Shown one piece after another: positions 1-64,000 of a stretch of 64,000 bases of DNA. The position numbers were made by a program, and so were the translations under genes. The DNA comes from Candidatus Heimdallarchaeum aukensis (lineage in GTDB: Archaea; Asgardarchaeota; Heimdallarchaeia; Heimdallarchaeales; Heimdallarchaeaceae): contig CP084166.1 in NCBI GenBank assembly GCA_021513695.1, forward strand, positions 704,001 through 768,000, written 5' to 3'. Positions within the stretch are counted from its first letter, which is position 1, and every line of letters begins with the position of its first letter. The notes below the pieces were generated by a model. It was not told the DNA's origin. It saw only the letters and a list, made by a program, of their open reading frames with translations, and made no database searches.

Positions 1-963
1 TAAATCTAAAAATTGTTTATCACCAGTTTCTCTGTACAATTCAAGTGAAGAACTTAATACCACAAGATCATTATTTAAATCATGTCTAAAGAATTTATTT
101 AGTATAACTAAAAAGTGAACAAGTTCTTCCATTTCTTTATACAATACACTGAGTTCTTCTTTTTCTCTTTCAATTTCAGTAAGGGTTTTTGCTTCTGTTC
201 TCGGAGAAATAACAGAAAAAATGATAATGGTGATGAAAATGTAAATAAAGAAAATACTACTGAATTTTGATGTCTTAACAATGCTGAAATATTCAAGGAT
301 AGAAAACAAGTCAGACAAGTATAAGAATGTTGCAGATATCATTCCCGTTGCAAAAATCTTAAACTTCTTTTGCTGATAATAAACAATAAAAAGCAATATC
401 ATAAGAGATAAGACAGTAACATCTAAAGTAATTTTTACAATCAAATAATTGAAATAAAAAACGTTATATTCAGATTGTAGAAAAAATAGAATCATTTGAT
501 TGAGACCAAATACTGAAAAAACAAGCAAAACAAAAAGAATTACCCCCATCAATAAAGAATAGTGGGTAAAAAAATTTCTATCCTTGTAAATACGCATTAA
601 AATGAGAAGAAAAAGGGGAAAATAGCCAGAGAGCATTATAGAAAAGAAGATTATTTCGACATTTTCGATAAAAGGTGAAGCAATTATGTAAAAAAGAATA
701 GAGATTGCAACGATAATTAAAATTGCCAATAAAGTGTAATACATGTTTCTGATCTCGTGTGAAAATTGATTTCTAATGACAAACACGGAAAGAACTATCA
801 AAAAACAGAACGAAATTACGATAATATTAAAGAATAATTTAAAAGTTTCTTCATTTTTAATAAAGAGTAAAAACAATGGAAAAATTGCTAAAAATAAGAT
901 TATTATATATTTTAGTTTATTAAAGTTAACTTGATTTACAAATAATTTTCCTCTTAAATTCAT
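1..963 (-). CDS. Partial membrane-bound sensor histidine kinase-like protein: N-terminal multi-TM domain plus H-box; the C-terminus lies beyond the window start
   Basis: I translated the minus strand from ATG 963..961 down to position 1 and found no stop codon (321 codons). The ORF track omits it because it runs off the edge. About 7 hydrophobic helices are followed by EIEREKEELSVLYKEMEELVHFLVILNKFFRHDLNNDLVVL, an H-box of the HDLxN type also seen in the CDS at 10724..11797. The track ORF 108..296 is in a different frame and is nested inside this one. Confidence 0.5.
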   Translation of the reverse strand, partial: MNLRGKLFVNQVNFNKLKYIIILFLAIFPLFLLFIKNEETFKLFFNIIVISFCFLIVLSVFVIRNQFSHEIRNMYYTLLAILIIVAISILFYIIASPFIENVEIIFFSIMLSGYFPLFLLILMRIYKDRNFFTHYSLLMGVILFVLLVFSVFGLNQMILFFLQSEYNVFYFNYLIVKITLDVTVLSLMILLFIVYYQQKKFKIFATGMISATFLYLSDLFSILEYFSIVKTSKFSSIFFIYIFITIIIFSVISPRTEAKTLTEIEREKEELSVLYKEMEELVHFLVILNKFFRHDLNNDLVVLSSSLELYRETGDKQFLDL

Positions 964-978
964 AGTAATCCAACAAGT

Positions 979-996
979 TTTTTTATAAAAAAAAAG
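979..996 (-). promoter_or_regulatory. TATA-like box (ctttttttttataaaa on the minus strand) about 25 nt upstream of ATG 963
   Basis: An A/T box with a TTTATAAA core lies in the 64-nt intergenic gap between the small gene 1028..1324 and the edge ORF. The spacing fits archaeal leaderless promoters. Confidence 0.25.
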
Positions 997-1027
997 AAAG
1001 AAAGGATAAAAGTATTACTCTTCTACT

Positions 1028-1324
1028 CTACTTTGCATGTTCATTTAATGCACTTTGGATCATGTAAACTCCAATTGGGTTGAAGATTACAAGAGCTAAA
1101 AATAGAGCAAATGCACTTTTTCCTGTTGCTTTTCCATATCCAACAATGTATTTAATCATCCAATATATGTTTAGAATAGGAATGAATACAAAGATGTAGG
1201 ATGGGATATCAGCTCCTAGTTCATTTAACTCGTTTTTAGTCCAATAATACCAAAATAGTGCATAAATTCCAAAAGTTATCATCATCAGGATAATAACTAC
1301 TATGGGGTTTCTTTCTTTAATCAT
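1028..1324 (-). CDS. Small integral membrane protein (2-3 TM; tentatively DUF4234-like)
   Basis: The 98-aa product has hydrophobic stretches IVVIILMMITFGIYALFWYYW and SAFALFLALVIFNPIGVYMI. The family assignment is tentative. Confidence 0.45.
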   Translation of the reverse strand: MIKERNPIVVIILMMITFGIYALFWYYWTKNELNELGADIPSYIFVFIPILNIYWMIKYIVGYGKATGKSAFALFLALVIFNPIGVYMIQSALNEHAK

Positions 1325-1441
1325 AGTAACTTTTTATTTATAACGCTTTCTTATAAATATTTTCTATAAGAAAATATAAATAACTCATTAATTTTTCAGG
1401 TCTAATTACTTGAAAAGTTAGTTTTCTTAAGAAAAGTATGA

Positions 1442-3235
1442 TTATATCTCACCCTTCCAAATTCTTTGCATTTCTTCAGATTTAGCAAGTAATTCATCTA
1501 ATTTTCCTATTTGTTCTATTTTACCATCTTTAAGTAATATTATTTTATCTGCTTTTTTTAACACCATTTTTCTATGTGAAACAGCAAAACAAGTCATTTC
1601 TTTGTTCCTAAAAATTCTTTTCCATAATTCTTGTTCAGTTTTTACATCAAGTGCACTTGACAAATCATCAAAAATATACAAATCAGATTTTCTTGCAAAC
1701 ATTCTTGCTGTGGCTAATCTTTGTTTTTGTCCTCCTGAAAGCATCACTCCTTTTGGTCCAATCAGAGTTTTGCTTTTTTTCTCAAACTTTTCTATTTCTT
1801 CTTCTAATACTGCTAATTTGAGTGCTTTTTCTATGTCGATGTTATTTTCTTCTAATCCTAAGAGTATATTCTCTTTTATAGTATCACTAAACAAGTGCGG
1901 AACTTGAGGAGTATAAGCTGTTCTAGGAGGAATAAAAAATAAAGAACAATCTTCTACTTTTTTGTTATTCCAACTTATTTCTCCTGATTGTTTATCGTAC
2001 AATCCTAAAAGTGTCCTTAATAAGGTTGTTTTACCAGAACCCACACGGCCTGTTAAAACTGTAAAAGTTCCTCGTTCTATTTCAAAAGATACATCTTCTA
2101 TCCCTTTATTAGAGTTAGGAAAGATATACGTTAAATTCCTAACAACTAGTTTTTGTAAAGGTTCGTAATCTTCATTTAAATCAGATTTTTGGTCAGTATA
2201 AGGCTTATTAATGTACACAGGACCATAAATAACAAGTTTTTCTTCTAGTTTCTGATAACTCTCTCTTTTTCTTCCTCGTACCAATTTGAATATTCTTGAA
2301 TAAGACACTTTTGTTCTTAAATAACGAGGAATAAAGTCTCCAATGTCCCAAATAAAATTGGCAAGAGAATTTAAGATCCCAACAAACAAAGCCAAATCTC
2401 CAATAGTAAATGTATTATTGGTTAAACTATTTCCAACGATGTAAAGAACTATCCCGATTCCTACAGAAACAGTGATTCGGTATATTGAGTTTAATATAGC
2501 AACAAATAATTCATCTTTGATTTCTGCTTTTCTCCTCTTTTCATTTATAGTGTTAAAATATCTCAAAACTCTTTCTTCAGAATTAGTAATTTTTATTGCT
2601 TGGATAGAATGATAAATCTCTCCTATTGCTCTCGTTACTGCTCCTGCTGCTTTTCTTCTTGTCTTTCTTAACTCAATAATCTTCTTCTTCGAAAAAAGCA
2701 CTAAAAAGATCATTACAGTAAAAGGAATAGATAGATAAGCTGTGACTTGCCAATTTATTTTCTGCATTACAAAAAAAGAGAATCCTGCAAACACTGCAAT
2801 AGAAAATTTCTGTGTAATTTCATATGTAAACCAAATCGCTTCTTCCACATCACCTCTAAATCGTGAAACAGACTCTCCTGCTGTATCTGTCAGAGCTTCT
2901 GCTCCAGGCAAGCTAAATATTTGAATAAGCATATTTTTTCTTAACAATATTTGTGCTTGTTTAACATAAGGCATCATTGTAACAAAAAATATAGCATCAG
3001 CTAGAAAATTAAATGCTCGTGCTAAAGGAATCAAGAATAGAATTAACACCCAAATACTAATATTAAAACTCGAGATATTCTCTATTTTATTAAATATTTC
3101 ACGTATAACTAAACTTACCATTAAAGGAGTTAAGAAGAACAAAATGTCAGATAAGAAACCTAAAAACACTAATACTGGCTTAAATTTAAGCAATTTCCAG
3201 CTTAGTTTCAAAACTCTGATTTTTTCTTCTTTCAT
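1442..3235 (-). CDS. ABC exporter with fused permease and ATPase (type I exporter half-transporter)
   Basis: An N-terminal 6-TM domain is followed by a Walker A motif (GRVGSGKTTLL), an ABC signature (LSGGQKQRLATARM) and a Walker B motif (LYIFDDLSSALD). The start overlaps the stop of the upstream partner by 4 nt (ATGA). Confidence 0.9.
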   Translation of the reverse strand: MKEEKIRVLKLSWKLLKFKPVLVFLGFLSDILFFLTPLMVSLVIREIFNKIENISSFNISIWVLILFLIPLARAFNFLADAIFFVTMMPYVKQAQILLRKNMLIQIFSLPGAEALTDTAGESVSRFRGDVEEAIWFTYEITQKFSIAVFAGFSFFVMQKINWQVTAYLSIPFTVMIFLVLFSKKKIIELRKTRRKAAGAVTRAIGEIYHSIQAIKITNSEERVLRYFNTINEKRRKAEIKDELFVAILNSIYRITVSVGIGIVLYIVGNSLTNNTFTIGDLALFVGILNSLANFIWDIGDFIPRYLRTKVSYSRIFKLVRGRKRESYQKLEEKLVIYGPVYINKPYTDQKSDLNEDYEPLQKLVVRNLTYIFPNSNKGIEDVSFEIERGTFTVLTGRVGSGKTTLLRTLLGLYDKQSGEISWNNKKVEDCSLFFIPPRTAYTPQVPHLFSDTIKENILLGLEENNIDIEKALKLAVLEEEIEKFEKKSKTLIGPKGVMLSGGQKQRLATARMFARKSDLYIFDDLSSALDVKTEQELWKRIFRNKEMTCFAVSHRKMVLKKADKIILLKDGKIEQIGKLDELLAKSEEMQRIWKGEI

Positions 3236-5013
3236 CTCAGTACCTCTTCAATTTTTCCAGTTTTTAGTAATTGATAAAAGTAAGAATTCTTATCGTTTAC
3301 AAGCTTCTTTCTTTCTCCATATTCAATCACTTTTCCTTTATCAAGTACTAAAATTTCATCTACATGATTTAGAGTCTCTAATCTATGGGCAATAATTATT
3401 GCAGTTCTATTAACTAACAATTTATCAATTGCAGTTTTGACCAAATTCTCTGTTACAGGATCAAGGCGAGAAGAAGCTTCGTCAAGAATAACTAAATTTG
3501 GTCTTTTCAAAAAAACACGAGTTAATGTCAAAAGTTGAGCTTCTCCCGCAGATAATCCTTGTTCATCAGAACTTATTATTGTGTCTAAACCATCGGGTAA
3601 TCGTTCGAACCATTCTTTTAGACCTAAATCAAACATAATGTGTATAATTTTTTCATCAGAAATCCTGTCATCAAAAAATGTTATATTATCTCTTAATGAA
3701 GCTTGAAATAATTCAATATCCTGAGTAACATAAGCGATATTACTTCTAAGGTTTTTAATATCATATTCTTTGATATCTTCCCCATTAATTTTTATTCTCC
3801 CATTTCCTTCATTAATATCATAGAGTCTGAAAATTAATCTTGAAATCGTAGTTTTACCAGAACCAGTATGACCTACCAGACCCAATTTTTTTCCTTTATT
3901 TAGTTTAAATGAAACACCCTTTAGGACAGGTTCAGTATCAATATAAGAAAAGTTTACATTTTCAAACTCTAATTCTATAGCTCCAGGAGCTACTTTCTTG
4001 GTTCCACTTGCTTTAATTTCAGACTTAATATGGAATAAGGAAGTTATTCTCCTAATTGAAGCAGCTGCTTTTTGAAACTGTTGAACTTGCCTAATAATAC
4101 GATAAATTGGAAGAATTAATATTCCAACAATCATCTGAACAAAAAAAATTGTTCCTAAAGTTATTTTTCCATTTTCAAAAAGCAGAAATGAAGGAGAAAA
4201 AACTAAGATATCAGCTAAAGAAAGTAAAATCCAACTTCCAAATATTATGTACAATTCTTTAATTAGTGCGTTCATAAATGTTTTATAATTGTATCTCGAT
4301 TTATCAAAGAATTTATTTAACGCGAAATCTATTGCATCATTGGTTTTTATATCTTCAATTGCATTCAAGTTTTCTTCAATAACACCAAAAAGTTCAGAAC
4401 TTGATTGCCTTTCTTTTTCCCAATTTTTGACAGAAATATCTCTAAGGAAATAAATTAGGATAAATGCAAAGATTGTAAAACCGAAAAACACCAACCCAAT
4501 AATCCAATTTTTAATAAACAAAACTGTTATGATTCCAATAATTAACAGAAATGAGGTCAGCAATTGAACTGAAAATTGTGAGAAAAATTGTGCTAAAGTA
4601 TTTATATCTCCGTCTATTCTTTCTATCATCTCTCCAGCTTTAAACTTATTATGAAAAGACATGTCTAAGTTAATAGTATGAGATGTAAGATCATATCTGA
4701 GTTTATTTGTTGTTGACCAAGCTAGATCTTGACCTATGTAAACTGTTCCTAAATACATGGTAAATTGTAACAGAGAGAGAATAATGTATAAAAAAGCATA
4801 GAAGTTTAGTGTTTTTTTAACACTTGAAAATAGTATTCTACCAATATTTTCTGTTGCTAAATCGATATACCACTGAATTAGAAAAGGAGAAAAAACTTGG
4901 ATAAGTGTCATTGAAAATAGTAGTAAACCCAATAATATAACTTTGATAAAATGAGGTTGCAAATATTTCTTTTGCAAATTCCAATAATCTGACACTTGAA
5001 TTTGAGATTGCAT
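3232..5013 (-). CDS. ABC exporter with fused permease and ATPase, partner subunit (heterodimeric exporter)
   Basis: It has a 6-TM domain, a Walker A motif (GHTGSGKTTISRL), a signature (LSAGEAQLLTLTRV) and a Walker B motif (LVILDEASSRLD). It is translationally coupled to 1442..3235. Confidence 0.9.
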   Translation of the reverse strand: MQSQIQVSDYWNLQKKYLQPHFIKVILLGLLLFSMTLIQVFSPFLIQWYIDLATENIGRILFSSVKKTLNFYAFLYIILSLLQFTMYLGTVYIGQDLAWSTTNKLRYDLTSHTINLDMSFHNKFKAGEMIERIDGDINTLAQFFSQFSVQLLTSFLLIIGIITVLFIKNWIIGLVFFGFTIFAFILIYFLRDISVKNWEKERQSSSELFGVIEENLNAIEDIKTNDAIDFALNKFFDKSRYNYKTFMNALIKELYIIFGSWILLSLADILVFSPSFLLFENGKITLGTIFFVQMIVGILILPIYRIIRQVQQFQKAAASIRRITSLFHIKSEIKASGTKKVAPGAIELEFENVNFSYIDTEPVLKGVSFKLNKGKKLGLVGHTGSGKTTISRLIFRLYDINEGNGRIKINGEDIKEYDIKNLRSNIAYVTQDIELFQASLRDNITFFDDRISDEKIIHIMFDLGLKEWFERLPDGLDTIISSDEQGLSAGEAQLLTLTRVFLKRPNLVILDEASSRLDPVTENLVKTAIDKLLVNRTAIIIAHRLETLNHVDEILVLDKGKVIEYGERKKLVNDKNSYFYQLLKTGKIEEVLR

Positions 5014-5067
5014 AAAGTTGTCCTTTCCTAAAGATGCCTAAGATATCTATCTTAAAGCTTGTAACAG

Positions 5068-5976
5068 CTATATTTCGATATCGATGAAATTAGAAATTAG
5101 TCCTATAGATTCTGGACCTAAATGCGAAAGAACTGAACCATAAGATCTTGCTACTTCAATTTTAATAGAACTATCCCATTCTTTTATATAATCAACTAAT
5201 TTTTCTGCGTAATCAGGTCTTGTTCCATAAACAATTGACACTTCTTTGGGTCTATTTTGCAAATTGTTTGTACTCAAATTTAGAAGTTCTCTTAATCCTT
5301 CGTCAACTTCTTTTACTGCTTTTACAGGTTCCAGTTCTCCTTCTTCATTCATTGTTATGATAGGCTTTCTCCTCAACATATTTCCAATCAAAAATTTTGT
5401 AGTAGATAAACGTCCTCCTTTCCATAAATATTTTAAAGTAGGAAGAAGAATATGTGTTTTAATATTTAGAGCTTGTTGTCTTAAAATTGATGCTATTTCT
5501 TCACCTGTCTTTTTGGTTTTTTCTATTAATTTCAAAGCCAACCTAATTAGATGTACTTCAGGAAAAGAAGCGGATTTACTATCAATAATGTGAATATTTA
5601 CATCTTTATATTTCCTAGCAATATTTCTAGCAGCTAATCGAGCACTATTTATTGTCCCACTTAATCCTTTGGTAACATGAATAGACAGAATATCTTTTAC
5701 ACCTTCTTCAATTAGAGACTCATAAGCTTGAAAAAATTCTCCAGGAGAAGGTTGAGAAGTTTTCGGAATGAAAGAAAATAATTTTAGTTTAGGTATGTGG
5801 AAATAAGCTTTTTCTTCTTCAAACAGTCTATAGTAAGCATCATAATCAAAATTCTCATCCTCTTTGTATTCTTTATCGTGAATTATTATAGTTAGAGGAA
5901 CAACTTTAATTCCTTTTTCTTTTGCGAAACTCCAGGGAATATCTGATGTTGAATCAGTAACGATTCCAAAAGACAT
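5068..5976 (-). CDS. DegV family (EDD-fold) fatty-acid-binding protein
   Basis: The N-terminal motif IVTDSTSDIP and a length of about 300 aa are typical of DegV. Confidence 0.75.
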   Translation of the reverse strand: MSFGIVTDSTSDIPWSFAKEKGIKVVPLTIIIHDKEYKEDENFDYDAYYRLFEEEKAYFHIPKLKLFSFIPKTSQPSPGEFFQAYESLIEEGVKDILSIHVTKGLSGTINSARLAARNIARKYKDVNIHIIDSKSASFPEVHLIRLALKLIEKTKKTGEEIASILRQQALNIKTHILLPTLKYLWKGGRLSTTKFLIGNMLRRKPIITMNEEGELEPVKAVKEVDEGLRELLNLSTNNLQNRPKEVSIVYGTRPDYAEKLVDYIKEWDSSIKIEVARSYGSVLSHLGPESIGLISNFIDIEI

Positions 5977-6103
5977 AATTATATTTTATATTTAAATCTT
6001 AAAAAATTATTTATGTTGGATACCAAAAATCAAATCTAAATAAATGAAAGAAATCTATTCTGGTGGACAGAATAAAATTGATTTTATGAACTCAACAACT
6101 ATT

Positions 6104-7336
6104 TTACTGAAGAATTATTAGAGTCGAAAAAAGGACCAGAAAACTTGTAGAGATAAGATCTGCCATTGTGCTTAAAACAGGAATAACTATGTTATCAGGA
6201 TTAAAACCATATTTATATGTTAAAACAGCTGTCACAAAGGCTAATGAACTTATAATTAAGTAAGAAATCAAGTTTGTTAAAATTAAAACCAATAAAAGCG
6301 AAAAATAAAGATTTAGAGTTATGTCAAAAGGATAAATTGCAACTGCAAGAAGACTGTAAATTATAGACATCAGGAAACCTACAGTACCAAAAGCACTGAA
6401 AGGAAGAATAAGCTCTTTTGATCCAATAAAACTTATTTTTGGTTCTAGTGAACCTAGATGTAATTTTGTTGTTGTTGTATTAGCAATAATTGAATTTTGT
6501 GCTCCGACTGTACTAAGAACAGAAGGAAGAACAACTAAAACAATAGGGACTGCTTGCAATAAACTTTCAAATGAAACGAGAATACTTCCAGTTCCTGCAG
6601 CAATAATAGTAGTAACTAGAAGAGGAGGTAAACTTTGTTTTAATCCAAGCATTATGAAATCATTTTTTAAGCAATATACTTGCAAGAAAACAATAAAAGA
6701 TAATACTAAAATCACAAATGGGATACCAACAAATAGAGACAATTTTGTTTTCCATGGTCTATAAAAGATACATATTAGAAAGAATACAATTGTAATTATA
6801 ATATCATTGGCTGTGCTCATTATTGGATAGGTATAAACATCTGGATCACCATTATGCTTGAAAACAAAAAATGAAAAGGCAACTGTTAATGATAAAGAAA
6901 TAACAGTTCCAATAAAGAAAGTTGTAATGACAATAACTAAAATTGATAAAAATTCTATAGGGATTCCTATAATTAAACAAATAATAGAGGATATTATAGT
7001 CACAAAAACTGAATCATAAAAAGATAACATCATAATCAAAGATAAAAGTTCGTAAAACCTTTTTGAATTATCCTTAAAAGAAGGTTTAATTGTACCTAAA
7101 TGGAGAGATGTTCCAAGGTTTCCTGTTAATATTCCGCTTATGTCCCCTCTCACTGTTAAAAGCAATGGAAATATCAGAAAGATCCAAGGTAAATAAGGTT
7201 GGATTTTGTTTAATAATACAGCTGTTCTACCTGCAAAAATCCCTCCGATATTAAAGACAATTGCCCCAAACGCAGAAATAGCTAAAGCACTAAATTCAGT
7301 AAATAGAGATTGTTGTCGTGAAAGGCGTCGAGGCAT
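6104..7336 (-). CDS. Putative divalent-cation (Mg2+) transporter with tandem MgtE/SLC41-like membrane domains
   Basis: Two internal repeats each carry a P..(L/V)..GN.G..S..H/TT signature: RGDISGILTGNLGTSLHLGT and PSVLSTVGAQNSIIANTTTT. The product has about 10 TM segments. Confidence 0.45.
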   Translation of the reverse strand: MPRRLSRQQSLFTEFSALAISAFGAIVFNIGGIFAGRTAVLLNKIQPYLPWIFLIFPLLLTVRGDISGILTGNLGTSLHLGTIKPSFKDNSKRFYELLSLIMMLSFYDSVFVTIISSIICLIIGIPIEFLSILVIVITTFFIGTVISLSLTVAFSFFVFKHNGDPDVYTYPIMSTANDIIITIVFFLICIFYRPWKTKLSLFVGIPFVILVLSFIVFLQVYCLKNDFIMLGLKQSLPPLLVTTIIAAGTGSILVSFESLLQAVPIVLVVLPSVLSTVGAQNSIIANTTTTKLHLGSLEPKISFIGSKELILPFSAFGTVGFLMSIIYSLLAVAIYPFDITLNLYFSLLLVLILTNLISYLIISSLAFVTAVLTYKYGFNPDNIVIPVLSTMADLISTSFLVLFSTLIILQ

Positions 7337-7379
7337 ATGTAGGTTTATATTATACGAAATATTAAAGTTGTTGTCAGCT

Positions 7380-7405
7380 TAAAAAAAAGAAAAAAAATAA
7401 ACAAA
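7380..7405 (-). terminator. Poly-T tract (minus strand) immediately after the rubrerythrin stop codon
   Basis: The plus strand reads aaaaaaaagaaaaaaaataaacaaa, so the minus strand carries a T8...T8 run. This is archaeal-style oligo-T termination. Confidence 0.35.
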
Positions 7406-7990
7406 CTAATACTCTTCACATTTTAACTCAAAGTAATTGTATGAATGTTCACATGCTGGACATTTTTTAGGTGGCTCTGTACCTTCATGGATGTAACCAC
7501 ATTTTTCGCATACCCAGTAGTATTTCTTTTCCTTCTTAAAGACAGTTTTAGCTTTTACTTCTTTGAGGAGCTTTGTATAACGTTCTTCATGGTGAACTTC
7601 TGCTCTTCCAATAGCTCTTAGTTTGATAGCTATTTTTTGAAATCCTTCTTCTTCTGCAACTTTAGCAAATTCAGGATACATTATTGTGTTCTCGTAATGT
7701 TCGCCATCTATTGCAGCTTGTAAGTTTTCTTCTGTTGAACCAATAACAGTTGGAACAGCAGCATCAATTTCTAGTTCTTTTATGTCCATTTTTTCTTTCT
7801 CTAACAATTCGTTTAATAATTCAAACAAAACTTTGGAATGTTCTTTTTCGTTCATTGCAGTAATCTCAAATAATTGTGAAATTTGCATATAACCTTCTTT
7901 TCGAGCAATTTTAGCATAAAATGTATATCTATTTCTTGCTTGACTCTCCCCAACAAAAGCTTTAGCTAAATTTTTTATTGTTTCTTTCAT
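7406..7990 (-). CDS. rbr: Rubrerythrin (ferritin-like diiron domain plus C-terminal rubredoxin-like Cys4)
   Basis: It has E..H diiron motifs ([12 protein letters not shown]; [10 protein letters not shown]) and C-terminal CEKCGY...CPACEH. Confidence 0.85.
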
Positions 7991-8182
7991 AGTAATAAAA
8001 AATAAGGATTAATTTTTTTTAAATTTATTCATCTGTCTTCTTTTTAATTGTAAAATCATACTGATCAAAATTAATTGAACAACCTGTACAATTAGAACAA
8101 TCAAAGTTGCATCTTTTTGTTTTTCTTCTAAAATCATTGTATATTTTTTTCAAAAATAAAACAAATTTACTCATGCGATCAC

Positions 8183-10288
8183 TCAAATAATTAAATTCAA
8201 GATTTGATAAACAATTGTTGTTATCAAAGTTGTTAAGAACAAAGGCCACAGAATGCTAAATAGAGCCCATTTATTGCTGTTTGTTTCAGATTTTACAGCT
8301 GCAATTGTAGGAAAACATGGAGCATAAGTTAGTTGAAAGAGAAGGAAAGAAATTACTTGGGGGAAAGTCCATAGATTTAAGAGTACTGATTTCAGATCTC
8401 CTGATGCATATATTACTCCTAAAGCAACAATTATAGTCTCTTTTGCTGCTACACCAAAAACAAGAGGGGCAATCATTTCCCATGATAATCCCATTAAAGG
8501 ATAAGTGACGAAGGAGAAAACTTTTCCTAAATAACCTAAAATTGTAAATTCTGGTGAAACATTATAAGGTAAGTTACTTAGTATCCAAATGAATATAGAT
8601 GCTGAAAAAATGAATGTCCCGGCTTTTTTTACAAAAACACCAGCTCTACTCCATGTTAAGTAATAAATATTTTTTAAGATTGGTTTTCTATATTCTGGCA
8701 TTTCAAGAATCAAAGGTAAAGGATCTTCTTTTTCCATAAATAATCTAAGAATACTCGATGAAATAAGAGTTAGAAAGATGCTAAAAGCATACAATCCCAG
8801 CATAATTAATGATGCTTTCCATGGAGCAAAAAATATTCCTGTGATAAATGCAATAACACCTAAAGTTGCTGCACAAGGGATGAAAGAAAGAGAAACTATC
8901 ATTCTTATTCTGTCCTTAGGATTTTTTATAATTCTCGTTGCTAGAATCCCTGCTGCATTACAACCAAATCCCATTACTATTGAAAGAAAAGCTGTTCCTT
9001 GCAGACCAAATTTGCTCATAAACCTATCCATTAGATATGCAGAACGGGCTAGATATCCTGAATCTTCCATTATAGCTACAAGAGTATAAAAAACTATTAT
9101 TAATGGTAAAAATAAAAGAAAAGCACTGATCCCTGAAATAACTCCGTCTACTACAAAACTTGTAATTATTTCTGGAGAACTAGATTGTATCATTACTGAA
9201 CGAATATATTCTGCAAATAAATTAAGTAAGTAAGACATGCCATCTATTATTGGAGAAGATATAGAAAAAGAGATGAAGAAAAATAGGGCGTAAATTAGTA
9301 CCAAAATAGGATATCCAAATATTGGATGTAAAACTATTTTATCAATTTTATCGCTGAGTGTTTCTTTAAACTCAATATCTCCCTTAACTGATTGTGTTAC
9401 AATAGTATGCAATCCTGAATATTTTGTCTTTGCAATCTCTACTTTAGGGTTGATTTTTTCTTTTTCTTTTATTTCCTCTAATGTTTTCAATAGAATATCT
9501 AAATCGAATTCTTTAGCCAGTTCACTTTTGATCCAATTATCTTCTTCTAATAATTTTATTGCTATCCATCTTGTGGGATATTCTTTGAGAACTTTTCTAT
9601 CTTCTATCTGTTCTGAAATTTTCCTAATAAGTCCTTCAATTTTGTCTGAATAGAATATCTTTGCAGGATGAAAGTGGTATTTATCAGTGTGAAGAGCATC
9701 ATAGATAAATTTCTTAAGTTCTATAAGAGAGGAATCTCTTAAAGCACTTACTAAAATGACTGGAACACCTAACGAATTCTCTAATTTTTTCCTATTAATT
9801 TCAAGATTATGTTTCTCTGCAACATCGATCATATTTACAATAATTGCAACTTTATCTGTTAACTCAAAAGCTTGTAAAGCTAAATATAATGTTCTCTCTA
9901 ATCGCATAGCATCAGCAATTACACAGACCAAATCAGGTCTTTCTTGTACAATAAATTCTTCTGTTATTATTTCTTCATCTGACCTTCCAGAGAGTGAATA
10001 AGTTCCTGGTAAATCAACAACTGAAAAATATTCATCTGCTAAGATAAAATGACCTTCCTTCTTTTCAACTGTTTTCCCAGGCCAATTACCTATATGTTGA
10101 TGACTCCCAGTTAATTCATTAAATAAAGAAGACTTCCCTACATTTGGGTTCCCTAAAAAACCTATTACATGCTCTATTGAATGTTTCTTAGATGCATAAT
10201 AATTTCTCTTACATTTCTTCAATTTTTGTTTTTTCTTGTTTTTTCTTTTAGTGCTGTGACAATTACGAAAAACCATATTTTTACACAT
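8183..10288 (-). CDS. feoB: Ferrous iron transporter FeoB (N-terminal G-domain plus polytopic membrane domain)
   Basis: The G1 motif GNPNVGKSSLFN and G-domain motifs are followed by a roughly 450-aa polytopic domain, and the gene lies downstream of feoA. The track starts at TTG 10297, but ATG 10288 is more likely. The N-terminus has a basic K/R-rich extension. Confidence 0.85.
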   Translation of the reverse strand: MCKNMVFRNCHSTKRKNKKKQKLKKCKRNYYASKKHSIEHVIGFLGNPNVGKSSLFNELTGSHQHIGNWPGKTVEKKEGHFILADEYFSVVDLPGTYSLSGRSDEEIITEEFIVQERPDLVCVIADAMRLERTLYLALQAFELTDKVAIIVNMIDVAEKHNLEINRKKLENSLGVPVILVSALRDSSLIELKKFIYDALHTDKYHFHPAKIFYSDKIEGLIRKISEQIEDRKVLKEYPTRWIAIKLLEEDNWIKSELAKEFDLDILLKTLEEIKEKEKINPKVEIAKTKYSGLHTIVTQSVKGDIEFKETLSDKIDKIVLHPIFGYPILVLIYALFFFISFSISSPIIDGMSYLLNLFAEYIRSVMIQSSSPEIITSFVVDGVISGISAFLLFLPLIIVFYTLVAIMEDSGYLARSAYLMDRFMSKFGLQGTAFLSIVMGFGCNAAGILATRIIKNPKDRIRMIVSLSFIPCAATLGVIAFITGIFFAPWKASLIMLGLYAFSIFLTLISSSILRLFMEKEDPLPLILEMPEYRKPILKNIYYLTWSRAGVFVKKAGTFIFSASIFIWILSNLPYNVSPEFTILGYLGKVFSFVTYPLMGLSWEMIAPLVFGVAAKETIIVALGVIYASGDLKSVLLNLWTFPQVISFLLFQLTYAPCFPTIAAVKSETNSNKWALFSILWPLFLTTLITTIVYQILNLII

Positions 10289-10303
10289 CGTCTCCAATTC
10301 TTT

Positions 10304-10525
10304 TTATCGAACTAAGATTTTTTTTGCAAGCCCTCGACCAATTGCTACTCGAGTTTTTTTAACTTCTACAATTATTGGACCATAGTCGTTTTTTACTACT
10401 CTAACTTTTTCTCCTTCATGGATGCCTAAATCTGCAAGAAAATTGTGTGCTTTAAAACCAGCATTAATTAAGAATATATCTACTTTTTCTCCAGCTTTTA
10501 CATCAATTAATGCTTTTGTCATCAT
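10304..10525 (-). CDS. feoA: FeoA (small SH3-like Fe2+ transport protein)
   Basis: The 73-aa product has the FeoA-like pattern GEKV.I..I.....L..LGI..G..V.V and lies immediately upstream of feoB. Confidence 0.7.
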   Translation of the reverse strand: MMTKALIDVKAGEKVDIFLINAGFKAHNFLADLGIHEGEKVRVVKNDYGPIIVEVKKTRVAIGRGLAKKILVR

Positions 10526-10723
10526 TCCTTTATCTACTACAAGGGTTTATAAAATTTTGGTTACCCGAAAATTTTAGGTGTTAAGAAAAGTTGCACAAAT
10601 GTTAATGGTAAATTATACTATAGGTTTAAAGCTAGAGAAAGAAAAGAAAAGTACAATTTTACAAGAATTCTTTGATTGATAAAATATGGACAAAAACATA
10701 CAAAAGAATAAAAAATGTTACTT

Positions 10724-11797
10724 TTAAACTGTTTTAACAACAGGAACATAGAGAATAATACGAGTACCCACAGTTTTTCCAGAACGGCGAATATCTTCAA
10801 CTTTTATATTTATCATGTATCTTTCCAATAATGTTTGAATTACTATAAGATCTAATTTCTTTATTGAAGGATATTCTATTAATGCTTTAGTCATTAATTC
10901 TTTCTTTTGTTCATTGGTTAAAATTGCACCTTCAAAGTGCAAAACAATTGTTGCTTGTTCTTTGTTATAGTCTGGCTCTCCAACTGTTATTTCAACGGCA
11001 ATTTTGTGAGAAACCCATTCGTAAACAGATAGAATAAGATTTACAAAAACCCTGTAATAGTAGTCATCTCCAGGAACATAAAAATTAGCTATTCTGATTA
11101 TTTCTATATCTAATATTGAATAAAAAAAGGATTTTAAGTATCTTACCGCATGATTAATAGCATCACCAATATTTTGATTTGTTAATTCTTCAAAATCACG
11201 AAGCATTAGCATGATATTTATATTTTGAACCAAGTAAATGTTTCGCACTGTTAAATCTCTTACTTTTTCAATTAATTGTAATGATGATTCAGAGAGTTCA
11301 GAGTTTACTCCGGCAATTTGCTTAAAAAAGTCAATAAAACCTATTTCAGCATGCAACTTATTTAACAAATCATGTTGAAATAATTCATAAAGAAATTTTC
11401 TTTGAGCATCCGATTGCGCAAGTTCATGGACATCTTTACATATAAAAACAAGATAATTTGATTGTTCATCGCCTATTTTTGTTATAGTTACGTCAAATAA
11501 ACGTATTCCTTGACTTGGTGTATCAAGAGATAAACGCTGCACTGTATATCCTTCTTTTAACACTATTTCGATTAAAGATTTAAGTTTCCTAGACTCCACG
11601 CACCAATTACAAATGTTTTTTCCTCTAATTTGGTTTAAAGTTGTTCTAAAGTATCTTAGAGTTTTGATATTGGCATCTACTATATTACCTTGTATATCTG
11701 TCAATAAGATTAGATCAGGACTATTTTGAAATATTACGTCAAAGGTATCTCGAAGAATGTCAAACTCCCCTTTTTGAATATCTGAAATAAAGAACAC
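10724..11797 (-). CDS. Cytoplasmic PAS-domain sensor kinase-like protein with a divergent H-box (HDLLN); GTG start
   Basis: An N-terminal PAS-like region (NSPDLILLTDIQGNIVDAN...) is followed by an H-box-like LYELFQHDLLNKLHAEIG. Canonical G1/G2 ATP-lid motifs are not evident. The ORF begins GTG TTC TTT at 11797. Confidence 0.45.
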   Translation of the reverse strand: MFFISDIQKGEFDILRDTFDVIFQNSPDLILLTDIQGNIVDANIKTLRYFRTTLNQIRGKNICNWCVESRKLKSLIEIVLKEGYTVQRLSLDTPSQGIRLFDVTITKIGDEQSNYLVFICKDVHELAQSDAQRKFLYELFQHDLLNKLHAEIGFIDFFKQIAGVNSELSESSLQLIEKVRDLTVRNIYLVQNINIMLMLRDFEELTNQNIGDAINHAVRYLKSFFYSILDIEIIRIANFYVPGDDYYYRVFVNLILSVYEWVSHKIAVEITVGEPDYNKEQATIVLHFEGAILTNEQKKELMTKALIEYPSIKKLDLIVIQTLLERYMINIKVEDIRRSGKTVGTRIILYVPVVKTV

Positions 11798-12102
11798 CTC
11801 TCTAAGTATAGTATTTTTTTCATAATTTTCTCATTATCAATCTAACTACACTATTAATTTAAAAATATATCTCTTAAATATTTATTGAGTGAAATAAAGC
11901 ATTAAGTATTGACATTTTACTTTGGATTTATTGCTGTTCTTATGTTTCATCATTGATTAATTAAGATTTCCTCAAAGTAATCTACAACTTATTATCTAAA
12001 AAAGTCATTCAGTTAATTCAATCATATTTAACATTAAAAAATAGTCTTGAAATATATATATCTTCAAGTCCCATATAGTAATATCAAAATTTCAAAGAAC
12101 AA

Positions 12103-12819
12103 TTATTCGGAACTTTTAATAAGTATTTTTTTTAAGACTTTTTCAGCAGCTTTTTTTCTAGCTATTTTTTTCTTTTCTCCAACTGCTCTTTCACAAATAA
12201 TTACATTCCCTAAATTTACTTGACATTCTATTTCAAATTCAGGGCGGTGCTCTTCTCCTCTTTTTTCGATTAAAATAAATTTGGGCATGTCAATCTTATT
12301 TTTTTGACAATATTCTTGTAATTCATTTATTGGATTTTGTTCACATACAGATTGCTCTAGTAGTTTTTCTAAACCTTCTTTAGTTTTACTTTGATTTTTT
12401 ATTGTTTCAAGCTTTTCCTCAAAGATCATTATTACAAACTTTTCTGCTTCTTCTGCTCCTTTACTAACATATATTGCTCCACACATTGCCTCGACACAAT
12501 CTTCTATATCTGAATCTAATATATGATAGTCTTGTGCTGTTATGATATATTTTGCTACATTCAATTTTTTACCTACTTCTGCAAGAGAATCAGTTCTGAC
12601 AACAATTGATCTGAGTTTAGTAAGAATTCCTTCTTTTTCATCAATATTCAGATATAACCATTTAGCAACAACTAGATCAATGACAGCGTCACCTACAAAT
12701 TCAAGTCTTTCATAATTAGGAATGGATGATTGATCAGTGTAGCTAGGGTGTAAAAAAGCTTCAGTAAGTACTTTTTCATCAAGCTTAAGAGTGTCTTTGA
12801 GGTATGAATAAATCTCCAT
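12103..12819 (-). CDS. rnc: Ribonuclease III (catalytic domain plus C-terminal dsRBD)
   Basis: It has the RNase III signature ERLEFVGDAVIDLVV and a C-terminal dsRBM (PKFILIEKRGEEHRPEFEIECQV...GEKKKIARKKAAEKVLKKI). Confidence 0.85.
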   Translation of the reverse strand: MEIYSYLKDTLKLDEKVLTEAFLHPSYTDQSSIPNYERLEFVGDAVIDLVVAKWLYLNIDEKEGILTKLRSIVVRTDSLAEVGKKLNVAKYIITAQDYHILDSDIEDCVEAMCGAIYVSKGAEEAEKFVIMIFEEKLETIKNQSKTKEGLEKLLEQSVCEQNPINELQEYCQKNKIDMPKFILIEKRGEEHRPEFEIECQVNLGNVIICERAVGEKKKIARKKAAEKVLKKILIKSSE

Positions 12820-12911
12820 AGAAAATTAATTTTTAACACAAAAAAAAAGGTTTTGATTAAATCTCTGAATTATTTAGAAATTTTTATTTAGTTTAATGTG
12901 GCTTTGATTTT

Positions 12912-13850
12912 ATGTACTCAATCATTGACACACATATGGATTCATTTGTAAGTGGTAATCAGTATGCTCCGAGGGATTTTGGAAAGAAAACTAATATTGG
13001 ACATGTAGACTATTACAGACTTAAAGAAGGGAATGTTTCTGCAGGTTTCTTTGCAGTCTATCCAGCACATAGTGATTATCTACTAAACTGGGGTACAAAC
13101 GCTTGGTTTGAAATATTGGAGAACTATCCAGAATATTTTTGTCAAATTAAGAAATTTAACGATTTAAAAAAGGTACAAAGTAGCGAAAAAGTTGGTGCGA
13201 TTCTTCATTTTGAAGGTTCAGGGGGTATTGATTCAGAATTTAATAATTTGAAGAACTTTTATCGTATTGGATTAAGAAGCATGGGAATTACTTGGTCCAA
13301 TATGAACAGATTCGGAACAGGAGTTGGAACGAATAAAGACAGAGGTTTAACTGCTGAAGGAAAAGAATTAGTTCAAGAAATGAACAGATTAGGGATTATT
13401 GTAGATGTCAGTCATTTAAATGAAAAGAGTTTTTGGGATGTTATAGAAGTTTCCAACAAACCTGTGATAGCATCACACAGTAATGCTTGGGAAATATGTA
13501 ATCACAAACGTAATTTAAAAGATGACCAAATTGAAGCAATAAAAGAATCAGGTGGTACTATAGGACTTAACCTTTGTATTAGTTTTCTAAAAGAAAAAGT
13601 CGAAAAACCAGAAAAAATAGGATTTAAGCATATCATTAAGCACATTAATTACATTGTAAAAAAAGCTGGAATTGACCATCTAACTTTAGGTTCAGACTTC
13701 GATGGAGCTCGTGTTCCTGAAGTCATAAAAGACGTAAGCTATTATCCTAATTTAATTAGAATATTAGAAGGAGAAGGTTATTCTTCAGAAGATATAGAAA
13801 AAATTACTCATAAAAATATTGAAAGAGTGATAAAAAAAGTATGGAAATAA
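12912..13850 (+). CDS. Membrane dipeptidase (peptidase family M19)
   Basis: The N-terminal IIDTHMDS (HxD), HFEGSGGI, VDVSHLNEKSF, ASHSNAW and LGSDFDG residues match the M19 zinc-ligand pattern. Confidence 0.7.
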   Translation: MYSIIDTHMDSFVSGNQYAPRDFGKKTNIGHVDYYRLKEGNVSAGFFAVYPAHSDYLLNWGTNAWFEILENYPEYFCQIKKFNDLKKVQSSEKVGAILHFEGSGGIDSEFNNLKNFYRIGLRSMGITWSNMNRFGTGVGTNKDRGLTAEGKELVQEMNRLGIIVDVSHLNEKSFWDVIEVSNKPVIASHSNAWEICNHKRNLKDDQIEAIKESGGTIGLNLCISFLKEKVEKPEKIGFKHIIKHINYIVKKAGIDHLTLGSDFDGARVPEVIKDVSYYPNLIRILEGEGYSSEDIEKITHKNIERVIKKVWK

Positions 13851-13853
13851 TTT

Positions 13854-14303
13854 TTACTCAAGTTCATTATCTTTGTTTATTTTTATTCTTCTCCCAAAAC
13901 CTTCGTCATCTTCAATTAACAATCCTTTAGAAAGGAGTTTATCCACTCTTTCTCTTATTATTCTTCTAGAAGCCGTTCCCCTCTCTTTTCTAACAGCTTC
14001 AGTAAGCTGAGAAATGTTCAATGGCCCCTTTCTTTCTAAAGCAGAGATTATAGCTTTTGATATTTCATCATATCTTAGGAATGGATTTTTTTCAACAATT
14101 GTCTGTGTTAAACTTTTTGTTTTCCTGTATACAGAAAAAGGTGCTTGAGATAGTTGCAATGTGTTTACTACTACTTGAAGTAAATTCAGAATATTATCAA
14201 TATCTTGACCTTGTTCTTTTAAGCTGTTGACTTGTTGTATTAGTTCATTTATCTTGTTCTCCATTGCATTTAACTTCTCTTCAATTGTTTCGTCATCAGC
14301 CAA
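13854..14303 (-). CDS. Hypothetical DNA-binding protein: N-terminal coiled coil plus C-terminal winged helix
   Basis: A heptad-rich N-terminus (EEKLNAMENKINELIQQVNSLKEQ) is followed by a C-terminal wHTH-like region (ISQLTEAVRKERGTASRRIIRERVDKLLSKGLL). Confidence 0.45.
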   Translation of the reverse strand: MADDETIEEKLNAMENKINELIQQVNSLKEQGQDIDNILNLLQVVVNTLQLSQAPFSVYRKTKSLTQTIVEKNPFLRYDEISKAIISALERKGPLNISQLTEAVRKERGTASRRIIRERVDKLLSKGLLIEDDEGFGRRIKINKDNELE

Positions 14304-14632
14304 CAGTTTTCACCTTGGATTCAAATGCTTTTATTAAGTTTAAAATCAAGCAAATTTCTTAATTTAAAAGTTCCAGTTATATATTTATATTGCTTTACCA
14401 GGTCTTTTCTTATATTTCTAGGAACATCAAAAGCTATTAAAGTTCTTTTAAGCTTAAATATCGCTCTCCTCTTCATAATAAAGTTACGTAAAAAAATGTA
14501 AAAAAGAAAAGGGGGAGAAAAAAGTAGGATTTTCAGGATATAATAGATAGAAAGAAAAATTTGACCTACTTTTTTCAGTCTTTGTTTTTGCATTGTAATC
14601 ACAGTTTTTTTTGAAACCTTATAGTAGAGTAA

Positions 14633-15010
14633 TTATTTTTCTTCATCTTCTTCGATGTGTTTTTCAATTTTAACTTGCTTTCCAGTACCTGATTTAATAG
14701 CATCTCCAATAATATTGATTGAACTAGCATATCGCATTACAATTTCTCTGATCATATCTTCAGGTAATCCTTGTTCTTTTAGCTGCTGATAGAGTTGTCC
14801 CACTCCTTTTCCATATTCTTGAGCTATATCTGCACTGTATAACGAACTGAAAATGTTTTTTATAAGGGTTGGTACTTCTGTTGAGACAACAGAAAGTATT
14901 TCTTTAACTTCTTCTGCATCACTTATTTTATCCTTTTTTGTTTTGAATTCTTTTTGGTTTTCCATAATTATAACCTCTTTTTGTTCTAATAAAATATTAT
15001 CATTGGTCAC
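14633..15010 (-). CDS. Hypothetical protein
   Basis: The 125-aa ORF is compositionally protein-like. I could assign no family. Confidence 0.35.
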   Translation of the reverse strand: MTNDNILLEQKEVIIMENQKEFKTKKDKISDAEEVKEILSVVSTEVPTLIKNIFSSLYSADIAQEYGKGVGQLYQQLKEQGLPEDMIREIVMRYASSINIIGDAIKSGTGKQVKIEKHIEEDEEK

Positions 15011-15082
15011 TGTTTTTTTACATTTCGAAAAGAAGTGACCAAACGATGGTCAGTTTAGTGAAAAGAAGAATTACCCTTTTTT

Positions 15083-16339
15083 TCAGATCTGTATTTTCCT
15101 TGCCATTACATACTTTTTTATAAAAACAAAAAGAACTATAGAAAAGAGGAACGAAACGATTGAAATGTAGAAACTTACTTTCAACATAGAGATTATGGTT
15201 GTGGTTTTATCAGCAACTATACCTAACAATATTACTCCAGCTATTATTCCTAATAGTCCTATAGAGTTAAAGATACCATATGCTGTAGCTCTTCTTTTTA
15301 CGTTTGACAATGAAGTTACTACCCAGTAAAAAGAGATGTTATAGATAGGATACATCGGAACACTGTAAAAAATTAAATTCAAAACTGAATTGTAAGGATT
15401 GAAGGTCATTATTCCAAAAATAATTGCTTGAAAAAACGAAAAAATCATAATCAGAGATGCATTCTTAAGATCAGTTTTCACTTTACCTAAAAGATAAGAA
15501 ACAAAAATTCCTAAAATAGTAACAACAACAAGAAAGTTTGAATAAACCCTTGCTTTTATTTCTAAAAAGTCTATAAAGTATAACGTATTAAAAGACCAAA
15601 ATCCTCCAGAAGCTGCCTGAAAGACAAAACTCAGAGCAATTAAAATAGCAAAAGGAGTAACGAAATCAGTTATTTTTTCTTTACCATCCAAAGAGTTGAC
15701 TTCTGTTTTTTCTTGTTCTAGTTCCTTGCTTTCTTTAACAAAAAATATGATAATTAATGAAACAAAACATGAAATAGAAGCTATACTCATTTGGATTTGA
15801 TAAGAATTATCCATTGTATCAAAAATCTTTCCTGCGATAGGACTCATGATTAACCAAGATAAACTCATAACTATTGATATTTTACTTAAAACAACTTCTT
15901 TTGTCTTTTTTGTACTTTTTGTAGCTAATGCATAAATATTTCCAGTTTGAGCTGAACCAAATAAAAAGCCAATAAAAATTACTACTAGAAAAAAAGTAGA
16001 GGAGTTAGAAAATATAAGAGAAAAATACATTAGAGCCATGGAGCCTAGTCCTAAAATAACAAATTTTTTAGGGAGAAAGATATCTGCTAGTCTTCCCCAT
16101 ATTGGAGTTCCAACTACAATCATTGCATTGGTAATAATGCTAATAGCTCCTAAGGCTGAATAACTGTTGACACTAAATATCTCCTTTAGATAAACAGGCG
16201 CATAAGGTGAAAAATTTGCAAATGAAAGAGAAACAAAAAAGATCGCTAACAAAATTAAAATCTCATTTCTCTCAAAATGATAAATAGGATATCCTTTTTT
16301 TTCTTCTTTAAAATTTGTAGAAGAAGTTAGCGAATCCAT
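15083..16339 (-). CDS. MFS transporter
   Basis: It has 12 predicted TM helices and an MFS-like loop between TM2 and TM3 (GRLADIFLPKKF). Confidence 0.7.
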   Translation of the reverse strand: MDSLTSSTNFKEEKKGYPIYHFERNEILILLAIFFVSLSFANFSPYAPVYLKEIFSVNSYSALGAISIITNAMIVVGTPIWGRLADIFLPKKFVILGLGSMALMYFSLIFSNSSTFFLVVIFIGFLFGSAQTGNIYALATKSTKKTKEVVLSKISIVMSLSWLIMSPIAGKIFDTMDNSYQIQMSIASISCFVSLIIIFFVKESKELEQEKTEVNSLDGKEKITDFVTPFAILIALSFVFQAASGGFWSFNTLYFIDFLEIKARVYSNFLVVVTILGIFVSYLLGKVKTDLKNASLIMIFSFFQAIIFGIMTFNPYNSVLNLIFYSVPMYPIYNISFYWVVTSLSNVKRRATAYGIFNSIGLLGIIAGVILLGIVADKTTTIISMLKVSFYISIVSFLFSIVLFVFIKKYVMARKIQI

Positions 16340-16482
16340 AATTTCAAGATTTAATGTTGAATATTAACTTTTCTGAATATAATTGAAAAAACTGCTTTAA
16401 CTTTAAAAAATGTAAATTTAGCTTTTTTTCGATTAAGAATAAAAAGACTCTTCAAGCTGTAGCGAAAAATTGATATTCTTGT

Positions 16483-16494
16483 TTTTTTAATATG
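16483..16494 (+). promoter_or_regulatory. TATA-like box (tttttaatatg) centred about 27 nt upstream of ATG 16516
   Basis: The A/T box is at the spacing expected for a leaderless archaeal transcript, and there is no SD. Confidence 0.3.
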
Positions 16495-16515
16495 AAATTG
16501 AGTGTTTGATTGTAA

Positions 16516-17694
16516 ATGGCTAACGCAAGTAGTGTTAAAGATATTCTTATAGAAATGAAGACACTTTCTGAAATATGCATTGATTTAGCTTTTGCTTCCT
16601 TAATGTATTCAGATGAATTAGTAGCCAAGCAAGTTTTTGTTATTGAAAAACAAATAGATGAACTTTACAAAAAGCTTCTTACACACCTTTCTTTATCAAT
16701 AAAAAGCACATCTATGGCTCAACAGTTTCATATTTACTTCACAATTGGAGAAGCTACAAACATCATCTCCGATTCAGCTGCTGACATTGCGTCCCTAGTT
16801 CAAAGGAATATAGTTGTCGATGATGAAATAAAAGAATTACAAAATCACATGGAACAAGTTGTAGATTTAGTAAGGATAAACGAGAAATCAATTTTTATCG
16901 GAGAATCTGAGCTTTCTTCTGACATACATGATGTTATTGGAGTAGACATTGTAGGAATAATTAGGCCTGAAGAAGGATTCTTCACAGAGTATAATAAAAT
17001 AATGAAAGAAGGAGATTTAGTTATTTTTCGAGCCCCTTTAGAATGTGCGAATGCTTTTATAATGCTCGCTAACGGAGAGATTACTTCTGTTGATGAAGCG
17101 AGAGTAAGAATCATCGAACAAAAAGAAAAGGAACCAGAAAAGAAACTAAGAAGACATCAAGAGCTACTTGTAGATATGAAAGAAAAAGCTGAATTGCTTG
17201 TAGATTTTGCTTATATCCTTGCTCTTGAAGACCTTCCAAATATTAAGAATCTTATCATTCAAACAGAAGAGGAGATAGATGATCTTCAATATAAAATTAT
17301 TGAAGAAGTATTATCTTTGTATAAGAATGACAAAATATCAAAAAGTACTTTAATTGCTTATTTAAGAATGGCAGACTCCTTTGAAGAGATAGCTGATGCT
17401 GCAGTAAAAATAGCTTTTGGCATAGCCACAAAGCACAAACCCTATAGAATTTTAGAGGAAATTGTTGATGATTCATCAGAAGCACTTTATTTTATTAATG
17501 TGACTTCTGATTCTCCTTACCTTAACAAAACAGTTAGAGAAGCAGAGCAAACTGGAGACTATTTCCAGATATTAGCAATTAAGAGAAAAGGAAAAATGAT
17601 TTTTGAACCTGAAGGAGAGATCATAATTAGAAAAGGAGATGGATTAATAATTAAAGAATTCTCTAGTCCAGAAGATGAGAAAAAAGAAGAGTAG
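16516..17694 (+). CDS. PhoU-like helical domain protein with two TrkA-C (RCK_C) domains
   Basis: Two segments match the TrkA_C pattern (GVDIVGIIRPEEGFF...KEGDLVIFRAP and YFQILAIKRKGKMIFEPEGEIIIRKGDGLIIKE), interleaved with helical PhoU-like regions. Confidence 0.5.
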   Translation: MANASSVKDILIEMKTLSEICIDLAFASLMYSDELVAKQVFVIEKQIDELYKKLLTHLSLSIKSTSMAQQFHIYFTIGEATNIISDSAADIASLVQRNIVVDDEIKELQNHMEQVVDLVRINEKSIFIGESELSSDIHDVIGVDIVGIIRPEEGFFTEYNKIMKEGDLVIFRAPLECANAFIMLANGEITSVDEARVRIIEQKEKEPEKKLRRHQELLVDMKEKAELLVDFAYILALEDLPNIKNLIIQTEEEIDDLQYKIIEEVLSLYKNDKISKSTLIAYLRMADSFEEIADAAVKIAFGIATKHKPYRILEEIVDDSSEALYFINVTSDSPYLNKTVREAEQTGDYFQILAIKRKGKMIFEPEGEIIIRKGDGLIIKEFSSPEDEKKEE

Positions 17695-17695
17695 C

Positions 17696-18526
17696 TTAAC
17701 AGAGTGACTCAATCCACTGAATCATATCCTCTATCGCTCCTTTTCCATCCTCAAATATTTCATTATATATCTCATGCTTGCAGTTATCATAAACTATTTT
17801 CTTTTTATTTTCAGAGCCGAAAGAGTTAAACAATTCTTCCTGACCAATCATAGTTGTGTCATCTTTTCCATATTGCATCAAAATTGGAACAGTAATCTGT
17901 TTAAGCTGTTCTTTTACTTTTTTGTAGTGAGTAACGAAATTCTTTCCTAATGCACAAGTAGCTGTTTTATAATTAACTAAAGTGTCATTTATGTATTTCT
18001 CCACATTTTCTTTGTTATAAGATAGACCATTAGGATCAAGCATTGAAGGCAGTCGCAACTTTGGAGCAACAGTACCTAAAAATATCACAATTGGGTTTAA
18101 GATTACAGGATTTGTGCTGTTTCTTGTTCCTGTTCCTGAAAGTATCATTCCTTTGATTTTATCTTGATATTTAATGGCATAGGAATAGGCTATTATACTC
18201 CCCATTGAATGACCTAATATGAATAGGGGTAAATTTTTGTACTCTTTTGTTATTATATCAGTTAATATTTTTTCGTCTTCAACATATTCAAAGAAACTCT
18301 TTGCATGATTCCTTACCCCCTCACTTTTCCCATGCCCCCTATGATCATCCGCGACAACTATAAATCCTCTAGAATTTAGTTTCTTTGCTACATGTTGATA
18401 TCGACCCGAGTGCTCTCCAAAGCCGTGGAAAATTTGAACAATTCCCTTAGGATTTTCAACTTTCCAAATTCTATAAAAGATATTTAGATTATCTTTTGTT
18501 TCAAATGAACTTTCTTTATAATTCAT
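17696..18526 (-). CDS. Alpha/beta hydrolase (lysophospholipase/monoacylglycerol lipase-like)
   Basis: It has HGFGEHSGRY and the nucleophile elbow GHSMGS. Confidence 0.75.
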   Translation of the reverse strand: MNYKESSFETKDNLNIFYRIWKVENPKGIVQIFHGFGEHSGRYQHVAKKLNSRGFIVVADDHRGHGKSEGVRNHAKSFFEYVEDEKILTDIITKEYKNLPLFILGHSMGSIIAYSYAIKYQDKIKGMILSGTGTRNSTNPVILNPIVIFLGTVAPKLRLPSMLDPNGLSYNKENVEKYINDTLVNYKTATCALGKNFVTHYKKVKEQLKQITVPILMQYGKDDTTMIGQEELFNSFGSENKKKIVYDNCKHEIYNEIFEDGKGAIEDMIQWIESLC

Positions 18527-18562
18527 AATGAAAAAAAAGAGGAAGGTAAAAATAAATTTTTT

Positions 18563-19477
18563 TCAAAAAGTATTTTTATTAGATATTTTTAATTTTTCTA
18601 GAATCAGTTTAGCAATGTTTTCGATTGTTTCTTGAATATCTTTAACAGATTTATCTTCTGAATCTATTTCAACAACAGTTTTTTTCTCAATCATCGCTTG
18701 AGTAAAGATGTGGTTATGCGGTATTTTCGCAATAACAGGAAAGTCTTTTTCAAATTTATCTTCAATCTCTTGAGTTATTTCCATGTTTATGTCACTTTTA
18801 TTGACTACTATAAAACCTGGAATATTGAACTGTTTTAAAAGCTCTAGAACTCTTTCTAAATCGTGTTTTCCAGAAATGGTTGGTTCACTAACAACTATAG
18901 CCAGATGGCTTCCAGATAAAGAACTTATAACCGGACAGCCAATACCTGGAGAGCCATCAATTAAAACCAATGATTTATTCTTTTCTTTTGCAACCTGTAA
19001 GGCTTTCTTTCTTACTTCTGCAACCAACAATCCGCTACTTTCTTCTCCAGGAACAAGTCTTGCATGAATCATTTTTCCAATTCTTGTATCAGAAACAAAA
19101 TAATTACCACTAACTCTTTCAATCATAGTTATTGCATCAACAGGACATACATGTTTGCATAATCCGCATCCTTCACAACGTACTATTTCAATATTTAATT
19201 CTTGATCTATTGCTCCATAACGACATGATTCATAACATTTCATACATTTTGTACATTTATCAAAATCTATTACGGCCTTTTTTGTTCCATAATAATCTGT
19301 TTTTTCTGATTTCTCAGGAGAGAATATAAGATACAAGTCAGCAGCGTCTACATCAGCATCTGCAAGAATAGAATAATTTTGAAGTAAGTAGGCTAAAGAA
19401 GAAATTAGTGAAGTTTTTCCAGTTCCACCCTTACCACTTATTACAGTTACTTGTTTTATATCTGTATTATCACTCAT
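18563..19477 (-). CDS. MinD/ParA-superfamily P-loop ATPase with inserted 2x[4Fe-4S] ferredoxin domain
   Basis: It has the deviant Walker A motif ISGKGGTGKTSL, plus CTKCMKCYESCRYGAI and CEGCGLCKHVCPVDAI. Its start overlaps the end of the next gene. Confidence 0.8.
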   Translation of the reverse strand: MSDNTDIKQVTVISGKGGTGKTSLISSLAYLLQNYSILADADVDAADLYLIFSPEKSEKTDYYGTKKAVIDFDKCTKCMKCYESCRYGAIDQELNIEIVRCEGCGLCKHVCPVDAITMIERVSGNYFVSDTRIGKMIHARLVPGEESSGLLVAEVRKKALQVAKEKNKSLVLIDGSPGIGCPVISSLSGSHLAIVVSEPTISGKHDLERVLELLKQFNIPGFIVVNKSDINMEITQEIEDKFEKDFPVIAKIPHNHIFTQAMIEKKTVVEIDSEDKSVKDIQETIENIAKLILEKLKISNKNTF

Positions 19478-20315
19478 TTTTCACTTCCTCCGTAATCTCT
19501 TCTATCATCTGTTGAAATTTCTCTTTCCATTCTGGAAAAGTAGTTAGGAAATTATTACCAACAGAATAGGATTTAGCTATCTTCAGATCAAAAGGAATAC
19601 GTAAAAGAATAGGAATATTATTTTCTTTGCAATAGTTTTCTAATTCTTCATTGCCTATTCCCTCTTTATTTATTATCACTCCAAATTTTTTGTTTAACTG
19701 ATATAAGGTTTCTACTACAACTTTCATGTCAGAAAGACCAAATGGTGTGGGTTCTGCAACGACTATTACATAGTCAACATCTATTACTGTTTCTACCATA
19801 GGACAAGCTGACCCAGGAGGAGAATCAAATATCACATAATCCTTCTTTTTATCTACTTGTTCCTTAAGAGTAGAAATTATAGGTGTTGAGAGTTCTTCTC
19901 CAACTATAAGTTCACCATAGTCAAATCTTCTATTTCCTTTTATTCCTGAAAAGATTTTACCTAAACTCCTATTTTTTTCAGTTATTGCTTCTGTAGGACA
20001 AACAACAGAGCATACTCCACATCCATGACATATTCTATCAAAAACTAATATTTGATTCGGTAAATTAGCTAAAGCATTATATTCACAATTTTTCACACAT
20101 TCACCGCATAAAATGCACTTTGAGCTATCTATAACAGGAATAGGAATTTGTGCGTCTTTTACATGCTGTGTTCTTATATCCAAAAATAGTGAACAATTGG
20201 GTTCATCTACATCTGCATCGATTAATTGTACATTATCCAAGGATAAAAACAAACTTGTGGCAATGGTTGTTTTTCCAGTTCCACCTTTACCTGACACTAC
20301 AGCTATTGAAATCAC
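19470..20315 (-). CDS. MinD/ParA-superfamily P-loop ATPase with inserted 2x[4Fe-4S] ferredoxin domain (paralog)
   Basis: It has VVSGKGGTGKTTIA, plus CILCGECVKNCEYNAL and CHGCGVCSVVCPTEAI. Confidence 0.8.
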   Translation of the reverse strand: MISIAVVSGKGGTGKTTIATSLFLSLDNVQLIDADVDEPNCSLFLDIRTQHVKDAQIPIPVIDSSKCILCGECVKNCEYNALANLPNQILVFDRICHGCGVCSVVCPTEAITEKNRSLGKIFSGIKGNRRFDYGELIVGEELSTPIISTLKEQVDKKKDYVIFDSPPGSACPMVETVIDVDYVIVVAEPTPFGLSDMKVVVETLYQLNKKFGVIINKEGIGNEELENYCKENNIPILLRIPFDLKIAKSYSVGNNFLTTFPEWKEKFQQMIEEITEEVKNE

Positions 20316-20381
20316 TTTCTTTACCTTCCTACATTTGTTTCAAATTAAAAAAAATAAACAAAAACATCTTTAATTGTGTAT

Positions 20382-20756
20382 TTAATGGTCATGATCATGG
20401 TCATGTTCGTGGTGCCCACAACCATCAGTTTTTGAAGCTAGTCTCAGTTTTCCTTCTTTGAAATTGTCAATTACATTCTTTACAGTTCCTTCAGCACCGA
20501 CATATACCCCAAGATTGAGTTCTTCTGCTAGTTGAATAGCTCTTGAACCTATTCCTCCACAGAGAAGAGCATTGCTATGTTTAGCTAAAAATTCAGCAGG
20601 CATCCCTACACCGCCAAAATGATTGCTTTCATTGTTAATTATTTTAAGTTCATTTGTTTCTTCATCCCAAATTGCATATAATGGAGCTCTTCCAAAATGT
20701 GCTGATACAGGGGAATCCCACCCTTTATCGTCTTCTACAGGAATTGCATATCTCAT
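20382..20756 (-). CDS. NifX/NifB-C-terminal-like dinitrogenase FeMo-cofactor-binding-fold protein with a C-terminal His/Asp-rich tail
   Basis: The fold is similar to the adjacent paralog, with GGVG...LLCGGIGSRA. It ends GCGHHEHDHDHDH. Confidence 0.65.
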   Translation of the reverse strand: MRYAIPVEDDKGWDSPVSAHFGRAPLYAIWDEETNELKIINNESNHFGGVGMPAEFLAKHSNALLCGGIGSRAIQLAEELNLGVYVGAEGTVKNVIDNFKEGKLRLASKTDGCGHHEHDHDHDH

Positions 20757-20767
20757 CTTTTTTCCTC

Positions 20768-21097
20768 CTAAACTTTTTTTAGTTCATTTTTTTCTAGTTT
20801 CTCTATCAAATTTTTCCAAGGTTCAACTTGACCTTCATAAATCGTGATATTGGAAGCTCGTAACACTTGTTCTGCATTAGGGCCTACTCTTGGAGCAATA
20901 ACTGCTTTTACCCCTTGAGAAACAAGAAATTCAGAAGCTTTAACTCCTGCTCCTCCTCTTGCCATAGCAGAGGGATTTTCATGATATTCATATTCTTTTG
21001 AATCTGAATCGTATATTAGATAATATAACGCTCTTCCAAATCTACTTGCCATTGAAGCATCTTCAGATCTTTCATCTATTGGTATTCCTATTTTCAT
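20768..21097 (-). CDS. NifX/NifB-C-terminal-like dinitrogenase FeMo-cofactor-binding-fold protein
   Basis: The sequence MKIGIPIDE...SRFGRALYYLIYDSD...GGAGVKASEFLVSQGVKAVIAPRVGPNA matches PF02579-type proteins. Confidence 0.7.
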   Translation of the reverse strand: MKIGIPIDERSEDASMASRFGRALYYLIYDSDSKEYEYHENPSAMARGGAGVKASEFLVSQGVKAVIAPRVGPNAEQVLRASNITIYEGQVEPWKNLIEKLEKNELKKV

Positions 21098-21402
21098 AAA
21101 ATCACTTCTTTATCTTTGTTTAATTCTGGTTCAGAGTCGAATTTTATAGCTTGATTTTCAAATAAAGCAGTAGCTATTTTTTTTCTTGCAATTCTTAAAT
21201 CTCTACTATAACTTGACTGAGATATACCCATCTTTTTTGCTGCTTCAACTTGCTTCAATCCCAAGTAATCAGCATAGTACAACACAGTTATTTCTTCTTT
21301 TGTTAGTATTTGTGTCTCCAGCTCCTTAAATGGTATAGCCACTGGCTTGAACACATGTTCGTTTACATCTATACAACAACGTTTTATCTTCCTCTGAACC
21401 AT
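21094..21402 (-). CDS. DUF134 (UPF0251) predicted DNA-binding protein
   Basis: It has a C-terminal sigma-70 region-4-like HTH (LGLKQVEAAKKMGISQSSYSRDLRIARKKIA). This family typically lies beside NifX-like and MinD-ferredoxin genes. Confidence 0.6.
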   Translation of the reverse strand: MVQRKIKRCCIDVNEHVFKPVAIPFKELETQILTKEEITVLYYADYLGLKQVEAAKKMGISQSSYSRDLRIARKKIATALFENQAIKFDSEPELNKDKEVIL

Positions 21403-21535
21403 ACATCAGAAATTTTTCTAATTGATTATATAAACATTTAGTTATGAATAATTATTCACATATATGGTGATAAACACCTTTATTCTAAGAAGAAAAAGTC
21501 AAAAATTAGGGTTTAAAGCAAAATAGAAAGAAAAA

Positions 21536-21967
21536 TCAGTCAGTTATTTCTATCTCAATAAGGTTATGATTAATAATTGAATGAGCAATCCTTTTTCTAA
21601 GACCTTTAAGATAGCGCCAAACACTTGTTTGAGATATTCCTAATTTCTCGGCTATCTCTTTCTGAGTTAGCTCCTCTACATCAGCCATTTTTAAAATTTC
21701 TAATTCAAAACTGGATATAGCAAGAATATTATGAGGTTGATTTATTCTACGATTAATAGGGATAGAATAAGCTACAGGAGGACGCCCTTTCCTAAAATGT
21801 TTTCTACGTATGCCATGCGGACCATGCATTCCTCCTCTTCTCATTCCTCGCCTAGGTCCTCCGCCCATACCTCTTCTCGGAGGAAAGAGTTGATTATTAA
21901 GATTAGTTTTTTCTTCTTCTTTTCTCGTTTTTTCACCGTTTGATGGTTCGTCATTCATACTGTTCAC
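21536..21967 (-). CDS. DUF134-like HTH protein with an N-terminal Arg/Gly/Pro-rich low-complexity region
   Basis: The N-terminus has PRRGMGGGPRRGMRRGGMHGPHG repeats. The C-terminus has an HTH (LTQKEIAEKLGISQTSVWRYLKGLRKRIA). Confidence 0.55.
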   Translation of the reverse strand: MNSMNDEPSNGEKTRKEEEKTNLNNQLFPPRRGMGGGPRRGMRRGGMHGPHGIRRKHFRKGRPPVAYSIPINRRINQPHNILAISSFELEILKMADVEELTQKEIAEKLGISQTSVWRYLKGLRKRIAHSIINHNLIEIEITD

Positions 21968-22004
21968 TCTTTGAAAAAAGAAAAAAACAAATAAAAAAGT
22001 GTTT

Positions 22005-22355
22005 TTACTTATTCAATTTCTGTTTTTCTTCTTCTAGTAAAGATATTTCTTTTTGAAGATACTCTATTTGCTTTTCGATTAATGAAATCTCATAATCTAT
22101 GGCGTTTTCATTGGATGGTTTTCCATATGGATCCCATTGTGCATTTGTTGGTGGATTTTCTACTCCTTGATATTCAGGCATTGCCCACCAACCCCTTGGT
22201 CTGTCGGGGAAAAAGTCACAATTTGGACTTATCCATCTACGTCCTCCAAAACCTGCACCAAATCCTCTTCTAAATCCAAATCCTCGTCCATAACCGTATC
22301 CTCTTCCATACCCATATCCGGGGCCATATCCATATCTTCTATATCTGTATGCCAT
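22005..22355 (-). CDS. Small protein with a Gly/Tyr/Arg-rich low-complexity N-terminus and a C-terminal coiled coil (DUF5320-like)
   Basis: The N-terminus is MAYRYRRYGYGPGYGYGRGYGYGRGFGFRRGFGAGFGGRR. It is followed by a conserved-looking NCDFFPDRPRGWW and then a heptad coiled coil (EISLIEKQIEYLQKEISLLEEEKQKL). Confidence 0.5.
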   Translation of the reverse strand: MAYRYRRYGYGPGYGYGRGYGYGRGFGFRRGFGAGFGGRRWISPNCDFFPDRPRGWWAMPEYQGVENPPTNAQWDPYGKPSNENAIDYEISLIEKQIEYLQKEISLLEEEKQKLNK

Positions 22356-22408
22356 TTTTTCACCTCAAATGTTTTTGAGTTATTACTCAATATTAGTTAG
22401 ACTTTGCC

Positions 22409-22420
22409 GATATATAAAGT
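22409..22420 (-). promoter_or_regulatory. TATA box (ctttatata on the minus strand) about 55-60 nt upstream of ATG 22355; SD-like tgaggtg lies 4-10 nt before the ATG
   Basis: The motif is consensus-like archaeal TTTATATA. One of the few clear GGTGA-type ribosome-binding sites in the window lies just downstream. Confidence 0.35.
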
Positions 22421-22514
22421 TTATGTTTTGCGTTATAATTCAAAAATTGTTTTCAGTAATTACACAACTACAAATTTAAAAAAGGTTGAATTGGAAATAA
22501 GTCGGTAGATAATA

Positions 22515-23792
22515 ATGGTAGACGTGAAACCTTTTCGAGGGATAAGATATACTGAAAAAGCAGGAGATATAGCAAATTTAATTGCACAGCCATATGATAA
22601 AATTGATGAAGAAATGCAGAAAGAATACTATGAAAAATCAGAATATAATTACTGTAGACTAACATTACCAATGGAAGAAGACAGATATAATGTTGCTAGA
22701 AAAAGATTAGAAGAATGGTTAGCTAATGAAATACTACAAAAAGATGAAGACCCAGCCTTTTATGTTTATTTCCAAGAATTCGAACTTTTCGGAAAAAAAT
22801 TTATTCGTAAAGGCTTTATTGGAGCATTAAGACTACACCCATTTGAAGAAAATATAGTTCTTCCTCATGAGAAGACTCACAAAGGACCAAAAATCGACAG
22901 ATTAAACATGCTAAAAACAACTAAACACACTTTAGAACCTGGATTCATCCTTTATTCTGATAATGATAAAGTAACGATTAGTATTTTTGAAGAGGTTGCC
23001 CAAAAAGAAAAACCAATAATTGATGTAGTCGACAGTTTAGGAGCCAGAAATAGAGTATGGAAACTTACTGATCCCGAAAAAATAAAAAGAGTTCAAGAAA
23101 TTTTCAAAGATCAACAGTTAGTAATTGCAGATGGACATCACCGGTATGAAACAGCTTGTACTTACAGAGACATGAGAAGGGAAGAAAAGAAAGATTGGGA
23201 CGAAAATGATGCTTTTAATTTTAGAATGACTTATTTAGTTCCTGTAGAAGATGAAGGTCTAGTAGTACTTGCTACACATAGATGTCTAGCAAAAGTAAAA
23301 GTTACACCAGAACAAGAAGAGATTTTTAAGAAGTACTTTGAGATAGAGGAAATATCCAAAGAAAAAATACCTGAATTTTTGGAGAAAAACCAAGACAATC
23401 ATGTCTTTGTTTATTATCAAGATGGCAAAGCTAAATCTATGATTATGAAGGATCCTACCACAATCAATGAATTTGTTAAAGATAGAAGTGAAGAATACAA
23501 GAATCTAGATGTCGTAATTCTTCGAGACATGATCTTTCAAGGAATTATGGGACTATCAGATTTAAAGATAGATGATGATATTTTCTACGAGAGATGGTGG
23601 AATGAAGCAATTCAGAAAGTTGATGAAGGAAAATATAAAGTTGTTTTCATTCTCAATCCTACTAGAGCAAAACAAGTTTTAGCTGTTGCCAAAAATCATG
23701 AAAGAATGCCTCAAAAATCTACAGACTTCTATCCAAAAATGATTAGTGGTCTTACAATGATGAGTTTAGAAGATGGAGAAAAATTGAACTAA
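22515..23792 (+). CDS. DUF1015 family protein (intact copy; its C-terminal 2/3 lies inside the duplicated unit)
   Basis: The N-terminus MVDVKPFRGIRYTE is typical of DUF1015, and the product is 425 aa. Confidence 0.7.
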   Translation: MVDVKPFRGIRYTEKAGDIANLIAQPYDKIDEEMQKEYYEKSEYNYCRLTLPMEEDRYNVARKRLEEWLANEILQKDEDPAFYVYFQEFELFGKKFIRKGFIGALRLHPFEENIVLPHEKTHKGPKIDRLNMLKTTKHTLEPGFILYSDNDKVTISIFEEVAQKEKPIIDVVDSLGARNRVWKLTDPEKIKRVQEIFKDQQLVIADGHHRYETACTYRDMRREEKKDWDENDAFNFRMTYLVPVEDEGLVVLATHRCLAKVKVTPEQEEIFKKYFEIEEISKEKIPEFLEKNQDNHVFVYYQDGKAKSMIMKDPTTINEFVKDRSEEYKNLDVVILRDMIFQGIMGLSDLKIDDDIFYERWWNEAIQKVDEGKYKVVFILNPTRAKQVLAVAKNHERMPQKSTDFYPKMISGLTMMSLEDGEKLN

Positions 23793-23795
23793 AGT

Positions 23796-23830
23796 TTTCT
23801 AAACTCTTTTTTCTTCATATTTTTAATCTA
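23796..23830 (+). terminator. T-rich tract after the DUF1015 stop (repeated after the truncated copy at 26256..26290)
   Basis: The sequence ctcttttttcttcatatttttaatc contains T6 and T5 runs, which fit archaeal oligo-T terminators. Confidence 0.25.
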
Positions 23831-24025
23831 CTTTAATTGCATATCTTTTTTCTGCTTCTTTAGAATATAAAGCCAAGAGTTTATCGAAATTCTCTTTTTC
23901 TAGATAACCATGTGCTGTCATCATTTCAGTGAATCTTTTCGGGAATTTTTGATAAGCTTCTTTAAGACTAAAGCCTTCTGCATATTTGAACTGTAATCTT
24001 TTTCTCTGTATTTCTTTTCCTATTT

Positions 24026-25207
24026 TTAGTAGTCTTCATCAGTTCTGTTGATTTTTAAGCTCTCTAAAGCTTGAATTGTTGTATTCATATCGTATACTCC
24101 TCTAGCAAAAAGGCAAATAACCATGCTGTTTAGAACGTTTCTCCACTCTTCTTCATTCATTAGAGAATTCATTCCTTGTTCAAAAGTTATTGGTTTATTC
24201 AGTACTTTTTGGTCCAGTGAATAACCAGCGTTGTCTAGATGACTGTGTCTTCCACCAACGAGAAAACCCATAATAGCATAATATCCAGTTCTATAACCTG
24301 CAGGTTCTAGTTTTGCTACTCTTATACCGAAATCATTTCCGCCATATTTCTCTACAAGAGCTTCTACTCCCTTTGAAGCTGTATAATAAAGTTCGCTTTC
24401 TTCTGTAGCTTTAGATATTTTTCCGATGATAGATAAGAAATCATCCACCCTACCAAATCTAATTAATTCTCCTTCTGTGTCTTTAGGACTAATTAAGTTT
24501 CTTTCATATGCTTCAGCTAACCAAGCCAGAACAACTCCTGTAGATATAGCGTCCATTCCTTCTTTCTCAATAGCTTCAATTAGTTTTAAGATATCTTTGG
24601 CATTACCTATCTTAAGATTTGAACCAAGAGCATAGATGAGTTCGTAATCGTAAGATACAGCAATAGAGTGAATGTCAGCTACAGTTCCTTTTTCCCATCT
24701 TTCTCTTAAGATTGCTAAATGAATACAACCGATTGGACAACCTCCGCAAGCTACTCTTTTGCCTAACAATTCTGAAGCGAAATATTCACCAGAGATATTT
24801 TCAGCTTCTTCAAAGTAGCTTTCTGCAAAGTTCTTAGTAGGTAAGGATTTTAACGCATTTAGAGGTAATATTCCCGCAGCTGTCCCAAGAACATGATATT
24901 TGGCCATTAAATTTGTTTCAGTAGTTTTCTTGTATATTTCTCTAAACACTCTTCTATATTGTTTATAATTAGTATTTGACTCCAAAGAAATGGGTTGATC
25001 TCCGATAATTGCGAAACCTTTAACATTCTTGCTTCCTAAAACTGCGCCTAGACCTGTTCTACCGAAATGCCTTGTTCTGTCTACAGTTGCACAAGCATAA
25101 GGAATTAATCTTTCTCCTGCTGGTCCAATTGTTACCACAGAACGATTACCAGGATGACCTATCTTTTCTCTTATAATTCTACCAGTTGTATTGGGAGACA
25201 TATACAT
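24026..25207 (-). pseudogene. Truncated, frameshifted copy of aldehyde:ferredoxin oxidoreductase (AOR') created by the tandem duplication
   Basis: The 393-aa ORF is identical to residues about 166-550 of the intact AOR. It lacks the N-terminal ~165 aa because the junction abuts DUF1015 sequence at 25261. A 1-nt deletion produces a premature end (...INRTDEDY*) relative to the intact copy (...INRTDEELLKIG...). Confidence 0.65.
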
Positions 25208-25260
25208 TAGAGGTTTAGCATTAACAAATTGAACTCCATCTTCATAAGAAACAAAGTAGA

Positions 25261-26252
25261 TTATTCGTAAAGGCTTTATTGGAGCATTAAGACTACACCC
25301 ATTTGAAGAAAATATAGTTCTTCCTCATGAGAAGACTCACAAAGGACCAAAAATCGACAGATTAAACATGCTAAAAACAACTAAACACACTTTAGAACCT
25401 GGATTCATCCTTTATTCTGATAATGATAAAGTAACGATTAGTATTTTTGAAGAGGTTGCCCAAAAAGAAAAACCAATAATTGATGTAGTCGACAGTTTAG
25501 GAGCCAGAAATAGAGTATGGAAACTTACTCCTCCCGAAAAAATAAAAAGAGTTCAAGAAATTTTCAAAGATCAACAGTTAGTAATTGCAGATGGACATCA
25601 CCGGTATGAAACAGCTTGTACTTACAGAGACATGAGAAGGGAAGAAAAGAAAGATTGGGACGAAAATGATGCTTTTAATTTTAGAATGACTTATTTAGTT
25701 CCTGTAGAAGATGAAGGTCTAGTAGTACTTGCTACACATAGATGTCTAGCAAAAGTAAAAGTTACACCAGAACAAGAAGAGATTTTTAAGAAGTACTTTG
25801 AGATAGAGGAAATATCCAAAGAAAAAATACCTGAATTTTTGGAGAAAAACCAAGACAATCATGTCTTTGTTTATTATCAAGATGGCAAAGCTAAATCTAT
25901 GATTATGAAGGATCCTACCACAATCAATGAATTTGTTAAAGATAGAAGTGAAGAATACAAGAATCTAGATGTCGTAATTCTTCGAGACATGATCTTTCAA
26001 GGAATTATGGGACTATCAGATTTAAAGATAGATGATGATATTTTCTACGAGAGATGGTGGAATGAAGCAATTCAGAAAGTTGATGAAGGAAAATATAAAG
26101 TTGTTTTCATTCTCAATCCTACTAGAGCAAAACAAGTTTTAGCTGTTGCCAAAAATCATGAAAGAATGCCTCAAAAATCTACAGACTTCTATCCAAAAAT
26201 GATTAGTGGTCTTACAATGATGAGTTTAGAAGATGGAGAAAAATTGAACTAA
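25261..26252 (+). pseudogene. 5'-truncated duplicate of the DUF1015 gene (C-terminal ~2/3; first in-frame ATG at 25368)
   Basis: It is identical to 22801..23792 except for D to P (LTDPEK versus LTPPEK). It has no native N-terminus or promoter context. Confidence 0.6.
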
Positions 26253-26282
26253 AGTTTTCTAAACTCTTTTTTCTTCATATTT

Positions 26283-28085
26283 TTAATCTACTTTAATTGC
26301 ATATCTTTTTTCTGCTTCTTTAGAATATAAAGCCAAGAGTTTATCGAAATTCTCTTTTTCTAGATAACCATGTGCTGTCATCATTTCAGTGAATCTTTTC
26401 GGGAATTTTTGATAAGCTTCTTTAAGACTAAAGCCTTCTGCATATTTGAACTGTAATCTTTTTCTCTGTATTTCTTTTCCTATTTTTAGTAGTTCTTCAT
26501 CAGTTCTGTTGATTTTTAAGCTCTCTAAAGCTTGAATTGTTGTATTCATATCGTATACTCCTCTAGCAAAAAGGCAAATAACCATGCTGTTTAGAACGTT
26601 TCTCCACTCTTCTTCATTCATTAGAGAATTCATTCCTTGTTCAAAAGTTATTGGTTTATTCAGTACTTTTTGGTCCAGTGAATAACCAGCGTTGTCTAGA
26701 TGACTGTGTCTTCCACCAACGAGAAAACCCATAATAGCATAATATCCAGTTCTATAACCTGCAGGTTCTAGTTTTGCTACTCTTATACCGAAATCATTTC
26801 CGCCATATTTCTCTACAAGAGCTTCTACTCCCTTTGAAGCTGTATAATAAAGTTCGCTTTCTTCTGTAGCTTTAGATATTTTTCCGATGATAGATAAGAA
26901 ATCATCCACCCTACCAAATCTAATTAATTCTCCTTCTGTGTCTTTAGGACTAATTAAGTTTCTTTCATATGCTTCAGCTAACCAAGCCAGAACAACTCCT
27001 GTAGATATAGCGTCCATTCCTTCTTTCTCAATAGCTTCAATTAGTTTTAAGATATCTTTGGCATTACCTATCTTAAGATTTGAACCAAGAGCATAGATGA
27101 GTTCGTAATCGTAAGATACAGCAATAGAGTGAATGTCAGCTACAGTTCCTTTTTCCCATCTTTCTCTTAAGATTGCTAAATGAATACAACCGATTGGACA
27201 ACCTCCGCAAGCTACTCTTTTGCCTAACAATTCTGAAGCGAAATATTCACCAGAGATATTTTCAGCTTCTTCAAAGTAGCTTTCTGCAAAGTTCTTAGTA
27301 GGTAAGGATTTTAACGCATTTAGAGGTAATATTCCCGCAGCTGTCCCAAGAACATGATATTTGGCCATTAAATTTGTTTCAGTAGTTTTCTTGTATATTT
27401 CTCTAAACACTCTTCTATATTGTTTATAATTAGTATTTGACTCCAAAGAAATGGGTTGATCTCCGATAATTGCGAAACCTTTAACATTCTTGCTTCCTAA
27501 AACTGCGCCTAGACCTGTTCTACCGAAATGCCTTGTTCTGTCTACAGTTGCACAAGCATAAGGAATTAATCTTTCTCCTGCTGGTCCAATTGTTACCACA
27601 GAACGATTACCAGGATGACCTATCTTTTCTCTTATAATTCTACCAGTTGTATTGGGAGACATATACATTAGAGGTTTAGCATTAACAAATTGAACTCCAT
27701 CTTCATAAGAAACAAAGTAGATTGGTTCTGGAGATTTACCCTTTAAAATTATAACTCCTAAGTTATTAAAACGCATTGCTGTTGATAACCTTCCTCCAGC
27801 ATAAGATTCACCTAAATTGCCAGTTAATGGACTCTTAAAAACTGCACAAGTTTTGGAAGCAACGGGAAAATATGTATTTAGAGGTCCAATAGCAAAAATT
27901 ACAACATTTTCTGGAGAAAGAGGATCTACTCCTGTTTGAAGATGTTGATTGAGTAATTCAATACCTACACCTATTCCTCCCATATACTTATCAAAAAGAT
28001 TCTCTGATTCATAAATCTCGAATGAGAGATCACTTAAATTAATTTCTAAAATATTTGGATATAACACTTTCAACTCACCTACCAT
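26283..28085 (-). CDS. aor: Tungsten/molybdenum-pterin aldehyde:ferredoxin oxidoreductase (AOR family), intact copy
   Basis: The product is about 600 aa with the AOR N-terminal domain and CGGCPIGC. The likely start is ATG 28085 (MVGELKVLYPNILEINLSD...), which overlaps the ferredoxin stop as ATGGTAG. The track start at 28157 is probably too far upstream. Confidence 0.85.
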   Translation of the reverse strand: MVGELKVLYPNILEINLSDLSFEIYESENLFDKYMGGIGVGIELLNQHLQTGVDPLSPENVVIFAIGPLNTYFPVASKTCAVFKSPLTGNLGESYAGGRLSTAMRFNNLGVIILKGKSPEPIYFVSYEDGVQFVNAKPLMYMSPNTTGRIIREKIGHPGNRSVVTIGPAGERLIPYACATVDRTRHFGRTGLGAVLGSKNVKGFAIIGDQPISLESNTNYKQYRRVFREIYKKTTETNLMAKYHVLGTAAGILPLNALKSLPTKNFAESYFEEAENISGEYFASELLGKRVACGGCPIGCIHLAILRERWEKGTVADIHSIAVSYDYELIYALGSNLKIGNAKDILKLIEAIEKEGMDAISTGVVLAWLAEAYERNLISPKDTEGELIRFGRVDDFLSIIGKISKATEESELYYTASKGVEALVEKYGGNDFGIRVAKLEPAGYRTGYYAIMGFLVGGRHSHLDNAGYSLDQKVLNKPITFEQGMNSLMNEEEWRNVLNSMVICLFARGVYDMNTTIQALESLKINRTDEELLKIGKEIQRKRLQFKYAEGFSLKEAYQKFPKRFTEMMTAHGYLEKENFDKLLALYSKEAEKRYAIKVD

Positions 28086-28510
28086 TCTCCTGTAGCTTCT
28101 TCCATTACTAAAACACCAGTAGAGCAATATTGAACGCAAGCTCCACACTGACGACATACTATTGCTTTATTGATATCAACATCAATATGTATTGCACCAG
28201 GGATAGGACATGCTTCTATGCATTCTTGATTACACTTACTTGCATCACAAATTTCTCTGTCGACAATAACCCCTCCACCCTGTCTTGGTTTAATCGCTCC
28301 AGGAATAGGACAAGCAGGAGCACAAGGAGGAGATCTACAACCTCTACAGACTACGACAACATAATTGCGTTCTATTCCCCCACTTGCTTTAACTGTAATT
28401 GAACTACGATAATTAGACAATAATTTTTCATTTGTCCTAGAACAAGCATAAACACATTCTAAACAACCAATACATCTATCTAGATTTTTGACTCTTAATC
28501 TTTTGCCCAT
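28079..28510 (-). CDS. Polyferredoxin (four [4Fe-4S]-type Cys motifs), electron-transfer partner of AOR
   Basis: It has CIGCLECVYAC, CRGCRSPPCAPACP, CDASKCNQECIEACP and CRQCGACVQYC. It is translationally coupled to aor. Confidence 0.8.
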   Translation of the reverse strand: MGKRLRVKNLDRCIGCLECVYACSRTNEKLLSNYRSSITVKASGGIERNYVVVVCRGCRSPPCAPACPIPGAIKPRQGGGVIVDREICDASKCNQECIEACPIPGAIHIDVDINKAIVCRQCGACVQYCSTGVLVMEEATGEW

Positions 28511-28674
28511 AAATAAGATATGGATTTAAACCTTAAAAAAGAAATTGGTTCATTTTTTCTATTATTAAGACTTATTTGTAAATAAACGAGGAAAAAAGGC
28601 TTTGATTAAGTATCTAAAATATGCTTGTTAATTACTAAAATCTAAATAAAGTTTAAATTCTTTTACTTATCATT

Positions 28675-28684
28675 GTTTATAATC
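28675..28684 (+). promoter_or_regulatory. TATA-like box (tgtttataat) centred about 30 nt upstream of ATG 28710
   Basis: A TTTATAAT box is present with no SD, which fits a leaderless archaeal promoter. Confidence 0.3.
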
Positions 28685-28709
28685 AGAAAAATCAAGTAGT
28701 TGATTACTA

Positions 28710-30038
28710 ATGCGTAAAGTAAAGATATCAGTAGTCTCATTATTAATAATTATAATTTCAGCAATTCTTTCAACTAACCAATTAGTTATAGTTGGACAAG
28801 TTGAAGAAGGGAAAAATTCTAGAGATTTAATAATTAATTCTTTCAATGCTACTGCTTCTGATAACTTTTTCAATGAAACAAAGGATCCAAGATATCACTT
28901 AATAACTAAACCCTTAACTCTATTATTTTATCCAAACAAAGGTTATCCTATAATTACTGAATATGACAAACAATTTTCTATTAAAGTTTCAGCTCCAGAA
29001 GAGACTACAGGATGGAATCTGAGTTTGATTTCAGAAACAGCTAACGTTTCGCTAGAAATTCTAAATACAAAGTTTGATTCTGAAAAAAAGAGATGGATCA
29101 TTGAAGTAAAACCAGAACAAGAAATTGAAGGATTATTTGATCTAAAACTTGTTTGCAGTGCAGGTAATGATTATCAAACTCATTCTGTAAAACTTGTGGC
29201 AAAATTTAGTTACCCCTTTTCATTTGTTCAAATAAGTGACAGTCACTTTCCAGGTTATGCTCCAGATATTAACAGTACAGCAATTGACCTTGAAGTAATC
29301 CAAAAAATCAAGGAGTTAAATCCTGATTTTGTAATCCACACGGGAGATGTAATTGATGGCCCAAATACGGTTTTTGTTGATCCTAATACAGGAAAATCAA
29401 TAGCAGCAGAAGTGCAACTTAAACTAGCTCTTTGGGCTTTAGATAAACTCGATGTCCCTGTTTTTATAGTTGCAGGAAACCACGATTTTGAAACAAGTAA
29501 TTTGATTCCAGATAACCCAGAGGAAGTGTGGAACAAATATTTTGGATATGGTCGTATTCAAAATTTCAGTTTTCTAGATTGGGATTTCACGGGATATAGT
29601 GTGTCTTTTGAAGGGTTATCCGATTTCTTTTATTCTTCATTGAGAGAGCATCTAGAACAAAACAGTAATGGTTCTGATGTCTTATATTATCATTATGATT
29701 TCAAAGAGCAAGCAACTAATATTCTAAAGAATTATAACATAGAGATAGCTTTATGGGGGCATGAGCACCGCGAAAGGTTTTACTATTCTCAAGGAACATT
29801 ATATCATTGCCAGGATGCAATGTTTAAGAATCAAGATAGCTATACTCTATTTACAATGGAAAGTGAAAACATTTTTACTGTGAAAGAAGAGACCTTCAAC
29901 ACTTCTACTTTTATAAGAGAAGAAACTGAAAGTCCAACTACTAAAACATCATTTCCTACAATATTATCACTGATTTTTCCTTTCTTTGTAACCACAATCT
30001 ATATGCTTAAAAGAAGAAAAATGTCAAGAAAAACATAG
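28710..30038 (+). CDS. Secreted calcineurin-like metallophosphoesterase with a C-terminal Ser/Thr-rich linker, TM anchor and basic tail
   Basis: It has an N-terminal signal/anchor (VSLLIIIISAILS), metallophosphoesterase motifs (QISDSHF, HTGDVIDG, AGNHDFE, WGHEHRE) and the C-terminal SPTTKTSFPTILSLIFPFFVTTIYMLKRRKMSRKT. Confidence 0.7.
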   Translation: MRKVKISVVSLLIIIISAILSTNQLVIVGQVEEGKNSRDLIINSFNATASDNFFNETKDPRYHLITKPLTLLFYPNKGYPIITEYDKQFSIKVSAPEETTGWNLSLISETANVSLEILNTKFDSEKKRWIIEVKPEQEIEGLFDLKLVCSAGNDYQTHSVKLVAKFSYPFSFVQISDSHFPGYAPDINSTAIDLEVIQKIKELNPDFVIHTGDVIDGPNTVFVDPNTGKSIAAEVQLKLALWALDKLDVPVFIVAGNHDFETSNLIPDNPEEVWNKYFGYGRIQNFSFLDWDFTGYSVSFEGLSDFFYSSLREHLEQNSNGSDVLYYHYDFKEQATNILKNYNIEIALWGHEHRERFYYSQGTLYHCQDAMFKNQDSYTLFTMESENIFTVKEETFNTSTFIREETESPTTKTSFPTILSLIFPFFVTTIYMLKRRKMSRKT

Positions 30039-30114
30039 CGAATAAGTAAAATTAACAACAGCCTTTATTTTTTTTTACTAAGATATAAATATATCAAGGA
30101 CTTTTATTATACAA

Positions 30115-30603
30115 ATGAGTATTGACATCGATTTGAGTCCTCTATCACACCCTTCGACTTTAAAGTTATTTTTATTTGCAAAATCTTGCTATCCTGATGA
30201 TTTTGGAGTGAGAGAAGCTAAAAGAAAATTAGAATTTCATAGCATAAGTAATGTCGCTTGGCACCTAAACAAACTTGAAGAAGCTGGATTAATCGAAAAA
30301 TTACCTTCAAACAGATATAAATTGCTAGAAAATAGTTTAAAAATTAAAGAAATTGAAGTCCCTGTAACACTAACAGCACAACTTATAAAAGATGAAATCA
30401 TTACAAAGAAGGTTTTTCTTTTATCTTTTATGATTACAGCAACAATAGCAACAATAATTGTAATTTTCTTCAACCCTTTAGTTGCAGCATTAAATGGGAT
30501 TTTTCTATTAGTTATTAATTGTGTATTTTATTTGGAAGAATATTTTTCAACTAAAAAACAACTTTCTTTTTACAAATGGAAAGAAAAAAAGAAGAATAAT
30601 TAA
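30115..30603 (+). CDS. Hypothetical winged-helix protein with a C-terminal TM anchor
   Basis: It has a wHTH-like region (ISNVAWHLNKLEEAGLIEKLPSNRYKL) followed by a hydrophobic helix (FLLSFMITATIATIIVIFFNPLVAALNGIFLLVI). Confidence 0.4.
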   Translation: MSIDIDLSPLSHPSTLKLFLFAKSCYPDDFGVREAKRKLEFHSISNVAWHLNKLEEAGLIEKLPSNRYKLLENSLKIKEIEVPVTLTAQLIKDEIITKKVFLLSFMITATIATIIVIFFNPLVAALNGIFLLVINCVFYLEEYFSTKKQLSFYKWKEKKKNN

Positions 30604-30698
30604 GAAAAACCTTCTAGAAGAACTGTACTAGGTATTGAACACGAGTGTTCTTGTTCTAGTTTTATAAGTATAGAAAAATAATACTAAATTAGATTAAA

Positions 30699-32972
30699 AT
30701 GAAATTCAGAAATCCGATTTTAACTGGAATTATAATAGCACTAATAATAAGTGCTTTTTCAATAGGAGGGTTTCTTATTATAAGAAATACCTCTCCAGGG
30801 TTGATTGGACCAGGAGAAAATATTCAACAACAAATACCATTAGCTATCAATACTACTTTCGCAACTTATAATTTACAAGGATTGAATTATTCTCCCTCTA
30901 TAGTTCCAACAAAAATTAAGAGTGGGCTTTCAAATGTTGATCTTCAAGGATTAAAGGATGAACTGACATCAGATATAATTAAAGATTTAGAAGAATATGG
31001 TTTTGCTCTAGTGGACAAAGGAATAGAAGATATTTATGAACCTGTGGACTTCGATATGAATATCGAGACCCCTATGTATGTTAGTACTGATCTATGTTTA
31101 CACACTCTTCATTCACTATTCGATAACTACTTGCGTATTCTTGAGTATCAATATTTTAACGAATATTTTACAAGTATGGTAAAGGCATTAAGAGACAAAC
31201 AGATAGTAATATACGATGGTACTTCTGTCGAACAGTCTCTTAAGCCTATCTTAGAAAAGAATATTGCATATTTATCTGTAATCCTTAAGCTGTTGGATAA
31301 TGAAACATCTATACCAGATTATGTAGAAGATATAGTTAATGCAGAGTTAGAAAATATTAACTTAGGAATACCTGCTTACTCTTCTATTTTTGGCTATTTA
31401 GAAGACTTTTCGCAATACAAACCTAGAGGACATTATACCAGAAATGAAAAATTAGCAAGTTATTTCCAAGGAATGATGTATGCAGGAAGAATGAAATTCC
31501 TTTTAGATGACAAGACAGAAGAAAACACTTTAGGAATTGAGCAAACGAAGATGGCTTTATTATTGGTTTACACTCTTTCTGCAGAGTTAGACAATCAAGT
31601 TATATGGGATTACTGGGATAAAATTGTTAGAACAACTAGTTTTCTTGTAGGAATAAGCGATGATCTTACACCAAAGGAATATTATGAAGTGTGGTTAAAC
31701 CAGACAGATGGAAATATTGAACTATCTGCACTAACAGACGAAGATTTTGTAAAAGAGATTATAGTAGAATTGCAAAAACTACGTGCACCAAAGATAAATT
31801 CAAGGATCACAGCAGCTTTTGAAGGCGAAGAAAGCTCTGAAAAAGGAATGAGTTTGTTTGGACAAAGCTATACCCCTGACGCATATATTTTCCAAGAACT
31901 AGTATATGATAATTTACCTAATCGAATGTTTCCAAAAGGTTTAGATATTTTCTCTGTGTTTGGAAGTGAAAGAGCAGAATACCATCTAGAAGCAGAAAAG
32001 GAATATGAAGGATACGAAGAAAAAATAATTAAACTACGCAATGAATTCGGTAATTTATCTTTTAGCGACTGGACACAGAATTTTTACTGGCAATGGCTTT
32101 TTTCCTTACTTCCTTTACTTGAAGAGAAAGGAGAGGGATATCCGGGCTACATGCAAAGTGATGCTTGGACAGATAAATCATTAATGACAGCTTTAGCTTC
32201 ATGGGCAGAATTAAAACACGATACCATACTTTATGCGAAACAGGCCTATGCAGCAAAAGTTTCATTACCTGAAGGAGTATACAATTACGTTGAACCTTAT
32301 CCTGAGATATATTCAAGGATTGCAGCAACTATATCTATGCTGAAAGAAGGATTAGAAAAAAGAGGTTTGTTATACTCTGACGAATACAACGACTTTGAAA
32401 CAAAATTCGATGAATTAATCACTATTATGAATAACTTAACAGCTATCAGTATAAAAGAACTTGAAAATCAGCAAATTACAGAATATGAACAATACTTTAT
32501 ACAAAGAACAGGAAAAAGTTTACTGTACATCTCAGTTATTAATGGAAAAACAGGCGATGAACTTACTACAGAAACTGATAAACGCACTGCAATTATTGCA
32601 GATGTTTTTACAGAACCAAATAGCGGACAAGTTCTAGAAGTTGGAATAGGTAACCCATACTTAATTTATGTTGTTGTTCAAGATCACAGAGGAAAACTAT
32701 ACCTTACCAGAGGAGTAACCTTTTCTTACTATGAGTTCAAACAACCTATGTCTAACAGATTAACAGACGAGGAATGGCAAGAAATGTTAGAAACTTCTCC
32801 TCCAGATTTGCCTGAATGGATAAAAGAAAATTTGCCTATTGTTCAAATCGAAGACAATGAAGTGCAAGTTAAACAATTGGTCCTACAAGCATCAGATAAT
32901 CAAATAAAGATAAAAAAAGTTAGAAATCAAGGAGATAATTATTGGAATTATGCTATAAAAAGGCACGACTGA
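30699..32972 (+). CDS. Large N-terminally anchored extracytoplasmic protein (tentatively DUF3160-like)
   Basis: The 757-aa product has an N-terminal TM or signal (ILTGIIIALIISAFSIGGFLII) and a conserved-looking YKPRGHYTRNEKLASYFQGMMYAGR block. The family assignment comes from memory only. Confidence 0.45.
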   Translation: MKFRNPILTGIIIALIISAFSIGGFLIIRNTSPGLIGPGENIQQQIPLAINTTFATYNLQGLNYSPSIVPTKIKSGLSNVDLQGLKDELTSDIIKDLEEYGFALVDKGIEDIYEPVDFDMNIETPMYVSTDLCLHTLHSLFDNYLRILEYQYFNEYFTSMVKALRDKQIVIYDGTSVEQSLKPILEKNIAYLSVILKLLDNETSIPDYVEDIVNAELENINLGIPAYSSIFGYLEDFSQYKPRGHYTRNEKLASYFQGMMYAGRMKFLLDDKTEENTLGIEQTKMALLLVYTLSAELDNQVIWDYWDKIVRTTSFLVGISDDLTPKEYYEVWLNQTDGNIELSALTDEDFVKEIIVELQKLRAPKINSRITAAFEGEESSEKGMSLFGQSYTPDAYIFQELVYDNLPNRMFPKGLDIFSVFGSERAEYHLEAEKEYEGYEEKIIKLRNEFGNLSFSDWTQNFYWQWLFSLLPLLEEKGEGYPGYMQSDAWTDKSLMTALASWAELKHDTILYAKQAYAAKVSLPEGVYNYVEPYPEIYSRIAATISMLKEGLEKRGLLYSDEYNDFETKFDELITIMNNLTAISIKELENQQITEYEQYFIQRTGKSLLYISVINGKTGDELTTETDKRTAIIADVFTEPNSGQVLEVGIGNPYLIYVVVQDHRGKLYLTRGVTFSYYEFKQPMSNRLTDEEWQEMLETSPPDLPEWIKENLPIVQIEDNEVQVKQLVLQASDNQIKIKKVRNQGDNYWNYAIKRHD

Positions 32973-33471
32973 AATCACCCAAGGGGTCAGTGATTCCTTC
33001 AGATTTTCTAACTACAATAACCATTTTTTTTATCCCCATTTCCTCGACTTTTTGAATTTTATCTTTTATATCATCTAAAAAGCCTATAAATTGATTGTTC
33101 AGAATTTCCTCTTTAGTTTTTCTTTTTTCTTCAGGAACTCTCTTATTGATTTTTTCTATTAATTTATCCAATGATTCTTGACTATTTACCAAAGTGATTG
33201 TGTTGAATAATGATACCTCAAATTCTTTTGGGTCTCTGTCGTAATGCTCTAATCTCTCATTTATGTACTGGACTTTTTCTTCTAGCTCTGTAAGAAGAAT
33301 ATAAGGGAGATTTAGTCCATCTGCTTCTCTACAAGCAATATTAATCATTCTTTTTCCAGAAGAACCGAGAACGATTTGAGGATAAGGTTTCTGAATAGGT
33401 TTAGGAAAATTTCTATTACGCTCAAGTTTCCAGAATTTACCGCTAAAATCAGTAACATCTTCAGTAAACAA
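32953..33471 (-). pseudogene. C-terminal fragment of a luciferase-like (LLM/F420-dependent-type) flavin oxidoreductase; the N-terminal half is absent
   Basis: The sequence FTEDVTDFSGKFWKLERNRNFPKPIQKPYPQIVLGSSGKRMINIACREADGLN resembles the C-terminal subdomain of the LLM family. Only about 150 nt lie upstream before the next gene, and there is no ORF that could encode the N-terminal TIM-barrel half. Confidence 0.45.
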
Positions 33472-33618
33472 TTTTTTATAAATTGTGAGTGATTCTTCTA
33501 ACTGATCGACTCTCTCTTTTGGTGAAGGAAAAACATTTAAATAATTTCGTTTACTTAGTTACTATATGAAAATAAAAAAAAACATATAAAAGAACTAACA
33601 ATATTATTTAGTTTATTT

Positions 33619-35271
33619 TTGAGTTCAAGTTTAATATCTGCGGATACAGCACCCATTTTTTTCGACATAACAATCATTTCTCCCAACACTTGTCCAGCGC
33701 GAAACCAATGGGAACCTCTATTAGATCAGATCTTACCCCAAATAGGAATAAATGTTACTCATGTATATATTAACTGGGGCTTTATCTCTGAAAGAACATG
33801 GAATTATCCAGTAGGTGAAGAAGGATATGAAGATCATATACCATCCTATGAAAAAGGAGGATACGACATACTTACAATTGGATGGGGGTGGGATTTTGAT
33901 TGGGATCCAACAGGATTATTCGATTCAGCTTCAATTGTCCCAAATGGAGATAACTTTTACCAGTATAACAGTTCAGAATTTGACAATACTCTAGAAGAAT
34001 ATTTATCAGAATTTGAACTCTCAAAAAGAATAGAAAAAGCAAAGGAGCTTCAATCAATATTATATAATGATTTACCTTCAATTGCTGTTTTCTATCCTCG
34101 AGAAAAGAGTTTCTACTTACATGGTGTCTCCAATGTTGATTTTGAATTACTAGAACAGGGTATTCCCAGAACAGAATATTGGAAAAACAGTGAAAAGAAT
34201 AATATAACATATATGACATATTATGATTTTTATTCTCCTAACTTGTTTCTAAAAGATAATTATATTGAAGAAATAATGGGTAATATTATTTTTTATGGAC
34301 TTTTTGAGAGAGCACAAAATACACATTTGTATGAACCAGTTATTGCTCAGAATTATTCTATATCAGAAGATAAGAGAATTATCACTGTTGATATTAACCA
34401 TGGCGCTTATTTTAGTAATGGAGATCCTGTAACTGCTTATGATGTAGATTTTAGTTATGAGCTGTTTATGACACCTGGAGTACGTGATTACCTTTATTCA
34501 TATTACAATACTTATGATTTACTAACAACATACTTTGAGAACAATGATAGTATTCGAGTTATAGATGAGGATACTGTTCAATTCGAATTCAAAGAACCTT
34601 ACATTTTCTGGCCATACTTATTAAGTATGGATATTGTAAACAAGAAGTTATTTGAAGAATATATTGAAGATAATGGTTACAACTTTGATACCAATAATCA
34701 AACATTGTTTATTGGAGCAGGTCCATTCACTTTAAATGAAACTACAGATTATAATTTAGAAAATCAAACAGTAACTTTACATAAAAATGAATACTGGAAA
34801 TTAACTGAGAAAATCAATCTTGATTCTATTATCTTTCAATGTAAAATCTATAGTAACGATGCAACAGATAAAATTGAAAATAAAGAAATAGATATTATTG
34901 ATGATCTTTACAGATATTTAGATATTCTAGTAAACAACACAGAGTGGGAAAGCACAGAAATTAGAACAACAGGATACACAGAATTAACGATCAACATGCG
35001 CCATCCAATTTTAGGAACAGGAGAACTTACACCTCTCGGAACTGCAGAAGCAGCTAATAATATCAGAAGAGCAATAAGCCATTCTATAAATAGAGAACAA
35101 ATTATAGAAGAAGTGTTAGAAGGGCTGGGTAAACCAGGAGTTGTACCTTTATCAGAATTGTGTATAGGTTTTGATAGTACTCTTACACCTTACTCCTACA
35201 ATATCACATTAGCTAAATCTTTAATGGAAGAAGCAGGATACAGTTTGAGCATATCATTAAAAAAGCTGTAA
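33619..35271 (+). CDS. Extracellular solute-binding protein family 5 (oligopeptide/Ni-type SBP), apparently circularly permuted; true start probably ATG 33566 after a +1 correction in an A9 run
   Basis: Residues about 20-200 match the normally C-terminal SBP5 hallmark (GGYDILTIGWGWDFDWDPTGLF...YQYNSSEFDNTLEEY...KELQSILYNDLPSIAVFYP). Residues about 230-550 match the normally N-terminal part (FYGLFER...PVIAQNYSISEDKRIITVDINHGAYFSNGDPVTAYDVDFS; IGAGPFTLNE; LHKNEYWK; IRRAISHSINREQIIEEVLEGLGKPGVVPL; AKSLMEEAGY). Upstream in frame from the stop at 33556 the sequence reads KKKHIKELTILFSLFLSSSLISADTAP. Inserting one A into the A9 run at 33573-33581 brings ATG 33566 into frame and gives a textbook signal peptide, MKIKKKHIKELTILFSLFLSSSLISA|D. 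Confidence 0.65.
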   Translation: MSSSLISADTAPIFFDITIISPNTCPARNQWEPLLDQILPQIGINVTHVYINWGFISERTWNYPVGEEGYEDHIPSYEKGGYDILTIGWGWDFDWDPTGLFDSASIVPNGDNFYQYNSSEFDNTLEEYLSEFELSKRIEKAKELQSILYNDLPSIAVFYPREKSFYLHGVSNVDFELLEQGIPRTEYWKNSEKNNITYMTYYDFYSPNLFLKDNYIEEIMGNIIFYGLFERAQNTHLYEPVIAQNYSISEDKRIITVDINHGAYFSNGDPVTAYDVDFSYELFMTPGVRDYLYSYYNTYDLLTTYFENNDSIRVIDEDTVQFEFKEPYIFWPYLLSMDIVNKKLFEEYIEDNGYNFDTNNQTLFIGAGPFTLNETTDYNLENQTVTLHKNEYWKLTEKINLDSIIFQCKIYSNDATDKIENKEIDIIDDLYRYLDILVNNTEWESTEIRTTGYTELTINMRHPILGTGELTPLGTAEAANNIRRAISHSINREQIIEEVLEGLGKPGVVPLSELCIGFDSTLTPYSYNITLAKSLMEEAGYSLSISLKKL

Positions 35272-35701
35272 CTGCTCCTGAATTATAGCCTTTGACCTTT
35301 TTCTGAAATACTAAAAGGTGCCCAACTATATTTACAACGTTAAAAATAATCATTGCAAATCCAAGCCAAGGAGCAATAGAACTAATCAATGCAGCAAAAA
35401 CAAAAATAGCCCAAACACCCAAATTTATCACAACCACCACAACATCATTTATAGGTTCAAAACCAGAAGAATCTTCAACAGCAAAAACAGTTTTATAATT
35501 AATAAATTGTTTAAAACCACCAGGAAAAACATATTCTTCAAATTCGTGAAGCATTAAAACTGCTAAATTCAGCCAATAAAGTAAAGAGAGCTTGTTGGTA
35601 AGACTGCAATTTTTCCAAAGAAAAATAACTATAAAAATAATAACGATTGCAAAAAATCCTCCCACCTTTGGCCAAATTGTGTTAAATTTTTTAAGTTTCA
35701 T
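35213..35701 (-). CDS. HXXEE-motif membrane protein
   Basis: It has LHEFEEYVFPGGF (HxxEE) and about 4 TM helices. It overlaps the 3' end of the convergent SBP gene by about 59 nt, so the real start may be internal. Confidence 0.45.
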   Translation of the reverse strand: MKLKKFNTIWPKVGGFFAIVIIFIVIFLWKNCSLTNKLSLLYWLNLAVLMLHEFEEYVFPGGFKQFINYKTVFAVEDSSGFEPINDVVVVVINLGVWAIFVFAALISSIAPWLGFAMIIFNVVNIVGHLLVFQKKVKGYNSGAVTAFLMICSNCILLLPLKI

Positions 35702-35932
35702 GAGGATTTTAATAAAAAAGGTTATTTAAAGATTCTTTATTAAAAAATAATTTTGTAATTTGCAAAGCCGTAGTGCTTGAATCAACACTAATTAGGAGTT
35801 CAAAAAAACCATAAATATTTTTCTAAAAATCGCTACTATAAGAGTGCAAGTTGAGAAATAGGAGAAAAACAGTTAATAAAATATTTTTTTTATTTAACAG
35901 TTTAAAAAAAGAAAAATAAGAAATTAAAAAAA

Positions 35933-37750
35933 TTATAATCTTCTCTTAAAGAAGTCTAAAAATAATTTTAGAGTTCTAATCCTCATACTTATATCAGAAT
36001 ATGCACCATGCCCCTCTTCTTTAAATTCAACATATTCAAAGGTTTTTTCTCCTTCTTTACCTTCTTTCCAGCCTAATTCAATAAGTTTGTCTCTGAATTG
36101 TCTACTCTCATCTACAGGACATCTAGGATCGTTTACACCATGAATCATTTGAATTGGAGCTTTGATTTTCTCGATATGTGTCAAAGCTGATCTATCTTCC
36201 CATAATTCTTTATTCTCTTCGTATGTTCCCATGTGTTGATTAAGGAAAAACTTGAAATGTGGTTGAGATTTATCATACATTGTTTTTAGATGTGATATAC
36301 CTATCCAAGCTGAACCTGCTTTCCATCCTGCGTCCGCATATTTTGTTAATTGCAAGAAAGTCATATATCCTCCATAAGAACCACCGAAAACACCTATTCT
36401 TTCATGGTCAACGTATTCTAGTTTTTCTAGGTATTTTTTGGCGTATACAACATCTTTTGCATCTCCTCCACCCCAATCCATTAGGTTCATTTCTTGAAAC
36501 TTCTTTCCATAACCTGTACTTCCTCTGATATTCGGGCATAGAATAACAAATCCTTCGTGGGCAAATACTTGAGACATTATATCAAACATTCTGTAGTATT
36601 GACCAGTAGGTCCTCCATGAACATGTACTAAAGCAGGATATTTCTTTCCCTTTTCTATCTTTGGAGTAGTAAGAGTAGCAGCTATTTCCATTCCATCAAA
36701 GGAAGGATACTTGATATATTGCATGTCATAAAAGTCTTCTTCAGTAAGATCAGTTTGAGGAGGAATAATTATTTTTTCTTCGTCAGTCTCTAAATTATAC
36801 ATTGCTAGGCTTGTAGGCATTTTGGGTGCACTTCTAAGATAAATCAGATATTTATCGTTTAGAGCAAACTGAGTATAGTAAGCTATTCCTTCAAAGTCTA
36901 GTTCTTTTTTGTCTCCAGTCTCTAAATCGTAAATTATAGGTCTCATTTCTGCTTCTTTATTTTGAAGAACTGCTAGTTTCTTTCCATCCTTAGAAAATTC
37001 AACGGCGAACTCTTCATATTTTCCATCACTTAACCATTTTACTTCTTTTGTTTCTGTGTCAAATACTCCTGCTTGGCTTACACCTGTACTGTCGCTTGTA
37101 ACCGCTAGATACCGGCCATCTTCAGAAATATCAGAGAACTGATCATTTGAAACATCTGAAACTCTAAATACTAAATCAGTTTCACTTCCATCAGCTTTAA
37201 TAGCCCAAACATCAGAATTTTTTATATTATAGGTATCATTAAAATTGTAATAAATCCAACCATTTTTACTCCAGCTAGCTTTTCCCCAAGTAGGTTTATC
37301 ATGAGCTGTAAGTTGCTTGACCTCTTTACTATCTAAATCCATAATGAACAAGTTAAGTTGTCCATTTCTCGTAGAAGCAAAAAGAAGACTTTTTCCATCA
37401 GGACTTATTGCATGAGGATATTCTTGCGCTTCTGGAGTTTCAGTTAATTTAATACTCTCTTTTGTTTCTATGTTAAATAGGAAAATATCATGCATTTCAT
37501 TTCCATCTTTGTCTCTGGTATAGGTAATATGTTTACTATCTTTTAACCATACATACCCTGCGCGTATGGCTCGAGGAAGTTCTCCATCTGTAACTTGTTT
37601 ATAATCTAATGATTTTAAATCTAAAATATAAAATTCATTTCTTTTTGTTTTATTCCAATAAAATCCAAGCAAATTTTTTTCTTTATTTGTTTTTAACATC
37701 ATCATGCTTGGTATTGAAGCTAACTTTTCTACCGTAATTTTCTTGGTCAT
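35933..37750 (-). CDS. S9 family serine peptidase (prolyl oligopeptidase/acylaminoacyl-peptidase-like) with N-terminal beta-propeller
   Basis: The C-terminal alpha/beta-hydrolase domain has the nucleophile GGSYGGYMT, Asp in HGVNDPRCP and His in EGHGA. The N-terminal ~330 aa are propeller-like. Confidence 0.8.
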   Translation of the reverse strand: MTKKITVEKLASIPSMMMLKTNKEKNLLGFYWNKTKRNEFYILDLKSLDYKQVTDGELPRAIRAGYVWLKDSKHITYTRDKDGNEMHDIFLFNIETKESIKLTETPEAQEYPHAISPDGKSLLFASTRNGQLNLFIMDLDSKEVKQLTAHDKPTWGKASWSKNGWIYYNFNDTYNIKNSDVWAIKADGSETDLVFRVSDVSNDQFSDISEDGRYLAVTSDSTGVSQAGVFDTETKEVKWLSDGKYEEFAVEFSKDGKKLAVLQNKEAEMRPIIYDLETGDKKELDFEGIAYYTQFALNDKYLIYLRSAPKMPTSLAMYNLETDEEKIIIPPQTDLTEEDFYDMQYIKYPSFDGMEIAATLTTPKIEKGKKYPALVHVHGGPTGQYYRMFDIMSQVFAHEGFVILCPNIRGSTGYGKKFQEMNLMDWGGGDAKDVVYAKKYLEKLEYVDHERIGVFGGSYGGYMTFLQLTKYADAGWKAGSAWIGISHLKTMYDKSQPHFKFFLNQHMGTYEENKELWEDRSALTHIEKIKAPIQMIHGVNDPRCPVDESRQFRDKLIELGWKEGKEGEKTFEYVEFKEEGHGAYSDISMRIRTLKLFLDFFKRRL

Positions 37751-37875
37751 TTCTACACCTTGTTAAAATATTTTTTTTAACCTTAATTCTCCTTTAATAC
37801 TTATATATTTTAGCTTTTAACTATAAAATTTTGAAAAATAGGAATATTATTAAAAAAGAAATCCTTCTTTAAATT

Positions 37876-38397
37876 ATGAATTATGAGGATATGGTTCTTA
37901 AAGCTAGAGAAGAAAAAGATAAGTTCTTTAGAAGTCATCCTTATTCGCCCTTAACAACTGAACAAAAAAGGAATTTCAAAGGGTTGAATTATTTTGAACC
38001 AGACATTTCCTACAGATACGAAGTTGAAATTAAAAAATATGAAGATCAAAGGAAAGTTTCTATTCGAACTTCAAAAGGTACTGTTCAAGATTACATCAGA
38101 TGGGGATTTATCGAATTCGAAAGAGATGGCAAAATAAATATTTTAAGCGTTTTTAAACAAGAAGGAGAAAATTATTTTTTCATTCCTTTTAAAGATAAAA
38201 CCACCGGAAAGGAGACCTATTCTGCAGGTCGATATATAGAAGTAGAGGATCTAGGTGATAACATATACTTGCTAGATTTCAATTTTGCTTACAATCCTTA
38301 TTGTGCTTACAATGATAATTGGGTTTGTCCATTAACACCTTTTGAAAATACTTTAGAAATAGCAATTGAAGCAGGAGAAAAAAAGTTTCACGAATAA
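37876..38397 (+). CDS. DUF1684 family protein
   Basis: The C-terminal motif FNFAYNPYCAYNDNWVCPLTP is characteristic of the family. Confidence 0.55.
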   Translation: MNYEDMVLKAREEKDKFFRSHPYSPLTTEQKRNFKGLNYFEPDISYRYEVEIKKYEDQRKVSIRTSKGTVQDYIRWGFIEFERDGKINILSVFKQEGENYFFIPFKDKTTGKETYSAGRYIEVEDLGDNIYLLDFNFAYNPYCAYNDNWVCPLTPFENTLEIAIEAGEKKFHE

Positions 38398-38428
38398 AAT
38401 AAAAAAAAGTTAAAAAACTTAAAGATTA
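38398..38428 (-). terminator. Oligo-T tracts (minus strand) after the serA-like stop
   Basis: The plus strand reads aataaaaaaaagttaaaaaac, so the minus strand carries T8 and T6 runs directly downstream of the stop at 38430. Confidence 0.3.
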
Positions 38429-38429
38429 A

Positions 38430-39356
38430 TTATTTTAATTCTTTTAGAGCTTCTATTACTTTTTCAGCAACTTGAACGCTAGCTCTGTAATTTCCTTCAA
38501 GTGTTTGAGCACCTATATGAGGAGTCATAATTACATTGGGGTGTTTTAGGAGTTTGTTTTCTTCTTTAGGAGGTTCTTTTTCAAAGACATCAGTAGCATA
38601 TACAGCTAGTTTTCCTTTTTCTAAAGCTCGGTAAGCTGCTTCTTCGTCAACAACTCCTCCTCTTGCACAGTTAATGAGAACTACATTTGTTTTCATTTTC
38701 TCAAAAGCTTCATCTGAAATCATATGCCTTGTTTCATCAGTTAGTGGAAGATGAAGGCTGATGTAATCTGCTTTTTCAAAGACCTTGTCAATTGAACTTT
38801 GTAGGTCTATAACTCCGCTTTGTTTGATATACGCATCATATCCTATGGTTTTCATTCCGAGTGCTTTAGCTTTTACAGCTAAACTTGATCCTATTCTTCC
38901 TGTACCTATAATTCCTAATGTTTTTCCTTCTATTTCAACTGAAAATAATTCTTTTTTTAGTTTTTTAAATTCTGAAGGATTTTTTCTCAATCTTTCTGTT
39001 CCTGTTACTACTCGTCTGGTAGCTGCTAAAATCATAGTTAAAGCTAGTTCTGCAACTGAATTAGTTGTAGCATTTGGAGTGTTAATTACTTTTATTCCTC
39101 TTTCTCTTGCTGATTGTAAATCTATATTATCTAATCCTACACCAGCTCTACCTATAACTTTAAGATTTTTTGCTACTTCTAGTAGATGCCCTTTAACTTT
39201 AGTAGCAGACCTTACAATAATTGCGTCATATTCAGGTATAATGTGCTCTAATTCTTCTTTAGGTACATCCCAGGCTTTTTTTACTTCAAAACCTTCTTTT
39301 TCTAGCATTTCTACAGCTACTTCATTCAACTTATCAGCTATTAGTACTTTAAACAT
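38430..39356 (-). CDS. serA: D-3-phosphoglycerate dehydrogenase / D-isomer 2-hydroxyacid dehydrogenase (short form)
   Basis: It has an NAD Rossmann motif (GIIGTGRIGSSLA) and catalytic R/E/H positions typical of the 2-Hacid_dh family (about 308 aa). It is adjacent to an aminotransferase. Confidence 0.75.
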   Translation of the reverse strand: MFKVLIADKLNEVAVEMLEKEGFEVKKAWDVPKEELEHIIPEYDAIIVRSATKVKGHLLEVAKNLKVIGRAGVGLDNIDLQSARERGIKVINTPNATTNSVAELALTMILAATRRVVTGTERLRKNPSEFKKLKKELFSVEIEGKTLGIIGTGRIGSSLAVKAKALGMKTIGYDAYIKQSGVIDLQSSIDKVFEKADYISLHLPLTDETRHMISDEAFEKMKTNVVLINCARGGVVDEEAAYRALEKGKLAVYATDVFEKEPPKEENKLLKHPNVIMTPHIGAQTLEGNYRASVQVAEKVIEALKELK

Positions 39357-39366
39357 TTAATTCACC

Positions 39367-40446
39367 TCAATTAAGTTCCCAGATTTCATTAATATTGTTT
39401 AGCAATTCCTGAATTGTTTCTACTGTATGATCTCCCATATGTCCAATTCTGAAGGTTTTATCTTTAAGATTACCATAACCATTAGCTAGTTCCATTCCTC
39501 TTTCAGCTAATGCAGCATTTAGTGCTCCTACATCCTTATTTAATGTATTTTCTATTGTTGTGACAGTAACTGATTCATATCCTTCTTCTGCAAAGAGTTT
39601 AAACCCTTTTTCTAAAGCCCATTTTCTTGTTAACTCTGCCATTGCTTTATGTCTCTCATAACGACCTTTTGCTGTCTCTTTAAGCATTTTTCCAAGTTGA
39701 TAATCAAGAGCATAAAGTAATGAGATTGCTGGTGTAGAAGGAGTTTGTTTCTTCTTCAAATAGTACTTATGAACTTTTAGTAAATCAGTATAAGTTCCCC
39801 TATTCTTTACTTCTTCTGCTCGTTTAATAGCTTTTTCAGAATAAATCATAATGGTTAATCCTGGAGGTAGAGCAAAAGCTTTTTGGGTTGAAGCAAAAAC
39901 GAAATCAGTATGCATTTCGTCAGGTAGGATTAAATCTCCTCCTAAACTTGAAACAGTATCAACAACGAGTAATGTTTCAGGATACTTACTAATTACTTCA
40001 CCTATTGCTTTAAGATCACTTCTCACTCCTGTACTTGTCTCATTTTGACAAACAGTAACAACATCATACTCTTGTTCTTTAAGTTTTTCTTCAATCACTT
40101 CAGGTTTGATAGCTTTACCCCATTCTACTTCTAAAACATCAACATTATGCCCACAATCTTTTAGAGTATCAGCCATTCTTTTAGAAAAAGCTCCATTAAC
40201 ACAACTTAAAGCTGCTTTTCCTTCTCTAATCAGATTTCTACCCGTGATGTCCATACCAATTGTTCCTGAAGCAGCAAAGACAGCAATGTGTTGCTCAGTC
40301 TTAAAATATTCTCGAAGTTGGGTCAAAATGCTTGCATATAGAGCAGTAAAATCTTTATGACGATGACCAATCATTGGTTTTACTTGTGCTTGAAGCACAT
40401 CCTCACTTACTTCAGTAGGTCCTGGAATATACAATCTTCTGTGCAT
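39367..40446 (-). CDS. Class V aminotransferase (phosphoserine/serine-pyruvate/alanine-glyoxylate aminotransferase type)
   Basis: It has a PLP lysine motif (FVFASTQKAFALPPG) and the class-V fold length of 359 aa. It forms a serine-pathway pair with serA. Confidence 0.8.
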   Translation of the reverse strand: MHRRLYIPGPTEVSEDVLQAQVKPMIGHRHKDFTALYASILTQLREYFKTEQHIAVFAASGTIGMDITGRNLIREGKAALSCVNGAFSKRMADTLKDCGHNVDVLEVEWGKAIKPEVIEEKLKEQEYDVVTVCQNETSTGVRSDLKAIGEVISKYPETLLVVDTVSSLGGDLILPDEMHTDFVFASTQKAFALPPGLTIMIYSEKAIKRAEEVKNRGTYTDLLKVHKYYLKKKQTPSTPAISLLYALDYQLGKMLKETAKGRYERHKAMAELTRKWALEKGFKLFAEEGYESVTVTTIENTLNKDVGALNAALAERGMELANGYGNLKDKTFRIGHMGDHTVETIQELLNNINEIWELN

Positions 40447-40577
40447 TTAAATTCTCTCCTAATTTTTATTTAAGATATACAAGATATAATTATACTGAAT
40501 TCAAGAAATAGTTTTAACTAAAAAAATTTGTGTTATGAAGATAAAAAAGCTAATTAAAGTGTATGCAAAAATTATTA

Positions 40578-42533
40578 CTAAAACTCAATAAATGGTAAGA
40601 AAATAGATACTTTCGTTCCAACATGATGAATGCTATCTATAAATATTTGTCCATCATGTAATTCTACAAGATTTTTTGTTATATACAAACCTAACCCTGT
40701 TCCTTCACTTTTTTCAGCTTCATCTGTTCTGAAAAAGGGCTTGAAAACATATGGGAGATCATGACTAGGGATACCAATTCCATGGTCTTGAATCTGAATG
40801 AGTAATCCTTTTCTGTTATCAGGATTATATTCACCTACATAATCTTTGATAACTGTAACTTCGATTTTAGAATTACTTAAAGAATATTTTATTGCATTAT
40901 CTAAAACATTGGATATTATCTGCTTAATTCTTTTTGGATCACCAAAATACTGAATATCTTTTGTTTCGAATTTCTTTTCTAACCTAATTTTTTTGCTTTT
41001 TAATTGTTCTTCAAAACTTCTTATTGTCGAATTAATGTTTCTAATAATATTAAACTTCTTTTTCTCTACTTTGAATCTATTATTTTCTATTTTAGAGACT
41101 ACAAGTAAATCTTCAATTAATGTTGTTAAAAGATCTGCACTTTCTTCCATTACTTCCAAGGTAGAGAAAATCTTTCTTTTAGGTAATCTTTCCCAGTATT
41201 TTTTAAGAAATTGAATACTCAAACTTATAGATGTAATGGGAGTTCTTAATTCATGACTGACAGAAGAGATAAAGTTTTTTCTTAGTTTATCCAAAGTAAG
41301 AAAGGGAGTAATATCTTGAAATTCTATTAGAGCACCTATAAAACTCCCAGAAGAGGTGATATTTACTCCTGAGACCTGAATAAAGAAATTTTCAGACAAC
41401 TCAAATGTATCACAGACTTTTTCTTTTTCTATTATTAATTCTTTAATAAAGGAGAATAAAGGGTCGTCTTTAAACTTTTCAGAAAAGATATTTAATGATA
41501 ATAAAGGTTCTTTATCTTCGGGATAGAGAACACGATAGAATTCTTCAAATTTCTTATTAAATAGACTAAAATTCCCTTCATCATCAATCAACAACAAACC
41601 AGGTGAAACTGTTTCAAAAATTGCTTCAAGTTTTAGTTTCTCTTCTAAAAGTTCTTCATTTTTTCGCTCTACTATCATTGATAATTCAGAGCTTGTTTCT
41701 TTTAGCTCTTTTTCTCTTTCTACATGTTTAGTAATATCTGTTGCAACCCCTAAAGCTGCTATCTCACCACTTGGTAATTTAATAGGAATCTTTCTTACTT
41801 CAATTGTTCTTTTTTCTCCAAAGGCATCAGTAAAAGAGCTTGTAGTTTTTATCCTACTTTTAGTATCTATTACTTTCCTATCATACTTTAAGAAATAATC
41901 AGTTTCACTCTTTACAGGTTGTATATCATGCTGAATAGAACCCTCAATCTCGCTTATTGGTAAATTAAAACGGTCTGCTAAAGCTTTGTTAGCTAATAGA
42001 AATCTCCCTTCTTCATTTTTTACAAAAATCATTTGTGGAACTTGATCTATTACTTCTCTTAAGATATTTTTATTGAATTCGAGTTCCATAATTTCATCCA
42101 ATTTTGATGAAAAAGAAGAAGCTACAGCAACATGACAATCATTGGACGAGTTAAAAATCACTTTTAGTTTTACAGGTAGTCTTTTTCCTTCTTTTGCAAG
42201 TAAAAAAGTTACAAAAGTAAAAAAACTTTTTTTTGAATCTGATAACTTTAAATAATATTCCAAATTTTTTTCTTTGTCTTTCTCTTCGAAATACTCATTT
42301 ATTTTTTTTTCAAGTATGATAGACTTCTTAACTCCTATAAGATCTTCAGCTCTTTTGTTTATATAAAGAATGGATAGATTGTTATTAAAAACAAAAATTG
42401 CTTCTTCTAAACTATCAAAACAAGATAGAATATCTTCATATTTCAGCTTTAATCCATCTACTCTAGCAGATTCGTTTTCTGTATTTTTATTTTTTTTATT
42501 TGAAGATACATCATTGGAAAAAAGATTACTCAA
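40578..42533 (-). CDS. Multi-PAS sensor histidine kinase (HisKA plus HATPase_c)
   Basis: It has a classical H-box (SVSHELRTPITSI), an N-box (NVLDNAIKYS) and G-boxes (DHGIGIP; GTGLGLYITKNLVELHDG), with three PAS-like segments upstream. Confidence 0.85.
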   Translation of the reverse strand: MSNLFSNDVSSNKKNKNTENESARVDGLKLKYEDILSCFDSLEEAIFVFNNNLSILYINKRAEDLIGVKKSIILEKKINEYFEEKDKEKNLEYYLKLSDSKKSFFTFVTFLLAKEGKRLPVKLKVIFNSSNDCHVAVASSFSSKLDEIMELEFNKNILREVIDQVPQMIFVKNEEGRFLLANKALADRFNLPISEIEGSIQHDIQPVKSETDYFLKYDRKVIDTKSRIKTTSSFTDAFGEKRTIEVRKIPIKLPSGEIAALGVATDITKHVEREKELKETSSELSMIVERKNEELLEEKLKLEAIFETVSPGLLLIDDEGNFSLFNKKFEEFYRVLYPEDKEPLLSLNIFSEKFKDDPLFSFIKELIIEKEKVCDTFELSENFFIQVSGVNITSSGSFIGALIEFQDITPFLTLDKLRKNFISSVSHELRTPITSISLSIQFLKKYWERLPKRKIFSTLEVMEESADLLTTLIEDLLVVSKIENNRFKVEKKKFNIIRNINSTIRSFEEQLKSKKIRLEKKFETKDIQYFGDPKRIKQIISNVLDNAIKYSLSNSKIEVTVIKDYVGEYNPDNRKGLLIQIQDHGIGIPSHDLPYVFKPFFRTDEAEKSEGTGLGLYITKNLVELHDGQIFIDSIHHVGTKVSIFLPFIEF

Positions 42534-42535
42534 TA

Positions 42536-43441
42536 TTAATCACCTTGAATAGGTAGGACTGTAAGTATTTCTTCCCAAGCTTTCTTTATATCCCATTTTT
42601 CTTCATTTTTAACCTTATTTGAATAAGGAGCTAGTATTTCTTCCAATCTTTTAGTAATTATATAATCAATCCTTGGAGCAATAACTACAAGCATAAATGG
42701 TATTTGCTGAGATAAGCTTTCAAAATCCTCATACGCATCAATGTATATATAACAAGCCATACCTATATTTTCTAAAAACAAAGGCACTCCCTGGGGATTT
42801 GTTACTTTTAATTCTCCATATACAGAGATAATAGTTTGAAAGATTTGAACGCCTAAACTATCTAATTCAATTTGTTGTTCTATTTTCTTGGGAAAATAAT
42901 CTACTGGCTGAGGGCCCAGCACATCATGCCATTTAATTAAAAGCAAAAAAACAGAATCTTTTGAATAACTATATATACTATCATGAGCCATTAAATTCTG
43001 ACTTAACTCTAAAGTTATTTTCTTCTTTAGTTCTTCTCTAATTTGATAATTTAATTTTCTTTTAGCTAACTTTCCTTCAACTATTGCTATCAAATCTTCT
43101 TCTTTGAAGGGTTTAATTATATAATCATCTATTCCCAAAGATTTACCATATCTTACTGACTCTGGGTCACTTTTAGCAGTAAGAAAAACAAAAGGAATGT
43201 CAAAAAATCTTTCATCTCTTGAGATTTTTTCATATAGAGAATAACCATCCATTCCTGGCATCATTATATCACAAAGAATAAGATCAGGGGGTCGAGTTAG
43301 ATTTTCTAACAAAGTTAATGCTTCATCTGCACTCTGGGCTAAAACAGGAAAGTAGTCATACATAGATAAAATACTGTCTAGTAAATACAAGATTTGCTTA
43401 TTATCATCAATAATTAAAATCGTTCCTTTCAAATTATCCAA
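42536..43441 (-). CDS. Response regulator: REC domain plus uncharacterized ~170-aa C-terminal domain
   Basis: The REC domain shows ILIIDDNKQ, the phospho-acceptor Asp in LILCDIMMPGMDG and the K in FLTAKSD. The C-terminal domain has no family I recognize. Its stop abuts the HK start 2 nt away. Confidence 0.75.
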   Translation of the reverse strand: MDNLKGTILIIDDNKQILYLLDSILSMYDYFPVLAQSADEALTLLENLTRPPDLILCDIMMPGMDGYSLYEKISRDERFFDIPFVFLTAKSDPESVRYGKSLGIDDYIIKPFKEEDLIAIVEGKLAKRKLNYQIREELKKKITLELSQNLMAHDSIYSYSKDSVFLLLIKWHDVLGPQPVDYFPKKIEQQIELDSLGVQIFQTIISVYGELKVTNPQGVPLFLENIGMACYIYIDAYEDFESLSQQIPFMLVVIAPRIDYIITKRLEEILAPYSNKVKNEEKWDIKKAWEEILTVLPIQGD

Positions 43442-43530
43442 TTTATAAATTAGGGCTAGATAAAATAAAATTTTTGCTAGTGCTAGTTTTGTTTAAATTT
43501 TGTTTAAATTTAATGAAATAGATGAGCACT

Positions 43531-44934
43531 CTAAATGTTCAGTACTACCAGTAGAATTGAATAGGCTGTACTTATTATCCCCATTATTATTATAAGAGGA
43601 AAGATTTTTTTAAAATAGTCTTTAAAAGTAAATTCTATTCCTTCTCTTTTCAAAATATCAAGAGACATCAGAATTGTTACACTTCCTAAGGGAGTGAGAG
43701 CTCCTCCTACATTATCAGCCAAGATTAAACTAACCCAAGTCCCTTTGAAAATAGGAACAGAAACGGTGTTAGAAATAGTGATGAAAATGTAAGAGAAAAT
43801 TAGAGCTGCACTTGTGTTATTTAGAAAACCAGCTAGTGGTATACCAATGATTATAAAGAATACAACAACTAAAATTTGTGCTACTGTAGGTGAAAAATTC
43901 AAATCAAAGAATAACAAAATTAAATTAGATAAAGGAATAAGAGCCCCTGAAGCAGCGAATATCCCCATAAGAGTGAAAAGCATTACAAAAAATGTAATCA
44001 TTTCCCATTCTACACCATGTTCTACATATTTTTTTAAAGTTGAATTAAAAATAAAAACTCCAATGACAGCTACAATGAAAGCTATTGTTCCTACATCTAA
44101 ACCTAATACTGAAGATAATAGAAATCCTCCAAATAGAAGCAATAGTAAAGCAAAAGATTTCCAAACTTTAATCTTACTTTCTACACTAGACCATGGATTA
44201 ATTCTAGCGATTTGACTTTTTTTATCTCTATCTACTTTTTTGTTTATTTCCTTTTTGAAGATATAGTAAAAGTATCCATAGGCTACAAAGAATAAAATAA
44301 ACGATATTGGAAACATTAAAGCAGTGAAACCAATAAAAGTAATGGTACCTGGATAGAGACTAAAGAATATAATGTTGGGTATAGATGAAACAGGAGTAGG
44401 CATTCCTCCGATAATTGTATTAATTCCAACGAAAAGAACAAAAGGTAATGGATTTACATCCAGTTGTTTGCAAATTACAATAGTTAAAGATCCTAGCAGT
44501 ATAATAGCTGAAAGATTATCAAAAAACATACTGATGAAGAATGTTAGTCCTCCAATTGACATGAAGAGCATTTTGGGATTTCCTTTTGTCAGTTTAATGA
44601 TGTAAAGAGATATGAAATCGAAAAACCCTGAATCCTTTATTAGTTGAACAATAATACTTACTGAGAATATAATCAAGATTGCTTCTACATTTACTAAATC
44701 CGAAATCGCTTCAATAAAATGAGGATGTTCATTTTCAAAATTATAACCAAGATTCACTTCAAGAAGATGTTCCCAATCCATTAAAAAGAAGAAAACTACT
44801 ATTGACAAAATTGTACCTAATGCAGTTACTTTCAAGGAATCAAACTTTTCGTTCATTAATCCAGCAATTGTTCCTAGAACAATTATTGTAATCAATATTG
44901 AGCCTACTATTGTTAGTGTTACCACGTTTATCAC
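43531..44934 (-). CDS. Anion permease of the ArsB/NhaD (CitMHS/DASS-like) superfamily, paralog A; GTG start
   Basis: It has 12-14 TM segments and hairpin-like motifs (VGINTIIGGMPTPVSSIPN; NVGGALTPLGSVTILM). Confidence 0.5.
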   Translation of the reverse strand: MINVVTLTIVGSILITIIVLGTIAGLMNEKFDSLKVTALGTILSIVVFFFLMDWEHLLEVNLGYNFENEHPHFIEAISDLVNVEAILIIFSVSIIVQLIKDSGFFDFISLYIIKLTKGNPKMLFMSIGGLTFFISMFFDNLSAIILLGSLTIVICKQLDVNPLPFVLFVGINTIIGGMPTPVSSIPNIIFFSLYPGTITFIGFTALMFPISFILFFVAYGYFYYIFKKEINKKVDRDKKSQIARINPWSSVESKIKVWKSFALLLLLFGGFLLSSVLGLDVGTIAFIVAVIGVFIFNSTLKKYVEHGVEWEMITFFVMLFTLMGIFAASGALIPLSNLILLFFDLNFSPTVAQILVVVFFIIIGIPLAGFLNNTSAALIFSYIFITISNTVSVPIFKGTWVSLILADNVGGALTPLGSVTILMSLDILKREGIEFTFKDYFKKIFPLIIIMGIISTAYSILLVVLNI

Positions 44935-45164
44935 CTAAAGGGCTATTATAGCATTGGATATTTTCATACATTTTTATCGCTTGAAAGTAAACTGATTTTC
45001 CATATAATATTAAGTTTCCAATCCCTAAATAGTATTCTTTTATATATTTTTTTTATTTTTTGATTAGCACAAAAAAGATATAATATTTTACTTATTTATA
45101 GAATAAATGTCAAGAAATTGTGGAAAATAAGTCCTTAAAACCAAGTTTTATGATTTTTGTTAAA

Positions 45165-46553
45165 CTAAGCTCCAAGAAGGATTAGAACTATTGAATAACC
45201 AATACTAAGTAACGCAAATGTTAGAGTTAGTGGAATTGTTTTTTTGACATAATCCATGAAAGTAATTTTATATCCTTCTCTATTCAATATCTCCAGAGCC
45301 ATCAAAATTGTTATACTTCCTAAAGGCGTTAGAGCTCCTCCAATATTACCTCCAAGTACAAAAGCTATCCATGTTCCTTTTCCAATAGTTGTTGAAACAG
45401 AAGCAACCATGGTTGTAAAAATATATGAGAATATTAAAGCTGCAGAAGAACCGTTAAGAAATCCTGTAATAGGTAAACCAATTAATCCTATTATTAGTGC
45501 AACGAGTATTTGAGCCGTTGTGGGTGAAATATCCAGATCGAAAATAGAGATAAATAGATTCGCAATAGGTTGCAAAGCTCCAGAGCCAGCGAGGACACCC
45601 ATTAAAACAAACAAGGCTACAAAAAATACAATCATCTCCCACTCTATTCCAGAGTGAATAAACTTTTTTAACTTTTTATTAAATAAGAATAATCCAAAAA
45701 CTGCAACTATTAGAGCTATTGTTGCTACATCTAAACCTATAACTGAAGAAAGGAGAAATCCTGAAAATAGAACAATTAACAGCCCTATTGATTTATATAC
45801 TTGACTTCTTTCTTCAATTCCAGACCAAGGATTAATTCTAGAGATTTGTTTTTGTTTTTCTTCGGGTATTTTAATGAATATATCTTTTTTGAATATAATA
45901 AAGAAATAGAGAGAAGACAAGATGAAGAACAGTAAAGCTATTGGAAACATTAATGCTGTGAACTTAATAAAACTCATATCACCCTCATACAAGCTGTAAA
46001 AGATGATATTTGGAAGTGAAGAAACAGGTGTAGGTAGTCCCCCTATTATAGTATTAATTCCAACAAATAAAACAAATGGAATAGGATTTAAATCCAATTG
46101 TTCACAGATAACTACAGTTAGAGATCCTAACAAAATTATTGCTGAAAGATTGTCGAAAAACATGCTAATGAAAAAAGTCAATCCTCCTAAAGCGATAATA
46201 AGCTTTTTAGGATCTCCTTTTGTTAATTTTACAATAGAAAGCGAGACAAAATCGAAGAATCCTGCTTCTTTGGTCAAAGAAACGATCACACTTACTGAAA
46301 AAATGATCAAAATTGCTTCTACATTTATCATCTCAGCAATAGCTTCTAAATAACCCTCAGGAATAAATTCATGGCTAGTGTTTTCTAGTAACAATTTATG
46401 CCAATCTGTAAAAAAGAAAAAAATCACCATAACTACAGAAGCTCCAGTTACTGTTATTTTTGTAGTGTCAACACCTTCAACCATTAAAGCTATTATTGTT
46501 GCAATTACAGTTACAGATATTAATATTATTCCTATTGTTTCCACTACAGCCAT
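45165..46553 (-). CDS. Anion permease of the ArsB/NhaD (CitMHS/DASS-like) superfamily, paralog B
   Basis: It is collinear with paralog A and about 55-60% identical by eye (VGINTIIGGLPTPVSSLPN; NIGGALTPLGSITILM). Confidence 0.5.
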   Translation of the reverse strand: MAVVETIGIILISVTVIATIIALMVEGVDTTKITVTGASVVMVIFFFFTDWHKLLLENTSHEFIPEGYLEAIAEMINVEAILIIFSVSVIVSLTKEAGFFDFVSLSIVKLTKGDPKKLIIALGGLTFFISMFFDNLSAIILLGSLTVVICEQLDLNPIPFVLFVGINTIIGGLPTPVSSLPNIIFYSLYEGDMSFIKFTALMFPIALLFFILSSLYFFIIFKKDIFIKIPEEKQKQISRINPWSGIEERSQVYKSIGLLIVLFSGFLLSSVIGLDVATIALIVAVFGLFLFNKKLKKFIHSGIEWEMIVFFVALFVLMGVLAGSGALQPIANLFISIFDLDISPTTAQILVALIIGLIGLPITGFLNGSSAALIFSYIFTTMVASVSTTIGKGTWIAFVLGGNIGGALTPLGSITILMALEILNREGYKITFMDYVKKTIPLTLTFALLSIGYSIVLILLGA

Positions 46554-46574
46554 AAAATATTCCTTCTTTACAAC

Positions 46575-48485
46575 TTATTCAAAGTCATCAGTTTTTACTT
46601 CTTCTTCAAGTTCTTCTTCAATTTCTTCTGATTCTTCAAGCTTTTCTTTTTCAGTTGATTTTTTTGTTTCTGGCTTTTCTTTTTCTTCTTCCTTTAATGG
46701 AGTTTCTTCAGTTAATTCAGAAATTATTTCTTCTTTGATTAATGTCTTTGGGTCTTTTAGTTCTCTCTTCAGTTCATATTTTATTTCTTCTTTTATCTCT
46801 TCCCTTATCTCTTCTTTAATCTCTTCTTTTAATAAAGATAATGCATCTTTAGAAAAATCTTTCATTATCTCTTTCTTCAGTTCTTTTTTTGGTGCTTCTT
46901 TAATCTCTTTCTTTATTTCTTCTTTAATCTCTGCTTTAATCTCTGCTTTAATCTCTTCTTTAATTTCCTCTTTTTCATCTAAGGGTTTTTCTTCAATTTT
47001 ATCCATAATTAACTCCTCTTCAATTTCTTTTTTCTCTTCTTTCTCTTCCTTCTCTTCTTTCTTTTCTCTTTCTTCCTTCTCTTTTTTCTCTTCTTTCTCT
47101 TCTTTCTTTTCTTTCTCTTCCTTCTCTTCTTTCTTTTCTCTTTCTTCCTTCTCTTTTTTCTCTTCTTTCTCTTCTTTCTTTTCTTTCTCTTCCTTCTCTT
47201 CCTTCTTTTCTTTCTTTATTTCACTTTTTGTTGGCTTTTCTTTTACTTTTTTCTCTTCTTTAGTCTTTTCTTTAGTTTCTTTTTCTTCTATTACAGATGC
47301 TTCTTCAGGCTCTTCTATACCAAAAAGTTCTCTCTTTACTTCTTCTTTGATTTCCTCTCTAACAGTTTCTCCAATATCTATTTTCTTCGAAATAGTTTCT
47401 TCTTTAGGAACTGTATCACTAGAAACTGCTTTCTCTTCTTTTTTCTCTTTCTTTTTTATATCTTCAGTAATGATTAATAGAGGAACAGTAACATCAGGGT
47501 CGCTTAACAGATCTATAAACAGTCCATATAAATTGGCTAATTTAGATGGAAGATAAATAATTAATAATCCAAGATCCTTACCAAAACTAATCATTTGGTT
47601 TTTTAACTCTTCATGGTCAGATAAAGAAAGAATTTCGAAATCTACAAATCGTTGTGAATCTTCAAAAACAACTTGATTCGCGCGCTCGAATTTATTCATT
47701 TCTTCTTTTTGTTTTGAAAGTAATTCTAAAAACTCTTCATCATTTAGATCTTGATACAAATATCTATTTAACAAGAACATGCAGTGTATGTTTGCATTTT
47801 TTATACTAAATTGAATAGATTTTTCAATTAAATACGATAGTCTACTTATACTTCCTGTTACTATACCGATGTGTTTCCACAAATACTCAGTATTTAATTC
47901 TTGACTCTCAATTATTAATACGGGAACATCGTTTTCTTCTAAAAGATAATTGAAAACATCACCCATAACTTCTATTTTTGCTTCTTCTTTATCTTCTTCT
48001 TGCTTTACTTTAATACTTTTTTTCATACCAATAAAGGAAGAAGGAACAACAATAAGATCATAGGTTGAAGCGTTAATTATTGCAGAAATAATATTTTTTA
48101 ATCCATCAAGATCTTCAACAACATGACCTTTAATATTAAAAAGTTTGCTAGATAGATGCTCATATGCAAAAGACAATGCTTCATCATACTGTTCTTTATT
48201 TGTATCTTCTTTAGAATAAAAACAGATAACATCTACCGTTGCTTGGAAGAACAATCTGAGTTCTTCAGCAAGTAAAACAACAGTACGAGATTTTTTAGAA
48301 CCATCTATAAGAACTAATACACTTTTTATTGGTTTAGCTGAAGGATCAACTGAAGGTAGAAGGTTTGCAAACTTCTTTTTCTGCTCCTCAATTGTTTCCT
48401 TTTGCACTTCTATTTTATCCTGATGATTGGACATACTAATTCCTCTCTCTATGCTTTTTAATTTTTCTTTTTGATTTTTAAACAT
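46575..48485 (-). CDS. Universal stress protein (Usp) domain protein with a ~300-aa E/K-rich (ER/K single-alpha-helix-like) repetitive C-terminal tail
   Basis: A Usp-like fold is visible (KSVLVLIDGSKKSRTVVLLAEEL...YDLIVVPSS), and there may be a second Usp-like half. Residues about 340-636 are almost entirely E/K/I with exact repeats (KKEEKEEKEKKEEKEEKKEKEERE x2.5; EEIKAEIKAEIKEEIKKEIKE). The likely real start is ATG 48437 (MSNHQ...), preceded by agagagga. Confidence 0.6.
   Translation of the reverse strand: MFKNQKEKLKSIERGISMSNHQDKIEVQKETIEEQKKKFANLLPSVDPSAKPIKSVLVLIDGSKKSRTVVLLAEELRLFFQATVDVICFYSKEDTNKEQYDEALSFAYEHLSSKLFNIKGHVVEDLDGLKNIISAIINASTYDLIVVPSSFIGMKKSIKVKQEEDKEEAKIEVMGDVFNYLLEENDVPVLIIESQELNTEYLWKHIGIVTGSISRLSYLIEKSIQFSIKNANIHCMFLLNRYLYQDLNDEEFLELLSKQKEEMNKFERANQVVFEDSQRFVDFEILSLSDHEELKNQMISFGKDLGLLIIYLPSKLANLYGLFIDLLSDPDVTVPLLIITEDIKKKEKKEEKAVSSDTVPKEETISKKIDIGETVREEIKEEVKRELFGIEEPEEASVIEEKETKEKTKEEKKVKEKPTKSEIKKEKKEEKEEKEKKEEKEEKKEKEEREKKEEKEEKEKKEEKEEKKEKEEREKKEEKEEKEEKKEIEEELIMDKIEEKPLDEKEEIKEEIKAEIKAEIKEEIKKEIKEAPKKELKKEIMKDFSKDALSLLKEEIKEEIREEIKEEIKYELKRELKDPKTLIKEEIISELTEETPLKEEEKEKPETKKSTEKEKLEESEEIEEELEEEVKTDDFE
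47028..47207. repeat. 72-nt tandem coding repeat (~2.5 copies) within the E/K-rich tail; shorter 12-nt periodicities lie nearby (46780..46990)
   Basis: Reading the plus strand, 47064-47135 and 47136-47207 are identical except for 1 nt. Each encodes the 24-aa unit KKEEKEEKEKKEEKEEKKEKEERE. Confidence 0.6.
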
Positions 48486-48618
48486 CTCGAAATCGGTTAG
48501 TATATCGCTGTTATTACATTTTTTAAAATATTAAGTAAATGAGCGGTTTAGCTCAAAAAAAATGAGAGCATATAAAAAATGAATTTTCAAATTTTGTTAA
48601 CATAATTGATGAAATAAG

Positions 48619-49722
48619 TTAACTAAAGGCAGATTCCAGTTCTTCTTGCGTTGCAGGAGGGACAGTTGCAACTTTTAGATTCTCTTTAATATGTTCTTCA
48701 CCTTTCATGCCTATTAAAGTTGAAACAATACGTGGATGAGCAGAACGAGCATACTGAATTGCTTGTTGGGCTTTTGTAATTAAAAGAGAGAATTTTGGTT
48801 GAACTGACGATTTAAGTACTTGCCCTTGGAGTAAAGGAACAGAAGTAAATAAGTATAAGTTAAAATGTTTTGCAGCTTCAGCAAGAGAATATTTTGTATT
48901 CTCAATGTACTGATTCTTTAAACTTACAGCTTGGTGATAAATAAAATTCAGTGGGACTTGGATAAAACGAAATCCGTGATTTTCTCCACCCACTTTTTTT
49001 GCAATATTGAATACTTTTTCCAATTGCAAATAATGAGGATGTTTATCTTGAACCCTCAAACTATCCCAAGTTGCTAAACCGTACCACCTAATTTTATTAA
49101 TATCTCTCATTCTTTCAAAAAAAGAGAAAGCATCTTCAAGTTTATCATAGAATTCACTCGGTGTTATATAATCAAGTTGTGATTCTGCTGCATTGTGAAG
49201 ATATAATAGATCTATAGATGAAACTTTTAAGTTTTTCAAAGATTGTTCTAACTGAAATTCAAGAAAAGAAGGTGCCATAGAATGTATTCCACCGACTATA
49301 TCTTCTTTTCTGCAAACATAGCGGTGAATAAGTTCTTCAAAAATATATTCATTTAATTTACCATAATATTTTTCTTTAGAAGGAGCAATATATCCATTCT
49401 TTGTAGAAATAAAAATCTGTTCTCTGGTTATTTTATCTTCAGAAATTAATTCTTGAAGAGCATTACCTATAGCTCTTTCTGCTCTCTGGTGCCTATAATT
49501 TATGGCAGTATCAATAACATTTATTGCTCCTGATTCAATGCATGTTTTAACAGCATTTTTTACTTTAATATCATCTTCCTCTGTAGGTTGCCCAAGATAA
49601 GTACCTAAACCTAAAGAACTTAGGTGAAGTCCAAGTACTTCCCTAAAATGTTGTGGATGAATGTTTTTTACGGATATAGCTCTTTCTTTAAATGACTTTG
49701 TACCTTCTTCTGTAGCAAACAT
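48619..49722 (-). CDS. Aldo/keto reductase family oxidoreductase
   Basis: It has the AKR N-terminal motif (INVIDTAINYRHQRAERAIGNAL) and is about 367 aa. Confidence 0.75.
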   Translation of the reverse strand: MFATEEGTKSFKERAISVKNIHPQHFREVLGLHLSSLGLGTYLGQPTEEDDIKVKNAVKTCIESGAINVIDTAINYRHQRAERAIGNALQELISEDKITREQIFISTKNGYIAPSKEKYYGKLNEYIFEELIHRYVCRKEDIVGGIHSMAPSFLEFQLEQSLKNLKVSSIDLLYLHNAAESQLDYITPSEFYDKLEDAFSFFERMRDINKIRWYGLATWDSLRVQDKHPHYLQLEKVFNIAKKVGGENHGFRFIQVPLNFIYHQAVSLKNQYIENTKYSLAEAAKHFNLYLFTSVPLLQGQVLKSSVQPKFSLLITKAQQAIQYARSAHPRIVSTLIGMKGEEHIKENLKVATVPPATQEELESAFS

Positions 49723-49881
49723 AAAACTACTTTTGTTTTTTTTCTATAAAAGTCTTGTTCAAAACAAAAATAGCAGATTGCTTAAAAATTAAGTGAAAAC
49801 AAAAGACTTATCTAATTTTTTTATCAAATTAATTAAAGAAAGCAATTAAAAGATTGAAATTTCCATCAAAAGGTAAATTTA

Positions 49882-50655
49882 ATGAAGAAAAGATACTTAG
49901 AAGTCAAAGCAAGGTTTATTGCTGAAAAAATTTCACAAGCAAAGCACTTTATTGCTTTAACAGGTGCAGGGATTAGTACAGAGTCAGGTATTCCAGATTA
50001 TAGAGGAGATAACGGAATATACAAAAGTAAAGCACAAGGTAAAGAAGTGAAAGTAAAGCCTTTAGAAGAATTTGAGCCGAACCCTGCACACTACGCTTTA
50101 GTTAGATTACAAGATTTAGGCTTGTTAAAATTCATCATATCTCAAAATATAGATGGATTACATATTAAATCAGGAATAAAAGAATCACTAATTGCTGAAA
50201 TACACGGAAATTATTCTATTCTCAAATGTATTGAATGTGACTCAAGATTCACAAAAAAAGAAATGAATTGGGACAACGAGAAATATGGTTGGGGAGCAAG
50301 AAGTGCAGAGCCTAGCCCTGAACAACCAAACTGTCAAAATTGTGGTGGAAGATTAATTTCTTCAATTGTTAACTTTGGAGAACCAATGCCAGAAAAAGAG
50401 ATGAAATTAGCTAAAGAACATTCAAAAAAATGTGACTTAATGCTTGTTATTGGAACTAGCTTGAGAGTTGCACCAGCTAACACTCTTCCGAGTATCGCGG
50501 AGAAAAATGGTGCAGAGGTTTTTATCATTAACCTTAAACCTACAGGATTGGATAACATCTTAAAAAATGAAAGAATAAAAGCAAAAGCAGGAGAAATCTT
50601 GCCTTTAATAGTTAATTATATAGAGGAGAATATTGAAAAAGACAGTAAAACTTAG
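49882..50655 (+). CDS. cobB: NAD-dependent protein deacylase, Sir2/CobB family (sirtuin)
   Basis: It has GAGISTESGIPDYRG, QNIDGLH and Zn-ribbon cysteines (CIECDS...CQNCGG). Confidence 0.85.
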   Translation: MKKRYLEVKARFIAEKISQAKHFIALTGAGISTESGIPDYRGDNGIYKSKAQGKEVKVKPLEEFEPNPAHYALVRLQDLGLLKFIISQNIDGLHIKSGIKESLIAEIHGNYSILKCIECDSRFTKKEMNWDNEKYGWGARSAEPSPEQPNCQNCGGRLISSIVNFGEPMPEKEMKLAKEHSKKCDLMLVIGTSLRVAPANTLPSIAEKNGAEVFIINLKPTGLDNILKNERIKAKAGEILPLIVNYIEENIEKDSKT

Positions 50656-52325
50656 TTATCCTGATAAACTATTTCAACATCGATTAATGAAGAATAGTTA
50701 ATCTTACAACCCACAAAAGAACAAATTAAAATTAACCCATTTTTGAGTTCAGGAAAATTGTTTCCAAGTTCATTTAAAGTGATTTTTCTTCTTTGTTTAA
50801 TGAATTCTCTTAGATTTTCATATTTTATTTGTGTAATTATTCCAAATTCTGGAACAAAAACAAGGTTATTTTTTTCTATTTGTTCTTTGATTTGTTCGTA
50901 ATCCATGATTTTTTTGATATTATCAACGGAATAAAGACCTAGTTCATCAGCTAATTGATTAATCTCCACTACTTCATTATTGGAGGAGATTAATTCACAT
51001 ATTCCGATAAATTTTGTTATTATTGTTTCAATCCTTTCGCTTATATCAGAATATTTAGATTCAAGTAGATTATGTAACGTTAAACTAGGAATTTTGTTCT
51101 TCTTATAATAAACAATATCTACTGTTTCCAGAATATCATTAAAATGAGACTCTAGTTTTTTATCAACGAGATAGATTATAGGAAGATCAGTTTTCGCTAT
51201 TTCCAGCATTTTTGTTCTTTTTTTATGGATGTATTTTTCTGTATAGAAGCCTACAATTTCAAGGTAAACTTTCTTTTCTCCTCTTTTAAGCGTAAAATCT
51301 GGAACAAATATCTTATCAGCTAAAAAAATAGTTTCTGGTTCTGCTGTAGCTGTCCATCCTTTATTATTTTGCCATTGAGATAAGAAAATTCTTTCAATTT
51401 CTGAGTCTACTTCAAGTTGTTTTTCTTGTTCTCCTTCAGCTACAAATGTGTCTGATTTTCCAAAAGGAAGAGGAGGAGGATTAAAAGAATCTAATTGAAA
51501 AATTAAATTTCTTTTTCTTGGTTTTACTACGCTTTCTAGCTTAAATTGAATATTTTCCAAAAAGCAATATTTTATTATGAACAGAGCTACTGAAGTAATA
51601 TTTTTCCCCCATGTTGAAGCTCCTTCAAAAAATTCTGTAGGCGGTTCAATTTTCACTGAATAAGGAAAGTCAGGGTCATCTGTTTTCAATATTTCAGACC
51701 AAACATAATTAGCTTTAGAAAGAAAGATTATTCTTTTGGAAAATCCTCCAGGTAAGGAGGAAAGATTTATTGAAACATTTAAAGAGAAATTGAGTAGAGT
51801 TTCAATTAGGTCATAATTATATTCTTCTACAAGTTTTTTCGAATCAACATCATTCTCTATAACTTTAGTCAATATTTTCTCATGCTCTTTGTCTGCATAA
51901 AGTAAATTTTCTATATCTTGTTCAGAGATATTTTTTTCTTCCTTTATTTTTTGTAAGAAACTTGTTCTTTCTTCTTTACTTACAAAACCTTCTTGGTAGT
52001 GTTCACTTACAAAATCAAATATAAATTCTCTAAATTCTTCTATAGTTTCTATATTTAGACTTTCAAACTTCACATTAGGTTGCTGAAAGGTAAAATATCT
52101 TCTTGATGAAATTAAAATTGCTTCAGAAATCTTTTCTGATGGAAAAATCTCATTTAGAACCTTAAAATTTATTTCTCTTCTTTTCTTACCAATATTTGTT
52201 TCTAAAAAATTGATTATAACTGCTATTTTATTTTCATCTTTATATGTGAGAAAATAAGGAAAGATTTGCATTTTCTTGTTTATTTTTCTGGTTTCATATT
52301 CAAGTTTTGATAAAGCTAACCTCAC
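50652..52325 (-). CDS. Bax1-like (DUF790-type) nuclease, partner of XPB; PD-(D/E)xK-like motif
   Basis: The 557-aa protein lies immediately downstream of the XPB-like helicase. Its C-terminal half has FVPDF...LEIVGFYTEKY, a restriction-endonuclease-like D...E.K pattern. Confidence 0.5.
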   Translation of the reverse strand: MRLALSKLEYETRKINKKMQIFPYFLTYKDENKIAVIINFLETNIGKKRREINFKVLNEIFPSEKISEAILISSRRYFTFQQPNVKFESLNIETIEEFREFIFDFVSEHYQEGFVSKEERTSFLQKIKEEKNISEQDIENLLYADKEHEKILTKVIENDVDSKKLVEEYNYDLIETLLNFSLNVSINLSSLPGGFSKRIIFLSKANYVWSEILKTDDPDFPYSVKIEPPTEFFEGASTWGKNITSVALFIIKYCFLENIQFKLESVVKPRKRNLIFQLDSFNPPPLPFGKSDTFVAEGEQEKQLEVDSEIERIFLSQWQNNKGWTATAEPETIFLADKIFVPDFTLKRGEKKVYLEIVGFYTEKYIHKKRTKMLEIAKTDLPIIYLVDKKLESHFNDILETVDIVYYKKNKIPSLTLHNLLESKYSDISERIETIITKFIGICELISSNNEVVEINQLADELGLYSVDNIKKIMDYEQIKEQIEKNNLVFVPEFGIITQIKYENLREFIKQRRKITLNELGNNFPELKNGLILICSFVGCKINYSSLIDVEIVYQDN

Positions 52326-52339
52326 TTTAATCCCTTATC

Positions 52340-53746
52340 CTAAATAATTTCACTTTTCTTTCTCCTTTTTGCCGTCGAAACTTCTAAACTGCTTGATGTT
52401 ACAAGTTCATACAGTTTCACTTTTTCTGTTTTGGGTCTTAATAACCTGCCTAAACGTTGAATAAATTGTCTTGATTGCCCAGAACCACTAACTATAATTC
52501 CTACATTAGCTTCTTTTACATCTAATCCTTCATCCAAAACTTTACCCGTAACTAATTTTGAATACTTTCCTTCTTTGAATTTCTTGAGAATAACGTTTCT
52601 TTCCGAACTTTTTGTTTCGTGAGTGATTGAAGGAATAAGAAATCTTTTGCTTATCATATAGACCATATCATTGAATTCGCTAAAAATGAGTACTCGATCA
52701 CTCTTATGCCTTTTTAGTAATTCTGCTATTTTAACCAATTTAGATTGAGAAGAATAAACAATTGTTCGTGCTTTCCTATGTGCTTCTAAAGCTTCTTTAG
52801 CTTCTGGGTCAACATTTACTCTAAAGACTAAATAACGTTCATAATCTTTGGGAGATCTTATTTGAATTTTTCTTTTTCTTAAATAAGAGCGGTAAATGTT
52901 CATATATTTTTCATATTGCATTTGCTCTTTTTGGAACAAATCAATTTCAATTGTCTCTAAATCAAATTTGGCAACAAAACCTTCATTTACTAAATCAGAA
53001 ATAGTAGAAACAACGATTTGAGGACCAATTAATGTATAAAGTTCTTTTTCACCACTATCTGCTCTATCAGGTGTTGCAGTCAATCCTAATCGATAAGGAG
53101 CAGGAAATCCTTCTGCTATCTTAATTGTTTTTTCTGCAGGAAGATGGTGGACTTCATCAAAAATAATAAACGAAAAATGTTTTCTTAATGTGTTAATATT
53201 TTGCCTTGCACTTGCATAGGTTGTTACTGTAATATCTTTAATTTCTTTGACATTATCACCAAATTGACCTACCATTTCTCTTGTTATTGAAGTAAACTCT
53301 ACAATCGCTTTTATCCACTGCTCTAATAGGTTAATTACAGGAACAACAATCAATGTTTTTTGTTTTATTTTTTCTAAAGCTGAAAGACCAATAATTGTTT
53401 TTCCTGCAGCTGTAGGTAAGATAACTACTCCTCTATATTTGTTTAAAGTAAATCTTGTTAAGGTTTCTTTTTGATAATCTCTAAGTTGAACATTCAATTT
53501 AAGAGCTTGTTTGTATTCGTCTGATAAATGAATCTCTTCCAAGATTGTTGAATTAACAAAAAACCCTTCTCTTTTTAGTCTTTCAACTATTGTTTGATAA
53601 CGAAAAGGAAGAGCTCTATACTCATTTTCAACTTTTTTACTTATTTTAACTATTCTTGACCATTTCTTCATTTCTAAAGGGTGTGATGTCTGAATTATTA
53701 AATCAAAAGCAAGACCTAGTTTCACTTTAGCTTCTTTTCTATTCAT
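52340..53746 (-). CDS. XPB/Rad25-type SF2 DNA helicase
   Basis: It has LRDYQ, a Walker A motif (LPTAAGKTIIG), DEVHH and GLTATPDRADSGE (RED-region-like). The ~468-aa length is typical of archaeal XPB. Confidence 0.65.
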   Translation of the reverse strand: MNRKEAKVKLGLAFDLIIQTSHPLEMKKWSRIVKISKKVENEYRALPFRYQTIVERLKREGFFVNSTILEEIHLSDEYKQALKLNVQLRDYQKETLTRFTLNKYRGVVILPTAAGKTIIGLSALEKIKQKTLIVVPVINLLEQWIKAIVEFTSITREMVGQFGDNVKEIKDITVTTYASARQNINTLRKHFSFIIFDEVHHLPAEKTIKIAEGFPAPYRLGLTATPDRADSGEKELYTLIGPQIVVSTISDLVNEGFVAKFDLETIEIDLFQKEQMQYEKYMNIYRSYLRKRKIQIRSPKDYERYLVFRVNVDPEAKEALEAHRKARTIVYSSQSKLVKIAELLKRHKSDRVLIFSEFNDMVYMISKRFLIPSITHETKSSERNVILKKFKEGKYSKLVTGKVLDEGLDVKEANVGIIVSGSGQSRQFIQRLGRLLRPKTEKVKLYELVTSSSLEVSTAKRRKKSEII

Positions 53747-53918
53747 TCTTTATCTCTCTACACCTTATTCGAGTAAAATTAACTATAAAAATATGACTAG
53801 AATATTACTAGAATTGTATTTTTCTATTTCTTAAGAAAACAAGTTCGTTATTCTTTTTTTTAAAAGAATAGCTTTATTAAAGCCTTATTTCAATGAATTC
53901 CAAGAAGGGAAAGTCGAA

Positions 53919-54764
53919 ATGGTAGCAGAGGATAATATACATCATTCATATGACTCTACTGAAGGTGAGTTTACTGTAAAAGCAACTAATCTTGTTAAAA
54001 GGTTTGGTGATGTAATTGCTGTAAATAACCTTACTTTTAACGTGAGAAAAGGAGAGATTTTTGGACTTTTGGGACCAAATGGAGCAGGAAAAACAACTAC
54101 TGTAAAAATGATATTAGGATTATTGGAACCTGATGAGGGAGAAATAAGAGTATTTGATCTTCATCCTGAAAAAGATGAAATCGAGGTTAAAAAAAGAGTA
54201 GGGTATGTCTCAGAAGAACCTCTAATTTACCGTTCTATGACTGCTAGACAATTATTTAATTTTGTAGCTTCCTTAAGGAATTTGGAACCAGAAGAATTTA
54301 ACCAGAAGCTTCAATCCCTTTTAGAAAGTTTTGAAGCTCTACCTTATTATGATAAAATAATAGCTACTCTTTCAAGAGGAAATAAGCAAAAAATGCAAGT
54401 TATTGCTTCCTTATTACATGAACCAGATTTGCTAATTATGGATGAACCTCTAACCGGATTAGATGCAAAATCAGCTAAAGTCCTAAAAGAAATCTTAGAG
54501 ATGCATAAAGAAAAAGGAGGTTCGGTTATTCTTTCTACCCACATTTTAGAGATCGCTGAAGAGCTATGCGACAGAATAGCAATAATTGATCATGGAAAAT
54601 TGGTAGCTTTAGGTACAATAGAAGAGCTGTCTCATTTAGCTAACAAAGTAGGAGCCGACCTTGAAGATATTTTCCTAAAACTAATCAATCAAGATGAATC
54701 CGTGGATATAATTGTTGATAAATTGAGAAAGTCTTTGAAAAATGGAAAAAACAACAAGAAATAG
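53919..54764 (+). CDS. ABC transporter ATP-binding protein (ABC-2/DrrA-like)
   Basis: It has a Walker A motif (GLLGPNGAGKTTT), a signature (LSRGNKQKMQV) and a Walker B motif (LLIMDEPLTGLD). Its 3' end overlaps the next ORF by 23 nt. Confidence 0.85.
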   Translation: MVAEDNIHHSYDSTEGEFTVKATNLVKRFGDVIAVNNLTFNVRKGEIFGLLGPNGAGKTTTVKMILGLLEPDEGEIRVFDLHPEKDEIEVKKRVGYVSEEPLIYRSMTARQLFNFVASLRNLEPEEFNQKLQSLLESFEALPYYDKIIATLSRGNKQKMQVIASLLHEPDLLIMDEPLTGLDAKSAKVLKEILEMHKEKGGSVILSTHILEIAEELCDRIAIIDHGKLVALGTIEELSHLANKVGADLEDIFLKLINQDESVDIIVDKLRKSLKNGKNNKK

Positions 54765-56508
54765 AGGGATAGGAGTGGCTAGTTTAATTTCTTTGTATAA
54801 ATTATCGAAAAGAGTTTATCATGAATCAATTTTACATTCTCAATTAGAATCATCTGGTAGCAATATTGCCAAATTATTAGAGAGAATAGGTAGAAATCCA
54901 AAAATCATCTCTTCTCAACCAAAAATAATGAAATTTTTGTCTTCTTTTTACATTCTCTTTTTAACAATAATCCCTGTAAGATCCATAACCGTAGTTAATT
55001 TTATAATATCAAGTAACAAACCCTCCCACACTCAAATACCACAACAGTGGATTACACTTGTAGGAAGTATGATGTCCAGTGCTTTTTTACTTTTAGAACC
55101 TTTTATTCTGATAATTTTTTCTATAATGATGACTTGGGGATTGTTCTCACCAGAAATTTATGCTTGGCCACAAACTCTACCTCTTAGAAAAAAAGATGTT
55201 GAAAAATTAAGCCTTTTAACCTTCATAAGAGGAATAAACATTCAATTACTCTTTATGATATTAGTATTTCCTTTAGGAATAGCTATAGGCATTTTAATTG
55301 ATTTTTCACTTTATTCACCTATAATGGCCTTTTTATTAATTCTTACTGCACTTATTATATCAATAGTCTCAGCTTTCTTCAATTTAGGTGTTGTTGTTTT
55401 TATTTCCAAAAAAATGTATATTTTGATGGATGAAAAAGAAGACAATTCAGGGAAATCTTCAATAATTAAAACAACTATTTCGCTCCTTTATTTAATTTTT
55501 TCAATGACTTTAATGTATATTATCCAAATCTCAATTGAAAAAATTCCTGATTACTTTACAACAGTTCTACTGTCAAATGAACAATCTTTATTGGTTAACA
55601 ATATTTTAAGCTTTATTCCATTTCCTTTCTCTGGGGGATACTTGATTACTATCCTTATAACAAATCATTCTCTTTACTTTTCACCTATTACAGTCATTGG
55701 TTCCATAACTGGCTTGATTGTATTTGCAATTCTCACCTATTTTCTAATAAAACATTCTGTAAGTACGCTTCTAAACACACCTAAAATAAAATCGGATTCA
55801 ATGAAAGAAAAAAGGAATAAAAAAGAAATAATTGTTCAATTGCAAACAACTTCTCCTCTAAAAGCATTTATTCGGAGAGATCTGACAATAATTTCAAGAG
55901 ATATGCAATTGATAATGGTTTTTGTCATGCCAATTGTTATTCCAATCTTTGCAGTGATTACAGATATTGAAGACAATGTTTTATTAAATGAGGTTGGACT
56001 TACAGGAGCTTTTCTCTCTGTCTTATTTTACATAGCTTTGACTACTTACATGATAATAACAGGTGTTACAAACATTGAATCTGGAGGAGAAACAATTACC
56101 TCATCAATTCCAATAAGAACAAGAGATCAAGTTAAGAGTAAAATTCCCTACTTTTTCACATCAATAGTTCTAGCTTTTCTTATATGGCACTTGTTTTTCA
56201 TTAATGATGAATTTTTCTCGAAAATGATAGTATTTGGTCTTGTTTATCTTCCAGTTATCCCTTTAGCAGGTATAGGAGGATTGTTTTTCAAAATACTCAT
56301 GTTTGGAAAGTTAAGATACAAGTATGTAGTAGAAGAAATAAAAACAGAACATCGTTTTATTAAACATATTAGTTCATTTCTGTTTGTTCTACTATCTTTG
56401 TTACTTTTTGTAGGACTCTCTTTCCTTGGATATGGGGCTTTGGGAATAGGAGAAATAGTTTACTTGACTCTATTAATTGTTGTATTTAATCATATGTTCC
56501 CGAAGTAA
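54742..56508 (+). CDS. Polytopic membrane protein, probable ABC-2-type permease partner
   Basis: The 588-aa product has more than 10 TM helices and is coupled to the upstream ATPase. Confidence 0.5.
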   Translation: MEKTTRNRGIGVASLISLYKLSKRVYHESILHSQLESSGSNIAKLLERIGRNPKIISSQPKIMKFLSSFYILFLTIIPVRSITVVNFIISSNKPSHTQIPQQWITLVGSMMSSAFLLLEPFILIIFSIMMTWGLFSPEIYAWPQTLPLRKKDVEKLSLLTFIRGINIQLLFMILVFPLGIAIGILIDFSLYSPIMAFLLILTALIISIVSAFFNLGVVVFISKKMYILMDEKEDNSGKSSIIKTTISLLYLIFSMTLMYIIQISIEKIPDYFTTVLLSNEQSLLVNNILSFIPFPFSGGYLITILITNHSLYFSPITVIGSITGLIVFAILTYFLIKHSVSTLLNTPKIKSDSMKEKRNKKEIIVQLQTTSPLKAFIRRDLTIISRDMQLIMVFVMPIVIPIFAVITDIEDNVLLNEVGLTGAFLSVLFYIALTTYMIITGVTNIESGGETITSSIPIRTRDQVKSKIPYFFTSIVLAFLIWHLFFINDEFFSKMIVFGLVYLPVIPLAGIGGLFFKILMFGKLRYKYVVEEIKTEHRFIKHISSFLFVLLSLLLFVGLSFLGYGALGIGEIVYLTLLIVVFNHMFPK

Positions 56509-56574
56509 CTTTTTTTCATTTTTTATTAATTGTTAATTAGAAACTAATAAAAACGTTAATTGAATTATATTCTT

Positions 56575-57759
56575 ATGGCAAAGATAACGAAATTTTATGG
56601 TACTGCATGGTGTAGAGATTGTAAACAAGCAAAGGCATTTTTAGCTAAACATAGAATAGAATATAATTACATAGATATAGATTATGATGAAGAAGCTTCT
56701 GAAATTGTTAAAAAACTTAATAATGGTAAACGCAAAGTCCCAACTATTACATTTGATGATGGCACATTTTTAGTTGAACCTTCAGATGCAGAACTAGCAG
56801 AGAAGCTTGGTTTAATTCCAAAAATAGAAAAAGAAGAATATGATTTGGTAATTATTGGAGGAGGACCTGCTGCACTTACTTGTGCAATATATACTTCAAG
56901 AGAAGGAATATCAACCCTTGTCCTAGAAAAAGGTTCTTTTGGAGGACAAATGGGATATACAAACAAGATTGATAATTATCCTGGTTTTCCTGAAGGAATA
57001 ACAGGTAAAGAACTTGCAGAAAAATTTGTTCTTCATGCAAAGAAATTCGGAGCAGAACTTGTAAATGCTGTTGAAGTACAAAATGTTACTAAACTTGATG
57101 ATGATATTTTTGAAATAACTACTTCTACAGGTGTTAAAATTAAGGCTAAAGCAGTTGTAGTCGCAACTGGAACAACTTATCGCTCCTTGGGTGTCCCTGG
57201 AGAAGAAATACTTTTAGGATATAAAATCCATTTTTGTGCCACTTGTGATGGCCCATTCTATAAAGGTAAACATATTCTTGTAATAGGTGGAGGAAATAGT
57301 GCTTTTGAGGAATCTATGTTTTTAGCCAAGTTTGCCGAAAAAGTTGCAATTATTGAGATAATGGATCATTTCAATGCTTCAAAAATAATTCAAGAAAAAG
57401 CTTTATCCAATCCTAAAATCGAAGCTTTTACCAGTTATGAAACAAAAGAATTTATTGTTGGTCAAAGAAAAACATTAGAAGCTGTTGTCTGTTATGACAG
57501 AGCTAATAACAAAGAAGTGATTCTCAAACCAGATGCAGTTTTTGAATATGTAGGATTAAAACCTAACATCGAACCTGTAAAAGACCTTGTCGAATTAGAC
57601 AAAAATGGCTTTATTAAAACAGATGAGCACTTTATGACTTCAGTTAAAGGTCTATTTGCAGCAGGAGATTGTAGAGGAGGATCAATCCAACAAGTAACAT
57701 CATCAACAGGAGAAGGAACAGCTGTAGCTCTTCATATAAGAGAATTTTTGAATTCATAA
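56575..57759 (+). CDS. trxB: Thioredoxin-disulfide reductase with N-terminal glutaredoxin/NrdH-like domain
   Basis: The N-terminal ~80 aa have a CxxC (WCRDC) and a cis-Pro motif (KVPTITF). They are followed by an FAD motif (VIIGGGPAAL), the redox-active CATCDGPFY and an NAD(P) motif (VIGGGNSAFEE). I prefer ATG 56575 to the track TTG 56560. Confidence 0.8.
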   Translation: MAKITKFYGTAWCRDCKQAKAFLAKHRIEYNYIDIDYDEEASEIVKKLNNGKRKVPTITFDDGTFLVEPSDAELAEKLGLIPKIEKEEYDLVIIGGGPAALTCAIYTSREGISTLVLEKGSFGGQMGYTNKIDNYPGFPEGITGKELAEKFVLHAKKFGAELVNAVEVQNVTKLDDDIFEITTSTGVKIKAKAVVVATGTTYRSLGVPGEEILLGYKIHFCATCDGPFYKGKHILVIGGGNSAFEESMFLAKFAEKVAIIEIMDHFNASKIIQEKALSNPKIEAFTSYETKEFIVGQRKTLEAVVCYDRANNKEVILKPDAVFEYVGLKPNIEPVKDLVELDKNGFIKTDEHFMTSVKGLFAAGDCRGGSIQQVTSSTGEGTAVALHIREFLNS

Positions 57760-57938
57760 TTCCCACTATTTGTGTATGACTTTTTTCTCAACCCTCCTTT
57801 CTTTCCTTGTAGTTTATTTTTCGTGGTTAAGTTATCAAATGATTAAACTCTTGTTATCTTTCTTGAAAGACAGAGTGCGAAAAACTTACGTAAAAAGTAA
57901 TCATTAAACTTATAATTCCGTCTGTTTCTTTTTTTACA

Positions 57939-59009
57939 ATGGGTGATAAATACAAATTTATTGTTAATCCTAACGCAGGTTTAGGAAAGTGCATTGATAG
58001 GTGGGAAATAGCAGAAAAAATAATCAAGGAATATTCTGTTGACTATGATGTTGAATTTACTTCAGGACCTTTTCAAGCTGAAGATCTCGTAATCAAAGCT
58101 GTTAATGAGGGGTACAATAAAATTGTCTCTGTTAGTGGAGATGGAGTTCTAAATGAAATAACAAATGGTTTAATGAAGGTTCCTGAAGAAAAAAGGAAAA
58201 AGGTTTCATTAGGTGTATTACCTTTTGGAACTGGAAATGATTATAACACTGTTCTTGGTTTTCCTTGGAGCCCAAAAAATGCAATTGTGCATTTGATGGA
58301 GAAATCGGCAACCAGTCCAGTATCTATAGGAAAGATGAAAGTAGTAGATACAGGGTTAGAAAAGTATTTTATCAATGTTTTAGACGTAGGTATCTCTAGT
58401 ATTGTCGGACACGCTGCAAATTTAGGAGAAGGATCATTTATTAAGGGGCCAAGTAAATATACCTATTTAGCTCTAAAGAAATTATTAACAGTAAAACAGA
58501 TTAAAGCTAATATAAAACTAGATGAAAAAGAATTTTTGCCTATTAAGCTAATGATGGTAACTATTGGAACAGGAAAGTGTAATGGTGGTGGGATGTTATG
58601 TTGTGTAGACGCACATCCTCAGCATGATAGCTTTAATGTTTTTATAACTAAATCAGTTACCAAGCTTCAAACATTGATTGGAATAGGTAGGATAAAAGAC
58701 GGAAAGCATAAAACAATGAAAGGAACATTATTCACTTATGCTAAAAAAGTGGAAATAAAAACAGAGAAACCCATTGCTTTTCAATTTGATGGAGAAGTCT
58801 ATATTCCACCAAAATATCCTCAATCTTCTGTGGGTACGCATATGATAGCAGAAATTATTCCTCAAGCATTGAACGTGATTTATAATACTGAACATAAGTC
58901 AATGGATTGGTTAAATCAAGAGGAATTATTAGAAGGAAAGATGCCTTCTTTAGAAGAGAAAAAGGATTGGTCTCACAAAAAATACAGAAAATGGTTAGAG
59001 CAGAATTAG
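57939..59009 (+). CDS. Lipid kinase of the DAGK_cat/YegS/sphingosine-kinase-like family
   Basis: It has N-terminal FIVNPNAGLGK and SVSGDGVLNEITNGL (GDG) motifs. Confidence 0.65.
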   Translation: MGDKYKFIVNPNAGLGKCIDRWEIAEKIIKEYSVDYDVEFTSGPFQAEDLVIKAVNEGYNKIVSVSGDGVLNEITNGLMKVPEEKRKKVSLGVLPFGTGNDYNTVLGFPWSPKNAIVHLMEKSATSPVSIGKMKVVDTGLEKYFINVLDVGISSIVGHAANLGEGSFIKGPSKYTYLALKKLLTVKQIKANIKLDEKEFLPIKLMMVTIGTGKCNGGGMLCCVDAHPQHDSFNVFITKSVTKLQTLIGIGRIKDGKHKTMKGTLFTYAKKVEIKTEKPIAFQFDGEVYIPPKYPQSSVGTHMIAEIIPQALNVIYNTEHKSMDWLNQEELLEGKMPSLEEKKDWSHKKYRKWLEQN

Positions 59010-59056
59010 CTATTTTTCTACTCAAACTTTTTTGTTCTAATTTTCTATTTTTCATC

Positions 59057-59908
59057 TTAAGAAGCTAGCATCACTCTTCTTGATTCAGGTCTGTATATAA
59101 CAACTCCAATCTCATGCATGAAACTTACTGCTCTTTTTACTTCAACAGCTGAAAGGTTCAATATTGCTGTTAATTCGTCTAGAGTAAGACTATTTGATTT
59201 TGAGTCCTGTAAAGCTAAAAAAACTCTTCCATGGTCGGTAGAATTTAATAGTATCCTTAAAAGTGAAGATTGCTCCTCTCTTTTTGTTTCTTGGAGCTCT
59301 TTCTCTTGTGCAATGCTTTTTTCTGTCTCTTCTTTTAATTGCTCTTTTTCTTGTTTAATTTTTTCTACTTCCTCTGTCTTTTCTTTTAATTGTCTTTCTA
59401 AATCTATTAATTTAGAAGATAAGTCGGTATTCTCAACGTTAAGTTGCTCCGTTTCTAATTTTAAGTTGTTAAATTCTCTCATCTTGACTTCAAGATCTTT
59501 TTCAATCATCACTTGTTTCTCTTTTAGTTGAGAAATTAAAGCTTCTTTTTCATCTAAAAGAGTGGTTAACCTTTTAATTTCTTTTACTTTTTTTTCTATT
59601 ACTTTGTTAAGATCTTCTAGATATGAGTTAGATTTAGACATTTCATCTTTAAGTTCTTCAATTTTTTTATCTTGTAAATTAGATCTGGAAATAATTAATT
59701 CTGAAATATCAATTATTTTGTTATTGAATGACTTTTCAGTTTCATTGATGTATTGTTTTAAATCTTCTTTGAGATCTGTTATATTTTTTGAGCTATCTTT
59801 TTTTTGAGCATCCAGTTGAATTTCAATACTCGATTTTAGTTCTGATAGTGTGTCGGAGATTTTAATTACCGATTCTAATATTTGCTCTATATCTTTACCT
59901 TTAACCAT
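59057..59908 (-). CDS. Long coiled-coil protein with C-terminal winged helix
   Basis: About 200 aa of heptad-rich E/K/L sequence are followed by a wHTH-like region (LDELTAILNLSAVEVKRAVSFMHEIGVVIY). Confidence 0.45.
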   Translation of the reverse strand: MVKGKDIEQILESVIKISDTLSELKSSIEIQLDAQKKDSSKNITDLKEDLKQYINETEKSFNNKIIDISELIISRSNLQDKKIEELKDEMSKSNSYLEDLNKVIEKKVKEIKRLTTLLDEKEALISQLKEKQVMIEKDLEVKMREFNNLKLETEQLNVENTDLSSKLIDLERQLKEKTEEVEKIKQEKEQLKEETEKSIAQEKELQETKREEQSSLLRILLNSTDHGRVFLALQDSKSNSLTLDELTAILNLSAVEVKRAVSFMHEIGVVIYRPESRRVMLAS

Positions 59909-60468
59909 ACTAATATAGAAAGTAAAAAAATATTAAAAGTTTTTTAAGGAATAATTGCAATTTTTTGTTCTATTACCTTAAAATTTTAGGAACTATAGAA
60001 CTTGAAAAAGGTAATTTAGATAAAGCAGAAAAACAACCAGAAAAAACGCTTGAATTAAATGAATATTTCACTCTTGAATGGGAAAATTTAGCTTTTGTCA
60101 GGACACAATTAGGAAATAAAAAGGAGCTAAGGAAGCAGAAAAGAAACTAAAAGAAATTTTGTCATCTTTCTTGGCTTGGAGAAGTAAAACAGGCAACAAT
60201 TATTTAAATTTGTTAGTTACTGTCCAATTCTCACTATATTACAACCCTTTTTGTAATGAGTAGAAAAATCTTCAATAAGTACATAGCTAGTTTTAATAGA
60301 AATTAAAAACGAGAAAACTCTATCTTTATGCAATAAACTATTAGGAATTTTTCTATTCTTTTTTTTATGATATTAAAAAAATAGATTATATGATTACTTG
60401 AGAAACAAAATAGTAGAAGTATGATGTTTTCGAAAAACACTAATACATAAAGAAATTGTAGGTTTATA

Positions 60469-61800
60469 ATGAAGATAATATTGTTTAAAAATAAACAGCT
60501 TTTGTTTCATTTTTTACAGATATTATTGTCTGCATTTGGTATAGGATTAGCTCGGTTACTCTTACCTTTTCGAATAATAGAGCTAGGTGGAAGCGAATCA
60601 CTAGTTTCATTTTCCTCAGTTCTTTATGCAATTGGACAAATAGGAGGATTAATTATACTTTCTAAAATGAGTGGAAAAAGAAGAGAAGCTTTCTTTATAG
60701 TTATGTTAATGTGGTTTTCAAGTTTGACAATTATGTTTTTCCCTTTTCTTTTTACAGCCGTTGTTTCTAGATTTTTTGAGGGTTTAGGTTACGGTTTACT
60801 AGTTATTGCTATACTTAATTATGCTGAAAGTTTCTTCCAAGAAAATAAAGGAGAAGTTGTAGGAACTCTATTTGGGAGTATATTTTTAGGAGGAGCAATT
60901 GGACAAGGTTTGGCAGGTTTTTTTGAGGAAAAACTATTTGGTAGTGTTGTTAATTGGATATTGACACCATTTCAAATTGTTCTATTAGTTGGAATGTGCT
61001 TTACTTTCCTTTCACTTATACTTTCTATATTTCAACTAAAAGAAATCAAAAATAAGAAAATCTTTGAGATTACTAGTATCTCTCTCCCCCATTTCCATTT
61101 TAAGAATATTAAAAACATGTTCAAATATACACCATTTTTACTTCTGTTGCTTATTTATTCTCTCTACGATTTTGCACATGGTGTATATACACCAAATCTA
61201 CCTCTAGTTCTTTCAGATCATAATATTTCCAAAATCCATATCTCACTAATTTTTTTCACGGGAGACGCTGTCTGGGGAATTGCTCAAATATTTACTGGAA
61301 AACTTGTTGACAAATTAGGTTCTTGGATTCCTATGGGATTAAGTATGCTAATAAAAGGATTAGGAGTAGCTGGATACAATTTAATATATGTATGGATTGG
61401 TGTTCTTTTCCTTTTCATTATCGTTGGAATAGGCGAATCTTTAATGGAACCAGCGAGGAATATTGCTATACTCGATATAGAAAATTATTTTGATTCAAAG
61501 TTATCTAAAAATAAAGTTATTCACGAACATAAACACTTAAACATCTCAATAAGTAGAGGACAAGGTTTTACGTTTGGAGTTCATTCACATTTACATGAGC
61601 ATAAACCAAGTAAAGAATCAATTATTATGGGGCTCCAGTTGGTGGGGATACTTTCTTTTGCACTTGGGGGAATTGTTGGAAGTATCATAATAAACTTTGG
61701 AGGAACTGCAGAGTTTCTAATATATATTGGAGCAGTCGTGTTAATTATCTCATCACTTGTCGGAGGATTGGGCCAAATAATCAAAAAAAAGAAATTTTGA
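60469..61800 (+). CDS. MFS transporter with a His-rich cytoplasmic loop
   Basis: It has 12 TM helices. The central loop is KVIHEHKHLNISISRGQGFTFGVHSHLHEHKPSKE. Confidence 0.65.
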   Translation: MKIILFKNKQLLFHFLQILLSAFGIGLARLLLPFRIIELGGSESLVSFSSVLYAIGQIGGLIILSKMSGKRREAFFIVMLMWFSSLTIMFFPFLFTAVVSRFFEGLGYGLLVIAILNYAESFFQENKGEVVGTLFGSIFLGGAIGQGLAGFFEEKLFGSVVNWILTPFQIVLLVGMCFTFLSLILSIFQLKEIKNKKIFEITSISLPHFHFKNIKNMFKYTPFLLLLLIYSLYDFAHGVYTPNLPLVLSDHNISKIHISLIFFTGDAVWGIAQIFTGKLVDKLGSWIPMGLSMLIKGLGVAGYNLIYVWIGVLFLFIIVGIGESLMEPARNIAILDIENYFDSKLSKNKVIHEHKHLNISISRGQGFTFGVHSHLHEHKPSKESIIMGLQLVGILSFALGGIVGSIIINFGGTAEFLIYIGAVVLIISSLVGGLGQIIKKKKF

Positions 61801-61894
61801 AGATTCGTAAATTAAATATTAATAGTAAAAAGTTCAAACCATTACAAGGAGAAAACTTAACTTTTTTATTTAATAAAGAATAAATTCAAGATTT

Positions 61895-62416
61895 TTATTT
61901 AACAATACCTTTTTCTAGAAGGGTTTCAAAATCCTCTTTATTCTTCTTTTTCTCTTCTAACTCTTCTACAAATCTTTTTCCGACTTTCGAGGGTTTCTTA
62001 TCTTCTCTTACATTTTTTATGAAAACAAAAACCGAAGCTAGTTGAAATAGAATAGTTACTCCTACAACTATCCATTTTAATAAATCTCTATATTGATCAC
62101 TCATTTTGGTAAAGAATAGGATGTAAATCGCAATTGGAAGATAAAAAACTGAAACTACTAAAATAGGAACTCCAAAAATTGAATAAACAAGTTCATTCCA
62201 AATGTAAGCAAATGTTGATCCTTTTCCTGTTGAAGTTACGAAATTAATTAGTTTATAAGTAAGAACCATAAAGGAAATTATTCCTATAACTGCTACTAAA
62301 ACAATTCTTATTGTGTTTCCACCTACTATAAACAGTGTGAATGAAACAACAAGAGCAAGTATCAAAAGAATTAACTTATCTCTTTTTCTTTTTTTAGCAG
62401 AATTATAACTTATCAT
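61895..62416 (-). CDS. Hypothetical membrane protein with a K/E-rich C-terminal tail
   Basis: It has 4 hydrophobic helices and a charged C-terminus. Confidence 0.4.
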   Translation of the reverse strand: MISYNSAKKRKRDKLILLILALVVSFTLFIVGGNTIRIVLVAVIGIISFMVLTYKLINFVTSTGKGSTFAYIWNELVYSIFGVPILVVSVFYLPIAIYILFFTKMSDQYRDLLKWIVVGVTILFQLASVFVFIKNVREDKKPSKVGKRFVEELEEKKKNKEDFETLLEKGIVK

Positions 62417-62619
62417 TACAACAAATCGAATGCTTTTTACTTCAATTTAAACTTATCTTTTCAAAGTTGATTCTTTTTAGCAGTTTTAAAATAATACTAA
62501 ACATACATTTTTTTCCCGACAATAATATTGACGTATTACAATTACTTTAAAAACTAATTTCTAGAATATAATTTTAGCCGACAAAAATGCTGTCAATAAA
62601 ATACAGGTGACATTTAAAA

Positions 62620-62841
62620 ATGAAGTTAGAAAATGGTTTATTCTTTGTATTGGATGCTGGTGAAGATAAATATATCTTTACTAAGCGAAAGGAAGCTATC
62701 GCCAAAATAAAAGAAGTAGTAAAAAATGGTGGCGGGCAAGAAACTAAGTTATTAGCAATAGATTGCCAAAATGATAAGTGGGCAATCACACAGGTTCCTT
62801 GGCAGGAAATAGCCTTTGAACTAATTAAAGAAGAGAAATAA
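62620..62841 (+). CDS. Small hypothetical protein upstream of the ParB-like gene
   Basis: The 73-aa product is compositionally balanced and same-strand with the downstream ParB-like gene. The overlapping minus-strand 99-aa ORF looks like an antisense artefact. Confidence 0.35.
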   Translation: MKLENGLFFVLDAGEDKYIFTKRKEAIAKIKEVVKNGGGQETKLLAIDCQNDKWAITQVPWQEIAFELIKEEK

Positions 62842-62889
62842 AGAGAGATAGCATATTTTGTCATGTGTTCCAACAGGAGATGACAAAAA

Positions 62890-63972
62890 TTGGAAATTGC
62901 AGAAATAGAAATAAAGAAAATTACTCCTAGTCCATTCCAGCCTCGAGAAACTTTTGATAAAGAGGCTTTAGAAGAACTTGCTGAATCAATAAATGAATTC
63001 GACTTATTGAATCCTATTTTAGTAAGGAGAACGGGAGAAGATTCTTATCAAATTATAGCAGGAGAACGTCGATGGAGAGCAGCTCAATTTGCAGGTTTAA
63101 AAAAGATCTCTGCAATTATTAAAGATATAGATGAAGATAGGCAAAAAATCGAATCACTTATTGAAAATGTTCACCGTCGAGACTTATTGATGATCGAAAA
63201 AGGGAGAGGAGTTTTAGAGATTTTTAGAGCTTATGGTTTTCACTTATCACCAAAAAATCTTGCTAATTTAATTAACAGTATAGAACGAAAGAAATCTAAA
63301 AACATTGCCTTAATTCCTACAGAAGAGCAAATAGATAACATAATCAAAAAGATACATGTTAAACCTAACACCATCAGATTATGGTTAGAAGCTGCTTCAG
63401 TCAACCCTGAAATCATAGAGCAAGAATTGAAGAAGCCAGATGATGAAAGAATTCCTGAAAGAATTTTATCAAGATTAAGCACTATCCAAGATGATGAACT
63501 TCAAAAGAAAGCTTATACCAAAATAATTGACCTTAATTTAAATAAAGATGAAGCTTCTAAATTTGTCTCCACAATCAAAAAACTTCCAAAAGAAGAGCAA
63601 GAAGCTGTTTTAACTAAAGGAGTACCTGTTGAAATCGTTGGAAATAAGGAAACAGGTTACTCAATTGAAGTGCCTAAAGAGAAAATAGAAGAAGTCAAAA
63701 AAACAATTGAGGTAAAGAAGAGCGCTGAAGTTTTACTTTCGCCTATAAAAGAGGAAAGACAAAGACATAGAAAGAATGTTGTCGCACATCAGAAGCTTCT
63801 TGAGCTTTTAGACGACTTATTCTGTCCCTTTACTGGTCAAAAAGCTTCTACTCACTTAAGGTGGATTTCAGACCCAAAAAAAACCTTAGAAGAAGCTTTA
63901 GAACAAGCTAAAAAGAATCTTGAAGATGCAGAAAAGAGAGAAAAAGCTGACCCTAGATTTATCGAAGAATAA
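62890..63972 (+). CDS. ParB/Srx-fold (ParB-like nuclease N-terminal domain) protein with extended helical C-terminus; TTG start
   Basis: The N-terminal domain has ITPSPFQPRE...NPILVRR...YQIIAGERRWRAAQFAG. SD-like aggaga lies 11 nt upstream of TTG 62890. Confidence 0.7.
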   Translation: MEIAEIEIKKITPSPFQPRETFDKEALEELAESINEFDLLNPILVRRTGEDSYQIIAGERRWRAAQFAGLKKISAIIKDIDEDRQKIESLIENVHRRDLLMIEKGRGVLEIFRAYGFHLSPKNLANLINSIERKKSKNIALIPTEEQIDNIIKKIHVKPNTIRLWLEAASVNPEIIEQELKKPDDERIPERILSRLSTIQDDELQKKAYTKIIDLNLNKDEASKFVSTIKKLPKEEQEAVLTKGVPVEIVGNKETGYSIEVPKEKIEEVKKTIEVKKSAEVLLSPIKEERQRHRKNVVAHQKLLELLDDLFCPFTGQKASTHLRWISDPKKTLEEALEQAKKNLEDAEKREKADPRFIEE

Positions 63973-64000
63973 TCTTCTCTTTTTTTTAAGGTATAATTTC

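Follow-up and report, generated by a model that had tools for sequence, protein, structure and literature searches.

The window analysed here, a 64,000-nt stretch whose first letter is position 1 in all coordinates below, contains what we judge, with a probability of roughly 0.83, to be a genuine and evolutionarily young tandem duplication, 2,460 bp long, formed by illegitimate joining and nearly neutral, on the chromosome of the Heimdallarchaeum population that was sequenced. That population is most likely Ca. H. aukensis PM71, obtained from an enrichment on ethane and sulfate. The first-pass annotation had claimed a two-unit tandem duplication of 2.46 kb, and this was borne out: 22801-25260 is repeated head to tail at 25261-27721, with no spacer and at 99.9% identity. 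It is the sole long near-identical repeat within the window, and a 2.46-kb repeat of this identity cannot have arisen by chance. The TT at 25261-62 is the same as that at 22801-02 and at 27722-23, so that identity extends to 25262 and 27723. The features discussed below are as follows (L001, L032 and L033 are contigs described further on).

22515..23792, plus strand: intact DUF1015 gene, 425 aa (PF06245, E=1.6e-85), spanning the left boundary and carrying the ancestral GAT (Asp186)
22801..25260, no strand: duplication unit 1, 2460 nt
23823..25260, minus strand: AOR', a pseudogene fragment of an aldehyde:ferredoxin oxidoreductase (AOR) gene, recognised by Pfam (AFOR_N, partial, and AFOR_C), tblastn segments and translation
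24033..24033, no strand: derived 1-nt deletion, T against TT at 26493-94 and TT in L001 (three-way alignment)
25261..27721, no strand: duplication unit 2, 2461 nt, with identity through the common TT to 27723
25261..25262, no strand: junction, a 2-nt TT common to unit end and unit start, zero inserted bases
25261..26252, plus strand: DUF1015' fragment from codon 96 (PF06245 profile positions 135-324), with the derived CCT (Pro) at 25530-32
25530..25531, no strand: derived CC, where unit 1, L001 and the Logan contigs L032 and L033 have GA
26283..28157, minus strand: intact AOR family gene, a 624-aa ORF (called as 600 aa in L001) with AFOR_N and AFOR_C, spanning the right boundary
28079..28510, minus strand: gene for a 4Fe-4S ferredoxin-like protein, which shares an operon with AOR, lies upstream of it and is outside the duplication

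In the repeated unit, codons 96-425 of DUF1015 meet codons 145-624 of AOR tail to tail, and it holds zero complete genes. Pfam hits and translation uphold the order proposed earlier, namely a full DUF1015, an N-truncated and frameshifted AOR', an N-truncated DUF1015' and a full AOR. The intact DUF1015 protein is identical to that encoded by the single-copy contig L001; for the AOR protein, NCBIfam matches were all below cut-off. The two inner copies lie head to head and are both 5'-truncated and promoterless. AOR' lacks codons 1-144 and, through the deletion at 24033, runs into a premature stop (it reads ...TDE-DY-stop) that costs it the last 69 aa, its remaining open ORF being 24026-25207 (393 aa). 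DUF1015' has no start codon of its own, and its first ATG-ORF is 25368-26252 (294 aa). Exact-match look-ups of the full AOR (as 624 and as 600 aa) and of both inner ORFs found none of them on record. Since the inner copies are promoterless 3' fragments and no complete gene with its promoter lies inside the repeated unit, the dosage role that had been suggested for DUF1015 and AOR is unsupported.

The 2-nt microhomology reported at the junction is present, as TT at 25261-62. It had been taken as a pointer to slippage or NHEJ-like joining; we give it no mechanistic weight, because a match of at least 2 nt has a probability of ~0.20 by chance at the local base composition. Within +/-40 nt of the breakpoints no in-register homology longer than TT was found, and the longest match in any register around both breakpoints, 6 nt, is out of register with the junction. 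The boundaries have only the TT in common; RecA/RadA-type unequal crossing-over would call for a direct repeat of at least tens of bp. MMEJ and MMBIR are recognised by above-chance microhomology (typically at least 5 bp for MMEJ) or by templated insertions, and this junction shows 2 nt and no inserted bases. As to mobile elements, the called genes from ~8 kb upstream to ~6 kb downstream returned no transposase or integrase domains by Pfam, in line with the earlier claim that neither an IS nor an integrase lies nearby, and there are no inverted repeats at the unit ends of the kind expected for an IS- or transposon-mediated duplication. The duplication would instead have formed without the help of homology, through an illegitimate join between the base that follows AOR codon 145 and codon 96 of DUF1015, likely by a replication template switch or by end-joining between sister chromosomes. 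The breakpoints lie inside two convergent genes, with full-length DUF1015 and AOR surviving on the outside and the two head-to-head 3' fragments, AOR' and DUF1015', left inside. With the full genes kept outside and only fragments inside, no gene would have been lost and no dosage gained, so the event was probably nearly neutral.

Relatives show what preceded the duplication. The closest, a metagenome contig (JGI Ga0366834_1023254, L001; ~97-99% nucleotide identity), is colinear with the window and has one copy, as does Ca. H. endolithica PR6 (L002; ~85-86% nucleotide identity), the latter recovered at 91% amino acid identity in a scan of genome contigs. One copy is likewise present at each of 27 other loci with a DUF1015 homolog. 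Judged from these sequences, a single copy is shown to be the ancestral arrangement. All 14 of the 14 SNPs that distinguish the window from L001 are common to both units, which makes the duplication younger than the split from L001. The exact junction 30-mer had 0 matches in 241 M metagenome records, and no independent assembly with the duplication was found there. Among DUF1015 relatives in metagenome contigs only one further contig belongs to the same species (L026), and it ends at 22925, before any informative site. We considered whether this end was a graph break at K=127; it lies 125 nt past the left boundary, against 127 expected, and we take it as a coincidence.

The first-pass annotation had left open whether the duplication is a recent structural variant or an assembly artefact. 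Indirect support for the former came from Logan, which assembles each SRA run separately with k=31, discarding k-mers that occur once and retaining a single instance of every 31-mer (PMC12424806). The Logan assemblies of two runs, SRR15988954 and SRR15988958, contain contigs that match the window at 100% identity or close to it; it is this 100% identity that links SRR15988954/58/59 to its source genome, a literature search having found no paper that names the runs. Contigs of both runs end or start exactly k-1 nt across both boundaries. In SRR15988954, a 30.7-kb contig (L034, 100% identical across the 8.8 kb compared) has its end at 22830, the boundary + 29; another (L029, 100% identical over 5.8 kb) starts at 27694, the boundary - 29; and a third, of 2463 nt (L032), equals 25261-27723 except for GA at 25530-31. 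Of the SRR15988958 contigs, L035 has its end at 22830 and L033 its start at 22801. These contig ends, and our partial-protein queries, were predicted from the boundaries before look-up, save the first (27694), which was noticed during the search. In the read graph, the unit start has two predecessors and the unit end two successors, and this is the signature of a repeat, not the one that a deletion polymorphism leaves. A real junction predicts such a pair of neighbours on each side of the unit in the reads, and a scaffolding artefact does not. We infer that the extra edges are the tandem junction itself; the expected 58-nt junction contig is too short for Logan, whose cut-off is 150 bp, and has no called gene. 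The contigs of SRR15988954 are error-free and those of SRR15988958 show homopolymer-length errors, which suggests that the former run is Illumina and the latter Nanopore, and the two data types appear concordant on the boundary breaks. The copy number is probably exactly 2; both it and the tandem order rest on the deposited assembly together with the graph topology.

The two units differ at exactly two places. GA at 23070-71 corresponds to CC at 25530-31, a GAT to CCT change in DUF1015 codon 186 (D to P) that the alignment confirms as first described, and a single T at 24033 in unit 1 corresponds to TT at 26493-94 in unit 2. This 1-nt indel had been noted too and does separate the copies as assembled; its placement at 24037/26498 was ~4 nt off, and the short T run in which it was said to sit is merely 2 nt long. 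In a three-way alignment with L001 as outgroup both differences are derived, GA and the additional T being ancestral. DUF1015 position 186 is D, E, N or Q in 21 homologs and never P. Partial proteins with the derived alleles (the P variant and the delta-T variant) had no match among read-level contigs, a result uninformative on an allele at 50%, because bubble-popping during graph simplification, as in Minia3, is expected to drop the alternative allele. The 24033 deletion lies ~1.2 kb from either unique flank and would therefore be unassignable to a copy by short read pairs. We take both differences, provisionally, as real and as assigned to the right copies.

A neutral direct repeat of 2.46 kb should be lost fast by homologous recombination, and it is somewhat surprising that it has two fixed differences between its copies, which are hard to square with such loss unless they were borne by the event itself, are errors or are strain variants. 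A single error-prone replicative repair event of MMBIR-like type (template switch plus mutagenic synthesis) could have made the duplication and both nearby changes at once, and would explain two differences in a supposedly unstable, neutral repeat; if true, this would be a first naturally occurring trace of the pathway from an Asgard archaeon. We consider such an origin improbable. Relative to the junction, the tandem-base substitution lies at +270 nt and the 1-nt deletion at -1228 nt, and two events cannot establish mutational clustering.

An assembly artefact, in which a unit that is single-copy in the DNA was laid down twice in a hybrid assembly, also seems unlikely to us. The Ca. H. aukensis PM71 assembly was made from metaSPAdes Illumina contigs, scaffolded in two LRScaf rounds with Nanopore reads from MDA-amplified libraries and then corrected with Pilon (PMC8813620), so that, if the window is PM71, the "long-read assembly" of the first-pass annotation is better described as Illumina contigs scaffolded with Nanopore. 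This pipeline offers two routes to a false repeat: LRScaf could concatenate two metaSPAdes contigs that each carry the unit, or the scaffolding could follow a chimeric MDA-derived Nanopore read. LRScaf "merges" contigs at a negative estimated gap, with no overlap check described (PMC6902338). In favour of an artefact it may also be said that both differences fall in those halves of the units that face the junction, and that neither was seen in the read-level contigs. However, with a single-copy unit and no additional junction, a read-only assembly would pass from flank to flank through the unit as one unbranched k=31 path, whereas the actual paths break at 22801/22830 and 27694/27723, in two runs. 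These read-graph breaks disfavour the overlapping-contig and MDA-chimera hypotheses alike. A copy filled from a raw Nanopore read would carry several percent errors, and there are merely 2 differences in 2461 nt; Pilon and SPAdes, moreover, write only bases supported by reads. The apparently Illumina run was not MDA-amplified (PMC8813620). The primers used for H. aukensis joins in the same study are absent from the window.

Very improbable, in our view, is a repeat that exists in two contexts with no chromosomal tandem, either as one copy plus a 2.46-kb excision circle or as one copy plus another that sits elsewhere or belongs to a co-resident strain, from which the assembler made a tandem. 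A circle plus a single copy would give a k-mer graph identical to that of a tandem, and our observation is of graph topology, not of spanning reads. Against this, the unit consists of two gene 3' halves, encodes nothing for replication or mobility and lacks terminal repeats; a circle unable to replicate should be rare, and graph simplification usually prunes rare edges; and a copy elsewhere would not give a clean end-to-start join in a polished assembly. Least probable of all is an adaptive amplification, selected for dosage or expression of DUF1015 and/or AOR or for a useful truncated protein: the repeat has apparently persisted long enough to gain two differences, and both derived changes fall in fragments, the full-length genes having stayed ancestral at these sites, but that placement has a 1-in-4 chance expectation with an indel that short reads would not phase, the repeat copies neither a complete gene nor a promoter, AOR' has a frameshift, the Pro of DUF1015' stands at a site where the 21 homologs never have it, and the closest strain and the sister species do without the duplication.

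The genuine tandem duplication that we favour is of small biological weight, being one apparently neutral structural variant with two gene fragments left behind. It does bear on annotation: 23823-25260 and 25261-26252 should be treated as pseudogene fragments and not as extra AOR and DUF1015 paralogs, which affects the gene counts of an Asgard reference genome used in eukaryogenesis comparisons. On the technical side, the end-points of per-run k=31 (Logan) contigs can replace read mapping in telling a real duplication from an artefact. Elsewhere in the neighbourhood, H. endolithica has older tandem DUF3160 paralogs, and a truncated monooxygenase gene lies at 33531 in the window; taken with the duplication, these suggest that the neighbourhood is structurally fluid. 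A frameshift had also been suspected at 33573-33581. The A9 run there is found as well in a divergent second version of the region in the reads, and it is not obviously a sequencing frameshift; an exact look-up of the 550-aa ORF at 33619 gave no match.

Three known kinds of event invite comparison. FoSTeS/MMBIR template switches in eukaryotes and bacteria resemble the present case in a blunt or very short-microhomology junction with (putative) point changes near it, and differ from it in that the junction here is not complex and lacks templated insertions. False duplications in hybrid or scaffolded assemblies share its near-identical adjacent copies, its few differences close to the join and its combination of short-read contigs with noisy MDA long reads. 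In contrast to them, the per-run read graphs here already hold the repeat boundaries, of which a post-assembly artefact would leave none. The closest likeness is to homology-independent tandem duplications of bacteria, described as having "no HR signature" and 0-4 bp of microhomology (bioRxiv 10.64898/2026.05.22.727201). With these it shares direct copies arranged head to tail, flanks free of IS, rRNA and long repeats, a 2-nt junction microhomology, a single copy in close relatives, and junction-specific sequence in read data, in our case deduced from contig ends. Unlike them it comes from an uncultured Asgard archaeon, is small (2.46 kb) and includes gene fragments only, for which reason it has no dosage phenotype. 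The duplication is an ordinary one and belongs to an already known class of event.

Alignment of the copies showed that the 2460 nt at window 22801-25260 (unit 1) recur head-to-tail as 2461 nt at 25261-27721 (unit 2), the sole long near-identical repeat within the 64-kb window. As the first-pass annotation had described, the adjacent units are nearly identical (99.9%), with exactly two differing sites; its 1-nt indel exists but lies ~4 nt from the position given, and the T "run" said to hold it is just two bases.

Sites that differ between the units
23070-71 (unit 1) versus 25530-31 (unit 2): GA versus CC, DUF1015 codon 186, Asp to Pro
24033 (unit 1) versus 26493-94 (unit 2): T versus TT, 1-nt indel

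The TT at 25261-62 equals those at 22801-02 and 27722-23, giving a junction microhomology of 2 nt, and the copy alignment shows no inserted bases at the junction. Pfam upheld the gene order proposed earlier, in which fragments of AOR (aldehyde:ferredoxin oxidoreductase) and DUF1015 lie between the full-length genes.

Genes at the duplication
22515-23792, plus strand, full-length DUF1015 gene
24026-25207 (homology 23823-25260), minus strand, ORF of the AOR fragment
25368-26252 (homology from 25261), plus strand, ORF of the DUF1015 fragment
26283-28157, minus strand, full-length AOR gene
28079-28510, minus strand, 4Fe-4S ferredoxin-like gene

The left breakpoint falls in DUF1015 codon 96 and the right one in codon 145 of the 624-aa AOR ORF. 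Since both lie inside convergent genes, the outer DUF1015 and AOR copies remain intact; the inner copies are 3' fragments, head-to-head and without promoters. Translation confirmed the frameshift claimed for the AOR fragment, which after the 1-nt deletion reaches a premature stop (...TDE-DY-stop), so that the final 69 residues are missing.

The DUF1015 protein is identical to one encoded on L001, an 18.4-kb JGI metagenome contig (Ga0366834_1023254) that is colinear with the window at ~97-99% identity, carries one unit copy and has a single AOR gene directly after DUF1015. In a scan with a single genome for each species, the closest one, Ca. Heimdallarchaeum endolithica PR6, is also single-copy (91% protein and 85-86% nucleotide identity to the window; the two circularised Heimdallarchaeum species share an ANI of 88%, PMC8813620), and 27 of 27 other DUF1015-homolog loci have one copy. 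Judged by these identities, the window most likely comes from Ca. H. aukensis PM71 or another strain of that species. DUF1015-AOR adjacency was found only in L001 and H. endolithica, the two close relatives whose locus reaches past DUF1015. With L001 as outgroup, GA and the additional T are ancestral, and CC and the deletion derived; both derived changes sit in the truncated inner copies. Across 21 DUF1015 homologs residue 186 is D (or E/N/Q), and P in none. The remaining differences from L001 are all common to both units (14/14), so the duplication is younger than the split from this ~98%-identical strain.

The H. aukensis assembly was built from Illumina reads with metaSPAdes, scaffolded twice by LRScaf with MDA-amplified Nanopore reads and polished with Pilon (PMC8813620). 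If scaffolding alone had produced the duplication, this would agree with the use of such amplified reads, with the way LRScaf "merges" contigs at a negative estimated gap (PMC6902338), and with the junction 30-mer having 0 matches in 241 M metagenome records. Such an artefact would also leave one unbranched path in the reads. According to the Logan description (PMC12424806), every SRA run is assembled alone at k=31, with singleton k-mers dropped, Minia3 simplification, and each 31-mer kept once per run. If the junction is in the reads, the unit's first 30-mer has two predecessors and its last 30-mer two successors, so contigs should break at the unit ends with a 30-nt overlap; the junction contig itself would be 58 nt, under the reporting limit of 150 bp.

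The Logan contigs do break at the boundaries. In run SRR15988954, contig L029, reached via the downstream phosphoesterase gene, equals window 27694-33531 at 100% identity and starts exactly 30 nt ahead of the right boundary. From this start we predicted a unit-sized contig whose partial DUF1015 product begins at codon 97, and an upstream contig that would stop at 22830 and encode a partial DUF1015 of 105 residues. Searches then recovered the two contigs: L032 (2463 nt) equals window 25261-27723 save for GA, and L034, of 30.7 kb, runs to 22830 and is 100% identical across the 8.8 kb compared. A second run, SRR15988958, has matching contig ends, with L033 beginning at position 22801 and L035 stopping at 22830. 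Because the only departures of L035 from the window are errors in homopolymer length and a single mismatch at its end, this is probably a Nanopore run; SRR15988954, error-free, is probably the Illumina library, which was not MDA-amplified (PMC8813620).

This topology is that of a repeat, with two contexts at the unit start and at the unit end. Given this, and since no unbranched read path was found, we judge the junction to be real in the DNA and the duplication to be chromosomal and tandem (probability about 0.83). Of the two options offered at first, the recent structural variant is thus favoured by the breaks at both boundaries, and an origin in scaffolding alone is very unlikely. Even less probable is that the unit's second context was mis-resolved, or that a circle accompanies a single chromosomal copy. 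A deletion polymorphism was rejected, as its breaks would fall 30 nt to the opposite side.

The read-level unit contig, L032, carries the ancestral allele at both sites, and exact look-ups of Logan products gave no match to the partial proteins with CC or the deletion, although a 50% allele could be hidden. Bubble-popping during graph simplification, expected of Minia3, would hide such an allele, so the missing derived alleles are no evidence of absence. At 99.9% identity, the copies are too alike for either to have been filled in from unpolished Nanopore sequence. Since SPAdes and Pilon output read-supported bases only, the sample probably contains reads carrying CC and reads carrying the deletion. 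With 270 nt between it and the junction, the CC site is phaseable by read pairs; no unique anchor lies closer than ~1.2 kb to the indel, which may therefore have been placed in unit 1 arbitrarily. The chance of both derived changes landing in pseudo-copies is 1/4, and selection on the intact genes would predict this outcome just as well as any junction-near process.

Upstream of the duplication, a conserved gene cluster at window 18563-21402, which L001 and the Logan contigs also carry, encodes two CbiA/ParA-type ATPases with 4Fe-4S domains, two Nitro_FeMo-Co (dinitrogenase cofactor-binding-like) small proteins and two DUF134 regulators. Two small low-complexity minus-strand genes (ORFs 21536-21967 and 22005-22355) show indels against L001: the window's extra 93-95 nt (~21831-21925) fall in a DUF134/HTH gene that has an R/G/P-rich stretch, and its extra 65-70 nt (~22340-22410) in the 5' end of a short ORF with an 18/36-nt tandem repeat. 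As L034, from the probable Illumina run, matches the window at 100% across both, these are either genuine differences between strains or collapses in the L001 assembly. The environmental contig L026 (JGI Ga0190359_1053389; 98% identity to 21333-22925) ends 125 nt past the left duplication boundary, where a K=127 graph break would give 127; this is probably a coincidence from low coverage.

Downstream, where the window has a single DUF3160 gene (30699-32972, 757 aa), H. endolithica carries a tandem pair of paralogs (15717-17942 and 18208-20397 of its locus, L002; 82% and 79% identity to the window's gene). This reflects either an older tandem duplication or a loss in the lineage of the window, and lies within a few kb of the young duplication. 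The window's copy of a luciferase-like monooxygenase (Bac_luciferase) gene (region 32953-33640) breaks off at 33531, leaving only the C-terminal ~190 codons in frame (172-aa ORF) and then AT-rich non-coding sequence; the gene is intact (310 aa) in L029 (5260-6591) and H. endolithica (L002 20321-21275). L029 is 100% identical to the window up to 33531 and beyond it has just 83% identity to window 33523-33826; the break stems either from a ~450-nt deletion together with strain heterogeneity or recombination, or from a mis-join of the deposited sequence during assembly. The sequencing frameshift suspected at 33573-33581 is not clearly indicated, since the A9 run there (33573-81) is also A9 in the divergent L029 version (window 33566-33640; L029 6330-6420), whose gene begins at a downstream ATG (MFFSLFLSSSL...) that the window lacks; the window's 550-aa ORF starts at TTG 33619. 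Elsewhere, a 636-aa minus-strand ORF (46575-48485) contains long 9-, 12- and 72-nt periodic repeats, (TCTTCTTTC)n at 46729-47285; its product would be a repeat protein rich in E/K and highly charged.

Neither the neighbouring genes nor a repeat search of the 64-kb window revealed an IS, integrase or extended repeat next to the unit, and the earlier remark that no IS or integrase lies nearby agrees with the gene content. Only a short A/T palindrome (22794-22805) straddles the left breakpoint, and comparison of the two breakpoints found no shared homology beyond TT. This 2-nt microhomology, which had been said to fit replication slippage or NHEJ-like duplication, is present but fails as a mechanistic pointer: a match of at least 2 bases is expected at 20% of random junctions at the local base composition, so the junction is effectively blunt. 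There is only a slim chance that one mutagenic template-switch event (MMBIR-like) gave rise to the junction together with both nearby changes. The suggested dosage role for the DUF1015/AOR region is unsupported, since no complete gene lies in the unit and the inner copies are promoterless. The duplication is best seen as a young, nearly neutral variant. A 2.46-kb direct repeat is expected to collapse readily by homologous recombination, which fits its absence from the closest strain. Among bacterial tandem duplications, the class with "no HR signature, 0-4 bp" is put down to template switching or to end joining of the Ku type (bioRxiv 10.64898/2026.05.22.727201). The Heimdallarchaeum junction fits this class, either route could have joined it, and the duplication is a fresh case of a well-known type of event.

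Follow-up and report, generated by a model that had tools for sequence, protein, structure and literature searches.

The 636-codon open reading frame (ORF) at positions 46575 to 48485 of a 64,000-nucleotide stretch of the Candidatus Heimdallarchaeum aukensis genome (the window) is best read, with moderate confidence, as encoding a tandem Usp-like partner of the adjoining permease that carries a modular C-terminal arm, with recent repeat growth confined to the linker, in the middle fifth of the tail. The features of this gene, with tail modules defined on an alignment of 20 tailed orthologues, are as follows.

46575..48485, minus strand: whole ORF, 636 aa plus stop; tandem Usp-like core and 291-aa charged C-terminal extension (the tail, aa 346-636)
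48435..48485, minus strand: codons 1-17, coding status doubtful
47904..48329, minus strand: Usp-like alpha/beta domain 1, aa 53-194 (Pfam, AF2, Foldseek)
47460..47879, minus strand: Usp-like alpha/beta domain 2, aa 203-342 (AF2, Foldseek)
47319..47384, minus strand: T1, short helix KIDIGETVREEIKEEVKRELFG, aa 368-389; family consensus I.ID...KE.IKEEVK.DILG
46983..47318, minus strand: hypervariable E/K linker, aa 390-501, 112 aa
47037..47211, minus strand: 72-nt tandem repeat, 2.43 copies, encoding aa 425-483
47024..47217, minus strand: homopurine tract, uninterrupted on the coding strand, 194 nt, including the 72-nt repeat
46701..46982, minus strand: T3 module, aa 502-595, about 94 aa
46599..46700, minus strand: T4 acidic segment, aa 596-629; AF2 pLDDT below 50
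46578..46598, minus strand: T5, C-terminal VKTDDFE; family motif V.[ST]R.[DE]FE-COOH

The entire reading frame of the 636-aa ORF is kept in orthologues, and within the 64 kb no other ORF reaches such charge density. An exact-sequence look-up of the 636-aa protein in public assemblies returned no record. The true start is probably the ATG at 48434 (M18), preceded by GAGAGAGGA, and the Met equivalent to M18 is the start in all orthologues from outside the genus. In comparison to the orthologue of Ca. H. endolithica PR6, a genome sharing 88% ANI with that of Ca. H. aukensis (PMC8813620), codons 1 to 17 display no synonymous and two non-synonymous differences, against a gene-wide pS of 0.49. An ORF on the plus strand (46378-47556) was rejected as a gene, being the antisense shadow of the low-complexity region.

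The N-terminal part of the protein has the tandem Usp fold in the predicted structure, and its assignment to Usp by sequence is marginal. Thus, the first-pass annotation of a Usp-domain protein with one or two folds held for the fold, which matches tandem Usps by AF2 and Foldseek, and not for the sequence score, which is sub-threshold. Domain 1 alone aligned with Pfam Usp (PF00582) at 22.4 bits (E = 1.9e-4, model positions 2-140 of 141), below the gathering score of 24 bits. Domain 2 had no match in Pfam, nor did the full protein at E<=0.01; NCBIfam gave no match for the Usp core, and a profile of the family N-domain retrieved no Usp from PDB sequences. A weak precomputed PF00582 match is recorded for one orthologue (P0002). 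AF2 modelled domain 1 with pLDDT values of 70-88 and domain 2 as a beta-alpha-beta fold with values of 76-88, the order of secondary-structure elements in both predicted halves being that expected of the Usp-type alpha/beta (five-strand, four-helix) fold. The best Foldseek matches were the tandem Usps 3cis, 3ab8, 5cb0, and 3loq and the C-terminal domains of KCC and NKCC (E values of 7e-7 to 7e-5), with MJ0577 (1mjh) at 1.2e-3 (probability 1.00). Both domains were spanned by alignments of 255-350 columns to Rv2623, TTHA0350, UspE, the A. fulgidus protein 3loq, and the KCC/NKCC C-terminal domains. The ATP motif G-2x-G-9x-G[ST], which marks the nucleotide-binding Usp subclass (UspFG/MJ0577 type), was absent from all 20 family sequences in a regular-expression search. 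In its place is PSSFIGMKK, followed by a 20-aa insert and MGD, such that domain 1 carries a charged 20-aa loop at the expected place of the ATP-binding glycine motif. ATP is bound by TTHA0350 in spite of having no detectable motif (PMC12159084). Absence of the motif therefore does not rule against nucleotide binding in the family.

Usp-fold domains that regulate transporters, either free-standing or fused, are already known, and their mechanisms are poorly understood. The family shares two consecutive Usp-type domains with the tandem Usps Rv2623, TTHA0350, E. coli UspE, and A. fulgidus AF1760/3loq (Foldseek E values of 1e-6 to 7e-5, probability 1.00), and its beta1 motif, V-L-V-L-I-D-G-S-x-x-S, resembles the Usp consensus. 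It differs from them by a sub-threshold sequence similarity and by an invariant PSSFIG followed by the 20-aa charged insert in place of the glycine motif. In comparison to the matched PDB tandem Usps (chains of 235-311 residues), it adds a conserved N-terminal helix and a charged tail of 215-290 aa. Rv2623 also works through a transporter, Rv1747 (PMC5549992). TeaD from Halomonas elongata is likewise a free-standing Usp-fold protein, and its gene adjoins that of a secondary transporter in the same orientation. Genetic evidence indicates that TeaD restrains the ectoine TRAP transporter TeaABC post-transcriptionally, since deletion of teaD increases uptake by TeaABC with an unchanged mRNA level (PMC2964678). 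However, TeaD is a single-domain ATP-binding bacterial Usp acting with a TRAP-T transporter, whereas the family described here combines a tandem domain, no ATP motif, an IT-superfamily carrier, and a long tail. The C-terminal domains of SLC12 carriers (KCC1-4, NKCC1, NCC, and the prokaryotic CCC 3g40) were among the best structural matches (6m22 with an E value of 7e-7, 7tth, 6vwa, and 3g40). A resemblance to USP/TeaD and binding of ATP/ADP are described for the C-terminal domain of KCC, the SLC12 domain being a tandem Usp-like cytoplasmic regulator of the carrier flanked by regulatory disordered termini (PMC8280820). In SLC12 proteins this domain is fused to an APC-fold carrier, whereas here it is a separate polypeptide encoded beside an unrelated IT-superfamily carrier. 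The resemblance is that of the generic tandem-Usp fold, with no evidence of specific ancestry.

The genes that follow in the same orientation are listed below.

45165..46553, minus strand: permease 1, 462 aa, ArsB/CitMHS/IT superfamily (Pfam CitMHS, 1.3e-42)
43531..44934, minus strand: permease 2, 467 aa; divergent lineage-specific duplicate sharing 58-60% identity with permease 1
42536-43441, minus strand: response regulator
40578-42533, minus strand: PAS histidine kinase

The co-oriented block of two anion permeases and a two-component system that had been proposed is thus present, with permeases of the ArsB/CitMHS type. Permease 1 begins 21 nt past the stop codon of the Usp-like gene. PR6 has the identical gene order, including the response regulator and the histidine kinase; in another locus (L003), the response regulator is upstream and divergent. 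NCBIfam did not assign the permeases to any particular substrate, the ArsB, MamN, DASS, and NhaD models scoring far below their cut-offs. Searches for the Usp-like family retrieved only 8 cluster representatives among 1.84 billion proteins and 15 among 5.8 billion. Of the 33 genome loci found, 30 are titled Heimdallarchaeota, including a single Heimdallarchaeum; the remaining three belong to one Promethearchaeati archaeon and two uncultured archaea. As judged from these sequence records, the family appears to be restricted to Heimdallarchaeota. It contains two paralogue clades, tailed (540-603 aa) and tail-less (333-358 aa), and one MAG often has both. In both clades, a permease 1-like gene is located directly downstream on the same strand (30 of the 30 loci with downstream DNA), and four more metagenome loci have the same arrangement. 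The family is therefore small, sharply bounded, and always paired with one permease type, and such "hypothetical proteins" may be annotated as tandem Usp-like permease partners.

Synteny and analogy suggest that the cytoplasmic Usp-like protein would be the dedicated partner of the adjoining ArsB/CitMHS-superfamily permease. By analogy with the action of TeaD on TeaABC and with the SLC12 carriers, in which a Usp-like domain is fused at the C terminus, it would most likely act as a detachable subunit that gates or tunes the permease according to a bound ligand or stress state. The arm, which is carried by only one of the two Usp-permease paralogue pairs, is organized as T1, the linker, T3, the acidic run, and the [DE]FE end.

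T1, T3, and the C-terminal motif are the conserved and selected features of the tail; single-alpha-helix (SAH)-like behaviour is not. Identity to distant orthologues was 0.49 for T1 (shuffle null, 0.12), 0.55 for T3 (null, 0.19), and 0.49 for T5 (null, 0.10), the value for the Usp core being 0.45. T4 is kept in composition only (0.50 versus a null of 0.45). T3 consists of two copies of a unit composed of a long helix with a period-4 Ile/Val stripe, (E/A/D)PK, and a short helix, and many of its columns are at least 90% conserved across 20 species. In comparison to PR6, pN/pS was 0.036 for the Usp core and 0.065 for T3, the pS of T3 being 0.73. Purifying selection acts on the conserved modules, T1 and T3 among them. 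The FE-COOH end is present in the window and in 19 of the 20 tailed loci with a readable C terminus, the exception being L024. Comparison of a profile of the conserved tail module with PDB sequences gave a designed helical repeat as the best match (E = 0.11), and the best match in Pfam was not significant (E = 0.023). Searching 5.8 billion proteins with the same profile retrieved nothing at E<=1e-3; even family members were lost, presumably owing to the composition correction. T3 and T5 thus form a conserved tail module without a match in Pfam or the PDB, and the conserved modules probably represent the functional, protein-docking end of the arm.

Several known motifs were considered for the tail and rejected. 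The hydrophobic period of 4.0 instead of about 3.5 excluded a canonical heptad coiled coil. A dehydrin- or LEA-like hydrophilin was discarded based on the Gly content of 0.7%, and the K-segment-like "IMDKIEEKP" is confined to the genus. The proteasome HbYX motif consists of a hydrophobic residue, Tyr, and any residue at the C terminus, and the CAP-Gly-binding EEY/F-COOH motif has an aromatic residue in the last position. The [DE]FE end conforms to neither: an acidic residue, not a hydrophobic one, precedes Phe, and the aromatic residue lies one position short of the terminus.

The linker separating T1 from T3 has diverged. It comprises 112 aa here, 70 in PR6, and 31-71 in 18 others (31-71 in all 19 orthologues), indicating that the length variability claimed by the first-pass annotation holds between species. 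Its identity to distant orthologues was 0.34 against a shuffle null of 0.27, with only 37% of the residues of the linker found here alignable, and its pN/pS versus PR6 was 0.19. The linker of PR6 is shorter, has a different E-rich composition, and is encoded without the 72-nt array. This array is the sole strong tandem repeat of the window, and nested 9-, 45-, and 72-nt periodicities are present in the linker DNA. The repeat unit of 24 aa is KKEEKEEKEKKEEKEEKKEKEERE. The copies proved near-identical, as had been reported, differing by a single synonymous change (AAG/AAA) among the 103 positions compared. Such near-identity at a gene-wide divergence as high as that from the sister species indicates that growth of the repeat was recent, again as first proposed. 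In contrast, the tail is not built from repeats, since the array encodes only 59 of its 291 residues. The second-longest homopurine tract in the window is 29 nt, and that of the PR6 orthologue is 77 nt. The linker would thus be a composition-constrained spacer encoded by a homopurine tract and lengthened here by tandem duplication of the 72-nt unit. Its product would be a KEKE-type, well-mixed polyampholyte with 82 Pro-free residues and a predicted long helix, which, if helical, would measure about 12 nm.

A possible but less likely alternative is that the tail is a disordered polyampholyte of the KEKE type, or "entropic bristle," lacking a stable helix in isolation, in which T1, T3, and T5 are short linear or helical motifs that need a partner in order to fold. 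The charged-residue fraction is 0.69 with a kappa of 0.07, indicating that the charges are well mixed, and about 40% of the tail has pLDDT values below 50. The AF2 model of the tail fragment is nearly all helix with a pTM of 0.27, indicating that the fragment is extended and not globular. AF2 is often confident on the helices of conditionally folding IDRs, and high pLDDT on an isolated charged helix may point to conditional folding instead of helix stability (PMC10622901). A KEKE peptide of the accessory protein triadin is disordered by CD and yet binds and activates an ion channel, RyR1; KEKE is defined there as more than 12 residues with >60% K+E/D, no W, Y, F, or P, and no run of five like charges (PMC3427183). 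By this definition, aa 394-417, 419-500, 502-531, and 606-634 are KEKE sequences. The term is a compositional descriptor rather than the name of a homologous family, and the 82-residue stretch is far longer than typical. KEKE motifs reportedly go back to Realini et al. (1994), with triadin, junctin, Uch37, and PA28 as examples. Unlike the disordered triadin peptide, the stretch found here is predicted to be helical. Against a disordered tail, pLDDT values of 85-96 on helices 420-470 and 553-573 are typical of sequences that are intrinsically prone to form helices, the residues E, K, and I favour helix, and Gly is almost missing (2 of 291 residues).

A more far-reaching proposal, which we consider doubtful, is that the tail is an undescribed Heimdallarchaeia-specific interaction module carried by a true archaeal SAH spacer, the length of which is tuned by slippage of the homopurine tract, and that the arm couples the permease to a second partner. 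The module would then combine two helix-Pro-helix repeats, along which the period-4 Ile/Val stripe spirals, with the acidic run and with a docking peptide ending in [DE]FE-COOH. The arm would join the Usp-like sensor on the anion or metalloid permease to, for example, another membrane complex or a cytoskeletal or proteolytic machine. If so, the archaeal lineage closest to eukaryotes would use regulation of the eukaryote-style "tethered short linear motif" design.

It is unlikely that the T3 helices form an oligomerization device, such as a bundle or an unusual coiled coil, joining two or four Usp-like subunits over a permease dimer with the linker as slack. The regular hydrophobic stripe and the very high conservation of T3 are in favour of this possibility, dimers of tandem units are common in tandem Usps (PMC12159084), and Waggawagga regards i, i+4, i+8 stripes as potential coiled-coil seams (PMC5812594). 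However, the hydrophobic Fourier peak over aa 502-578 is at 4.0 residues and not at 3.5-3.67, and the stripe is one residue wide. The hydrophobic moment of T3 was about 0.5 at 90 degrees and only 0.11-0.12 at 100 degrees because the stripe spirals by 40 degrees per turn on a standard helix. The AF2 monomer showed no hairpin packing; the T3 helices reached a pLDDT of 96 in the tail fragment and had moderate values of 45-67 in the full-length model.

An assembly artefact, either collapse or expansion, is an improbable origin for the copy number of 2.43. The array (175 nt) and the homopurine tract both exceed the length of the 150-nt Illumina reads, the Ca. H. aukensis assembly having been built from PE150 reads with k<=99 and Nanopore scaffolding (PMC8813620). 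However, the reading frame is intact, and the difference of one base between copies makes a simple assembly duplication error less likely. A metagenome scan for close relatives returned one contig, of 2.4 kb, which ends inside the Usp domain, and no second copy of the region; the 93% identical P0001 breaks off in adaptor sequence.

The first-pass annotation regarded the whole tail of about 300 residues as a stable ER/K SAH, acting as a rigid spacer of variable length, on the grounds of a content of about 90% E/K/I, alternating blocks of four E and four K, EEIK periodicity, and the i to i+4 pairing of E and K. This reading is now very improbable. E+K+I amounts to 72% of the 291 residues and to about 90% only over aa 420-513, in which E+K reaches 81-85%. 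The blocks of four are absent, charge runs being of 1-2 residues, with charges recurring every 3 residues in the linker and every 4 in the EEIK modules versus a period of 7 for EEEEKKK. The EEIK periodicity itself is genuine. The i to i+4 signature survived weakly in the repeat part, which contains no hydrophobic residues (opposite charges in 36 of 55 pairs, z = +2.2; i+3 pairs like-charged, z = -4.2), and was inverted in the EEIK blocks, in which i+4 pairs are like-charged (z = -3.4 and -5.1). The latter blocks also contain an Ile/Val stripe at i, i+4, i+8, which Waggawagga counts against SAH (PMC5812594). The tail is broken by eight prolines and two glycines, its longest Pro-free segment consisting of 82 residues (aa 419-500, no P or G, charged fraction 0.90). 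This segment is a run of at least 40 E/K/R-rich residues with no seam or breakers, which is the composition of SAHs and is not found in the rest of the tail. The AlphaFold check that had been suggested returned helix over most of aa 420-594, including a single uninterrupted 74-residue helix at aa 420-493 with pLDDT values of 85-95, but the full-length model was non-helical with values below 50 for aa 346-372, 389-419, and 595-636.

SAH propensity was scored by a unit-weight re-implementation of the Waggawagga scheme (PMC5812594), not the official matrices, with cut-offs of 0.25-0.35. Only aa ~427-482 exceeded the 0.25 cut-off, at all scoring-window sizes, with a marginal score of 0.38. Composition-matched shuffles of these residues scored 0.35 +/- 0.05, suggesting that their charges are not arranged specifically for SAH formation. 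The score was 0.02-0.12 in aa 346-418 and 502-636, about 0 in the EEIK parts, and 0.19 for the PR6 linker, in comparison to 1 and 0.83 for the references EEEEKKK and AEEEKKK, respectively. Similar to the ER/K SAH domains of myosin-6, myosin-10, caldesmon, INCENP, and CAF-1 KER and to the designed AEEEKKK, aa 419-500 form a spacer between functional parts that is about 90% charged, lacks a hydrophobic seam, and is predicted to be a continuous helix. Unlike these domains, the linker has a charge period of 3 rather than about 7, mostly like charges in i+3 pairs, a score well below the 0.83-1.0 of proven patterns, and almost no Arg. Nor is it conserved in orthologues, the linkers of which are short and contain V, I, L, T, D, P, and G, with no conservation of the charge pattern. 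On the predicted models, only some 55-80 residues could plausibly behave as an SAH, making the linker a candidate archaeal single-helix spacer whose length shifted between sister species. E/K-rich composition by itself should not be taken as SAH.

That the tail is functionless low-complexity DNA generated by slippage is hardly tenable and is already refuted for T1, T3, and T5: the AT-rich genome (about 30% G+C), the homopurine tract with its nested periodicities, the conservation of the linker in composition alone, and the hundreds of tandem repeats per Heimdallarchaeum genome (212 and 262, CRISPR arrays and intragenic repeats being counted together [PMC8813620]) account at most for the extra linker length, whereas these three modules are conserved across species with Usp cores only 42-52% identical, T3 has a low pN/pS at high pS, and a tail of 215-270 aa is retained in 19 other species.

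For the preferred reading, that of a permease partner with a modular arm, natural versions with and without the charged arm, often encoded by the same genome, provide a ready comparison of the contribution of the arm. No obvious complementary charged loop was found in the permeases paired with tailed versus tail-less forms, and the 15 columns that discriminate these permease sets are mostly hydrophobic transmembrane positions.

The tail that makes this protein conspicuous occupies the last 291 residues of the following open reading frame (ORF), which lies in a window of ~30% G+C:

46575-48485, minus strand: 636-codon ORF encoding the Usp-like protein
47024-47217: uninterrupted tract of 194 nt, homopurine on the coding strand and homopyrimidine on the other, containing a 72-nt repeat

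Residues 1 to ~345 are of ordinary composition; the tail contains 37% E, 27% K and 9% I, has a net charge of -33, and belongs to the only ORF of such charge density in the window. Tandem Repeats Finder and self-comparison located the 72-nt repeat at 47037-47211; its 2.43 copies differ at one of 103 compared positions, by an AAG/AAA change that is synonymous. No other strong tandem repeat occurs in the 64-kb window. The first-pass annotation, which described a tail built from the repeat, was correct as to its existence and single mismatch, but the array encodes only residues 425-483, or 59 of the 291 tail residues. Likewise, the E/K/I content of ~90% attributed to ~300 residues is approached in residues 420-513 only and falls to 72% over the tail as a whole. 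Opposite the tail, a 392-aa Ser/Phe-rich ORF (46378-47556, plus strand) was rejected as a gene, being an antisense shadow of the E/K codons. The only other highly charged segment of the window is a 60%-charged, coiled-coil-like stretch (ERQLKEKTEEVEKIKQEKEQLKEETEK...) in a 291-aa ORF at 59060-59932 on the minus strand.

The tail had been proposed to form a ~300-residue, stable single alpha-helix (SAH). Our SAH-style score re-implements the published Waggawagga logic (PMC5812594) with unit weights in place of the official matrices: opposite-charge i+3/i+4 pairs and charge-network bonuses are added, hydrophobic residues at i, i+4 and i+8 are penalized, and EEEEKKK scores 1. The controls gave 0.83 for AEEEKKK, an SAH proven by experiment (PMC5347031), 0.25 for (EEK)n and 0.00 for (EEIK)n. 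Only residues ~427-482 exceeded the 0.25 cut-off (mean, 0.38); the remaining tail segments scored 0.02-0.12, and the orthologous linker of the sister species Candidatus Heimdallarchaeum endolithica PR6 scored 0.19. Shuffles of the linker scored 0.35 +/- 0.05, close to the value of the real sequence, indicating that the score reflects composition and not arrangement. Alternating blocks of four E and four K, thought to be present, are absent: a period of 3, EEK-like, dominates in the linker and one of 4 in the EEIK parts, compared with a charge period of 7 in the model sequence EEEEKKK. The expected i to i+4 pairing of E with K was mild in the repeat part (36 of 55 pairs opposite; z = +2.2 against composition-matched shuffles), in which like charges prevail at i+3 (43 of 56 pairs; z = -4.2 against such shuffles), and was inverted in the EEIK blocks, where nearly all i+4 pairs are of like charge (z = -3.4 and -5.1), the opposite of the SAH signature. 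Eight prolines interrupt the tail (positions 360, 393, 418, 501, 532, 579, 596 and 605), the longest proline-free stretch being residues 419-500.

AlphaFold2, run on the full-length protein with an input alignment of 13 sequences, predicted residues 420-493 as one 74-residue helix (pLDDT 85-95), helices of lower confidence at 373-388, 505-529, 546-576 and 580-593, and low-confidence, non-helical segments at 330-372, 389-419 and 594-636. Modeling of residues 464-636 separately gave long helices (pLDDT up to 96 at 553-573) with a pTM of 0.27, indicating extended helices without a compact fold. Judged from the score and these models, it is plausible that roughly 55-80 residues behave as an SAH, but not that the entire tail does; the original claim applies to no more than a fifth to a quarter of it. 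Confident isolated AlphaFold2 helices may be SAHs and may also be regions that need a partner in order to fold (PMC10622901), and the main rival explanation is of the latter type, namely a fully disordered polyampholyte whose folding is induced by a partner. The predicted 74-residue helix is compatible with both readings. Residues 419-500 form a well-mixed polyampholyte (kappa 0.03) and are a KEKE motif by the formal definition (PMC3427183).

Alignment of 20 tailed orthologues defined the following modules:

T1, residues 368-389: consensus I.ID...KE.IKEEVK.DILG
Variable linker, residues 390-501
T3, residues 502-595: two copies of a ~25-residue helix, (E/A/D)PK and a ~14-residue helix; conservation reaches 90% or more in many columns
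T4: acidic run
T5: carboxy-terminus V.[ST]R.[DE]FE

The tail is thus built of modules: the distal ones are conserved, and the linker, which a homopurine tract encodes, is hypervariable and has recently expanded. The T5 motif occurs in the window and in 19 of the 20 tailed loci with a readable C-terminus, locus L024 being the exception. The linker comprises 112 residues in the window, 70 in PR6 and 31-71 elsewhere, and in other species includes V, I, L, T, D, P and G. The 72-nt array is missing from PR6, which has a 39-residue gap there and an E-rich composition. Its homopurine tract is 77 nt long, and the next-longest homopurine run in the window after the 194-nt tract is 29 nt. Homopurine/homopyrimidine tracts readily slip and form triplexes, a possible reason for the hypervariability: the tract carries nested 9-, 45- and 72-nt periodicities and as such is a slippage-prone substrate for rapid changes in linker length. 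A neutral low-complexity origin is a reasonable explanation for the extra length of the linker. The repeat copy number itself could be an assembly artefact, since the array exceeds 150-nt reads; neither reads nor another assembly to compare it with turned up.

In T3, the ~25-residue helices carry Ile or Val at every fourth position. This hydrophobic period of 4.0 led us to reject both a normal amphipathic helix and a heptad coiled coil: on a 100-degree helix the stripe, one residue wide, spirals by ~40 degrees per turn, and the hydrophobic moment is 0.11-0.12 at 100 degrees and ~0.5 at 90 degrees. T3 could possibly act as an oligomerization device, although heptad geometry gives this idea no support. 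Neither the PDB sequences nor Pfam gave a significant match to T3, and its profile returned nothing significant from 5.8 billion proteins.

Identity of the window protein to 18 orthologues outside the genus, against a composition-shuffle null
Segment, identity, null
T3, 0.55, 0.19
T1, 0.49, 0.12
T5, 0.49, 0.10
Usp core, 0.45, 0.07
Linker (37% of window residues alignable), 0.34, 0.27

In the comparison with PR6, pN/pS was lowest in the Usp core (0.036), followed by T3 (0.065), the linker (0.19) and T4-T5 (0.24). Together with the identities above and the variability of the linker, these values indicate that selection acts on T1, T3 and T5, for which a neutral low-complexity origin is refuted. 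On these sequence comparisons, the E/K "rod" with its near-exact repeat, the feature that had drawn attention, is the least constrained part of the tail.

The full-length protein had no Pfam match at E<=0.01. Domain 1 alone (residues 52-194) matched Pfam Usp end to end with 22.4 bits, for a cut-off of 24, and domain 2 alone had no Pfam match. The AlphaFold2 model of the core contains two beta-alpha-beta domains (pLDDT 70-88), for which the top PDB matches by Foldseek were four tandem Usps (Rv2623, TTHA0350, UspE/YdaA and A. fulgidus 3loq) and, scoring no worse, the C-terminal regulatory domains of the KCC and NKCC carriers, which are Usp-like (E-values, 7e-7 to 7e-5). The predicted structure therefore has a tandem Usp-like fold. 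Where one or two Usp folds had been annotated, there are two by fold, but the assignment is marginal by sequence. The ATP motif G-2x-G-9x-G[ST] was found in none of the 20 family sequences examined. Nucleotide binding by the core is nonetheless possible, since TTHA0350 binds ATP without a recognizable motif (PMC12159084).

Relatives were few: 8 in an exhaustive phmmer search of 1.84 billion representatives and 15 in a word-seeded search of 5.8 billion proteins. Scanning 185,579 species genomes gave 33 loci, of which 30 carry the titles of Heimdallarchaeota MAGs or genomes and three the title Promethearchaeati archaeon or uncultured archaeon. Public entries are named only "hypothetical protein" or "universal stress protein," and full-text literature queries not aimed directly at the family turned up no description of it. 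One public protein (P0001, 93% identical) ends in ...CLLYTSPSPRDLSTSRMPSSA, which is translated sequencing-adaptor read-through at a contig end and not the true C-terminus. PR6 is the closest relative (97% core identity); the 109 nucleotide differences in 975 nt (pS 0.49) agree with the 88% ANI between the two circularized Heimdallarchaeum genomes (PMC8813620). The paralogues take two forms, which co-occur in many MAGs: tailed proteins of 540-603 aa, whose tails measure 215-270 aa and contain 51-63% E+K, and tail-less proteins of 333-358 aa, often with a short basic run at the end.

Both forms are strictly linked to one permease type: an ArsB/CitMHS-superfamily permease resembling the first permease of the window (perm1) lies directly downstream on the same strand in every one of the 30 genome loci whose downstream DNA is present, a permease also directly follows the Usp-like gene in four metagenome loci, and the gap in the window is 21 nt. 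The permeases matched superfamily-level models only. Further downstream, a divergent second permease is encoded in the window and in PR6, as are a response regulator and a PAS histidine kinase. The response regulator (42536-43441, minus strand), adjoining the permeases, has a receiver domain at residues 8-121 followed by ~180 residues without a Pfam match, which would be its output domain. Two further genes are linked to the tailed pair in ~18 Heimdallarchaeota loci:

38430-40446, minus strand: class-V aminotransferase and short PGDH-like 2-hydroxyacid dehydrogenase

They are upstream and divergent in loci L009-L037 and downstream of the two-component system in the window, and may hint at the substrate class of the permease, such as glycerate, hydroxypyruvate or serine-related acids. 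A third member of the system could be a ~169-aa protein that has about four transmembrane helices and belongs to no Pfam family. It accompanies the tailed pair at locus L001 (5838-6347) and at least 18 other loci, and in most species is encoded upstream of and divergently from the tailed gene; the window has only a distant 173-aa homologue 13 kb away (61895-62416, minus strand). Transporter-associated Usp-fold regulators and E/K linkers are already known kinds. What is new is a lineage-restricted family, invariably paired with an IT-superfamily permease, with a conserved T3/T5 module without Pfam or PDB match.

By analogy with known systems, the core would serve the adjacent permease as a regulatory subunit in the cytoplasm. 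The TeaABC transporter is held back post-transcriptionally by TeaD, a Usp protein (PMC2964678), Rv2623 works through the transporter Rv1747 (PMC5549992), and in SLC12 carriers a Usp-like C-terminal domain regulates transport and binds adenine nucleotides (PMC8280820). With less confidence, we infer that the tail is a tethered docking arm, whose T3 module and acidic-aromatic C-terminus would touch a partner, be it the permease, the protein's own Usp core or a third protein, and whose linker would set the reach. If helical, the 82 residues 419-500 would extend over ~12 nm at 0.15 nm per residue, 1.6 to 3.6 times as far as in the orthologues.

The annotated N-terminus, codons 1-17 (48435-48485), is probably a conserved 5' leader, as suggested by comparison with PR6: this segment shows no synonymous and two non-synonymous differences, against a pS of 0.49 for the whole gene. 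Outside the genus, every orthologue begins at the Met that corresponds to M18 (ATG at 48432-48434), which in the window is preceded by GAGAGAGGA. Elsewhere in the window, a Sir2-family gene (49882-50655, plus strand) and a DUF790 gene (50652-52325, minus strand) converge, their 3' ends overlapping by 4 nt.
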